A DNA stretch of 62,987 nucleotides, counting the filler, from Licmophora abbreviata (taxonomy: Eukaryota): the NCBI GenBank assembly GCA_900291995.1. It is 29 parts of 29 records of this genome, joined end to end, with 100 filler letters (N's around TTAATTAATTAA, not from the genome) between each part and the next. Parts side by side here need not be neighbours in the genome. Positions count along the whole stretch, not along the records: positions 42,435 to 45,131 come from OLMU01006380.1; 28 more parts are not named here. One strand, given 5' to 3'. Numbering within the stretch: the first letter of the stretch is position 1; every line of letters begins with the position of its first letter. Both the position numbers and the translations under genes were made by a program. Positions 1 to 62,987 of this stretch are shown here, piece after piece. The notes beneath the pieces are model-generated. The model was not told the origin of the DNA and made no database searches. It saw only the letters and a list, made by a program, of their open reading frames with translations.

Positions 1-3000
1 ATCTGTGTTGGTACGTTCAGTGGCGATACTTTGTTGGGAGGCAAGATCACTTAACGCAACCATGGTGGTGCTGTCAACGGCTCGTCCATAGAAGAGGAAT
101 GTGCCAATGATTTGTTGGAGACGGGTGATGGCGGAAGCGTTAAGTGGTTTGGAATGATCAGGGGCTTCGAGCATTTGGACTTTGGCACCGTATTGAGGCT
201 TGTTGTGACGGAAAGGTGCATGCTGCGGGCGTGATGGTGTTTTGTGGCCGAATTTTTCAAGTGCTTTTTCAACGTATCCCGGCATGGACAAGTCAACGTG
301 ACGGGGTGCTTGATATTGCCAGTCGAGCGAGATGCCGCAGAAAAGTGAAGCGTCCCAGTCGATGGATACGGCTTCGTATTCGCTTTTTAGAATATTGATG
401 AGGTGATCTGCATGTGGCTTGCCTTCGTATTCGATGAGGAAGTCGTCGACAACAAGCGCAAATTGGAGGGGGCGAAACGTGTGGCGCCATAGTCCTGGAG
501 TGAAGCGGCACTGGAAGTATCCGAACTTGGCGAGACGTTTGGCAAGGAGTTTGTTGGCAAGAATTCCGGCTTGTGGCAATCCATACATTCCCTTGTCGAT
601 GCGAATGTAGATGAAGCCTTTGTACTCAAGTGGCGTGAGATTGTATTCGTCGATAATTTCCTGCGGTATCAATGCGATGGGAATACGGATGAACTCGGGG
701 CGATCCATGGGAGTGTTCAGATAGAAGTTTTTGACGTCCAGACAAAGGGCACGTGCTTTTGGTTTGGAAATGATACTGTTGATGAGGCATTTTGCAGTTG
801 TAAGGTCCGCGGTGGGTGCGCTGGTGCTTCCAGGGTAGTTGATCAGGTTGCCTCCGACGGTGAGACGGGTGCGTTCAGGTTCGTCTTTTTGAGGTCGATA
901 GGTACAGACGAAACGGCCGTAGGTGACAGTACGGTCGTGAGGGACCTGATCGCGTCGAATGAATTGGATTGTGTCCGTGCCTTTGATTCTGCCACCGACG
1001 CCTTGGGCCAAGCGACCAAACTCATTTGCGGCCGATTTCAACCAGACGTCCTGTGTTGTTGGGTTTTTTATTAGGTCCCGATATTCAAGGTGACGGCCGG
1101 TGTCGGGATCATAAACGCTGTTGACAAAATGGTCGGTGGTGAGGGGAAGAGACTCAACAATCATCTGTAGCGGCGTATCGGGGACAAGTTGGGGCGGGGG
1201 CTGGTCGACGGTAGCGTTGGCTGTGTGTAGGGCGGGAGGCGGACCCATTGGCGGCGGGGCATACTCTTGGTGTGCGGTGGGCAAAGGCATGGGTGGCGTG
1301 GTACTGGGTTCAATAGGATTGGCTGCGCCCACCCTCGGAGCTGTGGCTGTTTGGAACACGGTGGCTAGCTGCTTTATGGCCGCAAGTTGCGCGTCGCCAA
1401 TTTTGAAGGAAGATGCGGGTTGGGGCCTGTTGAGTGCTGCTATAAGGTCTCGAGCGGCGTGGGTGGCGGCGTCCGCTGAAGAGACGTGTGGCATGGCGCA
1501 ATGTTGTGGGAAGAACTCGACTGTGTCGGCGATTCGGGTGTTCTTGCTTTTGTCGACGTAAATGGTGTAGCATCGATAATGCTCCATGGCTGGTCCAACA
1601 TACCAGCCCGGGGCGCCGTGGACACCCCATGACGGTCGATCGGAGGGTTTGATATGCATGACGGCGCGAGTCCCTGGGGGTGCTAAAGGTGTGCGGTTGA
1701 AGTCAAATGCACCATGGAGTTGGGCATACGCAGATAAGCGGGGGTTGATGCGCGACTGGCGGAGCATATTTAAGGAGATGAGCGCTTGTGGTAGGAGCAG
1801 GTCCCATAGGTGCAGAGGGAAATGTGGGTCGGTGGTGCACAGGCCGGCGATGAAGTGGTCCTTGAATGTGCGGATGGCTCGTTCGGCGGCGTTGCGACGA
1901 TGCATGTGTGGTGGGGCTAACTGGTAGTCGACATTTTCTTGTTTCATGAAGTCTTTTAGAATTCGGCTGGCTTCGTTGTCAAGGCGTTGGAGCTTGGGTT
2001 GTAGGCCTCGGGCGGCGAGAGTGGCATGAAGGTGTTTATAACTGCGGAGAATTTCGGCGGCGGAACGATTCCTGATGGGCTCGGCTAGAATGGCATTGCT
2101 GTCATAGTCGTAGAGGACCATGATGTATTTGTGGCCGCGGCTGGAGTCGACGGGAAGTCGTCCTGTTTGATCGGTTGCGACTCGACCGGTGGGAGCGGTG
2201 GCAATGGCAGCGAAGATCGTATTGGTTGGTTTGCCGTCGGGGATGGGCTCTGGTGGCGGTTCGGTGGTTGAATCGTCACGAGAGATATCGGCAGGCGATT
2301 GGGTGGAGCGTAGATTCTGACGCTGCTGAGCTAGATGGCCGAGAGATGTGGCAATGGACTTCGGTAGGAATTTTCGGACATTGGCTGTGGTGAACTGGGG
2401 CCAGGTGGCAAAGTTGCCGTTGGAGATGGCTTTGAGAAGAGTGGCATCGGTGGACTGAAACAAGCTTGGTGAAGAAACTGGATCAAGTCGGTTGGAGTGG
2501 TCGGGTGCAGGGCGAGATGTGCTGCATGGGATGGAGTTGGATTTGGTTGGGGCCGAGCTGGTGGGGGCGGCGGCGATGGCAGGGTGACTTGCCAGAGGCC
2601 ATTGGAAGTTCGTGTGCCCGTGATGACCTCGGCGTTGTTATGGGTGATGGACACTTGGTCGTTTGTGAAGGTGGCTTCACATCCGTGGGAGCAGAGGGTG
2701 CCGACTGAAAGTAGGGAGTGATTCTCGAGGTCGGGGAAGCAATGGGCGATGTTTGCTTCTGGGGAGACGTGTGGCAGTGCGAGGTGACACGTGTGTGTAG
2801 AATGGATAGTTTGGCCGTCGGGGAGGGTGACAGAGATTGGATGGTTCGTTGGAGTTAGAGCACCGGGTGGCGCTGGGTGGAGTTGGAGGAAGTGACCTGT
2901 GGTGCCGGTGTCGGCGATTGCTAGGCTTGTTTTGAGTCGGTGAGGCTTCTTGTCTTGTTTGATAAGAGATTTAGTAACAAGGTTAGTAGTTGGATCTACT

Positions 3001-3023
3001 ACTAGGGCCGCCGACTGTCCCTG
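1..3023 (-). mobile_element. Ty1/copia (CoDi-type) pol: protease, integrase, RT; one frameshift near 2452; runs off the window start
   Basis: Manual translation: AIADTGTTGHF protease; DQTGRLP, YDYDSNAIL, LDNEAS, HRRNAAERAIRTFK integrase; RTRLTVGG, DVKNFYL, GMYGLPQAG, LVVDDF RT. Absent from the ORF track because no stop occurs before position 1. Confidence 0.93.
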
Positions 3024-4286
3024 TCATTTGCTGGTACCTGGTTGGTTGAGCTTGCTTCCTCCCATGGTGTTAGAACGTGTGGCCTTGGCTTGATGTCCGT
3101 GCGCTGGGTTCTTGCACGTCTCACTGGTGTGAGTGAGATGGACGCGGTAGCCATGCGTCCAGCAGTAGTTCTCATTGGGACGGTAAGGATCACGAGGCGG
3201 CTTGCTCTTTGTCGCGGTCATCAGCTGGCTTTTGAGGTCGGACATTTCGGTCATCAGGGTTTTGAGTTGGGCGGTGAGGTCAGTGTTGTTTTGAACTAAC
3301 GCGCTGAAAGCAGTACGGTCGGCAGCGGTGGCGGTGGCTAAGTTTGCAAGTGCTTCGGCCGTTGTGTTTTCCTGATCTTCCATGGCAAGCGCGCTTTGAT
3401 GCGAGTATCCGGCACCGGTGGTGGTCTGTTGCTGTAGGCGAAGCTGAAGTTGCGCTTCAAGGAAATGCTTTTTGAAATTGTCCCATGTTTGTTCGACGGG
3501 AGGTCGGGCTCGCCATAGCTTCAAATCGTCGAAGTACAGGCCGGTGTTGAAGACGAGCGTGTATGCTGTAGTAAGGATCTGGTTGGGGGTGAATGGCTGG
3601 TTGCCAGCCTCTGCAACGTCGACACAGTCTTCCACTTGGTTGATCAGCTGCTCAAATGGAGAGTTGCCATCCCACGGCGTGGTGATGCGAGCTTGGTTCT
3701 CGACGAGTTGCTGGGGTGTAAGGCGACCGTAAGCTTGGAAGAGGTGCATCAAGAGGTCAAGGAGGGTGACATTGGCGAACCCAACATGACGGTTCTTGAG
3801 AGCACGATAATAAATTGGGTCGATCGCAGTGAGTAGGAGCTTTTTCAAGGCGGCGTGAACACTCGTGTACTCGCGCCATTCACGCAAGGCTTCTGTATGC
3901 TCGCGAATCGTCTGGCTGATCTGGGGACCGGTTGCATTGTTAGGTAAGTTGGGTTGGATGGGAGGCCGGGGAGGGGGAATGAAAGGGTTGCCATCGCTGA
4001 TGGTGAGGTACACAGCCGGCGTGACGACGAGGCCGAGATAACCATGCGTGCCTCCACCTCGGTTGGAGGGGACAGAAGCTGCGTTGGATTTGAGTTGGGT
4101 TCGAAGGTTGGTAAGGGCCTCAAAGTCGGGGAGGCCTTCAATTTTGTCGACGGTGGACGGGAAAGATTCGATAAAATCTTCGGGGGACGAGACTGATGTC
4201 GTCATGACTGCTGCTGAGTCGAGTCTGCTACTGGGAGCGGCGAGGATGATGGCTGGGGAGGGTGAGATGATTATGCGGCGTGGCAA
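3024..4286 (-). CDS. Copia gag; real start may be the ATG of MTTSV near 4205
   Basis: NAASVPSNRGGGTHGYLGL and the C-terminal YCWTHG..HTSETC..GH knuckle typical of diatom copia gag; directly upstream of and in frame with pol. Confidence 0.88.
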   Translation of the reverse strand: MPRRIIISPSPAIILAAPSSRLDSAAVMTTSVSSPEDFIESFPSTVDKIEGLPDFEALTNLRTQLKSNAASVPSNRGGGTHGYLGLVVTPAVYLTISDGNPFIPPPRPPIQPNLPNNATGPQISQTIREHTEALREWREYTSVHAALKKLLLTAIDPIYYRALKNRHVGFANVTLLDLLMHLFQAYGRLTPQQLVENQARITTPWDGNSPFEQLINQVEDCVDVAEAGNQPFTPNQILTTAYTLVFNTGLYFDDLKLWRARPPVEQTWDNFKKHFLEAQLQLRLQQQTTTGAGYSHQSALAMEDQENTTAEALANLATATAADRTAFSALVQNNTDLTAQLKTLMTEMSDLKSQLMTATKSKPPRDPYRPNENYCWTHGYRVHLTHTSETCKNPAHGHQAKATRSNTMGGSKLNQPGTSK

Positions 4287-4322
4287 GGGATCATCAAGAC
4301 TTAGCTTTCTCTACTAAAGAGG

Positions 4323-4422
4323 NNNNNNNNNNNNNNNNNNNNNNNNNNNNNNNNNNNNNNNNNNNNTTAATTAATTAANNNNNNNNNNNNNNNNNNNNNN
4401 NNNNNNNNNNNNNNNNNNNNNN
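4323..4422. other. Artificial contig spacer, first of 28; others start at 6439, 7954, 9399, 13672, 15056, 16239, 20344, 22376, 24396, 25741, 27375, 28532, 30145, 31578, 33558, 34702, 38528, 42335, 45132, 46234, 47819, 49115, 52556, 55991, 57616, 59496, 60673
   Basis: Identical 100-nt N-TTAATTAATTAA-N blocks with stops in all six frames; base composition changes abruptly across many of them. Confidence 0.98.
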
Positions 4423-6025
4423 AGGATGTGTCCATGGTGACACGACATAGTTTACGGACTGCAGCCAGGGACAGGATGTTCGCAAGGGACTTGGGGTTGA
4501 ACCAGACAGGACCAAAATTCTTGACGTCGCCAACGAGGCGCGACTCTTGGGTCCCGCCGTTCGTGTACACGGTCATGGTACTGGTGGCGGGCCGGATGTT
4601 ACGTAGGTACTTCGGGTTTCGGAAGATGGACACGGTCGATTGACTATCGAGCAAGATCCACGAGTCGGGAATTTCATGTAGCCGAGTCTGAGCGAAAGAG
4701 AAGTCAGACTCGTCGGCAACCGGGGGAGGCGAATCGGGGACAGGGGCCGTGGCGGTCTGTAACAACTGAACACCATCTGGTGGCCCATCGGCGTCATGGG
4801 GAACCGGACAAGAGTTTGCATAATGTCCGAACGAACTGCATTTGTAACACTTCACACTTGGGTGGGTCGCTCCATCGGTACCTGACACGAGCGCTGCGGC
4901 TTGTGCAAAAGTCATACCGACGTCAGGGGCGCCTCCGCTGGTACCACTGCGATCTCCACTATTCTTTGGGCGCTCCTTTGAGCTGCCGGGCTTATCTTTA
5001 GGCTTGACGGGGACAGGTGCTTTGTAACCAACGAGGAGGCTATACGCGCCGGAAAGGTCGGTTGGGTATTGGTCGTTGCCCCGTGAGAACTGGTTCTCAA
5101 GGTCAGCGAGCAAGCTCCCATAACGTCGGCTATCTGCCCGTTTCAGGAAGGCGACAGCCTGGGCGCGGTTGCTGGCGAAGGAGGAGGTGGCCGATTGACT
5201 GAGACGCGGATGCTGTTCTCGAACGGACTTAAGTAGGGCCGTTTCTTGCCCCATCGAGTCGCCGCCTCCGTAGTGTTTGAGGATGTCAAGTTTCGTCCGG
5301 AAAGTTTGCAAATAATCGGACAGGCTCTCGTCTGGGGACTGGCGGTATGTGTAAAAATCAGTGAGCGCATCGTCGAAGGCAAGGAAGATATACCTCTGCC
5401 CTTCGAAACCGTAGGTAACGCCACGGATGGCCTTAAGAAGCCATGCGACATCGCTGGTGTCGTTGCTATCATTGTAGCCTTCCAAGGTCATCACCTTGGC
5501 CTTCATTGCTTCGCTGCATTGTCCCCATGTGACTGCATGGAGTCCTTTCATGTTGCCTGCTAGGTGACTCTTTCTTGTGTAGTATGAGTCTACTTCCTTC
5601 TGCCATAGGGCCGACTGGAGTCGGCTCGCAGCGTCTTCTTCCGAAAGCTCTTCGGGTAATGGGAGGACGGGGGCGTCGAGCGTCTTGAAGAGAGTCGATA
5701 GGTCACCGGCGTGCTTCTGCTTCTTGGCTGAGTACTCCGCTAATGCCTCTAGGGTCTTTACAAACTGTTGTGGGTCACTGGACTCCTGAAACGTTTGGAA
5801 AACATGTCCGTTCATTCCATCCGTATTGCCTTTGAAACTCGATTTCTTCTTCTCGGGACCAGATCCAGATCCACGGGAGAAACGCGACTTGTTCCGATTG
5901 CGGTTTGAGCGCTGAGACTGGGACTGACTGTTCGTTCCGTTCGCTCCTGGCTGTTGGGTCCCGGCGGCAGTGTCAGTGGCTTCTCCAGCTGTACTTCCCG
6001 GTTGGGACGCATCGTCATTAGCCAT
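4423..6025 (-). mobile_element. Copia gag-protease polyprotein, 3'-truncated
   Basis: WGQCSEAMKAK gag; CYKCSSFGHYANSC CCHC knuckle; WILLDSQST protease; ANILSLA; homologous to 52680..55990. Confidence 0.9.
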
Positions 6026-6365
6026 GATGGGCGACGTTATGCGGCGCACGATTGGTATTCACACCGCTGATCGTGCGAATGTGTACCCTTTTGGGAGTGA
6101 CCTTGGTGACTGTACCGACTCTGTCGCGCTCCGTCACCGTCCTTCCGAACAAGGGGTACTTCACTTCGTTCAAGACTCTCACCGTGTCGCCGATACGAAA
6201 AGACTCAACGCCGGATCGGGCGGAGTGGTCGTTGGACGAGGTCGCAGGGGAGAGAGTTTCTGCTTCACGAGCGGCTGCCAAACGACGGAGAAGGACGCCT
6301 TCTTGTACTCGCAGCTGTTCGAGCTGTTCGATGAGTTCCTTGACTGGGTCCTTCGTCTTTGCCAT
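6018..6365 (-). CDS. Small 115-aa ORF upstream of copia gag: N-terminal helix/coiled coil plus KOW/SH3-like C-terminus
   Basis: Same length and clearly homologous to 26477..26824; FRIGDTVRV..RVGTVTKVTPKRVHI pattern; stop overlaps the gag ATG. Confidence 0.75.
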   Translation of the reverse strand: MAKTKDPVKELIEQLEQLRVQEGVLLRRLAAAREAETLSPATSSNDHSARSGVESFRIGDTVRVLNEVKYPLFGRTVTERDRVGTVTKVTPKRVHIRTISGVNTNRAPHNVAHHG

Positions 6366-6410
6366 TCGATGGAGCGAATTCAATTTCTTTTTCTTTTTCG
6401 GTTGAAATAA

Positions 6411-6438
6411 TGTTGAAACTCCACAAAACACTGTTATT
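6411..6438 (-). repeat. Putative 3' end of a 5' LTR (..TTTCAACA)
   Basis: The same GTTTCAACA-TT(A/G)TTTCAA junction is at 26429..26446, upstream of the homologous ORF. Confidence 0.5.
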
Positions 6439-6538
6439 NNNNNNNNNNNNNNNNNNNNNNNNNNNNNNNNNNNNNNNNNNNNTTAATTAATTAANNNNNN
6501 NNNNNNNNNNNNNNNNNNNNNNNNNNNNNNNNNNNNNN

Positions 6539-7953
6539 TGCTTGCAGGAGCACGGCACCCATCCCGTCCTTCGACCAGTCTGTCTTAAGGTAGAAACGCC
6601 GGGCTGTGTCCGGGCGAGCCAAGGTAGGACCGTTCAGGATCGATTGCTTGAGGTCTTGAAGGGTGTCGCTGTGCTCCTTGGACCACAGCTTGCTCAGAAG
6701 CTGAGCTTCCTGCGCAGGGGTTGCGTCTCCTGGCTTGGGTTGCTTGCACAAGAGAGATCTCCACGACCCGATGCGGCTTTCGAACAGCGGTATCCACTGT
6801 CTGTAAAATCCAAATAGTCCAATGATCATTCGTAGGTCCGCGAACGTCTGCGGTCTCTGTAGTGCTTCGAACGCGGCGTATTTAGATTCGGCCGGCTTGT
6901 TCCCGTCTGGGGTGATGTCGACGCCTACAAACTCGCAGCGCTCGCGGAACCACTTGCACTTCTTTAGCTTCACTGTGACCCTGTAGTGGCGGAGGACCCG
7001 TAGGACTACTCGAAAGTAGTCGAGAAGGTTCGCCTCAGAGTCGCCGTAAAGAAACACGTCGTCTACGATGACTTTCGATCCCACGTCCTGAAGATTCTGG
7101 TCGGCGGCAAGCTTATCCCATTCTTTCCGCAAATAATTGGACATGGCAACGAAGGTCGGCATGGAGTTGAGGGAGCCCATGGGCATGACTGTCCACGTCT
7201 TCTTGCCGTCGGGAGCCCAGAAGGCCAGCCGAGCTCGTGCCTCTGGCTCCGCCAAAATTTGCCAGTAGCCCGAGTCCATGTCAATGGCAATGAAGAACTT
7301 GGCAGAAGGTGGAATCTCGGCAACCGCGTCATCGCAACGAGGTATGGGGTACTGGAACGGCCGCGTGACCTGGTTTAATCTGCGGTAGGATACGCAGAGT
7401 CTCCATTGGTACTGGTGGTATGGGACGTCGCGTTGGTTTGGCTTCGCCGCGAGAACTATCTGGGCGCCCCATGGTCCCGTGTCGTCGACCACGAGTCCGT
7501 TGCGCTCCAGCTTATCCAGGAGCTTGTTCATTTCCTGGGTCTCATGCGGGCCGTAGCGGGGCTGGCGGCAGCAGATAGGCGGGCTGTTGCCAGTGTCGAT
7601 CTGGAAAGAGAAGCCTCGAATGGGACGACGTAGACCGTCTTCGCAGAAGACGTCCCAGTGTTCTTGTACCACGTCTCGGACGACCGCTTGCAGGTGCTGG
7701 GGAACTCTGTCAAGAGCTAGGTTCCTCGCCACTTCGCCGCTGTCGCGTGACGGGTCAAAGATGATGACGTCGTCTCGCGGAGGAAGAGGTGCTTTCTGTC
7801 TGCGGAGGGACTGTCCGTGCTCCTTGTAGATCCACTCCGAAGCCTCGAGCAGGTCTGGGCCTAGCTCTGGCTCCTGATAGGTGGACGACAAGGGAGGGCG
7901 GTAGATTTTCCTGGGGATTTCGACGACTCCGTCCTTGGGGTCAGACGTGTAGG
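6539..7953 (-). mobile_element. Ty3/gypsy-like RT and start of RNase H, partial
   Basis: WRLCVSYRRLN, DMDSGYWQI, VMPMG, IVDDVFL, KCKWF, then FYLKTDWSKDGMGAVLLQ; RT followed by RH with a gypsy-type motif set. Confidence 0.88.
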
Positions 7954-8053
7954 NNNNNNNNNNNNNNNNNNNNNNNNNNNNNNNNNNNNNNNNNNNNTTA
8001 ATTAATTAANNNNNNNNNNNNNNNNNNNNNNNNNNNNNNNNNNNNNNNNNNNN

Positions 8054-9396
8054 CGGTCCACGACGGTAGAAGTTCTGGATGTGCTTTCGTGCGTTGGAGA
8101 GAACCTCGGGGTCTGATTTGTTTGGGCAGTGACGGAAGAGATGGTGCCGGCTGCCATGGTGCTTCGTGTTGGTGCACCCCCAGCATTCCTTCGGAGAGTT
8201 AGTGCCTGTGGCCTTAGTAATGGCCTCTTCCGCCAGGCTAACCATGACTGCGGCAGACAAATAGGCGTCGTCGCCAGCAGCCAGTCCGGTGCCTTCCTCC
8301 TCCGCCGTGACCATGGTTGCTGCGGCCACAAAGTCGTGCTGCCTATCGGCTTCCATCAAGAGCTCATCCACCGACGGGGACACGTTGGAATCGACCAAGG
8401 CTGAGAAGGCAAAACCTGCTCCTCGTCCCCCTGTCGCACGGGCTGTGCGAGAGACTGCCTTGGCGTTGGCTTTCGTTTCCGCTTCGATCCGTGCTGCGTA
8501 TGCCTTGACCTCGGTGACGCGAGCGGAAGCAGCAGCGTGAGACTCGTTCTGAGGCATCGGCGGAGTGACGTACTCTCGCGCAGAAAGGATGTCTTTGACG
8601 CTCGGGGAGAGGTTGTCACGGAACGTCTGCGCAACGTCGATGCGGTATTGGCCATGCCGAGTCGGTAGGCTCTCCAGACACCGGAGGAAACGAGTGTAGT
8701 AAGCCGATACCGACGACTCCACCACGTGTCCTCGTTCGTATCGTGACTGCCGACAGTTGTTAATGTCGGTGTAAGCTTGGCTCTCTACTGCTGTGGCATC
8801 TCCGACGAATGCTGCACGGAGGAGCCGCAACAGGTGATCCAGGACGCACTCGTGATAGAACCGCTGCACGTCTTCCTTCAGGATGTCGTGGCGGAACTGG
8901 GGCCGGTTCGCGCCACGGCGGGTGTTCAGCGCTCCGAATCGCAAAGGAGCGTTGAAGAGCGGAGGTAGAATCGTCAAGAGGAGCTGGGGGTTGCTTAGCA
9001 CCTGACCAGTCAGCAGCGGGTGCAGGAGCGACGGGTCGTCTGGGTCACGAGGTAGCTCCAAAGACGCTGGGAAGTCTGCAGGGTTGACAGTGCTGTCCCC
9101 CAGGATGCGTCGGGGATTGACAGTGACGGTCAGCTCATAGAAAATGGCTTGACGACGCTGCGCCGGGGTAAGATTCACCCCAAAAGTGAGGGCTCCACCG
9201 CGTGCATTGATGAGTTCGCCGCTGCGGTAGGAGAACGCATGAGAAGCAGCTGGAAGGCCTGGAGGATCGACCAGACTGATCTCATTGGTGTCGAAATCAA
9301 ACAGACGTTCGAACGCAGCTTGAGCTTCCAGGAGCTTGGGGCGTCCAATATTGAAACGCGAGGCGAAGAAAGCCGCCTGGTCACGAGGGTGGGCGC
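8054..9396 (-). mobile_element. Gag-like ORF, probably of the adjacent gypsy-like element; open across the whole contig
   Basis: Frame stays open upstream of the annotated GTG; CWGC..HLFRHC knuckle near the C-terminus; same composition and strand as the neighbouring RT contig. Confidence 0.6.
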
Positions 9397-9498
9397 CANN
9401 NNNNNNNNNNNNNNNNNNNNNNNNNNNNNNNNNNNNNNNNNNTTAATTAATTAANNNNNNNNNNNNNNNNNNNNNNNNNNNNNNNNNNNNNNNNNNNN

Positions 9499-10177
9499 AG
9501 CCATCTAGTAGTTTCTTACTTGTTGCTTCAAACCAATGGTTGCTTATGCCGCTAAGTGTTTCTTGGCTAATACCTACAGTCATCATGCCTTGATTACTTT
9601 TTAGCATAAACCATGCTCTCTTCAAAGATTCCACCGAGACTGCTCTCTCAAAAAGTTTTTCGTCGTTTCTAAACCAGTTTAAGTCTACTCCATGTTCTTT
9701 ACCATTTGTACCATTAGATAGTGAGGCCGACCCATTTTCCGATTCACCTGACAAGGTTGAAAAGTATTTTCGGGTCTCCCCTGCCACAGGAAAGTAACTG
9801 TGACTTGTGCGCATATGTAAAATACCGGGCGTGTTTCCCGCCTTAATACGGACTCTCTGATCCCTAAACCCATCTGTCACAGTATGCTTAAGCGTCTGCA
9901 CGCGGCAAAGAACTGTGTTCAACTGGGAGACAATTGTCTGGTTTTGTAAGCGTATGAGATTTCTTTTCGGAGTGACGGGTCTTCTAATAAAATACCTTAC
10001 TGCAGCCTTCTGCGCTGAGAGAGTAACTTGGTATATAAGGTCGAAAACTACTCGTAGGAAGCTTTCAGGTACGGAACCGAAGTATCGCACCCGTCCCTTG
10101 AGCGTGTATATAATGTTTTTTATGTTAACCATTTATATTATATACTTACCGGTAGGTTACATGTTTAACGCCCGCGC
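9499..10177 (-). mobile_element. 5' part of a group II intron after the cox3 exon, with the N-terminus of its RT/maturase (ORF start 10132)
   Basis: Starts GCGCG (variant of GUGYG) right after WHFVD; RT0-like SVESLKRAWFMLKSNQG..ETLSGIS..WF. Confidence 0.75.
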
Positions 10178-10178
10178 C

Positions 10179-10292
10179 ATCCACAAAATGCCAATACCAT
10201 GCTGATGATTCAAAACCAAAATGGTGAGTATTTGTATAATGTAAATAAATACATCTCATTAATGAAACAAATAAAGATATTGTACCAATAAA
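10179..10292 (-). CDS. cox3: Internal exon of mitochondrial cytochrome c oxidase subunit 3
   Basis: Translates to FIGTISLFVSLMRCIYLHYTNTHHFGFESSAWYWHFVD, the conserved COX3 C-terminal signature; Trp encoded by TGG. Confidence 0.93.
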
Positions 10293-13200
10293 GTTCGGTC
10301 AGCTGGAGCTGCCTACAAAGCCGTACATGATCGTTTCCAATCATACGGCTCCCTTATCTCTAAGGCTATAACAAAACGCGTAATTAATCACTCAAATACC
10401 ATAGGATAAAGAGTCGTTTCACTAGAAGTTTGTGAAACACAAATTGATTTGATAATTGAAAAAATAAGAGTAGCTCAAAATTAAACTTCGTCTTGAATAG
10501 CAAAAGTGAACGAAGGGTCCAAATCATCTACACTGAGTTTATCTGAATGTATCTTATCATGACAACTCGTGCATAATGGTACTTGTTTACGATTAAGAGC
10601 CGATTCAAGACCTTTCCAGCCTTGAATAACATGTGAACCAGACGAACTAATAACTCCACTGCGAAGACGATGACCCACTTTACGGATATGATGTATCTCC
10701 TGGGCATCGTTTTCGCAATTTTTAACAGCACATTTAGAGTTTAGAGTAGATATAGCATTTAAGGTATGCACTTTAATTCTAAGTATTTTATCCAACTCCA
10801 TAGGGGCCAAAGAACTATTATTAAATTCAATTTTTTTCTTATTGTAATACTCCTGAGTAGGATATTTAGCCAAAACTGATTCAACTTCTTTACCATCTTT
10901 GTTCGTATACAAATAATTAATACGAGGAGCTAAAGAATGTTTCTGGATTATATTCTTAATTGAAGATTTATGCTTCATACCCAGGGTACCTAAAAGAGAA
11001 TATCTGAGGATCCAATTAACAACCTTTTTGAGGTCCCAGATATTGTCAGCACAACAATAATAATTCCAAATGCCGCTAGCTTTTAACGAATACCAGTTAA
11101 TAATATCATGGTCTTTAAGAGATGTAAGAAATCCCATCTCCTGTAGGTCGGGTAATAACTTTATGAACAATACCTAAGGATCTGAGTTTTTTTAGAAATT
11201 CATCTTTAGGAAATAAAATCCTAATAGAACGGTGGTTGAGCTTAACGCTATTAAGAATTGCAGCTTTAGCCTGGTAAGTTCGAGCCCTTCTTAGCTGATA
11301 CTCAATCACATTTTCACTAAAATCTCTCGAAGATATAAGATTTAGTTCCTTGAGATATATTTCCCTTGCCTTAACAAATTCAGGCGATAAAAAAGCTCCA
11401 GTAACATACTGAAGCTCCTTAAAATCTTCTTCAGTAGCAAGGTCTTTGGCTCTCTGGATCCATCTTTTTGTCGTATTTTTGAGAAGATTTATCCTTTTTT
11501 GTTCCGCTAAAGAGAACGGAGTTTCAGGATTCTTAATATCTTTTTTAGGAAAATTGGACACGAGAGCAGAACTAAGTACTTCAGATTCAATATTAGATAA
11601 GCTATTTTTTAGGGCACGTAGTACCTTAATTTTAACCCTATGGTCATACGCAGCTTTAATATGGGACTTCTTAACGAAGGACTTGCCCGCTGTAGCTATT
11701 GAGTTGATAACATCTCTGTGAAGTTTTGATAAGATGTTTTCTTGCATTTTGAAGTATTTCTCCGATTCCATGACCCTTTTTCTTTGGATGTTAGCTTTAA
11801 GTTTGTAAAAACGAGTAAGGTGTTTAGATTTACTACTATAGTTAGTTGGGTACAGGCCTATTTTAAAACCTAGAAAAGTAGTTAACTCCGAGATGCCATG
11901 AGATAACTTTGACTTTGAACTATCAATATGGCAGTCCAAATGCAAATCCGATTTAATGAACGTACGGATACTTTCAATAATTTTTTTTGCAAGAGGTTTG
12001 TCCATGTTAAACCCAAACAACATGTCATCTGCATATCTAACGTAATTAATTTTAATTGGTTTACTAATAATATCAGTACGCTTCCGCCTTATCACGTTCA
12101 AATTTAGAACGTTTAATACGCTCACGGAAATCTAAATCCTTAAATTTTTTCTGATCCGAACGAGTTCGTCTACGAAATTCTGGATTAAGAACAGAAGATC
12201 CAATCTTGTCATGTTTATTTTTTAACTCACTAATGAAGTTATCCAAAAGTGTCAAGTAAATATTAAATAGAAAAGGAGAAATAACACTGCCTTGAGGAGT
12301 TCCTAAAGTAAGTTCAGAATTAATATTTTTGACATTGACAATTTTAGCTTTAAGCATTTTACGAAGTTCATGAAAAAGTTTGGGATCATCAATCGTTTTT
12401 TCAATTTCGCTAATTAGTCTATGATGGTTAACTTTGTCAAAAGCACTTATTAAGTCAGCCGACCAAAACCATACAACTGGAGCCCAGGTTTTCTTGATCA
12501 CTTTTAAAGCAGAATGAGCGGACTTATTAGGCCGAAACCCAAACGAGCTCTCGTGAAATATAGAGTTCAAAATCCATTTCCTAACTTCATATATTTTAGA
12601 ACCTTTCTCTGAACGGTCACACTTAAAATATCCCCCATATAATGGGCTATTAGGATCCTTAAACTCTTTAAAAGTGCCATAATCAACTTGTTCCCAAAAG
12701 CTAACTCCTTCGTAAATTTGTTGCAGAATACGAAGGATAGCTCTTTGGACCACTTTATCGCGAGGACTGCCAATGGTTAGAGGTCTTTTATTTTTCTTAC
12801 CCGGTTTATCAATTAAGGTACGTCGGGCTGGTTTGTATTTATACTTGCCAGAATTCAACTTCTCAGAAACCTCTTTAAACCAATTAAGTTCAAGCCCATC
12901 CAAGGTTTCACCCTCTTGATCACCCCCGGGAGTTAAATTACCCGGCTTACTTTTAATTTCAAACCATGCTTGTTGAAGATTTTCCACTGAACTAATGAGC
13001 GGGAAAATATTTTCAAATTTTCGGGACTTCTCGTTATATCTAGCTTTTAAAACAAACGGTACAGAAGAAAAGCATCGACGAGAGTATATTACCCTATTAC
13101 TGCGTTTGTTGAACCTATATAAAGAAAAGACAGGCCTTACATCCAAGTTTCCGTAGAAACTCTTATCAGGGCCACCCCCAAAGCACCGTTTAAAAATGGA

Positions 13201-13482
13201 ACTTCTTGTACGCCTCGCAAACAAAAGGAATAATGAAATTTTCCAACCTAACTTTTTAAATAGAATACTTCTATTTACACTGCTCTCCTCTGAAAATATA
13301 GAGCTACCCTTCACCCACACAATTGAGGTAGACGCAAGAGGTCTAATAAACGCCCCTGGATGATATCCATTCCCTAAGTTAAAATCTAAATTTCTCAAGT
13401 ACATCGATGCTTTTCGAAAGTGCAAAACTTCCTTACGATTCCTTTCCCGAAAAAAACCCCTTTGATTGCATTGCGTCCGCAC
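10293..13482 (-). mobile_element. Complete group II intron, about 3.19 kb
   Basis: 5' GTGCG at 13482; domain V GAGCCGTATGATTGGAAACGATCATGTACGGCTT near 10318..10351 with AGC triad and GAAA loop; short domain VI ending AC at 10293. Confidence 0.88.
10481..13482 (-). pseudogene. Intron-encoded RT/maturase/HNH protein split by two frameshifts (near 12090 and 11140)
   Basis: RPLTIGSPRDKVVQ, SFGFRP, GTPQGSVISP, YVRYADD, domain X, CAVKNC..EIHHI..NRKQVPLCTSCH spread over three frames. Confidence 0.88.
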
Positions 13483-13671
13483 TGTGGGAATACCAAGCGG
13501 TCTTTGACCTCCTGATCTTTTTGGAATAAAAATTCTTTTAACAGGTCTACACTTATAATTTTTAAGATCTTTGAGTCTTTCAACCATATTAGACATATAA
13601 GATTTATCTAAAGAAAATTTTTCTCCGTCAATACCTGGGGAATTCCGACCTTTAAACTTACTTATTTTATA
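13483..13671 (-). mobile_element. Fragment of a different group II intron RT (RT0 to RT2), interrupted at GIPT
   Basis: KGRNSPGIDG..YKCRPVKRIFIPKRSGGQRPLGIPT, followed immediately by GTGCG. Confidence 0.85.
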
Positions 13672-13771
13672 NNNNNNNNNNNNNNNNNNNNNNNNNNNNN
13701 NNNNNNNNNNNNNNNTTAATTAATTAANNNNNNNNNNNNNNNNNNNNNNNNNNNNNNNNNNNNNNNNNNNN

Positions 13772-14575
13772 TTAGCGGCACTAGCAAACACCCACGGCAT
13801 GCTCACCTTCCTAGGACAACCCCAGGTTCCAGGTGCACCATCATCATTCATCTCCGAAGCCATCCGGGACATCTTTGGCATCATGGCGCATCCTTAGGTT
13901 GAAGCCGTCTTCAACATGGCAGCCGACCTCAAGCATGTAGCCCACGCCGTCCTAGCAGACATCCAGGGACTGCTCGCCGAGCACGCCGCATTCGCCACCA
14001 GTGCAGCCAACATCACAGCCGTGATCACCGGACAAGCAGTCGACTTCAGCAACTTCGAGAGGCTCAAACTCCTCAAGGCGCAACTGCAACGCCGCCTAGT
14101 CGACAACTTCCGCATGGGCCAATTCCAACAATACAAAGACCCTCCAGCCTCTTGGAAAGTCTTCATCAAGAACAAGGAAGACGAAGGGACCAAGACTCAG
14201 GAGAAGCAGAAAGGAAAATCGGGCAAGACACCGGGATCCGGAGGTGGGAGCGTCGAGCGTCGCAGTAACCCCGACATGGGAGACCTGGTGTTCACAGGCC
14301 CCTCGACACAGCGCCCTCCCCCTCTCCGTCTATCTGGGGACCGCCCATTGCTCTGCCTCGACTGGGCTTTCATCGGAAAATCTTGCCCGAAGGGCTCGAG
14401 CTGCAATATGGCTCACAAAATCTATCCAAACATGGGCAGTGCTGAAAACAAGACAGCAATGGAGAATTACGTAGCGAACAACCGACTCATCGAGTGGGCG
14501 CCACGCCACCGTAACTCACCGGGTCGCCAAGCCACCCCTGCGGGCAACGGCGGGAATAGCGGCCGACGCGGTTAG
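13772..14575 (+). pseudogene. DIRS-like gag C-terminus with CCCH-type finger; in-frame TAG at 13895
   Basis: LCLDWAFIGKSCPKGSSCNMAH; next contig carries a YR-element-type RT. Confidence 0.55.
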
Positions 14576-14968
14576 TACTCGTCGACGCCCACTCTCAGTT
14601 CCGTAACATAACACACTCGATTACTCACGTAATGACTCTCGTCGTCTCCTGGCCCCTGGCCTACTAGCAAATTTCGATCCTCTGGGGTTCTGCATCGCCG
14701 ACGATGACCAAGCCACAGCACTATCTCCCAGGCGTCCTTCCGGGGCGATCACTCCAGCCATGATCACAGCACTGAAGCAACAAAAGACCCAGTCGACGAA
14801 GCCCAGACTCGGAATACAGCAACCCACAACCAGAGTCGTACCGCCAATTGCCACAAGCCCCCAACACCTCCAAGGAACCAGCCCACGTCGTCCAAGCGCG
14901 CCAAGGCAGACCCGAGGAACTTCATCGTTGCCACTGCCGCACCGGAGCACCACAGGGAATTGACGCCT

Positions 14969-15055
14969 GATTCCGAGCTCAGCTCTGAGTCGAATGAGTC
15001 ATCCGCCTCGTCTGGTCGTGATCCGGATTCCGAGCTCAGCTCTGAGTCGAATGAG
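14969..15055 (+). repeat. 30-nt exact direct repeat, period 57, at a contig end
   Basis: GATTCCGAGCTCAGCTCTGAGTCGAATGAG at 14969 and 15026. Confidence 0.9.
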
Positions 15056-15155
15056 NNNNNNNNNNNNNNNNNNNNNNNNNNNNNNNNNNNNNNNNNNNNT
15101 TAATTAATTAANNNNNNNNNNNNNNNNNNNNNNNNNNNNNNNNNNNNNNNNNNNN

Positions 15156-16238
15156 CGCTTGGCGACAGCACAGAAACACCGACTTCACCACCTTGCAGTA
15201 CCCGTCCCCCAGCTGGGCGACGCAGACAGACATTAATCGGGATCGCGTTGATCTCTTCCTGGCATGCGCACTCCACTACGACTTCGATATGGCAGCCGTC
15301 TATCGTTTCGCCGGAGGCAACTACGTTGCTGCCCATCGGAATACTGATCAAGTTCTCGAAGACACGCACTTTCGGGCTGATAGCAGAAGAAGACTTTGAA
15401 CACCTCGGCCGGGTCCTCCGCCTGGGAGCACCAGCCCAATTCAAGGAACAAAGCACGCACGAAGAGTTCCGTCAGTACCGGGAATACGGCAACCACCAGT
15501 CGCTCGACGCCAACATCGACAAGGTCCGCAAGGCGCTGATAAAAGACGACGCCAGATGCAATGCAATCTACCTTCCCAAGTGGGTGACCGAGTTTGCCCC
15601 CGACATTATGCTCACGCCGCTGGGTTACGCAAACGAACGGTTGATTGTTGACTCTTCGTTCCAGGTCACACCCGACAGCCGCCCATACAATATGCGAACC
15701 GACAGTACCGTCGAGCCCCAGATTCACTTTGGCGCAGCGCTGCGACGCTACTGGTACCAGATCTATAACCTCCGCATCTCCTTCCCACGGGCCGAGATCC
15801 TCCTGTTTGACGACGACGTGTCCGGGTGCTTCCGCCACGTCAAGTACAATCCCAATGTGGTCTCAGCAAAAGCGTTTGCGGTCGATGGTTGGTTAGTCGT
15901 GGCGACGGGTCAGACATTCGGCGACAGCACCAGTCCACCGAATTGGGAGCCGCTGGCTCAAGCACGTATGGCGATTGCCCAGGAACTGTCGCGCTCCGGT
16001 GAAGCCGTCCCGAGCCACGCCACGTATTTAGAGGCCGTCGAATTCCCCAAGGCTGACATTGTCCCTGACGGCACGTTCGTCGCGCCAGCAACGGCAGACA
16101 GCAAGAACCCTGGGGCCTTCGATAACACCGGCACGAGGCGCCCGACTGAGTTCAACATGCACGTCGACGACAATCTCTACGCCAGCGTGGGCACCACCGA
16201 GCTCAAACGGAATATGCGCGCGAGCATCGAGGCACTCA
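15156..16238 (+). mobile_element. DIRS-like (YR retrotransposon) reverse transcriptase, partial, frameshift near 15365
   Basis: RLIVDSS, DDVSGCFRH, QTFGDSTSP, HVDDNL; same layout as the RT at 38628..39732. Confidence 0.7.
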
Positions 16239-16338
16239 NNNNNNNNNNNNNNNNNNNNNNNNNNNNNNNNNNNNNNNNNNNNTTAATTAATTAANNNNNN
16301 NNNNNNNNNNNNNNNNNNNNNNNNNNNNNNNNNNNNNN

Positions 16339-16812
16339 GATCACGCCGTCGATGACGTGGATCACCCCGTTCGAGGTTTCGATATCGGGCTGCACCACAT
16401 TGGCGCCATCCACGGTCACACCGCCTTCGGTCATGATGGTGACTTCGCCACCCTGAACGGTGCCGGCCATCATGTTGTTGCTCAGATCGCCCGACATCAC
16501 CTTGCCGGGGACCACGTGGTAGGTGAGGATCGCGGTCAGTTGATCCTTGTTCTCGGGCTTGAGCAGGTCTTCGACCGTGCCTTCGGGCAGGGCGGCGAAG
16601 GCCTCGTCGGTGGGGGCGAAGACGGTGAAGGGGCCATCGCCCTTGAGCGTCTCGACCAGCCCTGCGGCCTGAACGGCGGCGACCAGTGTCGCGAAGCTGC
16701 CAGCCTCGACGGCGGTGTCGACGATGTCTTTTTTCATGTCGGTGCTGCCGGCAAAGGCGGGGCCGGTCATCAGGGCGGCGGCGGTCAGTGCCAAATAGGT
16801 TCTGCGAAACAT
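16339..16812 (-). CDS. Fasciclin (FAS1) domain secreted protein, bacterial; last codons missing
   Basis: Signal peptide; [31 protein letters not shown]. Confidence 0.97.
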
Positions 16813-16870
16813 GGTCGTTCCTCCTATGCATGTCCTACAGGTGCAATGCCGTTCTCGGCATCGTTGACCA

Positions 16871-16897
16871 TTACGCAGCTAAAACGCATCTGGTTCA
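16871..16897 (-). promoter_or_regulatory. Putative ECF sigma promoter of the fasciclin gene
   Basis: TGAACC-N16-CGTAA about 60 nt upstream of the ATG, downstream of a terminator; AGAGGA RBS follows. Confidence 0.5.
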
Positions 16898-16927
16898 GCG
16901 GGGGAATCCGCCGATGCGAGTTGACGG

Positions 16928-16957
16928 AAAAACCGCGCGGACTAAGCCGCGCGGTTT
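16928..16957 (-). terminator. Rho-independent terminator after the DUF302 gene
   Basis: Stem AAACCGCGCGG/CCGCGCGGTTT, 6-nt loop, T5 tail on the minus strand. Confidence 0.85.
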
Positions 16958-17005
16958 GGTCGGTTCCAGTCAATATCTTGTGAAATCGCGCGAGGGTCGC
17001 GTGAT

Positions 17006-17449
17006 TTATTCCATGCCGATAGCGGCCCGCGCGATCCCGTCCAGAAGCGCCTGAACCTTCTGCATCTCACCTTCGGGGAAGGCGCGGTAGCCGACCATGA
17101 CCTTGCCCGGATCATTGGCCATTTCGGCCACGAAGATATCATAGGGGCAATAGGCGATGTTCATCGGATTGGCCTCCATCACCTCGCGCGACACGGTGGC
17201 CGAGCAAAAGCTGTAGGCGTCGGCTTCGACGAACAACTCCACGTCCGAGCCGACATCCTGCCGGGTTCGAGCCAGCATTTCGCCGACATGGCTGACACTG
17301 TCGATCACAAGCCCTTCGTTCAGGATGGCGGTTTCGAGGCCGAAAGAGACATCCTCGAAGGATTGATCGGTGGTGTAGGTCACGATGTCCTGTGCGCTCG
17401 CGGTGTGCGCGGCAAGGATGAGGGCGGCGGCGAGAGTCGAGCGTTTCAT
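17006..17449 (-). CDS. DUF302 domain exported protein
   Basis: Signal peptide MKRSTLAAAL..ASA; FCSA..MEANPMNIAYCPY motif. Confidence 0.85.
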   Translation of the reverse strand: MKRSTLAAALILAAHTASAQDIVTYTTDQSFEDVSFGLETAILNEGLVIDSVSHVGEMLARTRQDVGSDVELFVEADAYSFCSATVSREVMEANPMNIAYCPYDIFVAEMANDPGKVMVGYRAFPEGEMQKVQALLDGIARAAIGME

Positions 17450-17762
17450 GGCGGCGTCCTTTTGTTGTCGTTTGCAAGCGAGCGGCTTGTCATTCCGCCG
17501 CTCATCATAGGGCACGACCGTGCCTTGCCCGTTGATTCAAATCAACAGATGGCGGTTCTGGCGTCTTTGCTGCCGCAGCGCTTTCCGAGGCCGCGCTTGC
17601 ATAGCCCCTGCAGACACTGCATAAAAACCGTGATTTTCCTTTCATTACCCCTTTTCACGAGTGGTTCTGCAAAGGGTGATACATGGGCAGGCGATCTGTG
17701 GCGCAAGCGCGAAAACGCGTCGGCCTGACATAACGATCGGGGTAAGGGGAGACTTGGGTTTC

Positions 17763-18884
17763 ATGACCAAACGGGCACTGATTACGGGAATTACGGGGCA
17801 GGACGGGTCGTATCTGGCGGAGTTCCTGCTGGCAAAGGGCTATGAGGTGCACGGGATCAAGCGGCGGGCGTCGTCGTTCAACACGCAGCGCATCGACGCG
17901 ATCTATCAGGACCCGCACGAGCCGAACCCGCAGATGATGCTGCATTACGGCGATTTGACCGATACCTCGAACCTGACGCGGATCCTGCGGGCGGTGGAGC
18001 CGGATGAGGTCTATAACCTTGGTGCGCAATCCCATGTGGCGGTCAGTTTCGAGGCGCCGGAATACACCGCGGATGTGGATGCGATCGGCACGCTGAGAAT
18101 GCTGGAGGCGATCCGCTTTCTGGGGCTCGAGACGAAGACCCGGTTCTATCAGGCCTCGACCTCGGAGCTCTATGGCAAGGTGGCCGAAACCCCGCAAAGC
18201 GAGACGACGCCGTTTCATCCGCGCAGCCCCTATGCGGTGGCCAAGCTCTATGCCTATTGGATCACGGTCAATTACCGCGAGGCTTATGGGCTTTATGCCT
18301 GCAACGGGATCCTTTTCAACCACGAGAGCCCGCGCCGGGGCGAGACCTTCGTGACCCGCAAGATTACCCGGGGTCTGGCCAATATCGCGCAGGGGCTGGA
18401 GCAGTGCCTGTATATGGGCAATATCGATGCGCTGCGCGATTGGGGCCATGCCAAGGATTACGTGCGGATGCAGTGGATGATGCTGCAGCAGGACGCGCCC
18501 GAGGATTTCGTGATCGCCACCGGCAAGCAATATTCGGTGCGTGAATTCATCCGCTGGTCGGCCGAGGATCTTGGCCTGACGGTGGCGTTTTCAGGCGAGG
18601 GCGTTGACGAGATCGCAACAGTGACCGCAATCGAGGGCGACCGCGCGCCGTCGGTCAAACCCGGCGATGTCATCATGCGGATCGACCCCAAGTATTTCCG
18701 CCCCGCCGAGGTGGAGACCCTGCTGGGCGATCCGAGCCGGGCCAAGGCCAAGCTGGGCTGGGAGCCCGAGATCACCGCGCGCGAGATGTGCGCCGAGATG
18801 GTGGCCGAGGATCTGGCCACGGCCCGGCGGCACGCCTTCCTCAAGGCGAACGGCTATGACCTGCCGGTGAGCCTGGAAAACTGA
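17763..18884 (+). CDS. gmd: GDP-mannose 4,6-dehydratase
   Basis: [53 protein letters not shown]. Confidence 0.99.
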
Positions 18885-18897
18885 AGCTTCCGTCCAG

Positions 18898-20343
18898 ATG
18901 GGCCATAATACGATTACACCGGTTATTCTTTGTGGCGGATCAGGCACGCGGCTTTGGCCGCTGTCGCGCAAGAGCTATCCCAAGCAGTTCGCGCGGATCA
19001 TGGGCGACGAAAGCTTGTTGCAGGGCTGTGCCCGGCGTCTGAGCGGGCACGGCGAGGGGCTGGATTTCACGCCGCCGATGGTGCTGACCAATGCCGATTT
19101 CCGCTTCATGGTGACCGAGCAGCTGCTGGAGGCGGGGATCGATCCCGGCCCGGTGCTGATCGAGCCGGAGGCACGCAACACCGCCCCCGCCGTTCTGGCC
19201 GCGGCGCTGCATCTGGCCAAGGACAGCCCCGATGCGCTGATGCTGGTGGCGCCGTCGGATCATGTGATTCCCGACACGGGCGCGTTCCATGCCGCCATCG
19301 CCAAGGGCGCCGAGGCGGCGCGCGACGGGCGGCTGGTGACCTTCGGGATCGCGCCTACGCATCCCGAGACCGGATACGGCTATCTTGATCTGGGCGATGC
19401 GCCGGACGGGACGGGTGCTGCGATGCCGCTGCGGCGCTTCGTGGAAAAGCCCGACCTTGAGACAGCAAAAGCGATGCTGGAGGCCGGGACTTATCTGTGG
19501 AACGCTGGCATCTTCCTGTTCGCGGCGCGCGATATCATCGCGGCCTTCGAGGCGCATGCACCCGGCCTTGTGGCGCCGGTGCGCGCGGCGGTGGACAAGG
19601 CCCGCGCCGATCTGGGCTTTTTGCGGCTCGATCCGGAAGCATGGGGCGGAGCGGACAGTATTTCGGTCGATTTCGCGGTGATGGAGCGGGCGGACAACCT
19701 GTCGGTGGTACCCTATGCGCATCACTGGTCGGACCTTGGAAGCTGGGCCGCCGTCCAGCAGGAGGCCGGGGCGGATGACAACGGCGTGACCCTGTCGGGT
19801 CCGGCCACGGCGATCGACTGCGAAGGCAGTCTGATCCGGTCGGAAAGCGAAGGTCTGGAGGTTGTGGGTCTTGGCCTGAAGAACACGCTGGTGGTGGCGA
19901 TGCCCGACGCGGTGCTGGTGGCCGACATGGCGCGCACGCAGGATGTGGGTGCCGTGGTCAAGGCGCTGCGCGCCAAGGGCGTGGCGCAGGCGGACAGCTT
20001 TGCCCGCGATCACCGGCCCTGGGGCTATTTCGAGACACTGGCCCTGTCGGGCCGCTTCCAGGTGAAACGCATCGTAGTCAAGCCGGGTGCGGCGCTGAGC
20101 CTGCAAAGCCATGTGCATCGGGCCGAGCATTGGATCGTGGTGTCGGGGACAGCCAAGGTGACGATCAACGACACGGTCAAGCTGGTGAGCGAGAACGAGT
20201 CGGTCTATGTCCCGCTTGGCGCGGTGCACCGGATGGAGAACCCCGGCAAGGTGCCGATGACCCTGATCGAGGTGCAGACCGGCAGTTATCTGGGTGAGGA
20301 TGACATCATCCGCTACGAAGATGTCTATGCCCGCGAGAGTGAC
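18898..20343 (+). CDS. manC: Mannose-1-phosphate guanylyltransferase / mannose-6-phosphate isomerase; stop not reached
   Basis: PVILCGGSGTRLWPLSR..PKQF, FVEKP, WNAGIF, WSDLGSW, cupin LSLQSHVHRAEHW. Confidence 0.97.
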
Positions 20344-20443
20344 NNNNNNNNNNNNNNNNNNNNNNNNNNNNNNNNNNNNNNNNNNNNTTAATTAATTAAN
20401 NNNNNNNNNNNNNNNNNNNNNNNNNNNNNNNNNNNNNNNNNNN

Positions 20444-22375
20444 AGCACCACCTCCCGACGACGGCTCACGTCGTCCAGCACCTCTCCTCCCACTGGCGCT
20501 GCTATGCAGCTCTGACCCACTACCTGGTCCTGCACGCCACCGTCCTCTGGCTTCGCTTCCGCACTCCACCGGACCCCGACGTTCCCCGATACTGGACTCG
20601 ACGCGGCCCCAAGCATCTCCGTCGATTCCGACGCCGCTTCCGTCGAAACATCCACTACAAGCCCCGTGGACTACCTTCGACCTCTTCTCGCCAACTCGCC
20701 ATCCAGGAACGCCGTGCCCAGAACAACAAAGACGCCTACGCCCTACTGCAACGACTCTCCCGCTTTGCGCACGAATCTGACGACCTCTTTCGACGCCCCC
20801 GGCCTCCAGCCAACGTCGAGCGCCACCCAGTCACAGAGGGAGACACAACCGACAAGAATGCAACTGTCACCCCATGTCCATCGACCCCGACCGGTTGATT
20901 GTTACGAATGCTCCAGGTCGCCCCAATATCGCCCACGCTACGCCACGGCCACCGGCTCGACCTCCTCTTCGCCCTAACAAGTCCAAACCCCGTCGCCGTC
21001 GACACACCAAGCAGACCGACCGTCGCTCTCTACCCGCCTTTGTTGCCCATCATGCCTCCGCTACGATCCGAAACGTCGCCCACGCCATCCGCTCCAGCCT
21101 CGTTGCACGACCGGAGACAGCCCATCACCTCGGACCCCATCGAAACCACATTGTATGGGACTCCGGAGCAAGCATCAGCGTCACACACACGGCCTCCGAC
21201 TTCACCAGTGACATCGACGCAGCTCCAGAGGGAGCCACTCTGCAAGGCGTCGGGAAACGCGTCTCAGTCACAGGCACCGGCACCGTCACCTGGAAAATTC
21301 CCGACACCTCAGGCAACCTACGAGACATCGAAGTGCCGGCCCTCCTCGTCCCCAGAGCAACCCAACGCCTCCTCAGCACGTCATCGCTCCTCCAGCACTA
21401 CCCCGACGAAACGATCACCCTCGAACACGGTAGATTGTTGTTAAGTGGTTCCTCCGCGAACGAAAATCAGCCTCTCCGTCACCCAGTCGCCGCACTCATC
21501 GACCCAGCTACGAATCTCCCCATCAGCATCTGCTACGACGCCGACGCCGGCTCCAAGATCAATCGAGCCTTCAACTCGGCTCTGTCCACCGTGTCTCGAC
21601 GGAACTCCAACCTCAGCCCAGCCGAAAAGGAACTCCTACGATGGCACTACCGCCTTGGCCACCTCTCCCAGAAGCAGATCCAGTTCCTCATGCGAACCGG
21701 AGTCCTCGCCCACACCGAAGCAGCCCGCCGTCTCCAGACCGCCGCAAGCAAGCTAACCGATCGCCCTCTCTGCGCCGCCTGCCAGTACGGAAAGCAGCGT
21801 CAACGACCCTCTCCTGGACTCCGCAGCACCGTCGTCAAGGACCGACACGGTGCTCTCCGCGAAAAGGACCTCTTCCCAGGGCAGAAAGTCTCCGTTGACC
21901 ACTTCGTCTGCTCCACGCGAGGCCGTCTCCCCCACACCTACGGCAAAGAAGACACCAAGCTACAGTTCTCCGGCGGCGCCATCTTCGTCGACCATGCATC
22001 CGGCATGATCTTCGTCAACGAACAAGTGCATCTAAACACGCATGAGACAATCGAAAGCAAAACGGCATACGAGAAACACTGCCGCGATTTCGGCGTCACA
22101 CCACAGACTTACCTCTCTGACAACGGCTCCGCCTTCACGTCCGCCGAATTCAACCGACACCTCGAAACGTTCGCCCAGCACTCGAAATTCGCCGGAGTCG
22201 GAGCCCACCATCACAATGGCATCGCTGAACGAGCCATCCAGACAGTCATGTCGATTGCCCGTACCCAGATGCTGCACGCCGCGATTCACTGGCCTGACGT
22301 CGCCGACGCTCGTCTTTGGCCCCTCGCCGTCCAGCACTCCGTGAACCTCTACAACCACATGCCCTCCCCAAGCAC
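20444..22375 (+). mobile_element. Copia pol: linker, protease and integrase, partial
   Basis: IVWDSGAS; WHYRLGH..CAAC; VSVDHF, SDNGS, NGIAERAI. Confidence 0.92.
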
Positions 22376-22475
22376 NNNNNNNNNNNNNNNNNNNNNNNNN
22401 NNNNNNNNNNNNNNNNNNNTTAATTAATTAANNNNNNNNNNNNNNNNNNNNNNNNNNNNNNNNNNNNNNNNNNNN

Positions 22476-24395
22476 GACCGGTTGATTGTTGTTACGCCAC
22501 GTCGCTCTCGTCGGTCTCCTCGCGCCCCCACTCGACTCGGCTTCGACGGCACCCAAGGACGCGGCTACTTCGCGGACCATCACTTCTCCACGTTCCTTGC
22601 CACCCAGCTCCGTCTTCCAGTCTCGTTCGCAGCCTCACGCAACCCTGACCCAGACACGCTAACCTACGACCAAGCCATGCACTCCCACGAGCGCCCACTG
22701 TGGCAGAAGGCCGCCCAAGACGAACTCGACTCCCTCATTGTCAAGGACACCTGGACCGAAGTCCCCACCAGCGACGCCAAGGCCAAGATCCTCCCCGGCA
22801 CCTGGACCTTCCGCCGCAAGCGAACCCCTGATGGAGAGATCAAGAAGTACAAGGCAAGGTATTGTGTTAGAGGAGATCTAGAAGAAACAACTGACGACAA
22901 CTTCTCACCTGTTGTCGGCTGGCCCACTGTGAGACTCTTCCTGACCCTCTCCCTCATCCTAAAATGGACAGCCATCTCCATCGACTTCACCAACGCCTTC
23001 GTCCAAGCCAAGCTTGATACCCCCATCTGGATTCACCTCCCCCGAGGATTCTCCTCCACCCAAGGCAAGGACACCTGCCTACGGCTCACGAAGTCTCTCT
23101 ACGGATTAGCCAGAGCCCCCAAGCTCTGGTTCAGCCACCTCCTCAAGGCGATCCTCGAGCTGGGCCTCATCCAGAGTTCCGTCGACCCCTGCCTCTTCTT
23201 TCGACACGATCTCGTCCTCGTCCTGTACGTCGACGACGGCGGCATCGCCTCCCGACACCCAGACATTGCCGACAAGTTCATTGCCGACCTCCAAGCCAAA
23301 GGATTTGATCTCACCAAGGAAGGCAGCTTCGCCGACTTCCTCGGCATCAAGTTCACTCAGCAGGACGCCCACGAGTACAAACTGACGCAACGCGGCCTCA
23401 TCGACAAAGTCATCGGAGCTGCCGGCCTCGAGAACTGCAAGCCGAACCTATTGCCTACGACCCAGCTCGCACTCGGCGCCGACACTGATGGACCCGCAAT
23501 GAACGAGTGCTGGAGCTACCCGTCGATCGTCGGCATGTTGTTGTACCTGTCAGGCAACAGCCGCCCAGATATCGCCTTCGCCGTCAGTCAGGTTTGTCGA
23601 TTCACCGCCGCCCCTCGACAGAGCCACGCCACAGCTGTGAAGACCATCATCCGATACCTGGCCGGGACCCGTGACGAGGGGACGATCATCCGACCAACAG
23701 GAAGACTCAACCTCGACCTGTTCGTTGATGCCGACTTTTGTTCACTTCACGGTCGCGAGGATTCGCGTGATGTCAACTCTGCGCGCTCGCGCACGGGATA
23801 CATCATCCTGCTGAGCGGCGTACCTCTACTGTGGAAATCTCAACTCCAGACCCACATTTCCCTTTCTACGCTTGAGGCTGAGTATTCGGCTTTATCTTAT
23901 TCCTTGAAAACACTTATCCCTCTCAAACGCATCCTCCTTGAACTCGTCGCCGCTCTCAGCATCGATCAGGAAATCAGCTCTTCCGTTCAAGCCCGTGTCT
24001 TCGAAGACAATCAGGGCGCACTCACCCTCGCTTCCAACCACCGTGTCACCAACCGCACGAAGTACTTCCTCGTCAAGTGGCACTGGTTCTGGCAGCACTC
24101 CTCCGAATTTCTGCTCCTCAAGGTCGCCTCCGTCGACCAGCGTGCCGATTATCTCACTAAGGGCCTTCCTCGCGACGGCTTCGAGCACAATCGTCTTCTG
24201 GTTCAACGTTGGTGACATGAGGTGCCATCATTATATGTCGAGACCTTTCCGACCAAGATGTACATCGAGCCCCGCTCTTTGGAACTTGCTCACACGTTCA
24301 ACAAGGCCTCTGTTCACTCAGTCCCACTTCATCTTTCATCTTTTATTTATTTCTCAAGAAATCACATCAACTTCATTCACACATCTGAGAGGGAG
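22476..24395 (+). mobile_element. Copia RT-RNase H (stop 24215), 3' UTR and probable polypurine tract GAGGGAG at the contig end
   Basis: WTFRRKR..KYKARYCVRGD, SLYGL, LYVDDG, FVDADF, SLSTLEAEY, FEDNQGA, ADYLTKGL. Confidence 0.94.
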
Positions 24396-24495
24396 NNNNN
24401 NNNNNNNNNNNNNNNNNNNNNNNNNNNNNNNNNNNNNNNTTAATTAATTAANNNNNNNNNNNNNNNNNNNNNNNNNNNNNNNNNNNNNNNNNNNN

Positions 24496-25488
24496 TGTAG
24501 CCGCCGGACTCGCGAATGGCACATCGAGGTTGAAGCCACTTGGACCTTCAATACCCGCGAAAGGATTGGAGAGAATCAGTACCAATGCGGCTCCTCCAGC
24601 ACCAAGGAACCCCTGCGACGACACGAGACGAACAGCAATTATGAGTAATGAGGGATGACCGGACACGAAGTGTTGGGCAGACACCCCACGACAACGCAAT
24701 CTTCCGTTCCGTCGACAACGTACAACAGCTTTTGCAAGCGCACCCCCATCCGTCTCTGCCTGGATTCGCTTCTTCTCCTTGGCGGCCTTTGCCTCGGCAA
24801 TCTCTTTCTGGATCAGCTCTCGGCGAGCTGCCGTCTTCGTCAGAAGGCTGCGTCCAGCGCCCAGGGCCACAATGGGAGCGACCAGTAGAGGAGCAGCCCC
24901 CAACGCCAGTCCAAGAGTCTTTGCATTCGGATCGGATGCAGAAGGAACGTTGACCTTCGGTGGCGATATCGCGTTCCTCGATTTCGCCTCCTTAGCGGGC
25001 TTGGCCTTGGGTTTGGGTGTGATTCGGGGAGCGGCCTTCGGAACAGCGCGAGGAGCTTCCTTCTCGAAAGGCGTGTCAACCTCATACTTAGTTTTTGGCG
25101 TAGGAGCAGGCCTGGACTTTGAGACCTTCTCGGGTACAGGCTTCGAGGCCTTGGCAGCCACTGGCTTCGAAATCGTTTCAGGGGCAGGCCCAGGACTGGC
25201 GAGCAGCGACTTAAGGCTGTCGTCTTCCTTCTTGTCCTTCTTTGGCTCAGCTTTCGACTTTGACTTCGACTTCTGTACGGGCATGGAGGCCTTCTTGGGA
25301 GCCTTCTTAGGGTCATCAGATAGAAGTTTGGCCTCGAGATCCTCCATGGCCATTCTCAACTGGACACTCGGGCCATTGTCGTACGCGGCATGAGAGACCG
25401 ACACAAAACTGTGCGGGCGAAACGACGGCATGAACGCCGAAGAGCATTGTGCAACGGCAGATAGAAGGGCAAGCGTGGAGAACCTCAT
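24496..25488 (-). CDS. Nuclear gene for a probable plastid-targeted membrane protein, partial; predicted intron 24613..24723
   Basis: MRFSTLALLSAVAQCSSA|FMP signal plus ASAFAP-like motif; K/P/A-rich region; two hydrophobic helices; 111-nt GTACGT..CGCAG intron. Confidence 0.7.
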
Positions 25489-26133
25489 TTTCCGGTTCCC
25501 TGTTCCTCTCTCCTTCCTATAGCTTGATATCGACAAGGTCAATGAGTGGCGAGGTGGAAGATGCCCCACCGATGCGTCATGCCTTCCAATCGATGCGTTT
25601 CATGAAAAGTTGTTGTTGAAGGTTTTGGGCCGTATCCTTGTGGAAGGATCTGATTGGTCCTGCACCAATGAGTGACGTATGTGAAGGAGAGTATGATAAA
25701 GCATGCTGTTGGGAAAGGGTCACACGTGGGGCACATTGCANNNNNNNNNNNNNNNNNNNNNNNNNNNNNNNNNNNNNNNNNNNNTTAATTAATTAANNNN
25801 NNNNNNNNNNNNNNNNNNNNNNNNNNNNNNNNNNNNNNNNAGGTGCAAAAACAAACATCACTATCCTCTCATGGCAAGCTCAAACCAAGAATTTGAGGGT
25901 CTCCGCACGAAGATGCTCTCTACTTCCCCATGCACGGAACGAACGGTACCAAAGTAGATCTCATGCAGTGGATCGGGTCAGAATGCAAGTATAGATTGAC
26001 GTTTCCCACTCAGTACAGGCCTTCTTCTGAGACCGGGTGGAAAGAGCTCTACATGGGTCTCGACTGGTATCAATGGACAGGCCGGTCAGGAACGTACCCA
26101 ACTTAGTAAGTGGTAATGCGATTGTGCGGACAG

Positions 26134-26437
26134 TGTTGGAAGAGTACATTTTGATTTAGGACAGACTGGCATCAGCGGCCAGACCAAAGAAGGAAGAGAG
26201 AACGTTCCAAAGTTAGTAAGTGGAAATGAGAATGTGAGGCCTGAAACGCAGCACGGAGAGAGCAGCTGCGAGGAGAAATTGTGATCTTCGTGAAAGGTCT
26301 CATTCTATTGAAACAATCCCATCGTAAGAACAGTTTGATTGACTCCTCTTATAGATCTACCTAGTTTCATTTCACTGTACACGTGAGGCGTACACCGGAC
26401 TGATTGTCCGGTAGCAGTGATCTGTGAGGTTTCAACA
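26134..26437 (+). repeat. Putative LTR (TGTTGGAA..TTTCAACA); 5' boundary uncertain
   Basis: Imperfect terminal inverted repeats; 3' end matches 6411; precedes the small ORF and gag. Confidence 0.4.
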
Positions 26438-26476
26438 TTGTTTCAATAGAAACGAAAGAACCTTTTGGTACAACGA

Positions 26477-26824
26477 ATGACGAGAACTGACGACTCAGTG
26501 TTAGAAATCATTCAACAGTTGGAACAGCTGCGGGTCCAGGAAGGTGTGCTCATCCGTCGATTGATCGCTGCGCGGGACGAAGAGACTCGTTCACCAACGG
26601 CGTCGCCCAGGAACAACTCCGCCAGCTCTGGCGTGGAGTCGTATCGGATTGGCAACACTGTGCAGATCACAAACGAAGTCAAGTACTCTTTGCGCGGTCG
26701 TACCGTCACTGAACGAGACAGGGTCAGAACAGTCATCAAGGTAACAGGAAAGCGTGTTCATATTCGGACCATCAGCGGTATAAACACCAGCAGAGCCCCA
26801 CAGAACCTTGAGCACCATGGCTAA
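26477..26824 (+). CDS. Second copy of the 115-aa KOW/SH3-like ORF
   Basis: QLEQLRVQEGVL and SGVESYRIGNTV..NEVKY..GRTVTERDRV shared with 6018..6365. Confidence 0.75.
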   Translation: MTRTDDSVLEIIQQLEQLRVQEGVLIRRLIAARDEETRSPTASPRNNSASSGVESYRIGNTVQITNEVKYSLRGRTVTERDRVRTVIKVTGKRVHIRTISGINTSRAPQNLEHHG

Positions 26825-27180
26825 CGGCACGGTAGCCCAAAGCGGCAGCACAACAGGCGAGACCGGCGACAGCCAAGGAGCAACCACCGGAGCTCAACAG
26901 TCAGGGGCGACAACGAGTGGCCAGTCCCAGCGCTCCTCTCGGAATGGCCGCTGCAACCGGTCGCGTTTCTCCCGCGGTTCAGCGGTAGAGAAGAAGAAGT
27001 CGAACTTTTAAGGGTAACACGGATGGCATGAATGGCCACGTGTTTCAGACGTTTCAGGAATCTGGCAATCCCCAGCAGTTCGTAAAGACCCTAGTAGAGG
27101 CACTCGCAGAGTATTCCGCCAAAAACCAGAAGCATTGCGGAGACCTGGCAACCCTTTTCAAGACCCTCGACGCCCCTGTG
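26817..27180 (+). pseudogene. Copia gag 5' end, with a +1 frameshift near 27008, interrupted at about 27180
   Basis: FKGNTDGMNGHVFQTFQES..TLDAPV matches 4423..6025, then homology stops. Confidence 0.85.
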
Positions 27181-27673
27181 CAATATCCTGAATAACTAGG
27201 ACTAATATTTGCTTATAGCACTGATTGACAAACAGATGTTTCGTTTACATCTTACTAAAATAGATCGACAGACAGACGTCTGTACGATAGACATTTCTAG
27301 TCACGCGCGATGACGCTGACATCTAATTAGTACATCGCAGAGCTTATCTACAAATGAGATGTCTGACGTCATCTNNNNNNNNNNNNNNNNNNNNNNNNNN
27401 NNNNNNNNNNNNNNNNNNTTAATTAATTAANNNNNNNNNNNNNNNNNNNNNNNNNNNNNNNNNNNNNNNNNNNNCATTCACGAGTCTCTGGACAGGTGAA
27501 AAGTTCCAGAAGATAACGTGCATCAAAAGTAGATCTAAAAGCTTATAATTTCTATTTTACTCTGCAACAACATCCCCTCGTCGTTGTTGCTCCCCTAGAC
27601 TACACGCATAGTGCACAGTGTTAACACTCACGAAGTGTTTAGTCTTAGACAAGACTCTACTGAGCGAGAAACC

Positions 27674-28531
27674 ATGACGCTTGTCAGGATTCCCAGAAAA
27701 CCCAAAAACGAAGCCAAGCGCTCGTTTCGTTCTCCACCGGTCCCCTTGGAACGGCCTGAGGCAAAAACGCTCAAGAAAGGCGAGTACATTACCTTGAAGT
27801 GTCGTACGACACCAGGAGACAACACCTCTGAGCAATACGAGATCAGCATCCCGTATTTCAAGTCAGGAACTCCGGAAGAATTCCTGATTTTTCGAAAAAA
27901 AATTGATAAAATCGTTATCGGGCAGAACCTCACTGGAGGCCCCGCAAAGTACGTGATGATGCTCCGCTTGTTGGAGGGAGATGCCCTCGCAGCCTTCAAT
28001 CAGGCTGCCGCAACTCATGGAAACGAGACCAATCAGAATTTCGATTCTGCGGTCGACGATCTAACCACGCATGTCTTTCCACAGCGTGCGTTGGCAATTC
28101 AGCGGCGCTACATGCGTTGCTACATGCGTAAGCCCCGCGAGATGGGAACACGCCTCTATCTCATTCGTCTCACTGAGATGAATGAGTACCTGCGCCGTTT
28201 CCCGGACAGAGGTGACGACGCGGTTCTCAACGAGGAGGACCTCTGCGACATCTTGGAGTTTGGGATTCCCAAGAACTCCTGGCAGAAGCGGATGACCCTA
28301 GATGGGTTCGACCCGCAACTCCATACTCCTACCGAGGTGATGGAGTACTGTGAACGCTCTGAAGTCACAGAAGATCTCGATTCTGAGACGAAATCTCGCG
28401 CCAAAAATGGCGCCGACGCGATGGGCAAGCGTGGTCGAGAAAACAAGAACAAAACTTCGTCGGAAGTTGGCGATTGTCTTCTTCACGGCCCCAACACGCA
28501 TCCCACGGATCAGTGCTACTCCTTAAATAGG
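27674..28531 (+). mobile_element. LTR-retrotransposon gag, partial
   Basis: IPYFKSGTPEEFL, FPQRALAIQRRYMR, CLLHG..HPTDQC knuckle. Confidence 0.75.
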
Positions 28532-28631
28532 NNNNNNNNNNNNNNNNNNNNNNNNNNNNNNNNNNNNNNNNNNNNTTAATTAATTAANNNNNNNNNNNNN
28601 NNNNNNNNNNNNNNNNNNNNNNNNNNNNNNN

Positions 28632-30144
28632 CGCGGTGTTCGACACTGACTCAGGACCAGTCGGCATCGACAACAGGTGCACAGGGTGCATCTCCCACGT
28701 GGCTCAGGATTTCATCGGCGAGCTGCGAGACTCCAAGAAAGTTATAAAGGGGTTTGCAGGATCGCGTACAGCAGGAGTGAAGATTGGGACTCTGCTATGG
28801 AAGTGGACCGACGACGAGGGAAAGGTTCACAAGTTCAAGATCCCTAATTCGTTTTATGTGCCGCAGGGAAAGATGCGGCTACTGAGCCCTCAGCACTGGG
28901 CCCAGACACAGCAAAACTCCAAGCTCTACGGCGCCGACACAGCCGCAAAGCACGTGAGGATGTATTGGCCAGCCAAGGGCAAGAGCAGGATCGACGAAGC
29001 GAAGCACCGGCTCACAGTACCTCTCGGGAAGAGTGACAATGTATCAACCTTTTACCTCGCGCCAGGATACGAGAAGTTTAAGGCTTTTGTTGCAGAAACA
29101 GGGATCTCAGCAGAGTCAGAGGATCACCAGCCAATGATCCTGTGCCAGGAGACGAATGTCATCAGCGACGACGAAGATGATGAGAATGACATCACAGAGC
29201 CGTCACCAGTACCAGAATCACATCGATGGAGACGACCTCAGCGAAATCGAGAGGCGTCACCCGATAGGAATGAGGAGCAACCGACAGAGGTAGACTTCGA
29301 GATGAAGAGTACTCCCGACTCAGAGGGAGCTACAGTACCGAACATTGTCGAAGAGGAGGAGGACCTGCAGCCGACGAACACTGCCGCAGAGTTACTCCGC
29401 TACCATCAGCAATTCGGCCATTCACCTATGTCAAAGATCCAGCTGATGGCAAAGAAAGGGATGCTACCTCGGAGACTGGCGAACTGTCCCATACCGGTGT
29501 GCTCGTCGTGCGCATACGCCAAGGCAACGAAGAGAAAGTGGAGAGACAAGACCCGCAAGCGGGATCGCGATGAGGTGGAGTCTCCCACGCAACCTGGGCA
29601 AGTCGTATCAGTAGACCAGATGGTCTCGCCAACTCCAGGATTGATAGCCCAGATGACGGGCTTCCTCACGACGAAGAGGTACAAGTACGCGACGGTGTAC
29701 GTAGACCAGTACTCCAGGCTTGGGTACGTCTATCTCCAGAGAACAGCCGACGCGGAAGAAACACTGCTCGGTAAGAAAGCTTTCGAGCAGTACGCTAAGT
29801 CACACGGCATCGAAGTGAAAGCGTACCACGCCGACAATGGAATTTTCAAGGCAAAGGCATGGGTGCAGGAGTGCAGAACGAAAGGACAGGGACTCACCTT
29901 TGCAGGCGTCAATGCTCATCACCAGAACGGAGTTGCAGAGCGACGCATCAGGGAGCTCCAGGACATGTCACGCACCATGCTCATCCATGCTACCAGAAGG
30001 TGGCCGGACACGGTAACTGCTAACCTGTGGCCATACGCACTGCGCATGGCCAACGACGCGATCAATGAGACGCCGAGCCTTCAGCATCCGGATCGACGAA
30101 CACCACTTCAGGTTTACTCGGGTTCACAGGTGAACTCGAATCCG
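28632..30144 (+). mobile_element. Copia protease-integrase, partial
   Basis: FDTDS..GIDNRC protease; HQQFGH..CSSC; VSVDQ, HADNGIF, NGVAERRI. Confidence 0.92.
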
Positions 30145-31061
30145 NNNNNNNNNNNNNNNNNNNNNNNNNNNNNNNNNNNNNNNNNNNNTTAATTAATTAA
30201 NNNNNNNNNNNNNNNNNNNNNNNNNNNNNNNNNNNNNNNNNNNNGGTAGCATAGCTACTCCAAGCAGCGACAAGCATGCGCCTCATTGGTGGTAGGATGT
30301 GCTGACTCAGTATCCTGTCACTCCATGTGACTATGTATCATCTTACAATCATGGTGAGCGAGATCGTCATGTGACATTCTGGCGCGGATCTGAAGCTAGA
30401 AGCCTTTTCGCTTTGGGATCAGTGGGCTCTCTGATCCAAACCCCTATTGGGAGCTTGTGATTGAGAACGGAACGAGACATTAGACCATGCTGGTTGCAGG
30501 CAGATACTCCCTTCAGAGGCGCTACTAGTACACGATCGCGGCGAACGAGCGCGCGCATAACAGTGCCGCCAATTTTGGTTCTCGGTTGGTCTTTTTGTCG
30601 TCGTTTCTCTCTCTTGTGAGTCTTAACTGATCATCACGATCATCCCCAGCGATTTCTGCGGGTTTCAAACTACTTGATGGTCCCCAAACACCGACGATCA
30701 GCCAAGATAGTTTGGCGGGAAAAGTGAACAGCTCCGACTTAAAGAAATCTGATTGGGTAGACGGATTACGGAAGGACTTTCGAACTTGCAAACACATTCC
30801 ATTTGAAGTACATACTACGAGTATGATATGAAACTTGAACGGTTGAATATTTAAAAAAACTGCTAAGTTTTTTTGTTGTTTTTTTCGCCGTTCCTAACGG
30901 CAACAAAAACTTTGTTTTTTCTTGTTGATGAAGTAGGCACCCCCCCCACAAGAGAACATATCTATCATCGATCATTGATCATCGATCATTGATTATCGTA
31001 CTGTACTGTACAGCGTACCAGGTAGCTTCACACAGCAGAGGCAAAGACTAGAAGCATCAGG

Positions 31062-31577
31062 ATGGGAAGATCGGAAAGACCTGTCGCGAAACACCAGAGA
31101 CTGGAAAGCGTTGATTTGTCGGAGAATTGGGGAAACAATGTCATCATCCCCGGTCGTGAAGTGGTGACAAGCGACCTCGAAGCTTTCGATTGTTATTTGA
31201 AGCAGCTTAAGACATTCGCTAGACTGCCCAGCGAATTCAAAATGAACGAGGAATTCTGGGCCAAATTTCGTGCGATTCTTGAAAAGGCTACTCCGAACGG
31301 GTTCGATACAAACCTAGACGCAGGCTCCTTTCAGCTGGTGGACGCTGCGAGGTCGAATGAGCTCATGGAACGAATCATGACAGACGGAATCGTGCTGCTC
31401 TGTCCCCTACATGGCGCGAAGCTCGCTGAAGCTTGGGAGATTCCTTTGGACGTGGTTCTCACCGAGCTCTTCTATGCCACCAAAGTTGGTCTGTTGGACA
31501 TGATCTGGGCACCGAAGTGTGACAGGTGTGGAGGTACAGCTTGCCACCGAGCAGAACTGTCTATGCTTCCAAATGAA
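31062..31577 (+). CDS. DUF5939-like N-terminal domain protein (often fused to class III nucleotidyl cyclase), partial
   Basis: LAEAWEI..VLTELFYATKVGLLDMIWAPKCDRCGG resembles the LHA..GL....W...CP.C motif; recognised from memory. Confidence 0.55.
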
Positions 31578-31677
31578 NNNNNNNNNNNNNNNNNNNNNNN
31601 NNNNNNNNNNNNNNNNNNNNNTTAATTAATTAANNNNNNNNNNNNNNNNNNNNNNNNNNNNNNNNNNNNNNNNNNNN

Positions 31678-33557
31678 AGTGGAAAGGTGACGGGCATGGG
31701 AAGGGATGGGATCCGTGGAGTCAGTGATGCGCCCCAAGAAGGAGCGAAGAATGGCGTCAGCCCGATCGACAAAGGGGGACTGCCAAGAGAAAAGGGTAGA
31801 GGGCGTGACCGGGGGAAGTGGGTTACCTGCGGAAGGAGTATCAGGTGATGCCGGAAGAGGGAGAGATGCGTTGTGGTATACATCAGTAGCTAATAAATGG
31901 GTGATCTTGGTTTGTAGACAAAGGCGATAGATGGTAGTTTGAGTTTGTAGGTCTGGGAGTGTGCGAAGAAGGTTGTTGACGTAGTGAAGGAGGTCAGCCG
32001 CTTTTTGTTCGAGAAAGTGATTAGCGAAGGTTAAGCTGCCAATGGGATGACCGAGAAGACGCATGCCAGTGGTGATTTCAGCCGACGGTGAAAGAAAGGC
32101 AATGGCTTGGTGAAGTGCGTCGGCGGTGGATGGTGGGCAGAGCATGTGTGAGAGCGGGGAGGTGCCGTTGATGTTAGACAAAAAATTTGTCTTGGTGCGA
32201 TTTAGGCGAATGCCATGAGGAGCACCTAATGCATCGAAGCGTTGAAGAAAGAAAGGGAGGTCAATGGTGGGAAGCATGGCCATGGTGTCGTCCAGGTATT
32301 GCATCGAAGAGCTAATACTAGGACCTGAGGATAATGCAGTTCGGGTAGCGAGAGTTGTCGGTGACCGCTGACATGCGCGAGCGCGCAGCTCAGAATGAAG
32401 CGGGCGAAGAACCGCAAAAAGAACAAGAGACGCGTAGAAGGGAGCGAGTGGGTCGCCTTGCGCAAAACCTTCCGGCTGTGAGAAGGAGGACCAGTCGTTG
32501 GTGAGTCCCCTGTACCAACATATATTGTCCTCTGAGTAAATGAGGTCAAAGAAAGGGATGAGGAAAGGAAAATGGGCGAGAAGCATATCGCGACATGAAT
32601 CGCGCGAGCAAGCATTGAACATGTTGGTGATGTCAAGTGCTAGTAGCGTAGAGGTCGGCGGAGGAGAGGACAAGTCCTGAGAGGGAGCCAATGATTGGGA
32701 GATGAAGGTATGTGCTGTATGGATGATAGCGTCCATACCACCTGGGATGCCAATGCCCAATTGGCCTTCGGTGATAAGAAGGCCGGCGAATTGCTGACCA
32801 TAAATATGCATGAGGATAGCGCCCAAGACGCGGCGGTAACTTGTGCCAGCGCCGATGGGGCGAAGCTTGGATAAGTCATCTGGGTCCTTGTGTAAGGCAA
32901 GGAAGTAGTTACTGCGAAGGAGGCTGGATGCGAGTGGCGGGACAGATCCGGCAAAAATGGCTTCGGCGATGGAAACAAAGCTGGCAGCATAGGGAAAGGT
33001 GGGAGGGTCACCGGGATTGAGGGGTGGGACAGAGTGTAGGATCATGTCGCGGAGAACGTCAGTGTAGTCACCGAAAGGCCCTGCCGCTGAGCCGCGTTTT
33101 AGTTTGCGACATGCAGTGAGAAGGGAGTGATGTGGGATGGAAATCGGAGACACAGGAAGGGAGGCACGGGTTCGTGAACGAGTGCGTGGGCCATCCATCG
33201 GTGCTGCTTCTGTATTTGGAGGGCGGGTGTAGCGTGGAGGATAAAGGGAGGTGATGTGGTCCAGGGTAGTCGGTGTAAGGGAGGCAACTGGTAAAGTAGA
33301 ATTGATGCGGGACGCGCATGCTGTGAAGTTGTCTAAATCGGCCGCAGCTTGGGCATGCCGATTGGAGGAAGGGCTAAATTCGTCGGTTGTAAGTTGCTGG
33401 GAATCGAAGTGGTCATCCTGGAGACGGATTCGTGGCGTGGGAGGCGTGAGGGAGTAGAGTTCAGTGTAGAGGTTGCGGATGCATCCCGTGTTGAACAGTC
33501 GGAGACGAGCTGCAACGGTTGTGTCAGGAGAGCGTAGGGCCGCTTGACCAGGGTGGA
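31678..33557 (-). mobile_element. CRE-like non-LTR retrotransposon RT, partial
   Basis: SAAGP, ALHK..KLRPIGAG..YRR, QLGIGIPGG, LDITNMFN, GFAQGDPL, YLDDT, LGHPIGS. Confidence 0.85.
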
Positions 33558-33657
33558 NNNNNNNNNNNNNNNNNNNNNNNNNNNNNNNNNNNNNNNNNNN
33601 NTTAATTAATTAANNNNNNNNNNNNNNNNNNNNNNNNNNNNNNNNNNNNNNNNNNNN

Positions 33658-34701
33658 TTCGCTGCCGTCCGTGACGCTGTGTCGTTCGCAGACGGTGGCT
33701 GGGAAGGTGTCTGAGCAACGTCGCCTAAAAACAAGGCAACGTCGTCAAGAGTGAAGTGAGGGGCAATGGAGGGGTGTTGCGCCAGACCTACCAAAAATTG
33801 GGAAGTGACGCTAAAGTCCGAATGACCTGAAGCAGAGGACGGCGTTGGGTAGAGAGCGTCAACAAACCGTGGGAGGTGGGTGAATGGGAACAAATGGGAA
33901 GTGGTAGGACTGGTGGCAGTGTGCGCCAGCGTGCGAAACCACTTAAGGTGACGAGGCGTCGAAGCGCAGCGAGCTTGAAGGCGTCCAAGAATGGCTTGGT
34001 CCCTGAGGGCAATGTGGTTGCCTCGGAGAGATACTGGTAGTAGCGTTTCAGGGGAGGGGTGGGAGCCGGGAAGCGACTCCTGAGTGAATTGACTGTGAGG
34101 AACTGAGCTATCAGGGGGTGGCGTGCAATACTCGTAAGAGGGATCCGACTGGGAGGCAAGAAGATCATCAGATGATGCAGCATCGACGGAAGTGGGGGTG
34201 TCGTGATTAGTGGTGGTGGAGGCGTGGGAGTGGTCATCATCATCGGGACCATCGTCAAGAGTCATGTCAACTGTCATAGGGGAAGCCGGGTGGGTGCTGG
34301 CGTCATGCATCAGGGTGTCTGGGAGGGGGATGCCGCGACTGGCCCTGGCTAAGGAGGAGAGGCGAGGTGGGGAGGCAGGTCGCGTTGGGGAGTCGGACCG
34401 CGTTGGAGGGGAGGAGTCTGTGGGAGGCGGGTGAGGACTGTTGACCTTCGGGGTGGTTGTTGGAGAGGGAGGAGCTGCCCATACATCGATGGAAGGAGAA
34501 GGTGAGGGAGGCGAGCCGGTAATGCTGTTATCAGTGTGGTGGTAGAAGCGACAGAAAGGACACTGGAAGGGTAGGGATGTGTTTGCGTAGCACCCAGGGA
34601 AGCAGGAACAGGGCGGTCTGGTAGGCTGGGCATCGGCTGAGAGGGGGACAGAGTTGTCTCGTTGTTCCCAGTGGTCTGGGGTGGGAGAAGTCGGTGGAGA
34701 G
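33658..34701 (-). mobile_element. Pro/Ser/Thr-rich N-terminal region, probably of the same CRE-like element
   Basis: Same strand and strong C-rich skew as the adjacent RT contig; no diagnostic motif. Confidence 0.4.
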
Positions 34702-34866
34702 NNNNNNNNNNNNNNNNNNNNNNNNNNNNNNNNNNNNNNNNNNNNTTAATTAATTAANNNNNNNNNNNNNNNNNNNNNNNNNNNNNNNNNNNNNNNNNNN
34801 NACTCGCTCACTTGTCGTGGGCATCCGGGTTGCCTTCTGTCAGGAATTCGGCAAAAACGGCCCAAA

Positions 34867-34943
34867 GGGCCTGTAGCTCAATTGGTTAGAGCAGAGCGCT
34901 CATAACGCTTTGGTTGCAGGTTCGAGTCCTGCCGGGCCTACCA
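34867..34943 (+). tRNA. tRNA with CAT anticodon, most likely Ile2 (lysidine type)
   Basis: Cloverleaf GGGCCTG/CGGGCCT, anticodon arm GAGCG-CTCATAA-CGCTT, GGTTCGAGTC, encoded CCA; Ile2 versus Met is inferred from the acceptor stem. Confidence 0.9.
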
Positions 34944-34946
34944 CGT

Positions 34947-35032
34947 GCCCGCGTGGTGGAATGGTAGACACAGGAGACTTAAAATCTCCAGGCCGAACGG
35001 CCGTACCGGTTCGAGTCCGGTCGCGGGTACCA
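34947..35032 (+). tRNA. tRNA-Leu(TAA)
   Basis: Anticodon arm GGAGA-CTTAAAA-TCTCC, long variable arm GGCCGAACGGCC, encoded CCA. Confidence 0.95.
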
Positions 35033-35095
35033 ACTTGTTTGTAGTATTCCAAAAGCGAGGCTAAGCGCGCCTTGAGCGTCCGTTAATTTCAAAGG

Positions 35096-35332
35096 TCAGC
35101 CGCTGGTTGAGGTTTCGTCGACCTCAGCATCTCTCTTCATACGGTATATTGCGCGCTGCAAATCATGGGCTCTCTTTTCAGCCCGGTTCAGAACTGCACG
35201 AAAGCTTTCCTGGGTCGCGGTTTCAGGCAAGTTTGAAGCCATTTTCGTAAGCCGGTTGATGTATTTAACCAAGCGGGCCGCGCGTTTTTGTGCATCCAAC
35301 CAGTTCTGCTTGTCTCGTGACATTGGGCCCAA
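35096..35332 (-). CDS. Small hypothetical helical protein
   Basis: Plausible ORF with AGAGG upstream, in tandem with the next ORF. Confidence 0.5.
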   Translation of the reverse strand: MGPMSRDKQNWLDAQKRAARLVKYINRLTKMASNLPETATQESFRAVLNRAEKRAHDLQRAIYRMKRDAEVDETSTSG

Positions 35333-35362
35333 CCCTCTCCGGTCAAACAGAACCTCTCCGCG

Positions 35363-35587
35363 TCACCTGATGACGGTTAGAGGCGTTATCATGTCCCCGT
35401 TATTGACCTTGTGTATGTGTTGGCGAAGCTGGTGTGCTGCTTGATGCGCCTGGCCAAGCACCGCCAAAAACGCATCATCCTCACCGTGATGGTTCAGATC
35501 CGGATAAAGCGCCATCAACGCATCAATCAATCCCGTCACTAAAACAGCATGTTCCTCAGCTGCAATCTGTGCAATATCTTTTGCCAT
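35363..35587 (-). CDS. Small hypothetical protein (start MAKDIA)
   Basis: Fills the space divergent from the XRE gene. Confidence 0.45.
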   Translation of the reverse strand: MAKDIAQIAAEEHAVLVTGLIDALMALYPDLNHHGEDDAFLAVLGQAHQAAHQLRQHIHKVNNGDMITPLTVIR

Positions 35588-35649
35588 AATAATGAGTCCA
35601 AAAGGGTCTTGTTTGATCAAAAGTTATCATTTGGATTGATAGTCTGCAA

Positions 35650-35922
35650 ATGGAAAAAATTACACCAGCACAGTTTCGAGCCGCCCGCTGCTTGCTGAGT
35701 TGGAGCTTGAACGATGCTGTTGCTGAGACATCATTATCCTCAGCAACTTTGAACCGTGCTGAGAATAAAAACGCACGCGCCCCATCCGAAAAAGCCCTCA
35801 GACTTCTCGCTCTCACCTACGAAAAGCATGGCATCACATTCATTGCCGAACCCGATGCCATCGGAGTAAAGCTTCGCACATCAGACAACACTTCTGATAG
35901 CACGGGCAAAGCCGACGAATAG
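35650..35922 (+). CDS. XRE-family helix-turn-helix regulator
   Basis: ITPAQFRAARCLLSWS..LSSATLNRAE..YEKHGITF..GVKL, a typical alphaproteobacterial XRE pattern. Confidence 0.9.
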   Translation: MEKITPAQFRAARCLLSWSLNDAVAETSLSSATLNRAENKNARAPSEKALRLLALTYEKHGITFIAEPDAIGVKLRTSDNTSDSTGKADE

Positions 35923-35971
35923 TGTTGAGGCGAGACCTGTTTACACGGCCCCTCAGTGTTCCAGAGAACCT

Positions 35972-36637
35972 CTAGATAAGCCCCCACTGGATGGCTTTGG
36001 CAACCGCGTGAGACCGGTTTTTCGCATCAAGAGCTCTGCAGATGTTTCTGACGATCATTTTGACATGCATTTCGCTGATGTCGAGCGCCAGAGCAATTTC
36101 CTTGTTGATGTGACCTTCAGCAATCATGCGCAGTGTTGTCGTTTCCATATCATTAAGCGGATTATTACGGCCAATATCGTTGTCACCTCGGGGTGATCCA
36201 GACGCGATAATGCTCGAAGGCACAAAGACTTGCCCGCTTGCGATCAACTCCAGAATACTTGGCAGAGCCTCTAAATTTGTATCACCCGATATGACGCCCT
36301 CCGCTCCATGCCTGAGGGCCGCCCAGGCAAAATTGGAATCAAAATCTTCGCAATAAACAGCCATCTTTGGACCATCATGTGTTGGTCCAATGACTTTCCA
36401 GCTATCGAGCTCTTTTAGACTGTGCCGGTTCGCCCCGAGCACAACGACATCTAGGTCAGCAGCCTTGCTGGCACCTGCCGTCTGCTTTCGATACGCATCA
36501 AGGATCACAACGTCAGCAGAATACTCGCTCTGAAGGTAGTACGACAACGCGCCGGCAGTCATGTTTTTGAAACCAACCAATCCCACCTTTAAGGTCGGCT
36601 TGGTTTTTTCTTCGATCAGTTTTCGTTTTTCTTGCAC
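35972..36637 (-). CDS. LuxR/NarL-type regulator with degenerate receiver domain
   Basis: GHINKEIALALDISEMHVK..ICRALDAKNRSHAV HTH; GAEGVI and GQVFVP receiver remnants. Confidence 0.88.
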   Translation of the reverse strand: MQEKRKLIEEKTKPTLKVGLVGFKNMTAGALSYYLQSEYSADVVILDAYRKQTAGASKAADLDVVVLGANRHSLKELDSWKVIGPTHDGPKMAVYCEDFDSNFAWAALRHGAEGVISGDTNLEALPSILELIASGQVFVPSSIIASGSPRGDNDIGRNNPLNDMETTTLRMIAEGHINKEIALALDISEMHVKMIVRNICRALDAKNRSHAVAKAIQWGLI

Positions 36638-36868
36638 ATGATTTGCCTCAAAGGACCGTTGGCTGCAACTGCAAGCACATTGGTGCGATTGGACACGCCA
36701 AACGTATCTAAAAATCTAAAGATCACATTTTCCTGATTTTTGATATAAAAATTATACCAAACGTCAATTTCCCCATCGAGGCCGGCCATGCTGGGCCGTA
36801 CGCCCCCATTTCTGCGAGCTATAAAAATCCACCGGGTATATGCCCTGCCACATCAGGGTAAACGTTTC

Positions 36869-36950
36869 TCCATCCACTCCTGCACAATCAATCCCGGCAC
36901 CGCCGCCTGCGCCTCTCGCACATCACGATCAAGATCGAGCCGCTTTGGCA
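36869..36950 (-). repeat. Diverged duplicate of the 3' end of the DUF6441-like gene (37786..37867)
   Basis: Both encode PKRLDLDRDVREAQAAVPGLIV..WME. Confidence 0.95.
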
Positions 36951-37060
36951 CCATGATTTGGTGCAAATGGCCGCCATGCTTCTGAAGGCTTGAAGTTAGG
37001 CCCCAAACCCTTTGCCGTCCAAAGGCTCGAACACCTTCGAACGCACCATATGTGCCCGGG

Positions 37061-37609
37061 TTATTCCGCAGCTGTCCGCGCAGGCTCAGGAATAGCGATT
37101 TCGTGGCGGAGGTCATCAAGTTCGATGAACTCATCTGCAATCCGGCGCAGCTCGTCCGCAGGCCGCATTCCATCAGCTTTGAGAGAACTCAGCAGCGAGA
37201 CGCGCGCACCCAAGCGTTGTGCCTGTAGAATGGGATAGGTGTAATCACCATGCGCACCTACCAGCACGATGTGATCCACATGCTTTGCCATCAGCACAAG
37301 GTCGATGCTCAGGTCGACGATCACAGACCCTTTGACATTACGTCCGCCATCATCTTCTGCAAAGCTGCGCGCTTCTTTTCTGTGGATGCGATAACCGTTG
37401 TAATCCAGCCAATCCAACAGCTTGATATACGGGTTTTCACCTTTGTCGGCATCTACGACCGCGTAGTATTTTATAGATGTCAGTTTTGACGAGCGCGCGA
37501 ACCGAGCTTTCAGCTTTCGGTAGTCGATCTTGATGCCCAGCCCGTAACCCAAAGCGCTGAGCGTGTAACCGTCAATTAAAACGGCAAGTTTTTCTGATGT
37601 GTAAAGCAT
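37061..37609 (-). CDS. NYN domain (LabA/DUF88) protein
   Basis: LIDG, IDYRKL, KLLDWLDYNGY, HVDHIVL, ADELRRIADEFIELDDL. Confidence 0.9.
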   Translation of the reverse strand: MLYTSEKLAVLIDGYTLSALGYGLGIKIDYRKLKARFARSSKLTSIKYYAVVDADKGENPYIKLLDWLDYNGYRIHRKEARSFAEDDGGRNVKGSVIVDLSIDLVLMAKHVDHIVLVGAHGDYTYPILQAQRLGARVSLLSSLKADGMRPADELRRIADEFIELDDLRHEIAIPEPARTAAE

Positions 37610-37772
37610 AGCCAAAATCCTGAAGCGAGTATGGGGTCGATGGAAAGCACTTTGGCATCAAGGCGCAAATGCGCATCCGCGTGCGGTCAGTAATTTCGAT
37701 ACAACCTCGCACCATAGGGTTGATGTGCGAACAAACGTTGCGCACGGACCATCGGCTTGCCCACAATGACAC

Positions 37773-38402
37773 TTAAGGTCGGTCTTCCATCCATTTCGCC
37801 ACAATCAAACCCGGCACCGCCGCCTGCGCCTCTCGCACATCACGATCGAGATCAAGCCGCTTTGGCAGCTTGACCTGCGGCACCAGCAGAAAGATCGGCA
37901 CAATGGCCCGTCCGCGCCCAGTTTTGGCCCGCGAGGCCACGCCCAATCCGCGATTGTTCAGCCGCCCATCCGCCACCAGCAGGCTCGGTCCGCGGCGGCG
38001 ATAGACGAACCGCAAGCGAAGCCCGCGCCGACGTTCCCATTCGCCCGGGCTCAGCGCTTTCCCCCGCGCCCCTTTGCCTGCCGCAGGCAGCGGGACCGCC
38101 AGCCAAAACCCATCCCTTGAGCGGATCAGCGGCCCGGTGTCATGGGCGCTAATGATCTCTGGTGCTTTTGACCAGACAAGTGCTGCCGCATTCAGGCTTT
38201 CCCCGGACCGCGGATAGGTCTGGTTGCGGATCGAGTTGGCCAACCGCCGGCCAAGCCCAGCTTGGGTGATCTGCCCGCGCCAGTCCTGCTTGAGGTCCGA
38301 GCCTGCCTCCCGCATTGCCGCGGTGACGGCCTTTTCGCCAGCTTTGATCTCGCTCGCCATCAGAGCGGCGATATCGGGTATGATGTCGATGCCAAGTTTC
38401 AT
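37773..38402 (-). CDS. DUF6441-like prophage protein
   Basis: WRGQITQAGLGRRLANSIR, SLNAAALVWSKAP, VPIFLLVPQVKLPKRLDL; typical of Rhodobacterales lambda-like prophage modules. Confidence 0.85.
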   Translation of the reverse strand: MKLGIDIIPDIAALMASEIKAGEKAVTAAMREAGSDLKQDWRGQITQAGLGRRLANSIRNQTYPRSGESLNAAALVWSKAPEIISAHDTGPLIRSRDGFWLAVPLPAAGKGARGKALSPGEWERRRGLRLRFVYRRRGPSLLVADGRLNNRGLGVASRAKTGRGRAIVPIFLLVPQVKLPKRLDLDRDVREAQAAVPGLIVAKWMEDRP

Positions 38403-38527
38403 GCGGGGTGCAATTCCAGCGTCCAGATCAGCCGCTCGCGATCACGGCGCGGCGCGCCCTGGATCAAGAAGGTCTCGTCCGCGATCAGGATCTGTTCCTC
38501 TGGTTGTGGGTCCGGGATCTCGGCCGT
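38399..38527 (-). CDS. Phage head-tail joining protein, C-terminal fragment
   Basis: ETFLIQGAPRRDRERLIWTLELHPA; ATGA overlap with the downstream gene. Confidence 0.75.
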   Translation of the reverse strand, partial: TAEIPDPQPEEQILIADETFLIQGAPRRDRERLIWTLELHPA

Positions 38528-38627
38528 NNNNNNNNNNNNNNNNNNNNNNNNNNNNNNNNNNNNNNNNNNNNTTAATTAATTAANNNNNNNNNNNNNNNNN
38601 NNNNNNNNNNNNNNNNNNNNNNNNNNN

Positions 38628-39732
38628 GAAAATCGTCCATGTAAATGTCGACGTATTGTAATGGCCGGCGGCGTTGTGGGTTTAAGTGCGGGTCTGCTTG
38701 TGCCGGGATGGGGACGGCAACATCGAGCGGGGCGATCTGAGGGCTCCGTGATCGGGGCGGCGGCCGGCTGGAGGCAAGTGCGTCGAGCGCGTGGCTTGGC
38801 GCGACATGGCGTTGCAAGATCTGCCGGTTAGTGACATCGGCTACTGTTTCCGTAGCGGTGCAAAAGAGCGGCGGTGAGAGCTTCCAGCCCATTGGTAAAC
38901 GAGTGGGGATGGCGACTAGCGGTGGCTCCCCTGGGAGATTCGGGAAGGCAACGGCCAGGGATGGAGCCAGGTCTGGGTTGAGGTGCATCCTGTAGAAGCC
39001 GTCGGCTAGATCGACCTTCAACAGGTACACCTTGCCTCGGTCGGGGTTTGCGAGCAGGATGCGGCGGAGCAAACGATCAAGTGCGCGACCAAACTGCATG
39101 GATTCAATGGGGGCGTTGGGTTGCGTCACGTCATTGATGCCAGAGTAGGTGTAATCCACAATAGGCCGGGAGCGCCGGGCCGCTTGGGGTACAACACCAA
39201 TAGGACTAATACGTAGACTGGGTGTATGTTGTACTTCGTCAAACGGTAGTACGACCCAGTATCCTTTGTCCACCATGTCTGCCATGTCTTCGCGTAAGAA
39301 CTCTAAATTTTCGTAGGCGGACTTATGAGGTCCGCGCGTGATGCGTGATATCTTCTCGTCAGACGACCAGGGAGCGTCGGCGAGGGTGATTGGGACGCCA
39401 CGAGCTTTGTAGGCGCTCAGCAGCCGGTGCGCGGGGTGATCGCGCACGGTCTGTAAGTCGCCCCAATCACCAGCTCCCTGTCGAATGCGTAGGAGCGTAG
39501 TGAGACCGTGACGGCGTAGAAGTTGCGAGTCTAAACGTATACTCTTACCTAATTTATCATTAAGTTGATTACTGGCAATGGCTGAGGCCCGCCGTTTGCG
39601 GGGCTCGGTCCGTTGCTGGTGACTACTACTAAGACTCTCCGCCTGCGGGGGTGGCGGTACCGTCGCACGAGGCGACGGTGAGGTGAATGGCTCTTGGCGA
39701 GTGCCCCCGAGCACTCGGCCATTGCCGACGTC
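38628..39732 (-). mobile_element. DIRS-like RT, copy A, in frame with gag after TAG; partial
   Basis: LRISPIGVVPQ..RPIVDY, KVDLADGFY, LPMGWKLSPPLFC, YMDDF. Confidence 0.9.
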
Positions 39733-41940
39733 CTATTCAGGACGCCAGTGGGTTTCGCACCACTCCAACAAGGCAGCCTGATCCGCGTCGGGGTGCTCAT
39801 TGTGGTGGTCTGCGGCGTTGCCGCACCTTTCGTTGCACTGCCCCACGATATGGTAGGACAGGCAGCGCAGGTTGCCGCTCGCGCCGCGAGGCAGTGCGAT
39901 GCCCTGATCCTGGCACCTCCTGCGGATGGCGCGCGCACGACAGTTGGGACGGCTCTTGACATCACGGAAGCGGGAGTCAAGCTGCATGTTGCGAACGATA
40001 TTCTGTGCCGGAGCAGCCGGCGGCGGTGCTGATCCTGACGGTTGACCGGCGGGCGATGGTGCTGGGGCAGGTAGTGACGCTGGCGCTGGGACTGGTGTGG
40101 GCTGTAACGCCGTCGGCAAGCTGTAACGCCAGAAATGGGCGCCCTTGGCGGCCTCATACACTACCGGCTTGGCCATGAAAGGCACTGGCATGTGGGAGCG
40201 CTCCTGCATTTTAAACCAATGCGCGATCTCGACCTGGATGTAGCGCTGTAAGTCAAGCGGCAGGGTGAGCTGCTGCTGCGCCTGTACGGCAAGTTCGCTG
40301 GCACACACATCCAAGGCCTGCCGCGTGCTGGTGAGATACGCAACAATCGGATGGGCCATCCCTAGGATTGCCGACATGACGGAACGGGTCGCATCCAGCG
40401 AATGCTGGACCGCTTGCAAGGTAGTGGCCGCTCTGACATCGTCAGGTGCCTCCAGGACCAGGGTGTCAGCTAAGGACGGAACGCCTTCACCCCCATGTAT
40501 GTGGCGGTAGAGGGTTGCCCTGTGAGCCACCTGCTCCGCTTGCTGAGGGGTCGGCAGGCCAAACAAGAATGGTTGGATGCCCAACGTGACGTCGTCCGAA
40601 TTCGCCCCAGCGAAACTCAAGCTAGTGAGTTTCGACACCAGGGACACAGACACAGGCACTTCGAAATAGACGCCGAGTGCCGCACGCTGCTCGTCGACCA
40701 CATTCTGAACCGTGGTGAGACGACCAGTCTTCGGTGCACGGGCTAACTGGGACCAAAGAGGTGGGAGTGCCGACTCCTGCGCTACCTGGCAAATGCGCAT
40801 GAGCTTTGTAAGCCCATGCACACCGTAGAACTGTGTCGGGGTTTTCCCCCTGTCTGTCGCCTGCTGTCTGGCCTTCGAGTCCAGACGCTGCTGGCGCTGC
40901 TCTGCCGTAAGGCCATCGATGGCTGATATGACCGGCTGCAGAGTGGCGGCAGTGGGTCCTTCGGCTTGCTTCCAGCCGGGTAGGTCGTGGCGTACTCGCC
41001 GTTCAAAGAAACGGATGAGTGCCGCGTTCGGTGGCTGTGGCAGCGCCGGCCAGTGACGCGAAACCGCAGAAACTAATGGGTTGGCGTCAATCGCTGTCGC
41101 CGCCACCTTCAAGAAATCCAAGAGTGGACGGCAAGCTGCGACCTGGTTACTGGCGCGTGCTGCCAATAGTACTCGCTGGAATGCTGTCTTGGGCGGCAGG
41201 GCCACGGGCAACAGCAAGGATACGTATTCGAATGGGACGAAGGTAGATAAGCGCGTACGCACCTCTACCATCTCGTCTCCTTCGCCAAATGGGATCAAGC
41301 CATCCGGTGCCATGACTATGCTGGTCAGCATCTCGTCGTCTGACATCACGAAGGTCCCTTGAGGTGCCAGGTTGCTGTTATCGTCGGGAAACGGGGCGAG
41401 GACAAATTGCTGCTGCACGATGTCCCCGACGATGGCGTACGTGTTGCCATCCCATGGCTCCGGTGCCCCGACCACGGTAATAGGGAACCGCGTGACTCGG
41501 TGGAATACCTGAATCACCCCAGCATTTTCCGCACCCGGTGCCCTGCAATGCTGTATCATCGCCAACGGGATGTCATGCGCGGAGGCCGCCGCTACTCGTG
41601 CCGCCAGCGCCTGAGGGTTGTAGCGTGACGGCCCAAGCACGGGGACATGGAAGTCACGCTCCACCTCAGCGTAATCACTCGCGTGTGGGTCATTCTGCCC
41701 AGACAAGAAGAATTCTTGATACGTGCGTGCTGCGACTGGAGGTGGGGGCACGACTACTCCTGCTGGGCCTCCTGGTCCCGCCGGAGGAGCAAACGGTCCA
41801 TCGGGCACATGCGGTTCTGGCAACGGCGCCTCCGGGGGTGGATGACCCGGGGGTGGCCCGCCAACCGGATGAATGGGAGGCGGCATTCCTGCCGCCTGAG
41901 CGCCAGCGACTGCGGCTGGCGCAACTGGAATGTCTGCCAT
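39733..41940 (-). CDS. DIRS-like gag ORF1, copy A (start MADIP)
   Basis: Long intact ORF; terminal CLSYHIVGQCNERC..DH finger; highly similar to copy B. Confidence 0.85.
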   Translation of the reverse strand: MADIPVAPAAVAGAQAAGMPPPIHPVGGPPPGHPPPEAPLPEPHVPDGPFAPPAGPGGPAGVVVPPPPVAARTYQEFFLSGQNDPHASDYAEVERDFHVPVLGPSRYNPQALAARVAAASAHDIPLAMIQHCRAPGAENAGVIQVFHRVTRFPITVVGAPEPWDGNTYAIVGDIVQQQFVLAPFPDDNSNLAPQGTFVMSDDEMLTSIVMAPDGLIPFGEGDEMVEVRTRLSTFVPFEYVSLLLPVALPPKTAFQRVLLAARASNQVAACRPLLDFLKVAATAIDANPLVSAVSRHWPALPQPPNAALIRFFERRVRHDLPGWKQAEGPTAATLQPVISAIDGLTAEQRQQRLDSKARQQATDRGKTPTQFYGVHGLTKLMRICQVAQESALPPLWSQLARAPKTGRLTTVQNVVDEQRAALGVYFEVPVSVSLVSKLTSLSFAGANSDDVTLGIQPFLFGLPTPQQAEQVAHRATLYRHIHGGEGVPSLADTLVLEAPDDVRAATTLQAVQHSLDATRSVMSAILGMAHPIVAYLTSTRQALDVCASELAVQAQQQLTLPLDLQRYIQVEIAHWFKMQERSHMPVPFMAKPVVYEAAKGAHFWRYSLPTALQPTPVPAPASLPAPAPSPAGQPSGSAPPPAAPAQNIVRNMQLDSRFRDVKSRPNCRARAIRRRCQDQGIALPRGASGNLRCLSYHIVGQCNERCGNAADHHNEHPDADQAALLEWCETHWRPE

Positions 41941-42434
41941 CTGAGTTAACAGAGGGAAGACTCTTCTGACGAAAGGTAAACAGCGACGCAAGGTTTCCTG
42001 CGGCCACACGACAGATTAAAACTACCGTGTGATCGAGCTGTTTTCCAGTTCTCATGAAGAATGAGAGCCGACGAAAGGCCCTTTGCACTCGCGAATCTCA
42101 ATTTCGAGTCGCTGATCGGCATCACACTTATCGGTCCCGGTCATTGTTGCAGCACTTTCAACGTTAAGTAAATGACCGGCGGGAGAGGATTGCCTGACCT
42201 CGGGGACTTTCTCGAGTCCAGTGTGGCATCACGTTTCAGTCACGGTTGCGCGCGTGCCGATTCAGATGGCGTCTCACCCGCGAAAAAGATATCGTGATGC
42301 CGGTATGATACGACGATCCACGAACATCACGATTNNNNNNNNNNNNNNNNNNNNNNNNNNNNNNNNNNNNNNNNNNNNTTAATTAATTAANNNNNNNNNN
42401 NNNNNNNNNNNNNNNNNNNNNNNNNNNNNNNNNN

Positions 42435-44518
42435 CCCCTCCACTGGCAGGTGGTCCACCTATCCACCCCGATGGACCCGGGGTTCCAGGCGGGGCTGCAG
42501 CCGTACTGCCTCCTCCGGTAGCGGCGCGAACGTATCAGGAGTTCTTTCTGTCCGAACAGAATGACCCACATGCGGGCGACTACACCGAGGTGGAGAGAGA
42601 TTTTCACGCCCCAGTGCATGGACCGTCCCGCTACAACCCGCAGGCCTTGGCGGCCAGGGTGGTGGCTGCATCGGCGCATGATGTACCGCTGGCAATGATT
42701 CAGCATTGCAAGGCACCGGGCGCCGAAGGCGTTGGCGTAATCCAAGTCTTCCATCGCGTCACGCGCTTCCCCATCACAGTGGTGGGCCCACCTGAACCGT
42801 GGGATGGAAACACCTATGCTCTCGTTGGAGACATCGTTCAGCAACAGTTCGTTCTCGCGCCTTTCCCTGATGGGAACAGTAACCTCGCTGCGCCTGGGAT
42901 CTACGTGATGACGGACGACGAGATGCTCGCGAACATAGGAGTAGCCCCGGACGGATTGATCCCGTTCGGCGAAGGAGCAGAGCTGGTGGAAGTGCGGACG
43001 CGGTTGACGACGTTTGTGCCGTTCAAGTACGTACCCTTGCTCCTGCCTGCAGCCCTACCACCCAAGGCCGCCTTCCAGAGAGTGCTCCTAGCAGCGAGGG
43101 CCGACGATCAAGTAGTCGCCTGCCGACCGCTGTTGGACTTCTTGAAGGTGGCGGCGACGGCTACCGAAGCACATCCTCACGACTCAGCAGTGTCGAGGTT
43201 CTGGCCCACTCTGCCCCAGCCGCCGAACGCCGCTCTCATTCGTTTCTTTGAACGGAAAGTGCAACACGATCTCCCAGGCTGGAAACAGCGTGTTGGGCCC
43301 TCGGTAGCAGCGCTTCAGCCGGTCATCTCAGCGATCGATGGCCTCACCGCCGAACAGCGTCAGCAGCGCCTGGATTCGAAGGCTAGGCAACAAGCTACGG
43401 ACCGGGGGAAGACGCCAACGCAGTTTTACGGTGTACACGGGATCACGAAGCTCATGCGCGTGTGTCAAGTCGCGCAAGAATCCGCGCTCCCGCCGCTCTG
43501 GTCGCAGTTAGCCCGAGCACCAAAGACGGGACGGCTCACCACGGTCCAAAATGTGGTTGACGAACAACGAGCCGCCCTGGGTGTATATTTTGAGGTTCCG
43601 GTATCGGTATCATTGGTGTCGAAGCTCACCAGTCTGAGCTTCGCAGGGGCCAACCCGGAGGACGTCACTCTAGGAATACAGCCGTTTCTCTTTGGCTTGC
43701 CGACGCCCCAGCAAGCCGAGCAAGTAGCCCACCGCGCGGCGTTATACCGCCACATCCACGGAGGTGAAGGGGTGCCATCACTCGCGGACACCATGATCTT
43801 GGAAGCACCAGATGACGTCCGGGCAGCCACCACGTTACAAGCGACACAGCATTCGATCGACGCAACCCGCGCGGTGCTTTCGGCCATGTTGGGCATGGCA
43901 CATCCAATCGTGTCATACCTAACAAGTACCCGACAAGCGCTCGACGTGTGTGCTAGCGAACTTGCCGTACAGGCCCAGCAGCAGCCCACGCTCCCACTCG
44001 ACCTCCAGCGTTACGTCCAAGTGGAGATGGCGCATTGGTTCAAAATGCAAGAGCGCGCGCATATGCCGGTGCCCTTTATGGCGAAACCGGTAGTGTATGA
44101 GGCGGCTAAGGGCGCCCATTTCTGGCGTTACAGTCTGCCGGCAGCTGTGCAGCCTCTTCCAGCACCAGCACCCGCTCCACCTACCACCCCTGCACCAGCT
44201 CCAGCGCAGCCGTCGGGCTCCACTCCGCCTCCGGCTAGTCCAGCCCAAAACATCGTTCGAAACATGCAGCTGGACCCCCGATTCCGCGACGTGAAAGCCC
44301 GCCCGAACTGCCGAGCACGTTCTATTCGTAGGCGTTGCCAAGAGCAAGGCATCGCCCTGCCTAGGGACGCGCGAGGTAAGCTGCGTTGTCTGTCCTACCA
44401 CATCGTCGGACAGTGTAACGAGCGATGCGGCAACGCTGTCGACCACCACAACGACCAACTTGAAGCAGACCAGGTCGCTTTGTTGGAGTGGTGTGAGGCA
44501 AACTGGCGTCCTGAATAG
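42435..44518 (+). CDS. DIRS-like gag ORF1, copy B, 5'-truncated
   Basis: Protein closely similar to copy A with many synonymous changes. Confidence 0.85.
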
Positions 44519-45131
44519 GACGCCGGCAATGGCCGAGTGCTCGGGGGCACTCGCCAAGAGCCATTTACCTTACCGTCGCTTCCGGCGACGGCACCGCCAC
44601 CCCCGCAGGCGGAGAGTCTTAGTAGTAGTACCAATAAGCAGCACCGGCCGCGCCCCGTTAAACGACGTGCCGCAGCCATTGCTAGCTTACATCATAACGA
44701 TAAACTAGGTAAGAGTATACACTCAGACTTACAACTTCTACGCCGCCACGGTCTCACTACGCTCCTACGCTTTCGACAGGGAGCCGGTGATTGGGGCGAC
44801 TTACAGACCGTGCGCCACCACCCGGCGTACCGGCTGCTGAGCACCTACAAAGCTCGTGGCGTCCCTATCACCCTCGCCGACGCTCCCTGGTCGTCTGTCG
44901 AGAAGACATCGAGCATCTCTCGCGGGCCCCACAAGTCCGCCTACGAACATCTCGAGTTCCTACGAGACGACATGGCCGACATGGTCGCTAAAGGTTATTG
45001 GGTAGTTTTGCCGTACGACGCCGTGCAGCAGACACCTAGTCTGCGCATTAGTCCCATCGGCGTCGTGCCGCAAGCCGCCCGGCGTTCACGCCCGATCGTC
45101 GACTATACGTACTCCGGCATCAACGACGTGA
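44519..45131 (+). mobile_element. DIRS-like RT N-terminus, copy B, in frame after TAG
   Basis: RGPHKSA, LRISPIGVVPQAARRSRPIVDY. Confidence 0.88.
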
Positions 45132-45231
45132 NNNNNNNNNNNNNNNNNNNNNNNNNNNNNNNNNNNNNNNNNNNNTTAATTAATTAANNNNNNNNNNNNN
45201 NNNNNNNNNNNNNNNNNNNNNNNNNNNNNNN

Positions 45232-46233
45232 ATCCTCCAAGAAGCTCTCCGCCACGTCCTTCCGGACTCCCGCCTCCGCATCACCGAGGACGTCCACTCC
45301 ACATTGGACCACTTCCGACAGCTCCAAGCGGATTTGCACGCCCGACCCACGCGTATCGCCGAGCTTGTCCCCCTACCGCCGACAGTCCACGGCTGTCACG
45401 ACGCCGCGGCCGCCGGCGCTGGTGGCATCCTTCTACCGACGCCCACAGCCGTACCCCGCGCAACTTCCCTGCGCACCACCAACGGCCGTCGCCGTATCCA
45501 TCATACTCCAGGGCCAATCGTCTGGCGCATGCCGTTTCCTTCTTCCATTGCGGCCGACCTCGCCAGCTTCGACAACCCCCACGGTGACATCACCAACACC
45601 GACCTCGAGCTCGTCGGCAGCCTCCTGCAATCCGCCGCCGCCTCCGATTGTTTTGACTTGCGTGAAAGGACCCACCTCCAGCGTACCGACAACCTCGGTA
45701 CTATGTACTGGCAACGTAAGGGCTCAACCACTACGCTCAAGCCCGCCTCCCGGCTTTTGAGATATCAGGCCGCCCATCAACGTTTCCACCGACATGTCAC
45801 GGTCCATGACTACATCCCCGGACCCGAGAACCAACCGGCCGATGATGCCTCTCGCCTTCAGCACCTGTCAAACTCACAATTCTTGCGCCATTTTGACACT
45901 CACTACCCGCAGACTCTCTCCTGGCGACTTTGGACCCCGCCTCCCGAGCTGCGTTCCTGGATGATCTCCGCGCTGCAGACCACGCCGTCAGCTTCGGCGT
46001 TACCGCTGCCCGTGCCTCCGCCGCCGATACCCACTGGGAGCTTTGGTCCGACTTCTGCGCCGAGCTGGCCGTCGACCCATTACTCCAAGGCTTCGCCGAC
46101 AAAATCACCCTACTCCAAGTCTACCTCCACCGCTACCGCACTGGCATCCTCGCTCCCCGCGGCCGTGCCGTCCGAGCACGCACCGCTGAGGATGCCCTAC
46201 GGTCGGTTGGTCAAACGTTCTCTGCGATGGGGT
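45232..46233 (+). mobile_element. DIRS-like RNase H, overlapped from about 45930 by the N-terminal domain of the tyrosine recombinase
   Basis: CHDAA..GAGG, ITNTDLEL, TDN, YIPGPENQPADDASR; second frame HWELWSDFC..LLQVY..TAEDALRSVGQ. Confidence 0.82.
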
Positions 46234-46542
46234 NNNNNNNNNNNNNNNNNNNNNNNNNNNNNNNNNNNNNNNNNNNNTTAATTAATTAANNNNNNNNNNN
46301 NNNNNNNNNNNNNNNNNNNNNNNNNNNNNNNNNCAGAGGAGAGCAGCGCCGATCGCATGGCTGTTCACTACAATACGTGGTGGCAGGAACACGTCGGTAG
46401 CGCGTGGCAATTGATGTTGATGCTGTCAGCATACCAATTTGTCGATGTGGCGGTGTGTCGTCACCGCAACATCACTCAGGGTTCCCATCCAAATGTCTTA
46501 CTGCCTTCAGATTTCAGAGTGCTCGGAAAGCCGTGTCATGAT

Positions 46543-46560
46543 TGGCACCTGCTGACGTGA
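46543..46560 (+). promoter_or_regulatory. Possible primer-binding site after an LTR end (..TGTCA)
   Basis: TGGCACCTGCTGACGTGA begins with TGG shortly after CA and upstream of gag; cognate tRNA not established. Confidence 0.3.
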
Positions 46561-46696
46561 ATGAGAACCCACGTGTTGTGCTTGCGTTGTGTACCACATC
46601 ATCGTTTTGTTGTGCGTGGCTTGTTTCGTTTGTTTGCTTGTTTCACTTTTCTGAGATTTGTGTTTCGAAATCGTTGATTTGTTTACCACTTACATC

Positions 46697-47818
46697 ATGG
46701 CTGAAGCGATTACCTTTCGTAATGCGTTGATTCGTTGCGGCATCACCCAGGGTGAAGCCTTGTACGTCTTCCCGGAACAAGGGTTCACCAACATGTCTGA
46801 TTTCTCTCAGCTTGCGGAGTCGGAGATCGAGAGCTTCGTTCGTTCGGTGAACAAGATGCCAGTTGCGAGGATTCCGTTTGGCTCCATCAAGAAGTTGAAA
46901 GCGATGAGGAATATGGACGATTGAGAAGAATCGTTTTGGCTTGCCCATCGACCACAACGAGTTCACTGGAGATGAGCTCAACCGGATCGTCGTCAGGATG
47001 GAATTCGAAGTTCACCTTGCGGTCAACAAGCCGAAGACTCCGGAGTTGCCAGAGAAGTTCGCATCGTTTGGCTCGAAATGGAGGGCGTTCAGTGAGGGCT
47101 TCTCGGGTCATTGCAATGTTGCTCGTGGTTGCATGAACATTCCACTTTCGTATGTGCTGCGTGATCATGTCGTTGTTACCGATGGAATTCGTCTTGCGAA
47201 TTACGATACCTCGGATGATCGTTTGTGCGCTTGTGTTCGTCTTGAGGGTGACGAGTTTGACCAGGACAACAATCGTGTTTGGGACCTGTTGCGCCCGCTC
47301 GTGTATGACACTTCGGCTTGGCACTATGTGAAGCAGTTTGACAAGAGTAAGGACGGTCGTAAGGCGTTTCGTGCCTTGGTCCTTAGAGGGGATGGAGAGG
47401 CCGCCAAGGAGGCGCGACGCGCACGGGCGGAGGAGATCATTGCGAAAGCGCAGTTCACGGGTTCGAGTAAGAGGTTCACCTTGCAGAGCTACATCAATCT
47501 TCTTCAGGGAGCGTTCACTGAGTTGTCTGAGTGCGGGGACGAAGAAGCTTATTCGGAAAGGAAGAAGGTGTCGGTGTTCTTGAAGGGGCTGGTCGCCGAT
47601 CGTTTCAAGGTGACGCGGCAATTGATCCTACAGAATCCGGACCTTCGGGAGGACTTCCAGAAAGCGTATGCCTTCTGTGAGACCGCGAACCAGCTTAGTC
47701 AACCTTTGGGCAGCTCGGATGCAGTAGGTGGTTGTCACGTCTCGGAAATCGAACAGTCGGACAGGAGCGAACAACAGCAAGCCGAGACGCTTCATTCCAA
47801 ACGACGAGTGGTTCGCTT
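46697..47818 (+). pseudogene. Copia gag with a frameshift near 46910
   Basis: IPLSYVLR, DNNRVW, KDGRKAFRAL, YSERKKV..FLKGL. Confidence 0.78.
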
Positions 47819-47918
47819 NNNNNNNNNNNNNNNNNNNNNNNNNNNNNNNNNNNNNNNNNNNNTTAATTAATTAANNNNNNNNNNNNNNNNNNNNNNNNNN
47901 NNNNNNNNNNNNNNNNNN

Positions 47919-49114
47919 CAGAGTGGCTCACCGAAACGATTGTGGTGCTTCTGTGGTGAGTGGGTCGCGGCGATAAGACGGAAGACAGCTCACGACTTTG
48001 CAGCTCTCGATGGCTTGACTCCAGAGGAGTCTATCTTTGCTCGACAGGTGGACATTTCGGCGTACGTGCAGTTTGATTGGTACGAGCCGGTGTGGTACAT
48101 TGATCCTGCAGCAGGAGCGGCGGAGCCTCGAAGAAAGCTTGGTCGTTGGATTGGAGTCGCGGAGCACCAGGGTGCGCCGATGACTTACATGGTCTTGCCG
48201 AAGTCGTGTATCCCTATCGCGCGGAGTTCAGTGTTTCCGGTGAGCGGGGACGAACAGATGTCAGAGTCGTATCGTAAGGAGTTGGAGTTGCTTGACAAGT
48301 CAATCGGTGATCGGATCGGGGACGAAGTCGGCGACGACGATGTTGATCTTGAGTAGATGGCATCCCTGCGGTACCTGACGATCTGTTTGAAGACGATTCT
48401 GTTTGGGAACCTGCGGACGGCGAAGCTAGATGCCGGAAGCGGATGAGTTCTATTCTCCTGAGGCTTACGATCAGTACTTGACGGCGTCAGTCCTCATGGA
48501 TAGGGGAGGGGAGCAGATGCGAGGCACTGTGTTGAAGAGGAAGCGAGACGCCGAAGGGAACCCAGTTGGACGATCTAACCAGAACCCTCTGCTGGATAGC
48601 AGGGAGTATGAGGTAGAGTTCCCTGATGGTTCAATTGACGTGTTCACTGCTAACTCGATTGCCGAAGCATTGTATTCGCAGGTCGACGATGAGGGGCGGC
48701 ACTATGCTGTTCTCTCGGAGATCGTTGATCATCGAAAGGACGGGAATGCGCTGTCGGTTGATGACTCGTTCATTGAAGGCACGCGTCACCGTAGGAGGAC
48801 TACTAAGGGTTGGCAGCTACTTGTCGAATGGAAGGATGGGACTTCTGATTGGGTGCCATTGGCAGAGATTAAGGAGTCTAACCCTGTACAGGTCGCTGAG
48901 TATGCTGTGAACAACAAGATTGCTTATGAGCCTGCCTTTGCGTGGTGGGTTCAGCATGTCCTCAAGAAGCGTGATAGGATCATCAAGAAGGTCAAGTCGC
49001 GTTACTGGAAGCGTACCCACAAGTTCGGAATTGAGGTCCCTAAGACGATACAGGAAGGTTTTGATATTGATCGTGCGACTGGTACGGACTTCTGGAGGAA
49101 GGCCTACGAGAAAG
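47919..49114 (+). mobile_element. Copia integrase C-terminus and pre-RT region, frameshift near 48360..48430
   Basis: LWCF, FDWYEPV, LGRWIG, NPLLDSREYEV, TTKGWQLLVEWKDG..EPAFAWWV, THKFGIEVP. Confidence 0.88.
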
Positions 49115-49256
49115 NNNNNNNNNNNNNNNNNNNNNNNNNNNNNNNNNNNNNNNNNNNNTTAATTAATTAANNNNNNNNNNNNNNNNNNNNNNNNNNNNNN
49201 NNNNNNNNNNNNNNGAAACCTTCAGTCAATTTTCAATTTCAGGCAACGTCGCAACC

Positions 49257-51149
49257 ATGATGTCCTCGACCGATGGCAAAGATGAAGAGACGCCCGTGGA
49301 GAGCATAAGCGACCCTTCTCATCGAGACTCGATCGAAAATCATCGATTTGAAGTCGATAACAAGAGATCACTGTGCTTGGGCGGCGAGAACTCTCCCAAC
49401 AAGAAAGCGAAACGCGTTAGTAGCAAGCATGTGGACAAGCAAGTGTTGCATGTTCGAAGAACAATTCAACAATGCTGTGCGACTGACGATCTAGCAGCCG
49501 CTATGGACATATACAAGAAGGCACTTGAGGACGATATCAGAATAGAAGCTCAGTCTTTCTATAATCTACTCAGTCTGTGTGGTGGATTGGGCGATCGAGG
49601 TGTGCATGTGGGAACGCCCAAGCCGCGAGAAGAAGGAGGTGCCATGCCAGGGAAGGGAAAGACTAAATCGGATGTCTGCGTGACAGCAGAGCTACCAATG
49701 AGAATACGAAAAGAATATGCTTTTCGTATCAAACAGAAAATGGATGACCGAGGGCTACATTTGAATGAGACTGCCTACTCGGCACTGATTCGCATGTTGT
49801 CCAAGGAACATGAGGTGGATCGCGCCTCGGAACTGCTGGCGGAGGCAGAGCTCGTTTCTCAGTGTAAGCCGAGGTTGCGACTGTACGCCTCACTATTGTG
49901 TGCCTACTGTGAGCTGCGATGCATGGTTCCTGCGTTGGAATTGTGGGCCCGGTTGTCGAAAAGAGGCCTCGTCTTGACTGAAAGAGAATACGAAGCTCTG
50001 ATGCGCTGTGCTGTCCAAGTACAAGATGCAGTTGTGATGGAACGGATTTTGTCCGAACTGGCAGAAGATGTTTTGGTGCCCAGTCGAGTTACGCTGAAAT
50101 CCATCACCGACTGGTTTGAGTCTCCCGGGTCGGTAAGTGAGAGCGACGTCTTACTCGATACGGCATCCAACGCAATTCACGGCGTGGATCTTCCCACACG
50201 TGACGCACCGTCAATGGGGCCAGTGACAAGTCCAGTCAGTCAGAAGTGGAGAGTCAGTCGAGACTGTACGGTAGACTCTCGGGCTGGCATATTGATGTCG
50301 GGTTGCTTACAGGGCGAAACACTCCAGCCAGTCACTTTGCGACCTTCCACCTGGAACGATATGAAACAAATGAACGAAACAATCGTGTTACATGGCATGC
50401 TGGAAAAGGACAAGTCAGAGTTCCAAGGTGGTGGTAAGGGCCCAAAACGCACGACGGTGAACAAGCATGCCATGGAACGAAAACAAATCAACTGGGAAAG
50501 CTTCCGAAGCTATCTCAAACAACGCTCCAGCACGAGTGGGCCGATTGATGTGGTGATTGACGGCGCGAATGTTGGGTATTTCAAGAAAAACTTCGCGAAA
50601 GCACCGAAACACGTCGACTATCACCAAATCGATTGGGTCGTTCAACACTTCCGTCAGGCCAACAAGAACGTCCTTCTCATTTTGCACGAGCGTCATTTTG
50701 CACCCAACTTGATGCCAAACTCGGCTGCCCCAATTGTTGAGACTTGGAAGGACGTTTTGTACAAGGCCAACTTTGGCATGAACGATGATTGGTTCTGGAT
50801 GCATGCCGCCTTGCACAGTCCAGGCGCGTTGGTTGTTACAAATGACGAGATGCGCGACCATCATTTTCAGTTGTTGCACGCAAGATCCTTTCTGCGTTGG
50901 AAGGAACGACATCAAGTGAAGTTCTCCTTTGGTGACTGGGACGATAGTGGGAAAGAGAGGCATGCCGAGTTCGCTTTCCCCGATCCGTACAGTCGACGCA
51001 TTCAGCGACTCGCGCGTAGCGGAGGGCTCGTCGTGCCACTCCCGAAACGCGGAGATGAACGACGCTTCTTGGACGGCAGTCATGTTGCCAACGACAATGA
51101 GCCTACCGACGAAAGGTACGTATGCATTACGGCGGTCGATCTAAACTAG
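49257..51149 (+). CDS. PRORP: Protein-only RNase P (PPR plus NYN)
   Basis: PPR-like repeats (NETAYSALIR, PRLRLYASLL); VVIDGANVG, NDDWFWMHAA, VTNDEMRDHHF, FLRWKERHQV. Confidence 0.93.
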   Translation: MMSSTDGKDEETPVESISDPSHRDSIENHRFEVDNKRSLCLGGENSPNKKAKRVSSKHVDKQVLHVRRTIQQCCATDDLAAAMDIYKKALEDDIRIEAQSFYNLLSLCGGLGDRGVHVGTPKPREEGGAMPGKGKTKSDVCVTAELPMRIRKEYAFRIKQKMDDRGLHLNETAYSALIRMLSKEHEVDRASELLAEAELVSQCKPRLRLYASLLCAYCELRCMVPALELWARLSKRGLVLTEREYEALMRCAVQVQDAVVMERILSELAEDVLVPSRVTLKSITDWFESPGSVSESDVLLDTASNAIHGVDLPTRDAPSMGPVTSPVSQKWRVSRDCTVDSRAGILMSGCLQGETLQPVTLRPSTWNDMKQMNETIVLHGMLEKDKSEFQGGGKGPKRTTVNKHAMERKQINWESFRSYLKQRSSTSGPIDVVIDGANVGYFKKNFAKAPKHVDYHQIDWVVQHFRQANKNVLLILHERHFAPNLMPNSAAPIVETWKDVLYKANFGMNDDWFWMHAALHSPGALVVTNDEMRDHHFQLLHARSFLRWKERHQVKFSFGDWDDSGKERHAEFAFPDPYSRRIQRLARSGGLVVPLPKRGDERRFLDGSHVANDNEPTDERYVCITAVDLN

Positions 51150-51363
51150 TAGAAATATATGAGAAAACAAGATGCAGTACTAGTCGAATATACCCCAGTG
51201 TCCACTTGCTCGTAAAGTGGCATGCATTAGAGAATAGTCATCTTCCATGCCGGGCGCGCCCGCATCGACACATTTTACCTGCACTTTTTCGAGTCTGTTC
51301 ACTACTATGATACCGACACAGAAACGAGAACTATCCACCATCCATACTGTCTGCACACCCAGT

Positions 51364-52325
51364 TTAGGCCTCCTCACACCACTTATTCTCTTCGCGCACT
51401 TGCGCTTCCTCTTCCGGCGAAAAGTCGTTGGTAATGTTGAAGGTAGAACGAATTTCTTCGGGAGTCTTGCCCTTTATCATGCTGGCCACGGTCGCACAGG
51501 TCAAGTCAAGAAGAGGCTTGATGTCCATGTAGTTGGCGGCAAGAATGAGTTCAAAAAGAATAGACTGGTCGATGGATACAAAGTCGGCATACCACTTTTG
51601 AACTACGTCCGCCATGACTGCGGACTTGAGGGGTTTCTCGATTTCCGTCATGGGTTCGGTACGGTGGTGCTGGCAAAACTCAATGACCTTTTGAAGGACT
51701 TGGGCCTTGACGTTGGGAAGAGGGATCTCATTGACTTCGGTGTCATCGTCCTCTGTGTGAGCAGAAGCATTCATGAGCAAGTCAGTGAGCAGAAGGCAAT
51801 CTGGGAGCGTGCATCACGGCGTACAGGACTCGGAAAAAATTAAAAGTAAAAAATCAGTCGTACCTTCCATCATCGTCTTGGCAAGCTCGGACATCTTGGC
51901 GACAGAAATGGGGACTTCAAAGGAGTCACCCTCCAAGCTGACCTGTGGGAAAGATGAGAGAGGATCATTGAAAGGTGTGTGAGCGAGTACAAGACACGAC
52001 CATGGCAAGCCATCCGCCGTGGACGGCAAGATGGCGCGCGCAAAAAATTCGTGGAGCGACGCGCCGCTTCTCTCCGAACGTGGACGCGGCCTTTCTCTTT
52101 TTTCTTTTCTGGCGTTGCACCATCTGAGACCTGCCCAATCCCCTTGCAATGAATTCAGTCGCAGCAGCAGTTCGGTGGCTTCAGTGCGCATCCCACGTCC
52201 ACATATCGTACTCGTTCTCAAAACTATAGACGCGAATCCCTTGATTTCGCACATTCTTGGTCGTTTCTGGTCCGTTTCTTTTCGTCGGCACTTACAAACG
52301 TGACATTTCCTGTTTCGGTTTCCAT
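51364..52325 (-). CDS. SKP1: SKP1; exons 52325-52296, 51942-51864, 51752-51364
   Basis: [47 protein letters not shown] introns restore the frame [18 protein letters not shown]. Confidence 0.96.
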
Positions 52326-52679
52326 GTTGGTGTGTGGGAATAATGAGATGCGAGAGACTTCGAAACAAACGACGCGAACGACAAAAGTAGGATGATGAGA
52401 TTTCAGATTGCGGTGGTGCACTGTCGATCAGAGAGTTTGGAATGTGGAATTGCAGCTGTGCTCAGTTTTCAGTTTACATTCCACCAACATCACTATTTGT
52501 AGGGTGGAGGGACAGACCTTGCCAGATATGGGATCACTCTCCACTCCCACGACTTNNNNNNNNNNNNNNNNNNNNNNNNNNNNNNNNNNNNNNNNNNNNT
52601 TAATTAATTAANNNNNNNNNNNNNNNNNNNNNNNNNNNNNNNNNNNNNNNNNNNNATTTTAAGAAGATTACTGTGAACG

Positions 52680-55600
52680 ATGGCCGAGTTGCCCTTCAAA
52701 CCGGCGGACAGCTCAAAGCCCACCTCCGATGGGGCGCGAAAGCCTTCGTCGTTAAAGAAGAAGCCATTTCCCAACCACGATCCACGTCGTGCTTTCAACA
52801 AGCCAACAGGGATCAAGGAAGAGAAGTTTGACGGCCGGTGTGACGACCTTACCGGCCATGTGTATGACATCGGCGGCGCCAAGCAGGCGGCCGACATGTA
52901 CACGAAGACGACACGCGAGATCGCCGAATACGTCGGACGTACTTACAGTCAGGGAGCTGACGTGCGATTAGCGATTGAGAACATGGTTCTCCCGGCCTTC
53001 GTCGAACCGAACGATCCAGCTGAGGATGCCACCCGAACGGCACAGCGAATCTGGGAGAAACAGGTCGACGCATTCGTCGCACGTGAGAACAAGCTGATCG
53101 AAAACATGAAGAAAGCATACTCCCTCATCTACGGGCAGTGCTCTGAACCACTGCGTGCGAAACTACAGGCCCTGGCGACACACGACGATATCTCCGCGAC
53201 CTTTGACGCCCTACGACTACTGTCGAACATCAAGTCGACGATGTTCAACGTCCAGTCCCAGAAATACGTACCCCTGGCACTACATGAGGCCAAGCGACGC
53301 TTCTACATGTTGAAACAGGAGCAATCCAGCTCCAATCAAGCGTACTTGGAAAGCTTCAAGAACCTCGTGGATGTGATTGAACACAACGGGGGCGAGCTTG
53401 GGAATGACGAGGGTCTGGTTGACCATGTCCTGGCGACGTACTACAACCGCCCGATCCTACGCGCGAACGCGACTCTCGCCCAGCTCACGGCGTCAACCGA
53501 GAGGGCGAAGGAGGCGTACCTTGCCTGTGCCTTCCTGGCCGGTTCGGACCGCCATCGCTACGGAAAACTTATCGAAGACCTGGAAAATGAATACACCCAG
53601 GGCTCGGATCGCTACCCGAAGACGGTCATCGACGCGTACAACCTCCTGGTACACTGGAAGCAAAACCCACGGAATCTCGTGCGTATCCTTGGAGCTGCCA
53701 ACGACGGAGTTGCCTTTGCTCAAGATGGTACCACCCCACCGACCACGGCTGGAAGCGACGGGGAGATGCCAAAGCAGGGAGGTAGAAAGGGACACGCCAT
53801 GGGGGTTGGTTTCATCACCTGCTACATGTGTGGCGAAAAGGGACATTACTCCACAGACTGTCCGAAGAAGTCGACGACGAAAGAACAATCCGACGAGCAA
53901 TCTGCGACCCAACTGCTGATGGCAGGAGTGACCGACGACGGTGAGACCTCGTTCTTGTTCCAGCAAGAAGGAGGCTACGACGGGTGCCAATTTCACCAGC
54001 CAACTGGCGGTCGGATTCCCAGCAGCTGGATTCTTCTGGACAACCAGTCCACAGTGAACGTCTTCTGTAACCCGAGCTTCCTCAAGAACATCAGACAGGT
54101 CAACCGAACGATGACGATCCACTGCAATGCGGGGACGACGACCACGAGCATGATTGGCGAACTGGCTGGGATGCCGGGAGAAGTCTGGTACAATCCTAAG
54201 GGAATTGCTAACGTTCTTTCCTTGGCGCATGTGGAACAGTATTTCCGAGTGACGTACGACAGCGGAGCCGAAAGCACATTCACGGTACACAAGCCGGACG
54301 GCAGTGTCCGCAAATTCAGGAAATCAGACCGTGGACTGTTCTACTTCGACGCGAACGACGAGGAGCAGTCGGCGACGGTGTTAGTCACTACCGTAGCCGA
54401 TAAGAAGTCTAAATACACTGCACGCGCGTACTCCCAGGCCCTGCTAGCTCGGAAAGTGCAGAACATGATCGGGCGCCCATCCACCCGCGACTTCATCAAG
54501 ATCATCGACGGACACCTGCTGCCCAACTGTCCCGTCACGCGACTCGACGTACAAGCCGCGGAGGACATCTTTGGCCCCAACCTCGGATCCCTGAAAGGAA
54601 AGACCACTCGTCAGTCGGGAACCCACGTCCCAGCAGAGCACGAGGGAATTCCGAAAGGCGTACTGTCGAGGTACCATCATGTGGTCCTCGGGATCGATAT
54701 CATGTATGTCAACAAGATTCCATTCCTCGTCACCATCTCCAGGCACATCAAGTTTGGGACGGCCGAGGTATTGAAGAACCGGAACAAGTCCACGGTGCTT
54801 CAAGCGATACGGAGTGTTCGGAACGTCTATCGCAAGCGAGGCTTCCGAATCCAGCATGCACACGCCGACAACGAGTTCGAGCCACTTCGTGACGGGCTCC
54901 TGGAGCTCGATGGGATTGAGCTCAATACGGCTGCAAACGACGAACACGTCCCGGAGATTGAACGGTACATCCGCACCGTGAAGGAGCGGTCACGGTGTAT
55001 GTACAACACCGTGCCGTTCAAACGAATGCCGTCCCGAATGACGGTCGAGATGGTGATGGCCAGCGTGTTCTGGCTCAACATGTTCCCTGCACGTGACGGG
55101 ATTTCAAACACCCTCAGCCCACGATCAATAGTGGTGGGTCTGAAGCTCGACTACCATCGCCATTGCCAACTGGAGTTCGGCACATATGTCCAAGTCCATG
55201 AGGAACACGACAACTCCATGGCCACACGGACCACTGGCGCCATTGCCCTACGTCCCACAGGAAACGTGCAAGGGGGCTACTTCTTCATGAGCCTAAGCAG
55301 TGGGCGCCGTCTCAACAGGAACCGGTGGACTGAACTACCAATGCCCCAAGATGTAATTGAACGCGTCCATACTCTGGCACGACGCAGCCATGCCAACCGC
55401 GATCTGCTCTTCCAGTGGCGCGACGGCACCCCGATCCAAGATGCGGACGGGAACCCCAACCATGGCCACGACACCGACACCGATTCCGATTCCGATTCCG
55501 ATTATGCACCGAGCGACGACGACATTGACGATGATACTGATGCTGACGATGACGATGACGATAACGATGACGATGTGCACCCCGACGCCCTCGACATGCC

Positions 55601-55990
55601 CATCGCAGGAGTGAATGATGCACCAGACGGCGAAAACGAATATGATGCACCGGATGGTACAAACGACGACGACGAAAATGAACACGAAACGAATGACGCC
55701 AACGACCATGGACCCGATGATGATGAAAACGATGATGATGTACCAGCGCTTGTTGAGCGCCCGCATGATGAGGACTCCGACGATGAGGACTCCGATGATG
55801 AGGACTCCGACGATGAGAACGAGGATTATGACCACGGCGCCGACGAAACTGCAGGAGTGGGGGACGGAACCCCAGGAGTGCACGATGAAATCCCAGGAGT
55901 GGGGGCCACCAACACAGAGTCCCAACCAACCATTGACGAAGAGATGGATGCACGATACGGCACACGTGACCACACACACGGATTACGCCC
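52680..55990 (+). mobile_element. Copia gag-protease-integrase polyprotein, open frame, 3'-truncated
   Basis: YGQCSE, CYMCGEKGHYSTDC, WILLDNQST, IDIMYVN, HADNEF, EHVPEIERYIR. Confidence 0.93.
55470..55905 (+). repeat. Asp/Glu-rich coding tandem repeats (CCGATT, 15-nt DEDSD units, PGV units)
   Basis: Visible in both DNA and protein. Confidence 0.85.
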
Positions 55991-56879
55991 NNNNNNNNNN
56001 NNNNNNNNNNNNNNNNNNNNNNNNNNNNNNNNNNTTAATTAATTAANNNNNNNNNNNNNNNNNNNNNNNNNNNNNNNNNNNNNNNNNNNNGATTGCTGTC
56101 TACAATGGTGAGCGAAGTCCGTGCGAGGTCTGTTTTCTGTTCAGTCCTTGAGAGGAAGACGGAATCTTCGAATCTTCAAGTTCAGTCGGTCCGCGACACA
56201 TTCAACATGTGCTCATTGACATTTGCGCGGTGGGGGGTTGTTATTGAGTCAAAGCACTCGGACCGGACTGGGGCCCGTTGCGCCCACGTAGAAGCTCTAC
56301 TGAACTGATCCAGACTGGCACCCGGCTGTCATTACATCTTATGTGTTTCCGTTCGTACTCCGAGTAAGCCTTAAATAGATAACGCTTGAAAACGTTTACG
56401 TTCAATATTTATTAGAGTACGAATACCATTAGATATATCCCTCTGTCTGTCGATCGTAGACTGACGCACTCGACTCGACTGACTCACTCACTTTATGCAA
56501 GCAACATCTTCCAGCGCGCCTTTTTTTCCGAATTTGGGGGCGTGGCCCGGGACGCTTGTTGCGGCCGAGCAACTGCTTACCGGTAGCTAGACTAATTGGT
56601 AGCGAAATACAAAATGGTGTTACTAGGTACCTGTACACCGCGGGACGGACGAAACAAAGAAGCGAACCAGTCGACTTCATCAAGCAAAGCAAGACAAGAA
56701 GGACAATGTACGCCAATTTCACATGACGAACAAACTCTATATCGTACCTGGTACACTGCTTCTACTGCGCGGTAAGAGTGTCATACCTCACGGCGGTCAA
56801 GTCCACGATGACCCATCCGGAAAGCTCATGCCCCGAATAGGGAGCAGCACTGAAGCGGGGCTTTCATTCGAAATAGAAA

Positions 56880-57615
56880 CTAAATTGATATGAAGTCATC
56901 GCCTAGCTTTCCGTAGACTTCCAGTCGCTTCACAGGAGATGTATCCTTTAGAAGATGCAATATCTCGGCTTCTTTATCAAAGAGGCCCAAGGCACCACCC
57001 GTATGCCAAAAGAGAACATTCTTTCCTCGATATGACTCCTTGTCGTTGGGAACAACATTCGTCAGGAAGTGATACAGTGCTTTCCCACTGTACACTGGAT
57101 CAAGAACAATTCCCGTGTCTATTGCAAACTGAGACACGAATTCAAGTTCGTCTGGAGTGCTCGATGCATACCCCAGGCCCTTGCCCTGGTGTGCGACCAT
57201 GTGCTGTCGAATAAAGTCCTTTGATGGAAGTGTCAATCCCATTTCGTCGGCGATTGAGGCTACAAAATCGTAAAAGTATTCGGGATCGTCGCAGACTCCC
57301 ACAGCATGAACTTCAGGTGCATTGGACGCTACTACTGAACTATCACCTTCCCCATGTGATAGTGCCATGCCCAGACAGATGCCACACGCAGTGCCTCCAC
57401 TCCCACAGGCAAACACGACATGATCCATGGTTTGATCAAGCTCTTCCAGCTGATTATTCAGCTCGTCGACAGCCTTGATGTATCCCCAGCTTCCCAGTCC
57501 ATTAGAACCCCCAACAGGTATAGAGTACGGCTTTGCACCCTCGGTTTCTCGAAGATGCTTGCACAACCGTTCCACCAGCGCATTCGACCCGACTCTCCCA
57601 TATTCCCCTGGAGTG
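56880..57615 (-). CDS. D-cysteine desulfhydrase / ACC deaminase family PLP enzyme, C-terminal part
   Basis: IPVGGSNGLG.WGY, VFACGSGGT, GLGYA, LDPVYSGKA, FWHTGG. Confidence 0.92.
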
Positions 57616-59595
57616 NNNNNNNNNNNNNNNNNNNNNNNNNNNNNNNNNNNNNNNNNNNNTTAATTAATTAANNNNNNNNNNNNNNNNNNNNNNNNNNNNN
57701 NNNNNNNNNNNNNNNGAAAGAGGATTGGATTTGATTCGATTTGCCGTCGCCCCTTCGCACTCACAATCATCAATCACCTTCAAACCTGCAGCCAGGCCTC
57801 AATGACTACTTTTACTTTTGCGTTGTTATTTTTTAAACTTCGAGCTATGATCGACCGTGTAGCTCGTAGCAATGCTTGGCGCGCCAGAATTTTCCAGATT
57901 GAAGATGGCGTCCGATGTCCAATGACACCGAAACTTGCCACCGACGACACTGTGATCCCATCACATCAGCAGAATGTGTTGCTGTCAGGCCACAAGAGTG
58001 CTACATATATTCTAGGAGACGTCTCTTTGACCGTCATTGCAACAAGAAGATAGGAGACGTTTGTCCTTGAGGCGTTCCAACATGAAGCGCAAACATGATT
58101 GTCCGCCGAAGTACGATGACGTTCATTACAAACGCGCTCAGGCGGCTGCGACAATCTCCTGTGGCAAGTCGCCAAGAGCGTCTTGCAAGATGGAAGGTTC
58201 GTCAGCCAAAAAGGTGTGTTGGGGGTGAAAACAGGCTAACCTTCTTACTACAAGCGTAAACGCATGGATGGATGGCGAGTGGATTTGCACCAATTCCAAT
58301 CGATCGCCACGGCTGCCTACAAGGCACGCAAGATTGGCAAAGCTGTGTACGATGCTTGCGTACGCATCTACGACATTCTAAAAGCGGCACCCTGTTCACA
58401 AACAAAACCAGACAACCTACTTGAGGGGAAGTACTTGTGTGTCTCCCTGTCGGCTCTGTCTGCTGCCGTTTTTGGGTCATCTAATTCGACCTTCCTTTCC
58501 GTGTCTATGATCATCTGCGCAGGCTACAACACCTAAGCTCACCATCAGCAACCGCTAAGACCAAGTCCACCACCACCCATTCCAAGAGCACCGATGAGGC
58601 AGACAGAAAAGTTCCTAACACTACCAGTCTTCTGAAGGCCTTCAAGGAAATTGATGCCTTGGAGTGGCCCAAGACCATGTGGAACAAAGCAGATGGCAAA
58701 ATCCATAGAAACAGGAACAGCTTTCCTACTATCCTCAGAAATGTTAGGGGCTTGTTTGCCTACTTTGTTGCTTTTCAGAGGTACCCCTGAAAGGAAGTCC
58801 CATCTATGATAAAGATTTGTTCAATAAGACATGTGAAATGTTTGTGGCGACCGATGTAAAAGCAGGGGGAGTCTCCAGTGACTTCGCCATGTAGTTGACC
58901 AACGCCAGCATCAGGGTCAATAATGGGCGGGTTTGGTCTGGTCAAGGCAAGCCAAATGGAAGAATCTTCAAGAACCTTGTTGTTGATATTCTTCAGAACC
59001 ATGGTGTAAAACTCTAGCAACTAAAGCAAGTAAAGATGTAGCTGGTAGATTTTGTTGGTTGTACGCGCCAAATAGTAGAGCTAGTTAGCTGGATTGTACC
59101 TCCTTATTTGTCCTTAGCAAAAAGAATCCGGCTTGAGCCGTGTGGCTGGTCTCGAGCAATCGGGAATGGAGTCAGCAGAGTCGAGTCGCGAACCTGGCCG
59201 GCTGCCCCATCTACCGGTAGGAACCTACTGTCGCGATACGGGTGGTGCATACTCGTAGACTGTTCTCCATTTCTTTTTGTCTCCGATCGATCTATCCTCA
59301 ACTTCTGTGACACACGCGCTGATGGACGCTCACAATCATCACCACAATGGCAGCGCTCCCTGGTCGCGAGTCTTGCATGCCATACCACTCGATACCAGAT
59401 ACCCCATGAGCCACATTCGCCTCAATATGACGACTCCTTTCGTGGCTGTGGGCACGGTAGCTGTATCAGTCACGGCCCTGTGGCTGTTCTTCAAGNNNNN
59501 NNNNNNNNNNNNNNNNNNNNNNNNNNNNNNNNNNNNNNNTTAATTAATTAANNNNNNNNNNNNNNNNNNNNNNNNNNNNNNNNNNNNNNNNNNNN

Positions 59596-59891
59596 CGAAC
59601 GAGACGCCGGAGGCTCGTGAGCTTCTTGAGGTCCACCAAACGCATGGAAGGGCCTTGCAGACAACAGAGCCTAGCATGTCGCTTGCCCCCACGGAGTCCC
59701 CCGTGCTTGTTTGCGAAGATGACAACACCAAGGTCTCCTTTCGACGCACCTGCAGGGATCTTGCGAGGTTCTCTACCGCGAAGAAGCGTCAGTTTTGCGC
59801 GCGACAGAAAGTTCGCCGCACTTGCCCCAAGACGTGCTGCCCCAAGACCTGCAATGGCTTAAGCAAGAAGACCTGTTCGGCAGGAACGTAA
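59596..59891 (+). CDS. C-terminus of a Cys-rich extracellular-type protein (ShKT-like module after a PT/PS stalk)
   Basis: PSMSLAPTESP then CEDD..TC..C..CPKTCC. Confidence 0.5.
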
Positions 59892-60059
59892 GAATCTTTT
59901 GGCGGTCAAGATGGTGCTGACTCAATTCATATAGTGTAATGTGTTTTAGAGTAGTGAGGTTACCCTACCTGTATTCGAGGTAGGAACCTCTTCTACTTGC
60001 GGCCCCTAGAGGGCGGCTGACTGCTGTGATTGTGACTTTTGGTGTGGATCGTGTGTGGG

Positions 60060-60672
60060 TTAGTTCCTGTGTGAGGGAGCGGAGGTCGTTTTGTTGTGTT
60101 GTGTCGCCAACGTTCGATGCGTTGCTGACTTGCTGTTTGAGAGGTTTCTTGTAATATAGCGATCCATGGTATTGACTTGGCCAGATTTGCGTGGCTTGCG
60201 GGTAGTTTGTGTCGATGTAGTGGCTGGTACCTTAGAGGCTTGTGTTCTTGAAGTATTTTGGTTACTCACGCGTTGTTCATGACGGGCACGAAATAGGCGA
60301 TGGGCATTGTCGATCCATGCCTGTTGTGTTGAGAGTGGTGAATTCAGTAAGGTTTCTTTGTTGGTGAAGAGAAGTTGTTGGTCTTGTGGTGTGTAGTGTT
60401 CCTGCTCCTCAAAATATCCTGTGATCTTCTGTCGTGCTTTCTCTTTTTCCCGTGCTGCGTCCTTATCATGGAGTGATTGATTGCGCGTGGTCCATTCGTC
60501 GTCGCCGTATTTCCAGATCGCAAAGATAAGTTGACGTTTCCAGGTGAGAAGTTTTTGTGCAGCAGAGTTTGGGAAGCGTTCCTGAAGGTATAGTCGTTGG
60601 GCCTCTGCCCAGCTCCGGCTCAGAAAACCTCTGAGGCACAACTCCCAGCCAATAATATTTTGCTCCGCGATT
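60060..60672 (-). mobile_element. C-terminus of the Ambal-like LINE ORF
   Basis: QNIIGWELCLRGFLS..W..IWK..WTTRN..LH; continues the next contig. Confidence 0.7.
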
Positions 60673-60772
60673 NNNNNNNNNNNNNNNNNNNNNNNNNNNN
60701 NNNNNNNNNNNNNNNNTTAATTAATTAANNNNNNNNNNNNNNNNNNNNNNNNNNNNNNNNNNNNNNNNNNNN

Positions 60773-62987
60773 GTCGTTGTTGTGGTTATAATGAGTGTGC
60801 CAGTGGATGTGCCGTGGTACGCGCAGCCACTTGCCCAACGGTGTTGTTAGGTGATCTTTTGTATGGTTGGTGAATAGTTTCAAAGCTCTGTTCCAGAGTT
60901 TCAATTGGTAAGTCGTAGGGGGCCATTTGAATTTCGGCCAAGTCAACTTGGTCGTACTCTGGGTTGAGGGGAGGCCCTTTCTGTAGCACTCGAGTAGGTG
61001 TGTACCATCACCGGTGGTAAGATCGGATAGGAGGCACACCTGAAGATGAATCCGCACATAGTTAAGGTGTCGAAGTTCCTGCGGTCGAAAGTGAGCTGTC
61101 CGGAATTTATCCATTAAAAAGCAATCGCCTTCGCGTTGGAGTCTGATGTTCCATGTCGTGGTATGTTGAAAGGAGAGTTTGTGTTTTCCAAGGAAGTGGC
61201 GTAGCTGCATGAGCCACAATGTGTTGTCCAGGTATGGGAGGGCTGTGGTGGTGTCGTTGAGAATGTCAAAGGAGACCCCGGCTGTAAGTTGCAAGAAGCG
61301 TCGTTGGATTTCCAATAGCTGGCTGTGCAGGTTCGGTCCTTTTCCTCATATGGCCGATGTAATAAGTGATTCTGGAGATACCTGATTCGACGTACAGATT
61401 GCGGAAGTCGATGCCTGTCATTGCGAGGGGGCCGTAAACGACTGCTCTCGGCATGTTACGGTTGAGACCTGTCTTCGCGAGGAACGCTGCATTGGCTCTT
61501 GTTTGGATGGTGTTTGCTTGTTTGGGGGAGAGGGGGACGAGTGACAAGGAGAATTGTATTGCCGGGAGATACACCGCGAGGTACGCTGTCCAAGCGGCGG
61601 CCCTGGAGAGTCCGGATCGGAGGAGACGCGATGCCATCGTGTCGGCTTTTTCCTTTAGGTATTGGTGTTGGACGGCATAATTTCCGGTAGCAGTGACTCT
61701 GACTCCCAATGTGCGACGAGCCTCGTCGGCTTGGACCCTGTCGATTGAAACTGCATCGTTGGTGTGACGGTCGGGAATGATCAGATGTCTGGGGTAACCA
61801 TCCTTCTTTGCTAGTGTGGGAAGGTTTCTCGAATCTGGATGATAAGTCAGTAGAAACCAGTAGCATTTTGTGGGATTGAGTGCGCCTCCGGTGTGCCACA
61901 GTAGTTCGCTCCACGTATCGACGGTGTGTTCCATTGCCGTGATTAACGCGTCGGTGGGGTCGTCAGAGTCGTGGATGGCTTGGTGGTTGTCGTTGACGCC
62001 GGAGTTTTGGTCGTCGATGAACATCATCGCATGTATTGTCGTTGCCAGTTGTCTACTTGGATCGTGCCACCGCATGCCGAGGGTTTCGTGTGTCAAAGCA
62101 TCTAAAAGTGGAGAAGAGGTCGCCGTCCACAGGGCTGGTCCGTTGCTTGAGCCTTGACCCGGGCCTTGGGTGGGATTGGTGGGCGTTCCTCGATACCAGT
62201 TGTTGGAGATGCCATGTGCTGTTTTTACATGGTACTTCATACCGGAGAGTACTTGGTGGAAGGTTTCTATAACCTTTGGATGGACTCCAAGTCGGCGGCT
62301 GGCGAGCAACATTATGAAGTTGACCATGCGGTCATAACATGCCATTGCGTCTTTGTCTGCCAGTGCCATTTCAGAAAGAGTAAGTCGGCTCAGATCACAG
62401 TTGAGGATGCGGATAAGGGTGGGATCGGTTGTGATATGGCCTGGACGGCCACCATGTTGGGAAGGGTGCAACCAATGAAACTTCTCCGCTGTGGACATCA
62501 TCCTCCTTGACCAATGGATCTTGAGAAAAAGGTTCATGTCTGCCTCGAGCAGATGGATGATACGCACTCGGTGCAAGCGAGGGATGCCTGGGTCTTTTTC
62601 CAGTACACATTGGATTGTGACGAGCCAGCGCTCTGCAGCAAAGCCATGTTCAAAACATAAGTTGCCCATATCCGTTAGTACTTGTAACATTGCGGCGTCC
62701 TTGATCATTGCTTTGTAAATCCCTAGGTGTCTTCCTGATGGAGATGTACTGGTTGATTCTCGCCATCTTTGGATGCCCTGAGCAAACTCCTCTGTCGTAA
62801 TGGTCGCAGCGCAAATGGCTGAGCCGTCGAGTATCTCTGGTGGGGCTTCGAAGGCCTTGAGAAAGGCTGAGAGGGCGGATGATTGAGTACTGGTGGTATG
62901 CTGATAAGACCCGTGCAGGATCTCGTCGGCTGCTGGACTGAGACCAGAGTGTCCCACTTGCTTATACATGGTCGGGGTTGCAAAAGT
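60773..62987 (-). mobile_element. Ambal-like non-LTR retrotransposon RT, frameshift near 61330
   Basis: WRESTSTSPSGRHLG.YK, RIIHLLEAD, DAMACYDR, GPGQGS, MFIDD, TGGALNPTKC, RTLGV. Confidence 0.85.

Follow-up and report, generated by a model that had tools for sequence, protein, structure and literature searches.

How a retroelement obtains its polymerase when gag and pol share a single frame with a stop codon between them is the question raised by two copies of such an element in a 62,987-nt stretch of DNA from the Licmophora abbreviata assembly GCA_900291995.1 (hereafter, the window). A first-pass annotation had proposed that this stop is read through under the influence of three RNA hairpins (H1, H2 and H3) that follow it. 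From our analysis of the window and its relatives we estimate, with a probability of about 70%, that the gag stop is subject to programmed readthrough, stimulated by a 3' hairpin and yielding a Gag-Pol fusion.

The two copies and the element to which they belong

The whole of the window is made up of 29 short contigs joined by N44-TTAATTAATTAA-N44 linkers. Copy A lies on the plus strand of one contig (42435-45131) and copy B on the minus strand of another (38628-42334), and because these contigs are separate, the head-to-head arrangement of the copies is an artefact of concatenation. Across 2628 nt the two copies are 77.3% identical. Their features, together with a third fragment from the same element family, are as follows.

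42437..44515, plus: copy A gag-like ORF1, an open frame of 693 codons, 5' truncated by the contig end
44516..44518, plus: copy A in-frame TAG between gag and pol, next base G
44519..44524, plus: copy A 6-nt spacer
44525..44562, plus: copy A 38-nt hairpin, approximately H1 in a new register, family-conserved, candidate readthrough stimulator
44573..44591, plus: copy A H2, predicted 7-8 bp G+C-rich hairpin, lineage-specific, -12.3 kcal/mol
44594..44612, plus: copy A H3, predicted 5 bp with a 9-nt loop, weakly supported, -7.5 kcal/mol
44519..45131, plus: copy A pol frame, ending at the contig end
39736..42015, minus: copy B gag-like ORF1, 760 codons stop-to-stop
39733..39735, minus: copy B in-frame TAG
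39689..39726, minus: copy B 38-nt hairpin, 6 nt past the TAG, identical to that of copy A
39660..39678, minus: copy B H2, -11.2 kcal/mol
39639..39657, minus: copy B H3
38628..39732, minus: copy B pol frame, 368 codons, linker and then RT as far as YMDD at the contig end
45232..46233, plus: third fragment, the 3' part of ORF2 and the start of an overlapping ORF3 (YR) in another frame

The gag-like ORF1 matched no Pfam family, and that of copy A is 30% identical to ORF1 of the relative L001 (tblastn). In copy A pol, a poorly conserved linker (44519-44698) precedes the RT, which starts at a DKLGK motif at 44699. Copy B pol gave an RVT_1 match below the Pfam threshold (E 5e-6) and 55 protein relatives; RVT_1 hits were likewise sub-threshold in 8 of 12 relatives, and the YMDD/YVDD motif is visible in the RT alignment. 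Neither a protease nor a DDE integrase was detected in pol, downstream of which lies the YR ORF. The third fragment is 42-53% identical to ORF2/ORF3 of L001 and L007 (tblastn, E 1e-26 to 1e-86), and its ORF3 portion covers the N-terminal part only.

In the relatives, ORF3 has a weak Phage_integrase match in 11 of 24 cases, and an ORF3 profile compared with PDB sequences found nothing meaningful. An AF2 model (pLDDT 79.9) gave Cre as its best PDB fold matches (E 3e-7, TM 0.53/0.64). R200, K252, R337, R340, W363 and Y371, which we take to be the catalytic residues, are invariant. The relative L035 carries split direct repeats in the order A1-[ORFs]-B1A2B2 (1-127 = 5961-6087 = 6424-6550, with a 463-nt B+A unit repeated at 5639 and 6102), a pattern resolved in full in that locus only; a search of 4 loci for inverted repeats returned none. 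Judged by sequence, the copies are a YR retrotransposon with a gag-like ORF1, one stop, an in-frame RT ORF2, and a YR ORF3 overlapping in another frame. The earlier label 'DIRS-like' is thus right at the level of the order, given the Cre-like YR, while the Cre-like fold and the L035 repeats place the element with the Ngaro/PAT type rather than with the DIRS1 type and its ITR/ICR. Ngaro and PAT-like elements are indistinguishable here, since Pfam found neither RNase H nor a methyltransferase-like domain in 12 ORF2 sequences. By description, the ORF layout of the relatives, and in L035 also the split direct repeats, resembles that of the Ngaro of Cafeteria burkhardae (~6 kb, G+C-rich, with gag-like ORF1, RT/RH ORF2 and YR ORF3, A1-[ORFs]-B1A2B2), and the available portions of that report make no mention of how its ORF2 is translated (PMC8547959).

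A single stop between gag and pol across the family

In both copies gag ends in WRPE followed by TAG (44516-18 and 39735-33) with RT continuing in phase, just as the first-pass annotation had described. Its claim that pol has no early ATG also holds: the 60 and 58 codons before DKLGK, the first conserved RT motif, contain none in frame, and the first pol-frame Met of the window copy lies only downstream of several conserved RT-domain motifs.

The relatives were compared in a census of 87 junction sequences (85 loci plus the two window copies); 7 of these run off their contigs and are uninformative, which leaves 80 informative loci. Of 191 metagenomic relatives, 80 were kept for comparison, and a search of viral_contigs returned 86 pattern matches and no relative. 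At 60 of the 80 informative loci the RT frame is directly preceded, in the same phase and across one stop, by a frame of at least 290 codons, and at a further 12 the upstream frame is open as far as the contig end. Relatives with gag and RT out of frame had been named in the first-pass annotation as evidence that would count against a fusion; the upstream frame is in fact open to one stop (TGA, TAG or TAA) at 72 of the 80, with 8 exceptions, of which 4 still have GGY at +10. This arrangement persists across a family whose RT identity is only 40-54%. In all 62 unique junctions GGY occupies +10 to +12, leaving a 6-nt spacer after the stop.

The stop itself varies in type. Among the 62 unique junctions there are 45 TGA, 16 TAG and 1 TAA, and on the RT tree these types alternate inside clades, which indicates that a stop as such is kept and not any one codon; no census locus has a sense codon in its place. 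UAG is followed by G in all 16 unique UAG junctions, the window included. Recognised leaky contexts are UAG-G (type III), UGA-CGG or UGA-CUA (type II) and UAG-CAR-YYA (type I). The base following UGA is A in 15, G in 13, C in 13 and U in 4, with no CGG or CUA rule.

The same figures bear on the idea that an amino acid is regularly inserted at the stop, through a variant genetic code or, where it is UGA, by selenocysteine incorporation like that of the Naiad retroelements. UGA is the most frequent stop (45/62), and selenoprotein retroelements do exist (PMC8557442); however, according to the same source eukaryotic SECIS elements are located in 3' UTRs. Moreover, three stop types occupy the site and alternate among close relatives, each long frame lacks any other in-frame stop of any kind, and the window copies carry UAG. 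Such decoding has only the slightest probability in our estimation.

Translation of pol could also depend on termination and reinitiation, with ribosomes that finish Gag being held on the mRNA by the hairpin and restarting on pol. This would account for a stop beside a structure and for a downstream ORF without an evident promoter. At known sites of coupled restart, a start codon lies near the stop. Here, however, the linker of 49-175 codons lacks an in-frame ATG in 28 of the 62 unique junctions, and in the others its position is scattered anywhere from codon 0 to codon 159. Reinitiation would not need gag and pol to share a frame either, yet a shared frame is what the 72 informative loci display (12 of them cut by the contig end), and we regard this route as very unlikely.

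Nucleotide constraint and predicted structure at the window junction

The first-pass annotation had counted 7 differences between the copies in the 114 nt that begin at the stop, and we recovered the same number (44523, 44566, 44571, 44580, 44583, 44584 and 44592). All fall outside the stems as originally drawn, for which the chance probability is 0.015. That gag, by comparison, is rich in synonymous divergence was equally borne out: 336 of the 590 gag codons for identical residues differ between the copies, against 1 of 33 in the 114 nt after the stop (Fisher p = 1e-10), and sliding identity reaches 59/60 at 44502-44561 compared with 36-53/60 within gag. Five of the six changed codons in the post-stop 114 nt are non-synonymous, so it is the nucleotide sequence, rather than the protein, that is constrained.

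A +1-frame ORF that crosses the junction (44295-44708) was considered as a cause of this conservation and was set aside because its extent does not fit the suppressed stretch. An intron at GGTAAGAGT (44708-44716) was rejected, since the conserved LGKS residues of DKLGK are encoded there. Synonymous change is suppressed in a second block nearby, at 44696-44920, and between the two conserved blocks the copies show 35% differences as well as indels. One metagenomic contig joins 44616 to 44699 (ends TC..AC), the stop being retained across that joint. No RNA run was listed as containing the stretch, the shares of matching runs reaching 0.25 at most (Logan contigs), and the four of these that were examined contributed only short pieces of low depth.

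RNAfold predicts hairpins at H1, H2 and H3, in agreement with the fold originally proposed, and the whole 114-nt segment gives z-scores of -2.2 and -2.6 in the two copies. Where the first-pass fold does not stand is in the base of H1, as its AAUGGC/GCCAUU pairing (-16.4 kcal/mol) loses to a GGC/GCC base plus UGGC/GCCA from +10 (-21.4 kcal/mol); this latter register is 5 kcal/mol better and is also the one common to the relatives. The resulting 38-nt hairpin (44525-44562) has GGC/GCC, UGGC/GCCA and GAGUGCU/GGCACUC stems, a predicted energy of -19.7 kcal/mol and a z-score of -2.97. It does not differ between copies A and B, and a third, metagenomic copy has a single change, C44540>T, that preserves the pair as U.G.

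Hairpin stability was ranked against all same-length segments of the hairpin's own contig. For H1, 0.08% of segments in copy A are as stable, or 0.12% (A) and 0.17% (B) when taken in 3-nt steps. For H2, the figures are 0 of 2641 (A) and 0.05% of 3651 (B); its stem is identical in the two copies, with a loop that differs, and in the metagenomic copy the stem persists, with one pair changed to U.G and another top pair in place of the original. H3, identical in sequence in both copies, is equalled by 1.5% (A) and 1.6% (B) of segments. The predicted H2 and H3 are specific to the window lineage and have no counterpart in the relatives.

The first-pass suggestion that the H1 and H3 loops kiss fared less well. 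A 5-nt complement does exist, the longest between the hairpin loop and downstream sequence, where an H-type pseudoknot would need a second stem, but it is equalled in 1182 of 2000 codon shuffles and is thus at chance level; the same holds in 6 short-hairpin relatives. An Rfam search up to E 10 matched nothing at or around the junction, and its 6 weak matches elsewhere on the two contigs are all under gathering scores.

A covarying hairpin in the relatives

Most relatives have, at the same position, an irregular hairpin of 60-110 nt that is closed by GGCG(U)GGGG ... CCCC(UGU)CGCC. Covariation was assessed over 11 pairs after 25 cluster representatives had been aligned with MAFFT, blind to structure. 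Here, 85.4% of cells are paired compared with 72.4 +/- 1.4 in shuffles (0/500 as high), the covariation score is 0.388 compared with 0.175 (0/500), and 43 cells are changed on both sides compared with 14.1; the shuffle counts are not probabilities, because the alignment rows are related, and they come from a test which somewhat favours a structure derived from the same sequences. When partners are slid by 1-3 columns, 38-56% are paired. Basal pair types include GGCG/CGCC, GGUG/CACC, GGCU/AGCC and GGCA/UGCC. With the conserved 3' motif as the 3' anchor (an energy-based anchor favoured over-long segments), 25 of 30 representatives have the segment's two ends paired with each other in the unconstrained MFE fold, and the mean z is -3.2. 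Cognate duplexes reach -21.5 kcal/mol compared with -17.7 for non-cognate ones, a contrast blunted by the shared core. A covariance model of the long hairpin, run over 516 kb on both strands, gave 68 matches with E < 0.01, every one of them on the sense strand and 64 beginning exactly at the census stop.

This long-hairpin model does not match the window copies. A short class of 35-38 nt hairpins occupies the same position in the window and in L001, L020, L033, L080, L083, L084 and L085, and its rows fall outside the 28-row long-hairpin clade on the RT tree. The inner sequences of the short hairpins are unrelated, and each hairpin is equalled by 0.1-7.5% of same-length segments of its own locus. 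RNAalifold, applied to 9 short-class junctions, recovered no pairs beyond the 4 basal ones, as the inner stems differ in register. Within the window lineage there is no covariation because H1 is invariant there, apart from the one U.G change. The window copies are counted as members on the strength of the hairpin's position, its GGC...GCC base and the relatives with short hairpins, and they belong to a basal group in which the hairpin measures 35-38 nt. What is conserved across the family is one hairpin, approximately H1, and not the three that the first-pass annotation had drawn, H2 and H3 being without counterpart in the relatives.

Synonymous change is suppressed in the relatives as well: over 15 pairs, 10 of 59 codons differ among codons 0-9 after the stop compared with 39 of 82 just before it. 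Covariation and synonymous suppression in a family alignment, which had been put forward as one way to check the element, are both found among the metagenomic relatives.

These family data contradict the simplest alternative, in which there is no dedicated signal and recent exchange between copies has combined with chance folds of G+C-rich, proline-coding sequence. The window seen in isolation leaves some room for it, offering only two copies, modest z-scores for the 114 nt, a weak H3, a loop-loop match at chance level and a second highly similar block nearby. But the conserved blocks are separated by the divergent, indel-bearing stretch, a covarying hairpin recurs at the same position in dozens of distant relatives, and synonymous suppression is seen again in the 15 other pairs. 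We consider this alternative highly improbable.

A harder case to weigh is that the hairpin serves some other function, as RNA or as single-stranded cDNA (for instance Gag binding and packaging, dimerisation or a step of reverse transcription), Pol being made by another route such as an internal promoter or internal initiation. Covariation shows that the structure matters and is silent on its role, and the 44696-44920 block points to further nucleotide-level constraints close by. There is also a cautionary precedent in the Ty1/copia element Tca2 of Candida albicans, the junction of which, taken alone, gave no readthrough in a Saccharomyces cerevisiae reporter and held a minor promoter, according to the abstract (PMC2194720). 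Against this, all 62 unique junctions have the helix beginning exactly 6 nt past the stop, despite lengths ranging from 35 to ~110 nt, and nothing would require a packaging or priming element to keep phase with a stop codon. Internal initiation fits poorly with the lack of a conserved ATG (28 of 62 linkers have none), with a first Met in window pol that follows several conserved RT-domain motifs, and with the maintenance of gag and pol in one frame. Taken together, we judge another job for the hairpin to be unlikely.

Proposed readthrough and its known counterparts

In the preferred reading, stop-codon readthrough, the gag stop would terminate most ribosomes, while a fraction would decode it via a near-cognate tRNA and continue, producing the Gag-Pol fusion. 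The stimulator would be an RNA hairpin in which pairing begins after a spacer of exactly 6 nt, a placement that would put it at the mRNA entrance of the ribosome when the stop is in the A site. In the window this role would fall to the 38-nt hairpin at 44525-44562 in copy A and 39726-39689 in copy B. The core of the first-pass proposal, a structure-stimulated Gag-RT fusion, is therefore strongly supported by the single stop, the uniform spacer, covariation and synonymous suppression; the three-hairpin, kissing-loop architecture is not. We found no description of a readthrough hairpin in YR retroelements in the literature searched, and the searchable papers on the DIRS order describe separate or overlapping ORFs and nowhere mention recoding.

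Such a hairpin is most likely analogous to the readthrough stem-loops of alphaviruses and coltiviruses. According to a review (PMC13517186), the best-studied readthrough stimulators have a spacer of 8 nt or more, compared with 6 nt here; structures begin from +12 to +16 in MuLV, VEEV, SINV and CTFV and from +9 or +13 in CHIKV, and those of alphaviruses and CTFV as a group have start positions of +9 to +16 and lengths of 78-177 nt. The long-hairpin clade appears to share with these an in-frame stop, a short spacer and a long irregular hairpin, and with the alphavirus stem-loops a base formed by two conserved strands with variable sequence between them. The two differ in that there is no sequence or Rfam relationship, that the hairpin here starts at +10, that UGA stands outside a CGG/CUA context, that all three stops are used, that the host is a retrotransposon, and that the window lineage has a compact 38-nt version.

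MuLV, too, has gag and pol in one frame, UAG-G (as in the window) and a nearby 3' structure that sets Gag:Gag-Pol (PMC13517186). Unlike the 8-nt spacer and pseudoknot of MuLV, the elements described here have a 6-nt spacer and a plain conserved hairpin, and no protease or DDE integrase detected before the YR. Tca2, itself a retrotransposon, likewise combines an in-frame UGA with a predicted 3' structure (a pseudoknot); its abstract reports no family-wide covariation of the sort found here (PMC2194720). By analogy, Tca2 serves as a warning that a gag-stop-pol arrangement need not prove the mechanism.

Implications for the element family

The production of polymerase in DIRS-order retroelements has hardly been addressed so far. 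If stop-codon readthrough is correct, a large and diverse clade of retrotransposons would use a leaky gag stop like that of retroviruses. The clade is known from metagenomes, marine in those examined, and one weak Atlas lead points to diatoms.

For the window lineage in particular, one could imagine that H1, the very stable H2 and H3 form a composite, pseudoknot-like barrier that tunes Gag:Gag-Pol, possibly through contact between the H1 and H3 loops, which we think quite unlikely. Were it true, the family would constitute a natural series running from a 35-nt hairpin, through 110-nt hairpins, to multi-hairpin arrays, all of them stop-codon-agnostic (UGA, UAG, UAA) stimulators acting from a 6-nt spacer.

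Under readthrough by the single hairpin, the signal would be compact, phased to the stop, compatible with all three stops, and represented by many natural variants with compensatory changes. It would thus provide a comparative series for studying eukaryotic readthrough as promoted by a simple hairpin 6 nt from the A site, and would also supply an annotation rule, a stop-N6-GGY hairpin, by which gag and pol of these elements, now split by gene callers, may be joined.

The gag stop in the window copies

The 62,987-base window is made up of 29 short contigs of 1.0-4.3 kb, with N44-TTAATTAATTAA-N44 linkers between them, and since it is a concatenation, neighbourhood across the linkers is uninformative. 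The two copies of the tyrosine recombinase (YR) retrotransposon lie on separate contigs and are both truncated, so their head-to-head placement is without meaning. A domain survey of the contigs revealed mixed content, with retroelements alongside bacterial-looking and eukaryotic genes:

1-2637 and 20781-24212: Copia-type retroelement pieces
6539-7951: Gypsy-type retroelement piece
9499-13671: group II intron RT/maturase, on a contig of 36% G+C
16339-20343: bacterial-looking GDP-mannose (sugar-nucleotide) genes
35975-36715: LuxR-type regulator
38628-42334, minus strand: contig of copy B, truncated by the contig end
42435-45131, plus strand: contig of copy A, truncated by the contig end
45232-46233, next contig: third fragment from this element family, 3' part of ORF2 (pol) and overlapping start of ORF3 (recombinase), the latter in another frame from about 45876
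49215-51146: eukaryotic protein-only RNase P (PRORP)

The contigs at 4423-6438 and 25841-27374, which are 69% identical over 785 nt in opposite orientation, represent another repeat family, for which no Pfam match was found.

Copies A and B are 77.3% identical across 2628 nt. As proposed in the first-pass annotation, both gag-like frames (693 codons in truncated copy A, 760 in copy B) end in ...WRPE-TAG and are continued in phase by an RT-like frame, which has no ATG in the 60 and 58 codons from the stop to DKLGK, the first conserved motif. Neither gag-like frame matches a Pfam family; the pol frame matches RVT_1 with an E of 5e-6, under the Pfam cut-off, and a YMDD motif lies at the end of the copy B contig.

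The 114 nt from the stop are near-identical in the two copies (7 differing positions), with identity highest at 44502-44561 (59/60; gag 36-53/60). Compared codon by codon, the copies show the abundant synonymous divergence in gag that had been noted (336 of 590 identical-residue codons differ), against 1 of 33 in the 38-codon stretch that begins with the stop (Fisher p = 1e-10). Of the changed codons in this stretch 5/6 are non-synonymous, and together these counts argue for constraint on nucleotides, not protein. A +1 frame is open over the junction in both copies (44295-44708, plus strand, 137 codons; 39549-40160, minus strand, 203 codons). We set it aside as an explanation, its extent being unlike that of the conserved stretch and such frames arising readily in G+C-rich DNA.

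Synonymous change is suppressed in a further block, at the start of the RT domain (44696-44920, about 39561-39337 on the minus strand; 7/64 vs the gag ratio, p = 3e-13), with a divergent, indel-containing stretch between it and the junction block. In pairs of relatives a narrower synonymous dip occurs at codons +80 to +89, the fold z-score of the block is just -2.0, and it may be another RNA-level element. A run look-up found no RNA sequencing runs on record with the junction stretch. In X2, a sequencing run that we guess to be RNA, one contig joins 44616 to 44699, skipping 82 nt with ends TC..AC and a shorter side of 21 nt; this joint leaves the stop in place and may come from a copy whose variable linker between stop and DKLGK carries a deletion.

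Relatives and element type

Metagenome collections contain 55 protein relatives of the window pol fragment (41-66% identity), in which protein conservation begins at DKLGK, the stretch directly after the stop being unconserved as protein. Scanning metagenome contigs with the protein alignment yielded 191 relatives, and we retained 80 of these loci (40-54% identity); prokaryotic genome assemblies gave 5 more contigs, in MAGs, and a scan of viral contigs gave none. Full-length relatives are about 6 kb long and carry:

ORF1, gag-like: about 700-800 codons
ORF2, pol with RT: about 820-970 codons
ORF3, YR: about 400 codons, overlapping the ORF2 end in another frame

ORF3 encodes a tyrosine recombinase. 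Weak Phage_integrase matches were found in 11 of 24 members, and the best PDB matches of an AlphaFold model (pLDDT 79.9) were to Cre recombinase (E 3e-7, TM 0.53/0.64). Its invariant columns, R, K, R-x-x-R, W and Y, agree with the recombinase active site.

The description of the element as DIRS-like holds in the Ngaro/PAT sense and fails in the DIRS1 sense. One relative locus, L035, has split direct repeats arranged as A1-[ORFs]-B1A2B2, matching the layout of Cafeteria Ngaro elements in the available excerpts of PMC8547959 and unlike the ITR/ICR layout of DIRS1 in those of PMC3266345, and a search of four loci turned up no inverted repeats. Pfam detected neither RNase H nor methyltransferase in the relatives, so Ngaro and PAT-like are not separable here.

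Circular permutations, with ORF3 before gag, are frequent among the ~6-kb relatives. Permutation, overlap or extra length was seen in L007 (terminal overlap, 1-123 = 6326-6448), L015, L020, L023, L024, L029, L052, L058 and L035 (which runs past one unit), a pattern that tandem or circular forms would produce, as would assembly across the split repeats. In L027 a 93-nt unit occurs three times in tandem (11254-11531), directly after ORF3.

The junction across the family

We surveyed gag/pol junctions in 87 sequences, 7 of which run off the contig, leaving 80 informative. The same-frame arrangement recurs in 60 of these, where an upstream frame of at least 290 codons is in phase with RT with one stop between; in 12 the upstream frame is open to the contig end, and 8 are exceptional, with short closed frames. 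Four of the exceptional loci retain a GGY motif at +10, counted from the stop, and resemble damaged copies. In no locus is the stop replaced by a sense codon. Among 62 unique junctions the stop is TGA in 45, TAG in 16 and TAA in 1, the types alternating between close relatives on the RT tree; UAG is followed by G in 16/16 cases and UGA by any base, and 35 junctions have GAA as the last sense codon. An in-frame ATG is absent from 28 of the 62 linkers (49-175 codons) and scattered in position in the others. Synonymous change in 15 pairs of relatives amounts to 10/59 in the ten codons after the stop vs 39/82 just before it. One clade (L042, L046, L067, L069, L071-L073, L075) has about 100 extra codons between hairpin and RT domain, giving linkers of 163-175 codons vs a median of 72.

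A covarying hairpin phased to the stop

After a 6-nt spacer, GGY occupies +10 to +12 in 62/62 unique junctions. The long-hairpin motif reads stop-N6-GGCG(U)GGGG ... 40-90 variable nt ... CCCC(UGU)CGCC, its two conserved strands closing a long irregular hairpin, and unconstrained MFE folding pairs both segment ends in 25 of 30 cluster representatives (mean z -3.2). Covariation was tested on a structure-blind MAFFT alignment (A3) of 25 representatives with an 11-pair basal structure. Paired cells reached 85.4%, vs 72.4 +/- 1.4 in shuffles (0/500 as high), and the covariation score 0.388 vs 0.175 (0/500 as high), shuffle counts to be read with the caveats that the structure was derived from the same sequences and that the rows are related. 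Moreover, 43 cells are altered on both sides, vs 14.1 in shuffles, and shifting partners by 1-3 columns lowers pairing to 38-56%. Compensatory basal pairs include GGUG/CACC, GGCU/AGCC and GGCA/UGCC. A model-fitted alignment of 57 distinct rows, which is biased towards structure, gave similar counts.

A covariance model built from the long hairpins gave 68 matches with E < 0.01 when both strands of 516 kb were searched, all 68 on the sense strand and 64 starting exactly at the surveyed stop; the remaining four comprise L074:589 and second copies of the junction in L003 and L061, which are permuted contigs. In the L074 match (589-650), a 604-codon frame comes after the stop at 589, in a different phase from the RT match at 2799; the copy has either been rearranged or frameshifted, or the layout differs here. 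Directly after the CGCC 3' strand, long-hairpin relatives share a conserved ACCCC (in-frame L-S-P-P-P/Q), for which no pairing partner was found.

Hairpins of the window copies

In a quick-search RT tree of 41 rows, the 28 long-hairpin rows group together in a single clade (SH-aLRT 99), and the window copy falls outside it, among short- and medium-hairpin rows. The covariance model found no match in the window copies, L001, L020, L033, L080 or L083-L085. These constitute a short-hairpin class, with hairpins of 35-38 nt that start at the +10 GGY, end in ...GCC and have unrelated inner sequences; for each, 0.1-7.5% of windows of equal length in the same locus are at least as stable. In the two copies the window hairpin lies at:

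44525-44562, plus strand: family hairpin of copy A (about H1)
39726-39689, minus strand: family hairpin of copy B (about H1)

It is built of GGC/GCC, a 2x3 internal loop, UGGC/GCCA, a bulged C and GAGUGCU/GGCACUC, with 44525-44562 folding at -19.7 kcal/mol (z -2.97).

The first-pass annotation had placed three hairpins, H1 to H3, 3' of the stop, and folding predicts all three in both copies. All 7 differences between the copies lie outside its stems (chance of that alone 0.015). Stability equal to that of H1 is found in 0.08% of same-length windows on its own contig (copy A), to that of H2 in 0/2641 (copy A) and 0.05% (copy B), and to that of H3 in 1.5-1.6% on their own contigs. H1 is essentially the family element, except that its proposed basal AAUGGC/GCCAUU is 5 kcal/mol worse than a re-registered GGC/GCC base, which yields the 6-nt spacer of the family. 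One hairpin is conserved family-wide; H2 and H3, for which no counterparts were found among relatives, are lineage-specific.

H2 looks real because its stability is extreme, because within it only the loop differs between copies A and B, and because its stem is kept in a third, diverged copy from a marine metagenome run. There, one C-to-U change gives U.G, and an insertion, a substitution and a deletion jointly replace the top pair, thin evidence from a single contig of depth 2.4. The H2 5' arm (44573-44583) has 12 identical nt in L084, where they code for K-S-L-P-A; here and at the post-helix ACCCC, a short peptide motif may overlap the RNA features. The suggested H1/H3 kissing loop found no support: when the downstream codons are shuffled, 1182 of 2000 trials reach its 5-nt complement, and none of six short-hairpin relatives has a loop-to-downstream complement above chance.

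Predicted readthrough and its analogues

Comparison across the family points to programmed readthrough of the gag stop with the hairpin as stimulator, to which we assign a probability of roughly 0.7. Stimulated by the hairpin at the mRNA entrance, some ribosomes would decode the stop and carry on into pol. The core of the proposed structure-stimulated Gag-RT fusion survives with a revised anatomy, that of one conserved hairpin. What favours readthrough is that a single stop of any type is kept, that the common frame is kept, that the start codon is unconserved and, above all, that a covarying helix stays phased to the stop despite threefold length variation. Against it count the 6-nt spacer, under the classical 8 nt, the context of the UGA junctions, which is not of the known leaky type, and Tca2, whose similar-looking junction gave no readthrough in a reporter, according to the available part of that work.

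The nearest known analogues occur in alphaviruses and Colorado tick fever virus, whose extended stem-loops, according to the available excerpts of PMC13517186, start at +9 to +16, span 78-177 nt and have variable sequence between two conserved strands. A similar logic holds for the MuLV gag-UAG-G-pol pseudoknot (PMC13517186).

Within the available parts of the literature searched, neither readthrough nor any other recoding was found for DIRS-order elements, although older work may mention an in-frame stop; separate or overlapping ORFs are described in the excerpts of PMC8547959, PMC3783388, PMC3266345 and PMC6681497, and the RT set of Gao et al. 2003 took in DIRS elements, according to an excerpt of PMC2806351. 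No Rfam family matches the junction element. In light of these searches, we regard the principle of 3' structure-stimulated readthrough for Gag-Pol as already known, and as new the element class, the unrelated compact RNA motif and its unusually rich natural covariation.
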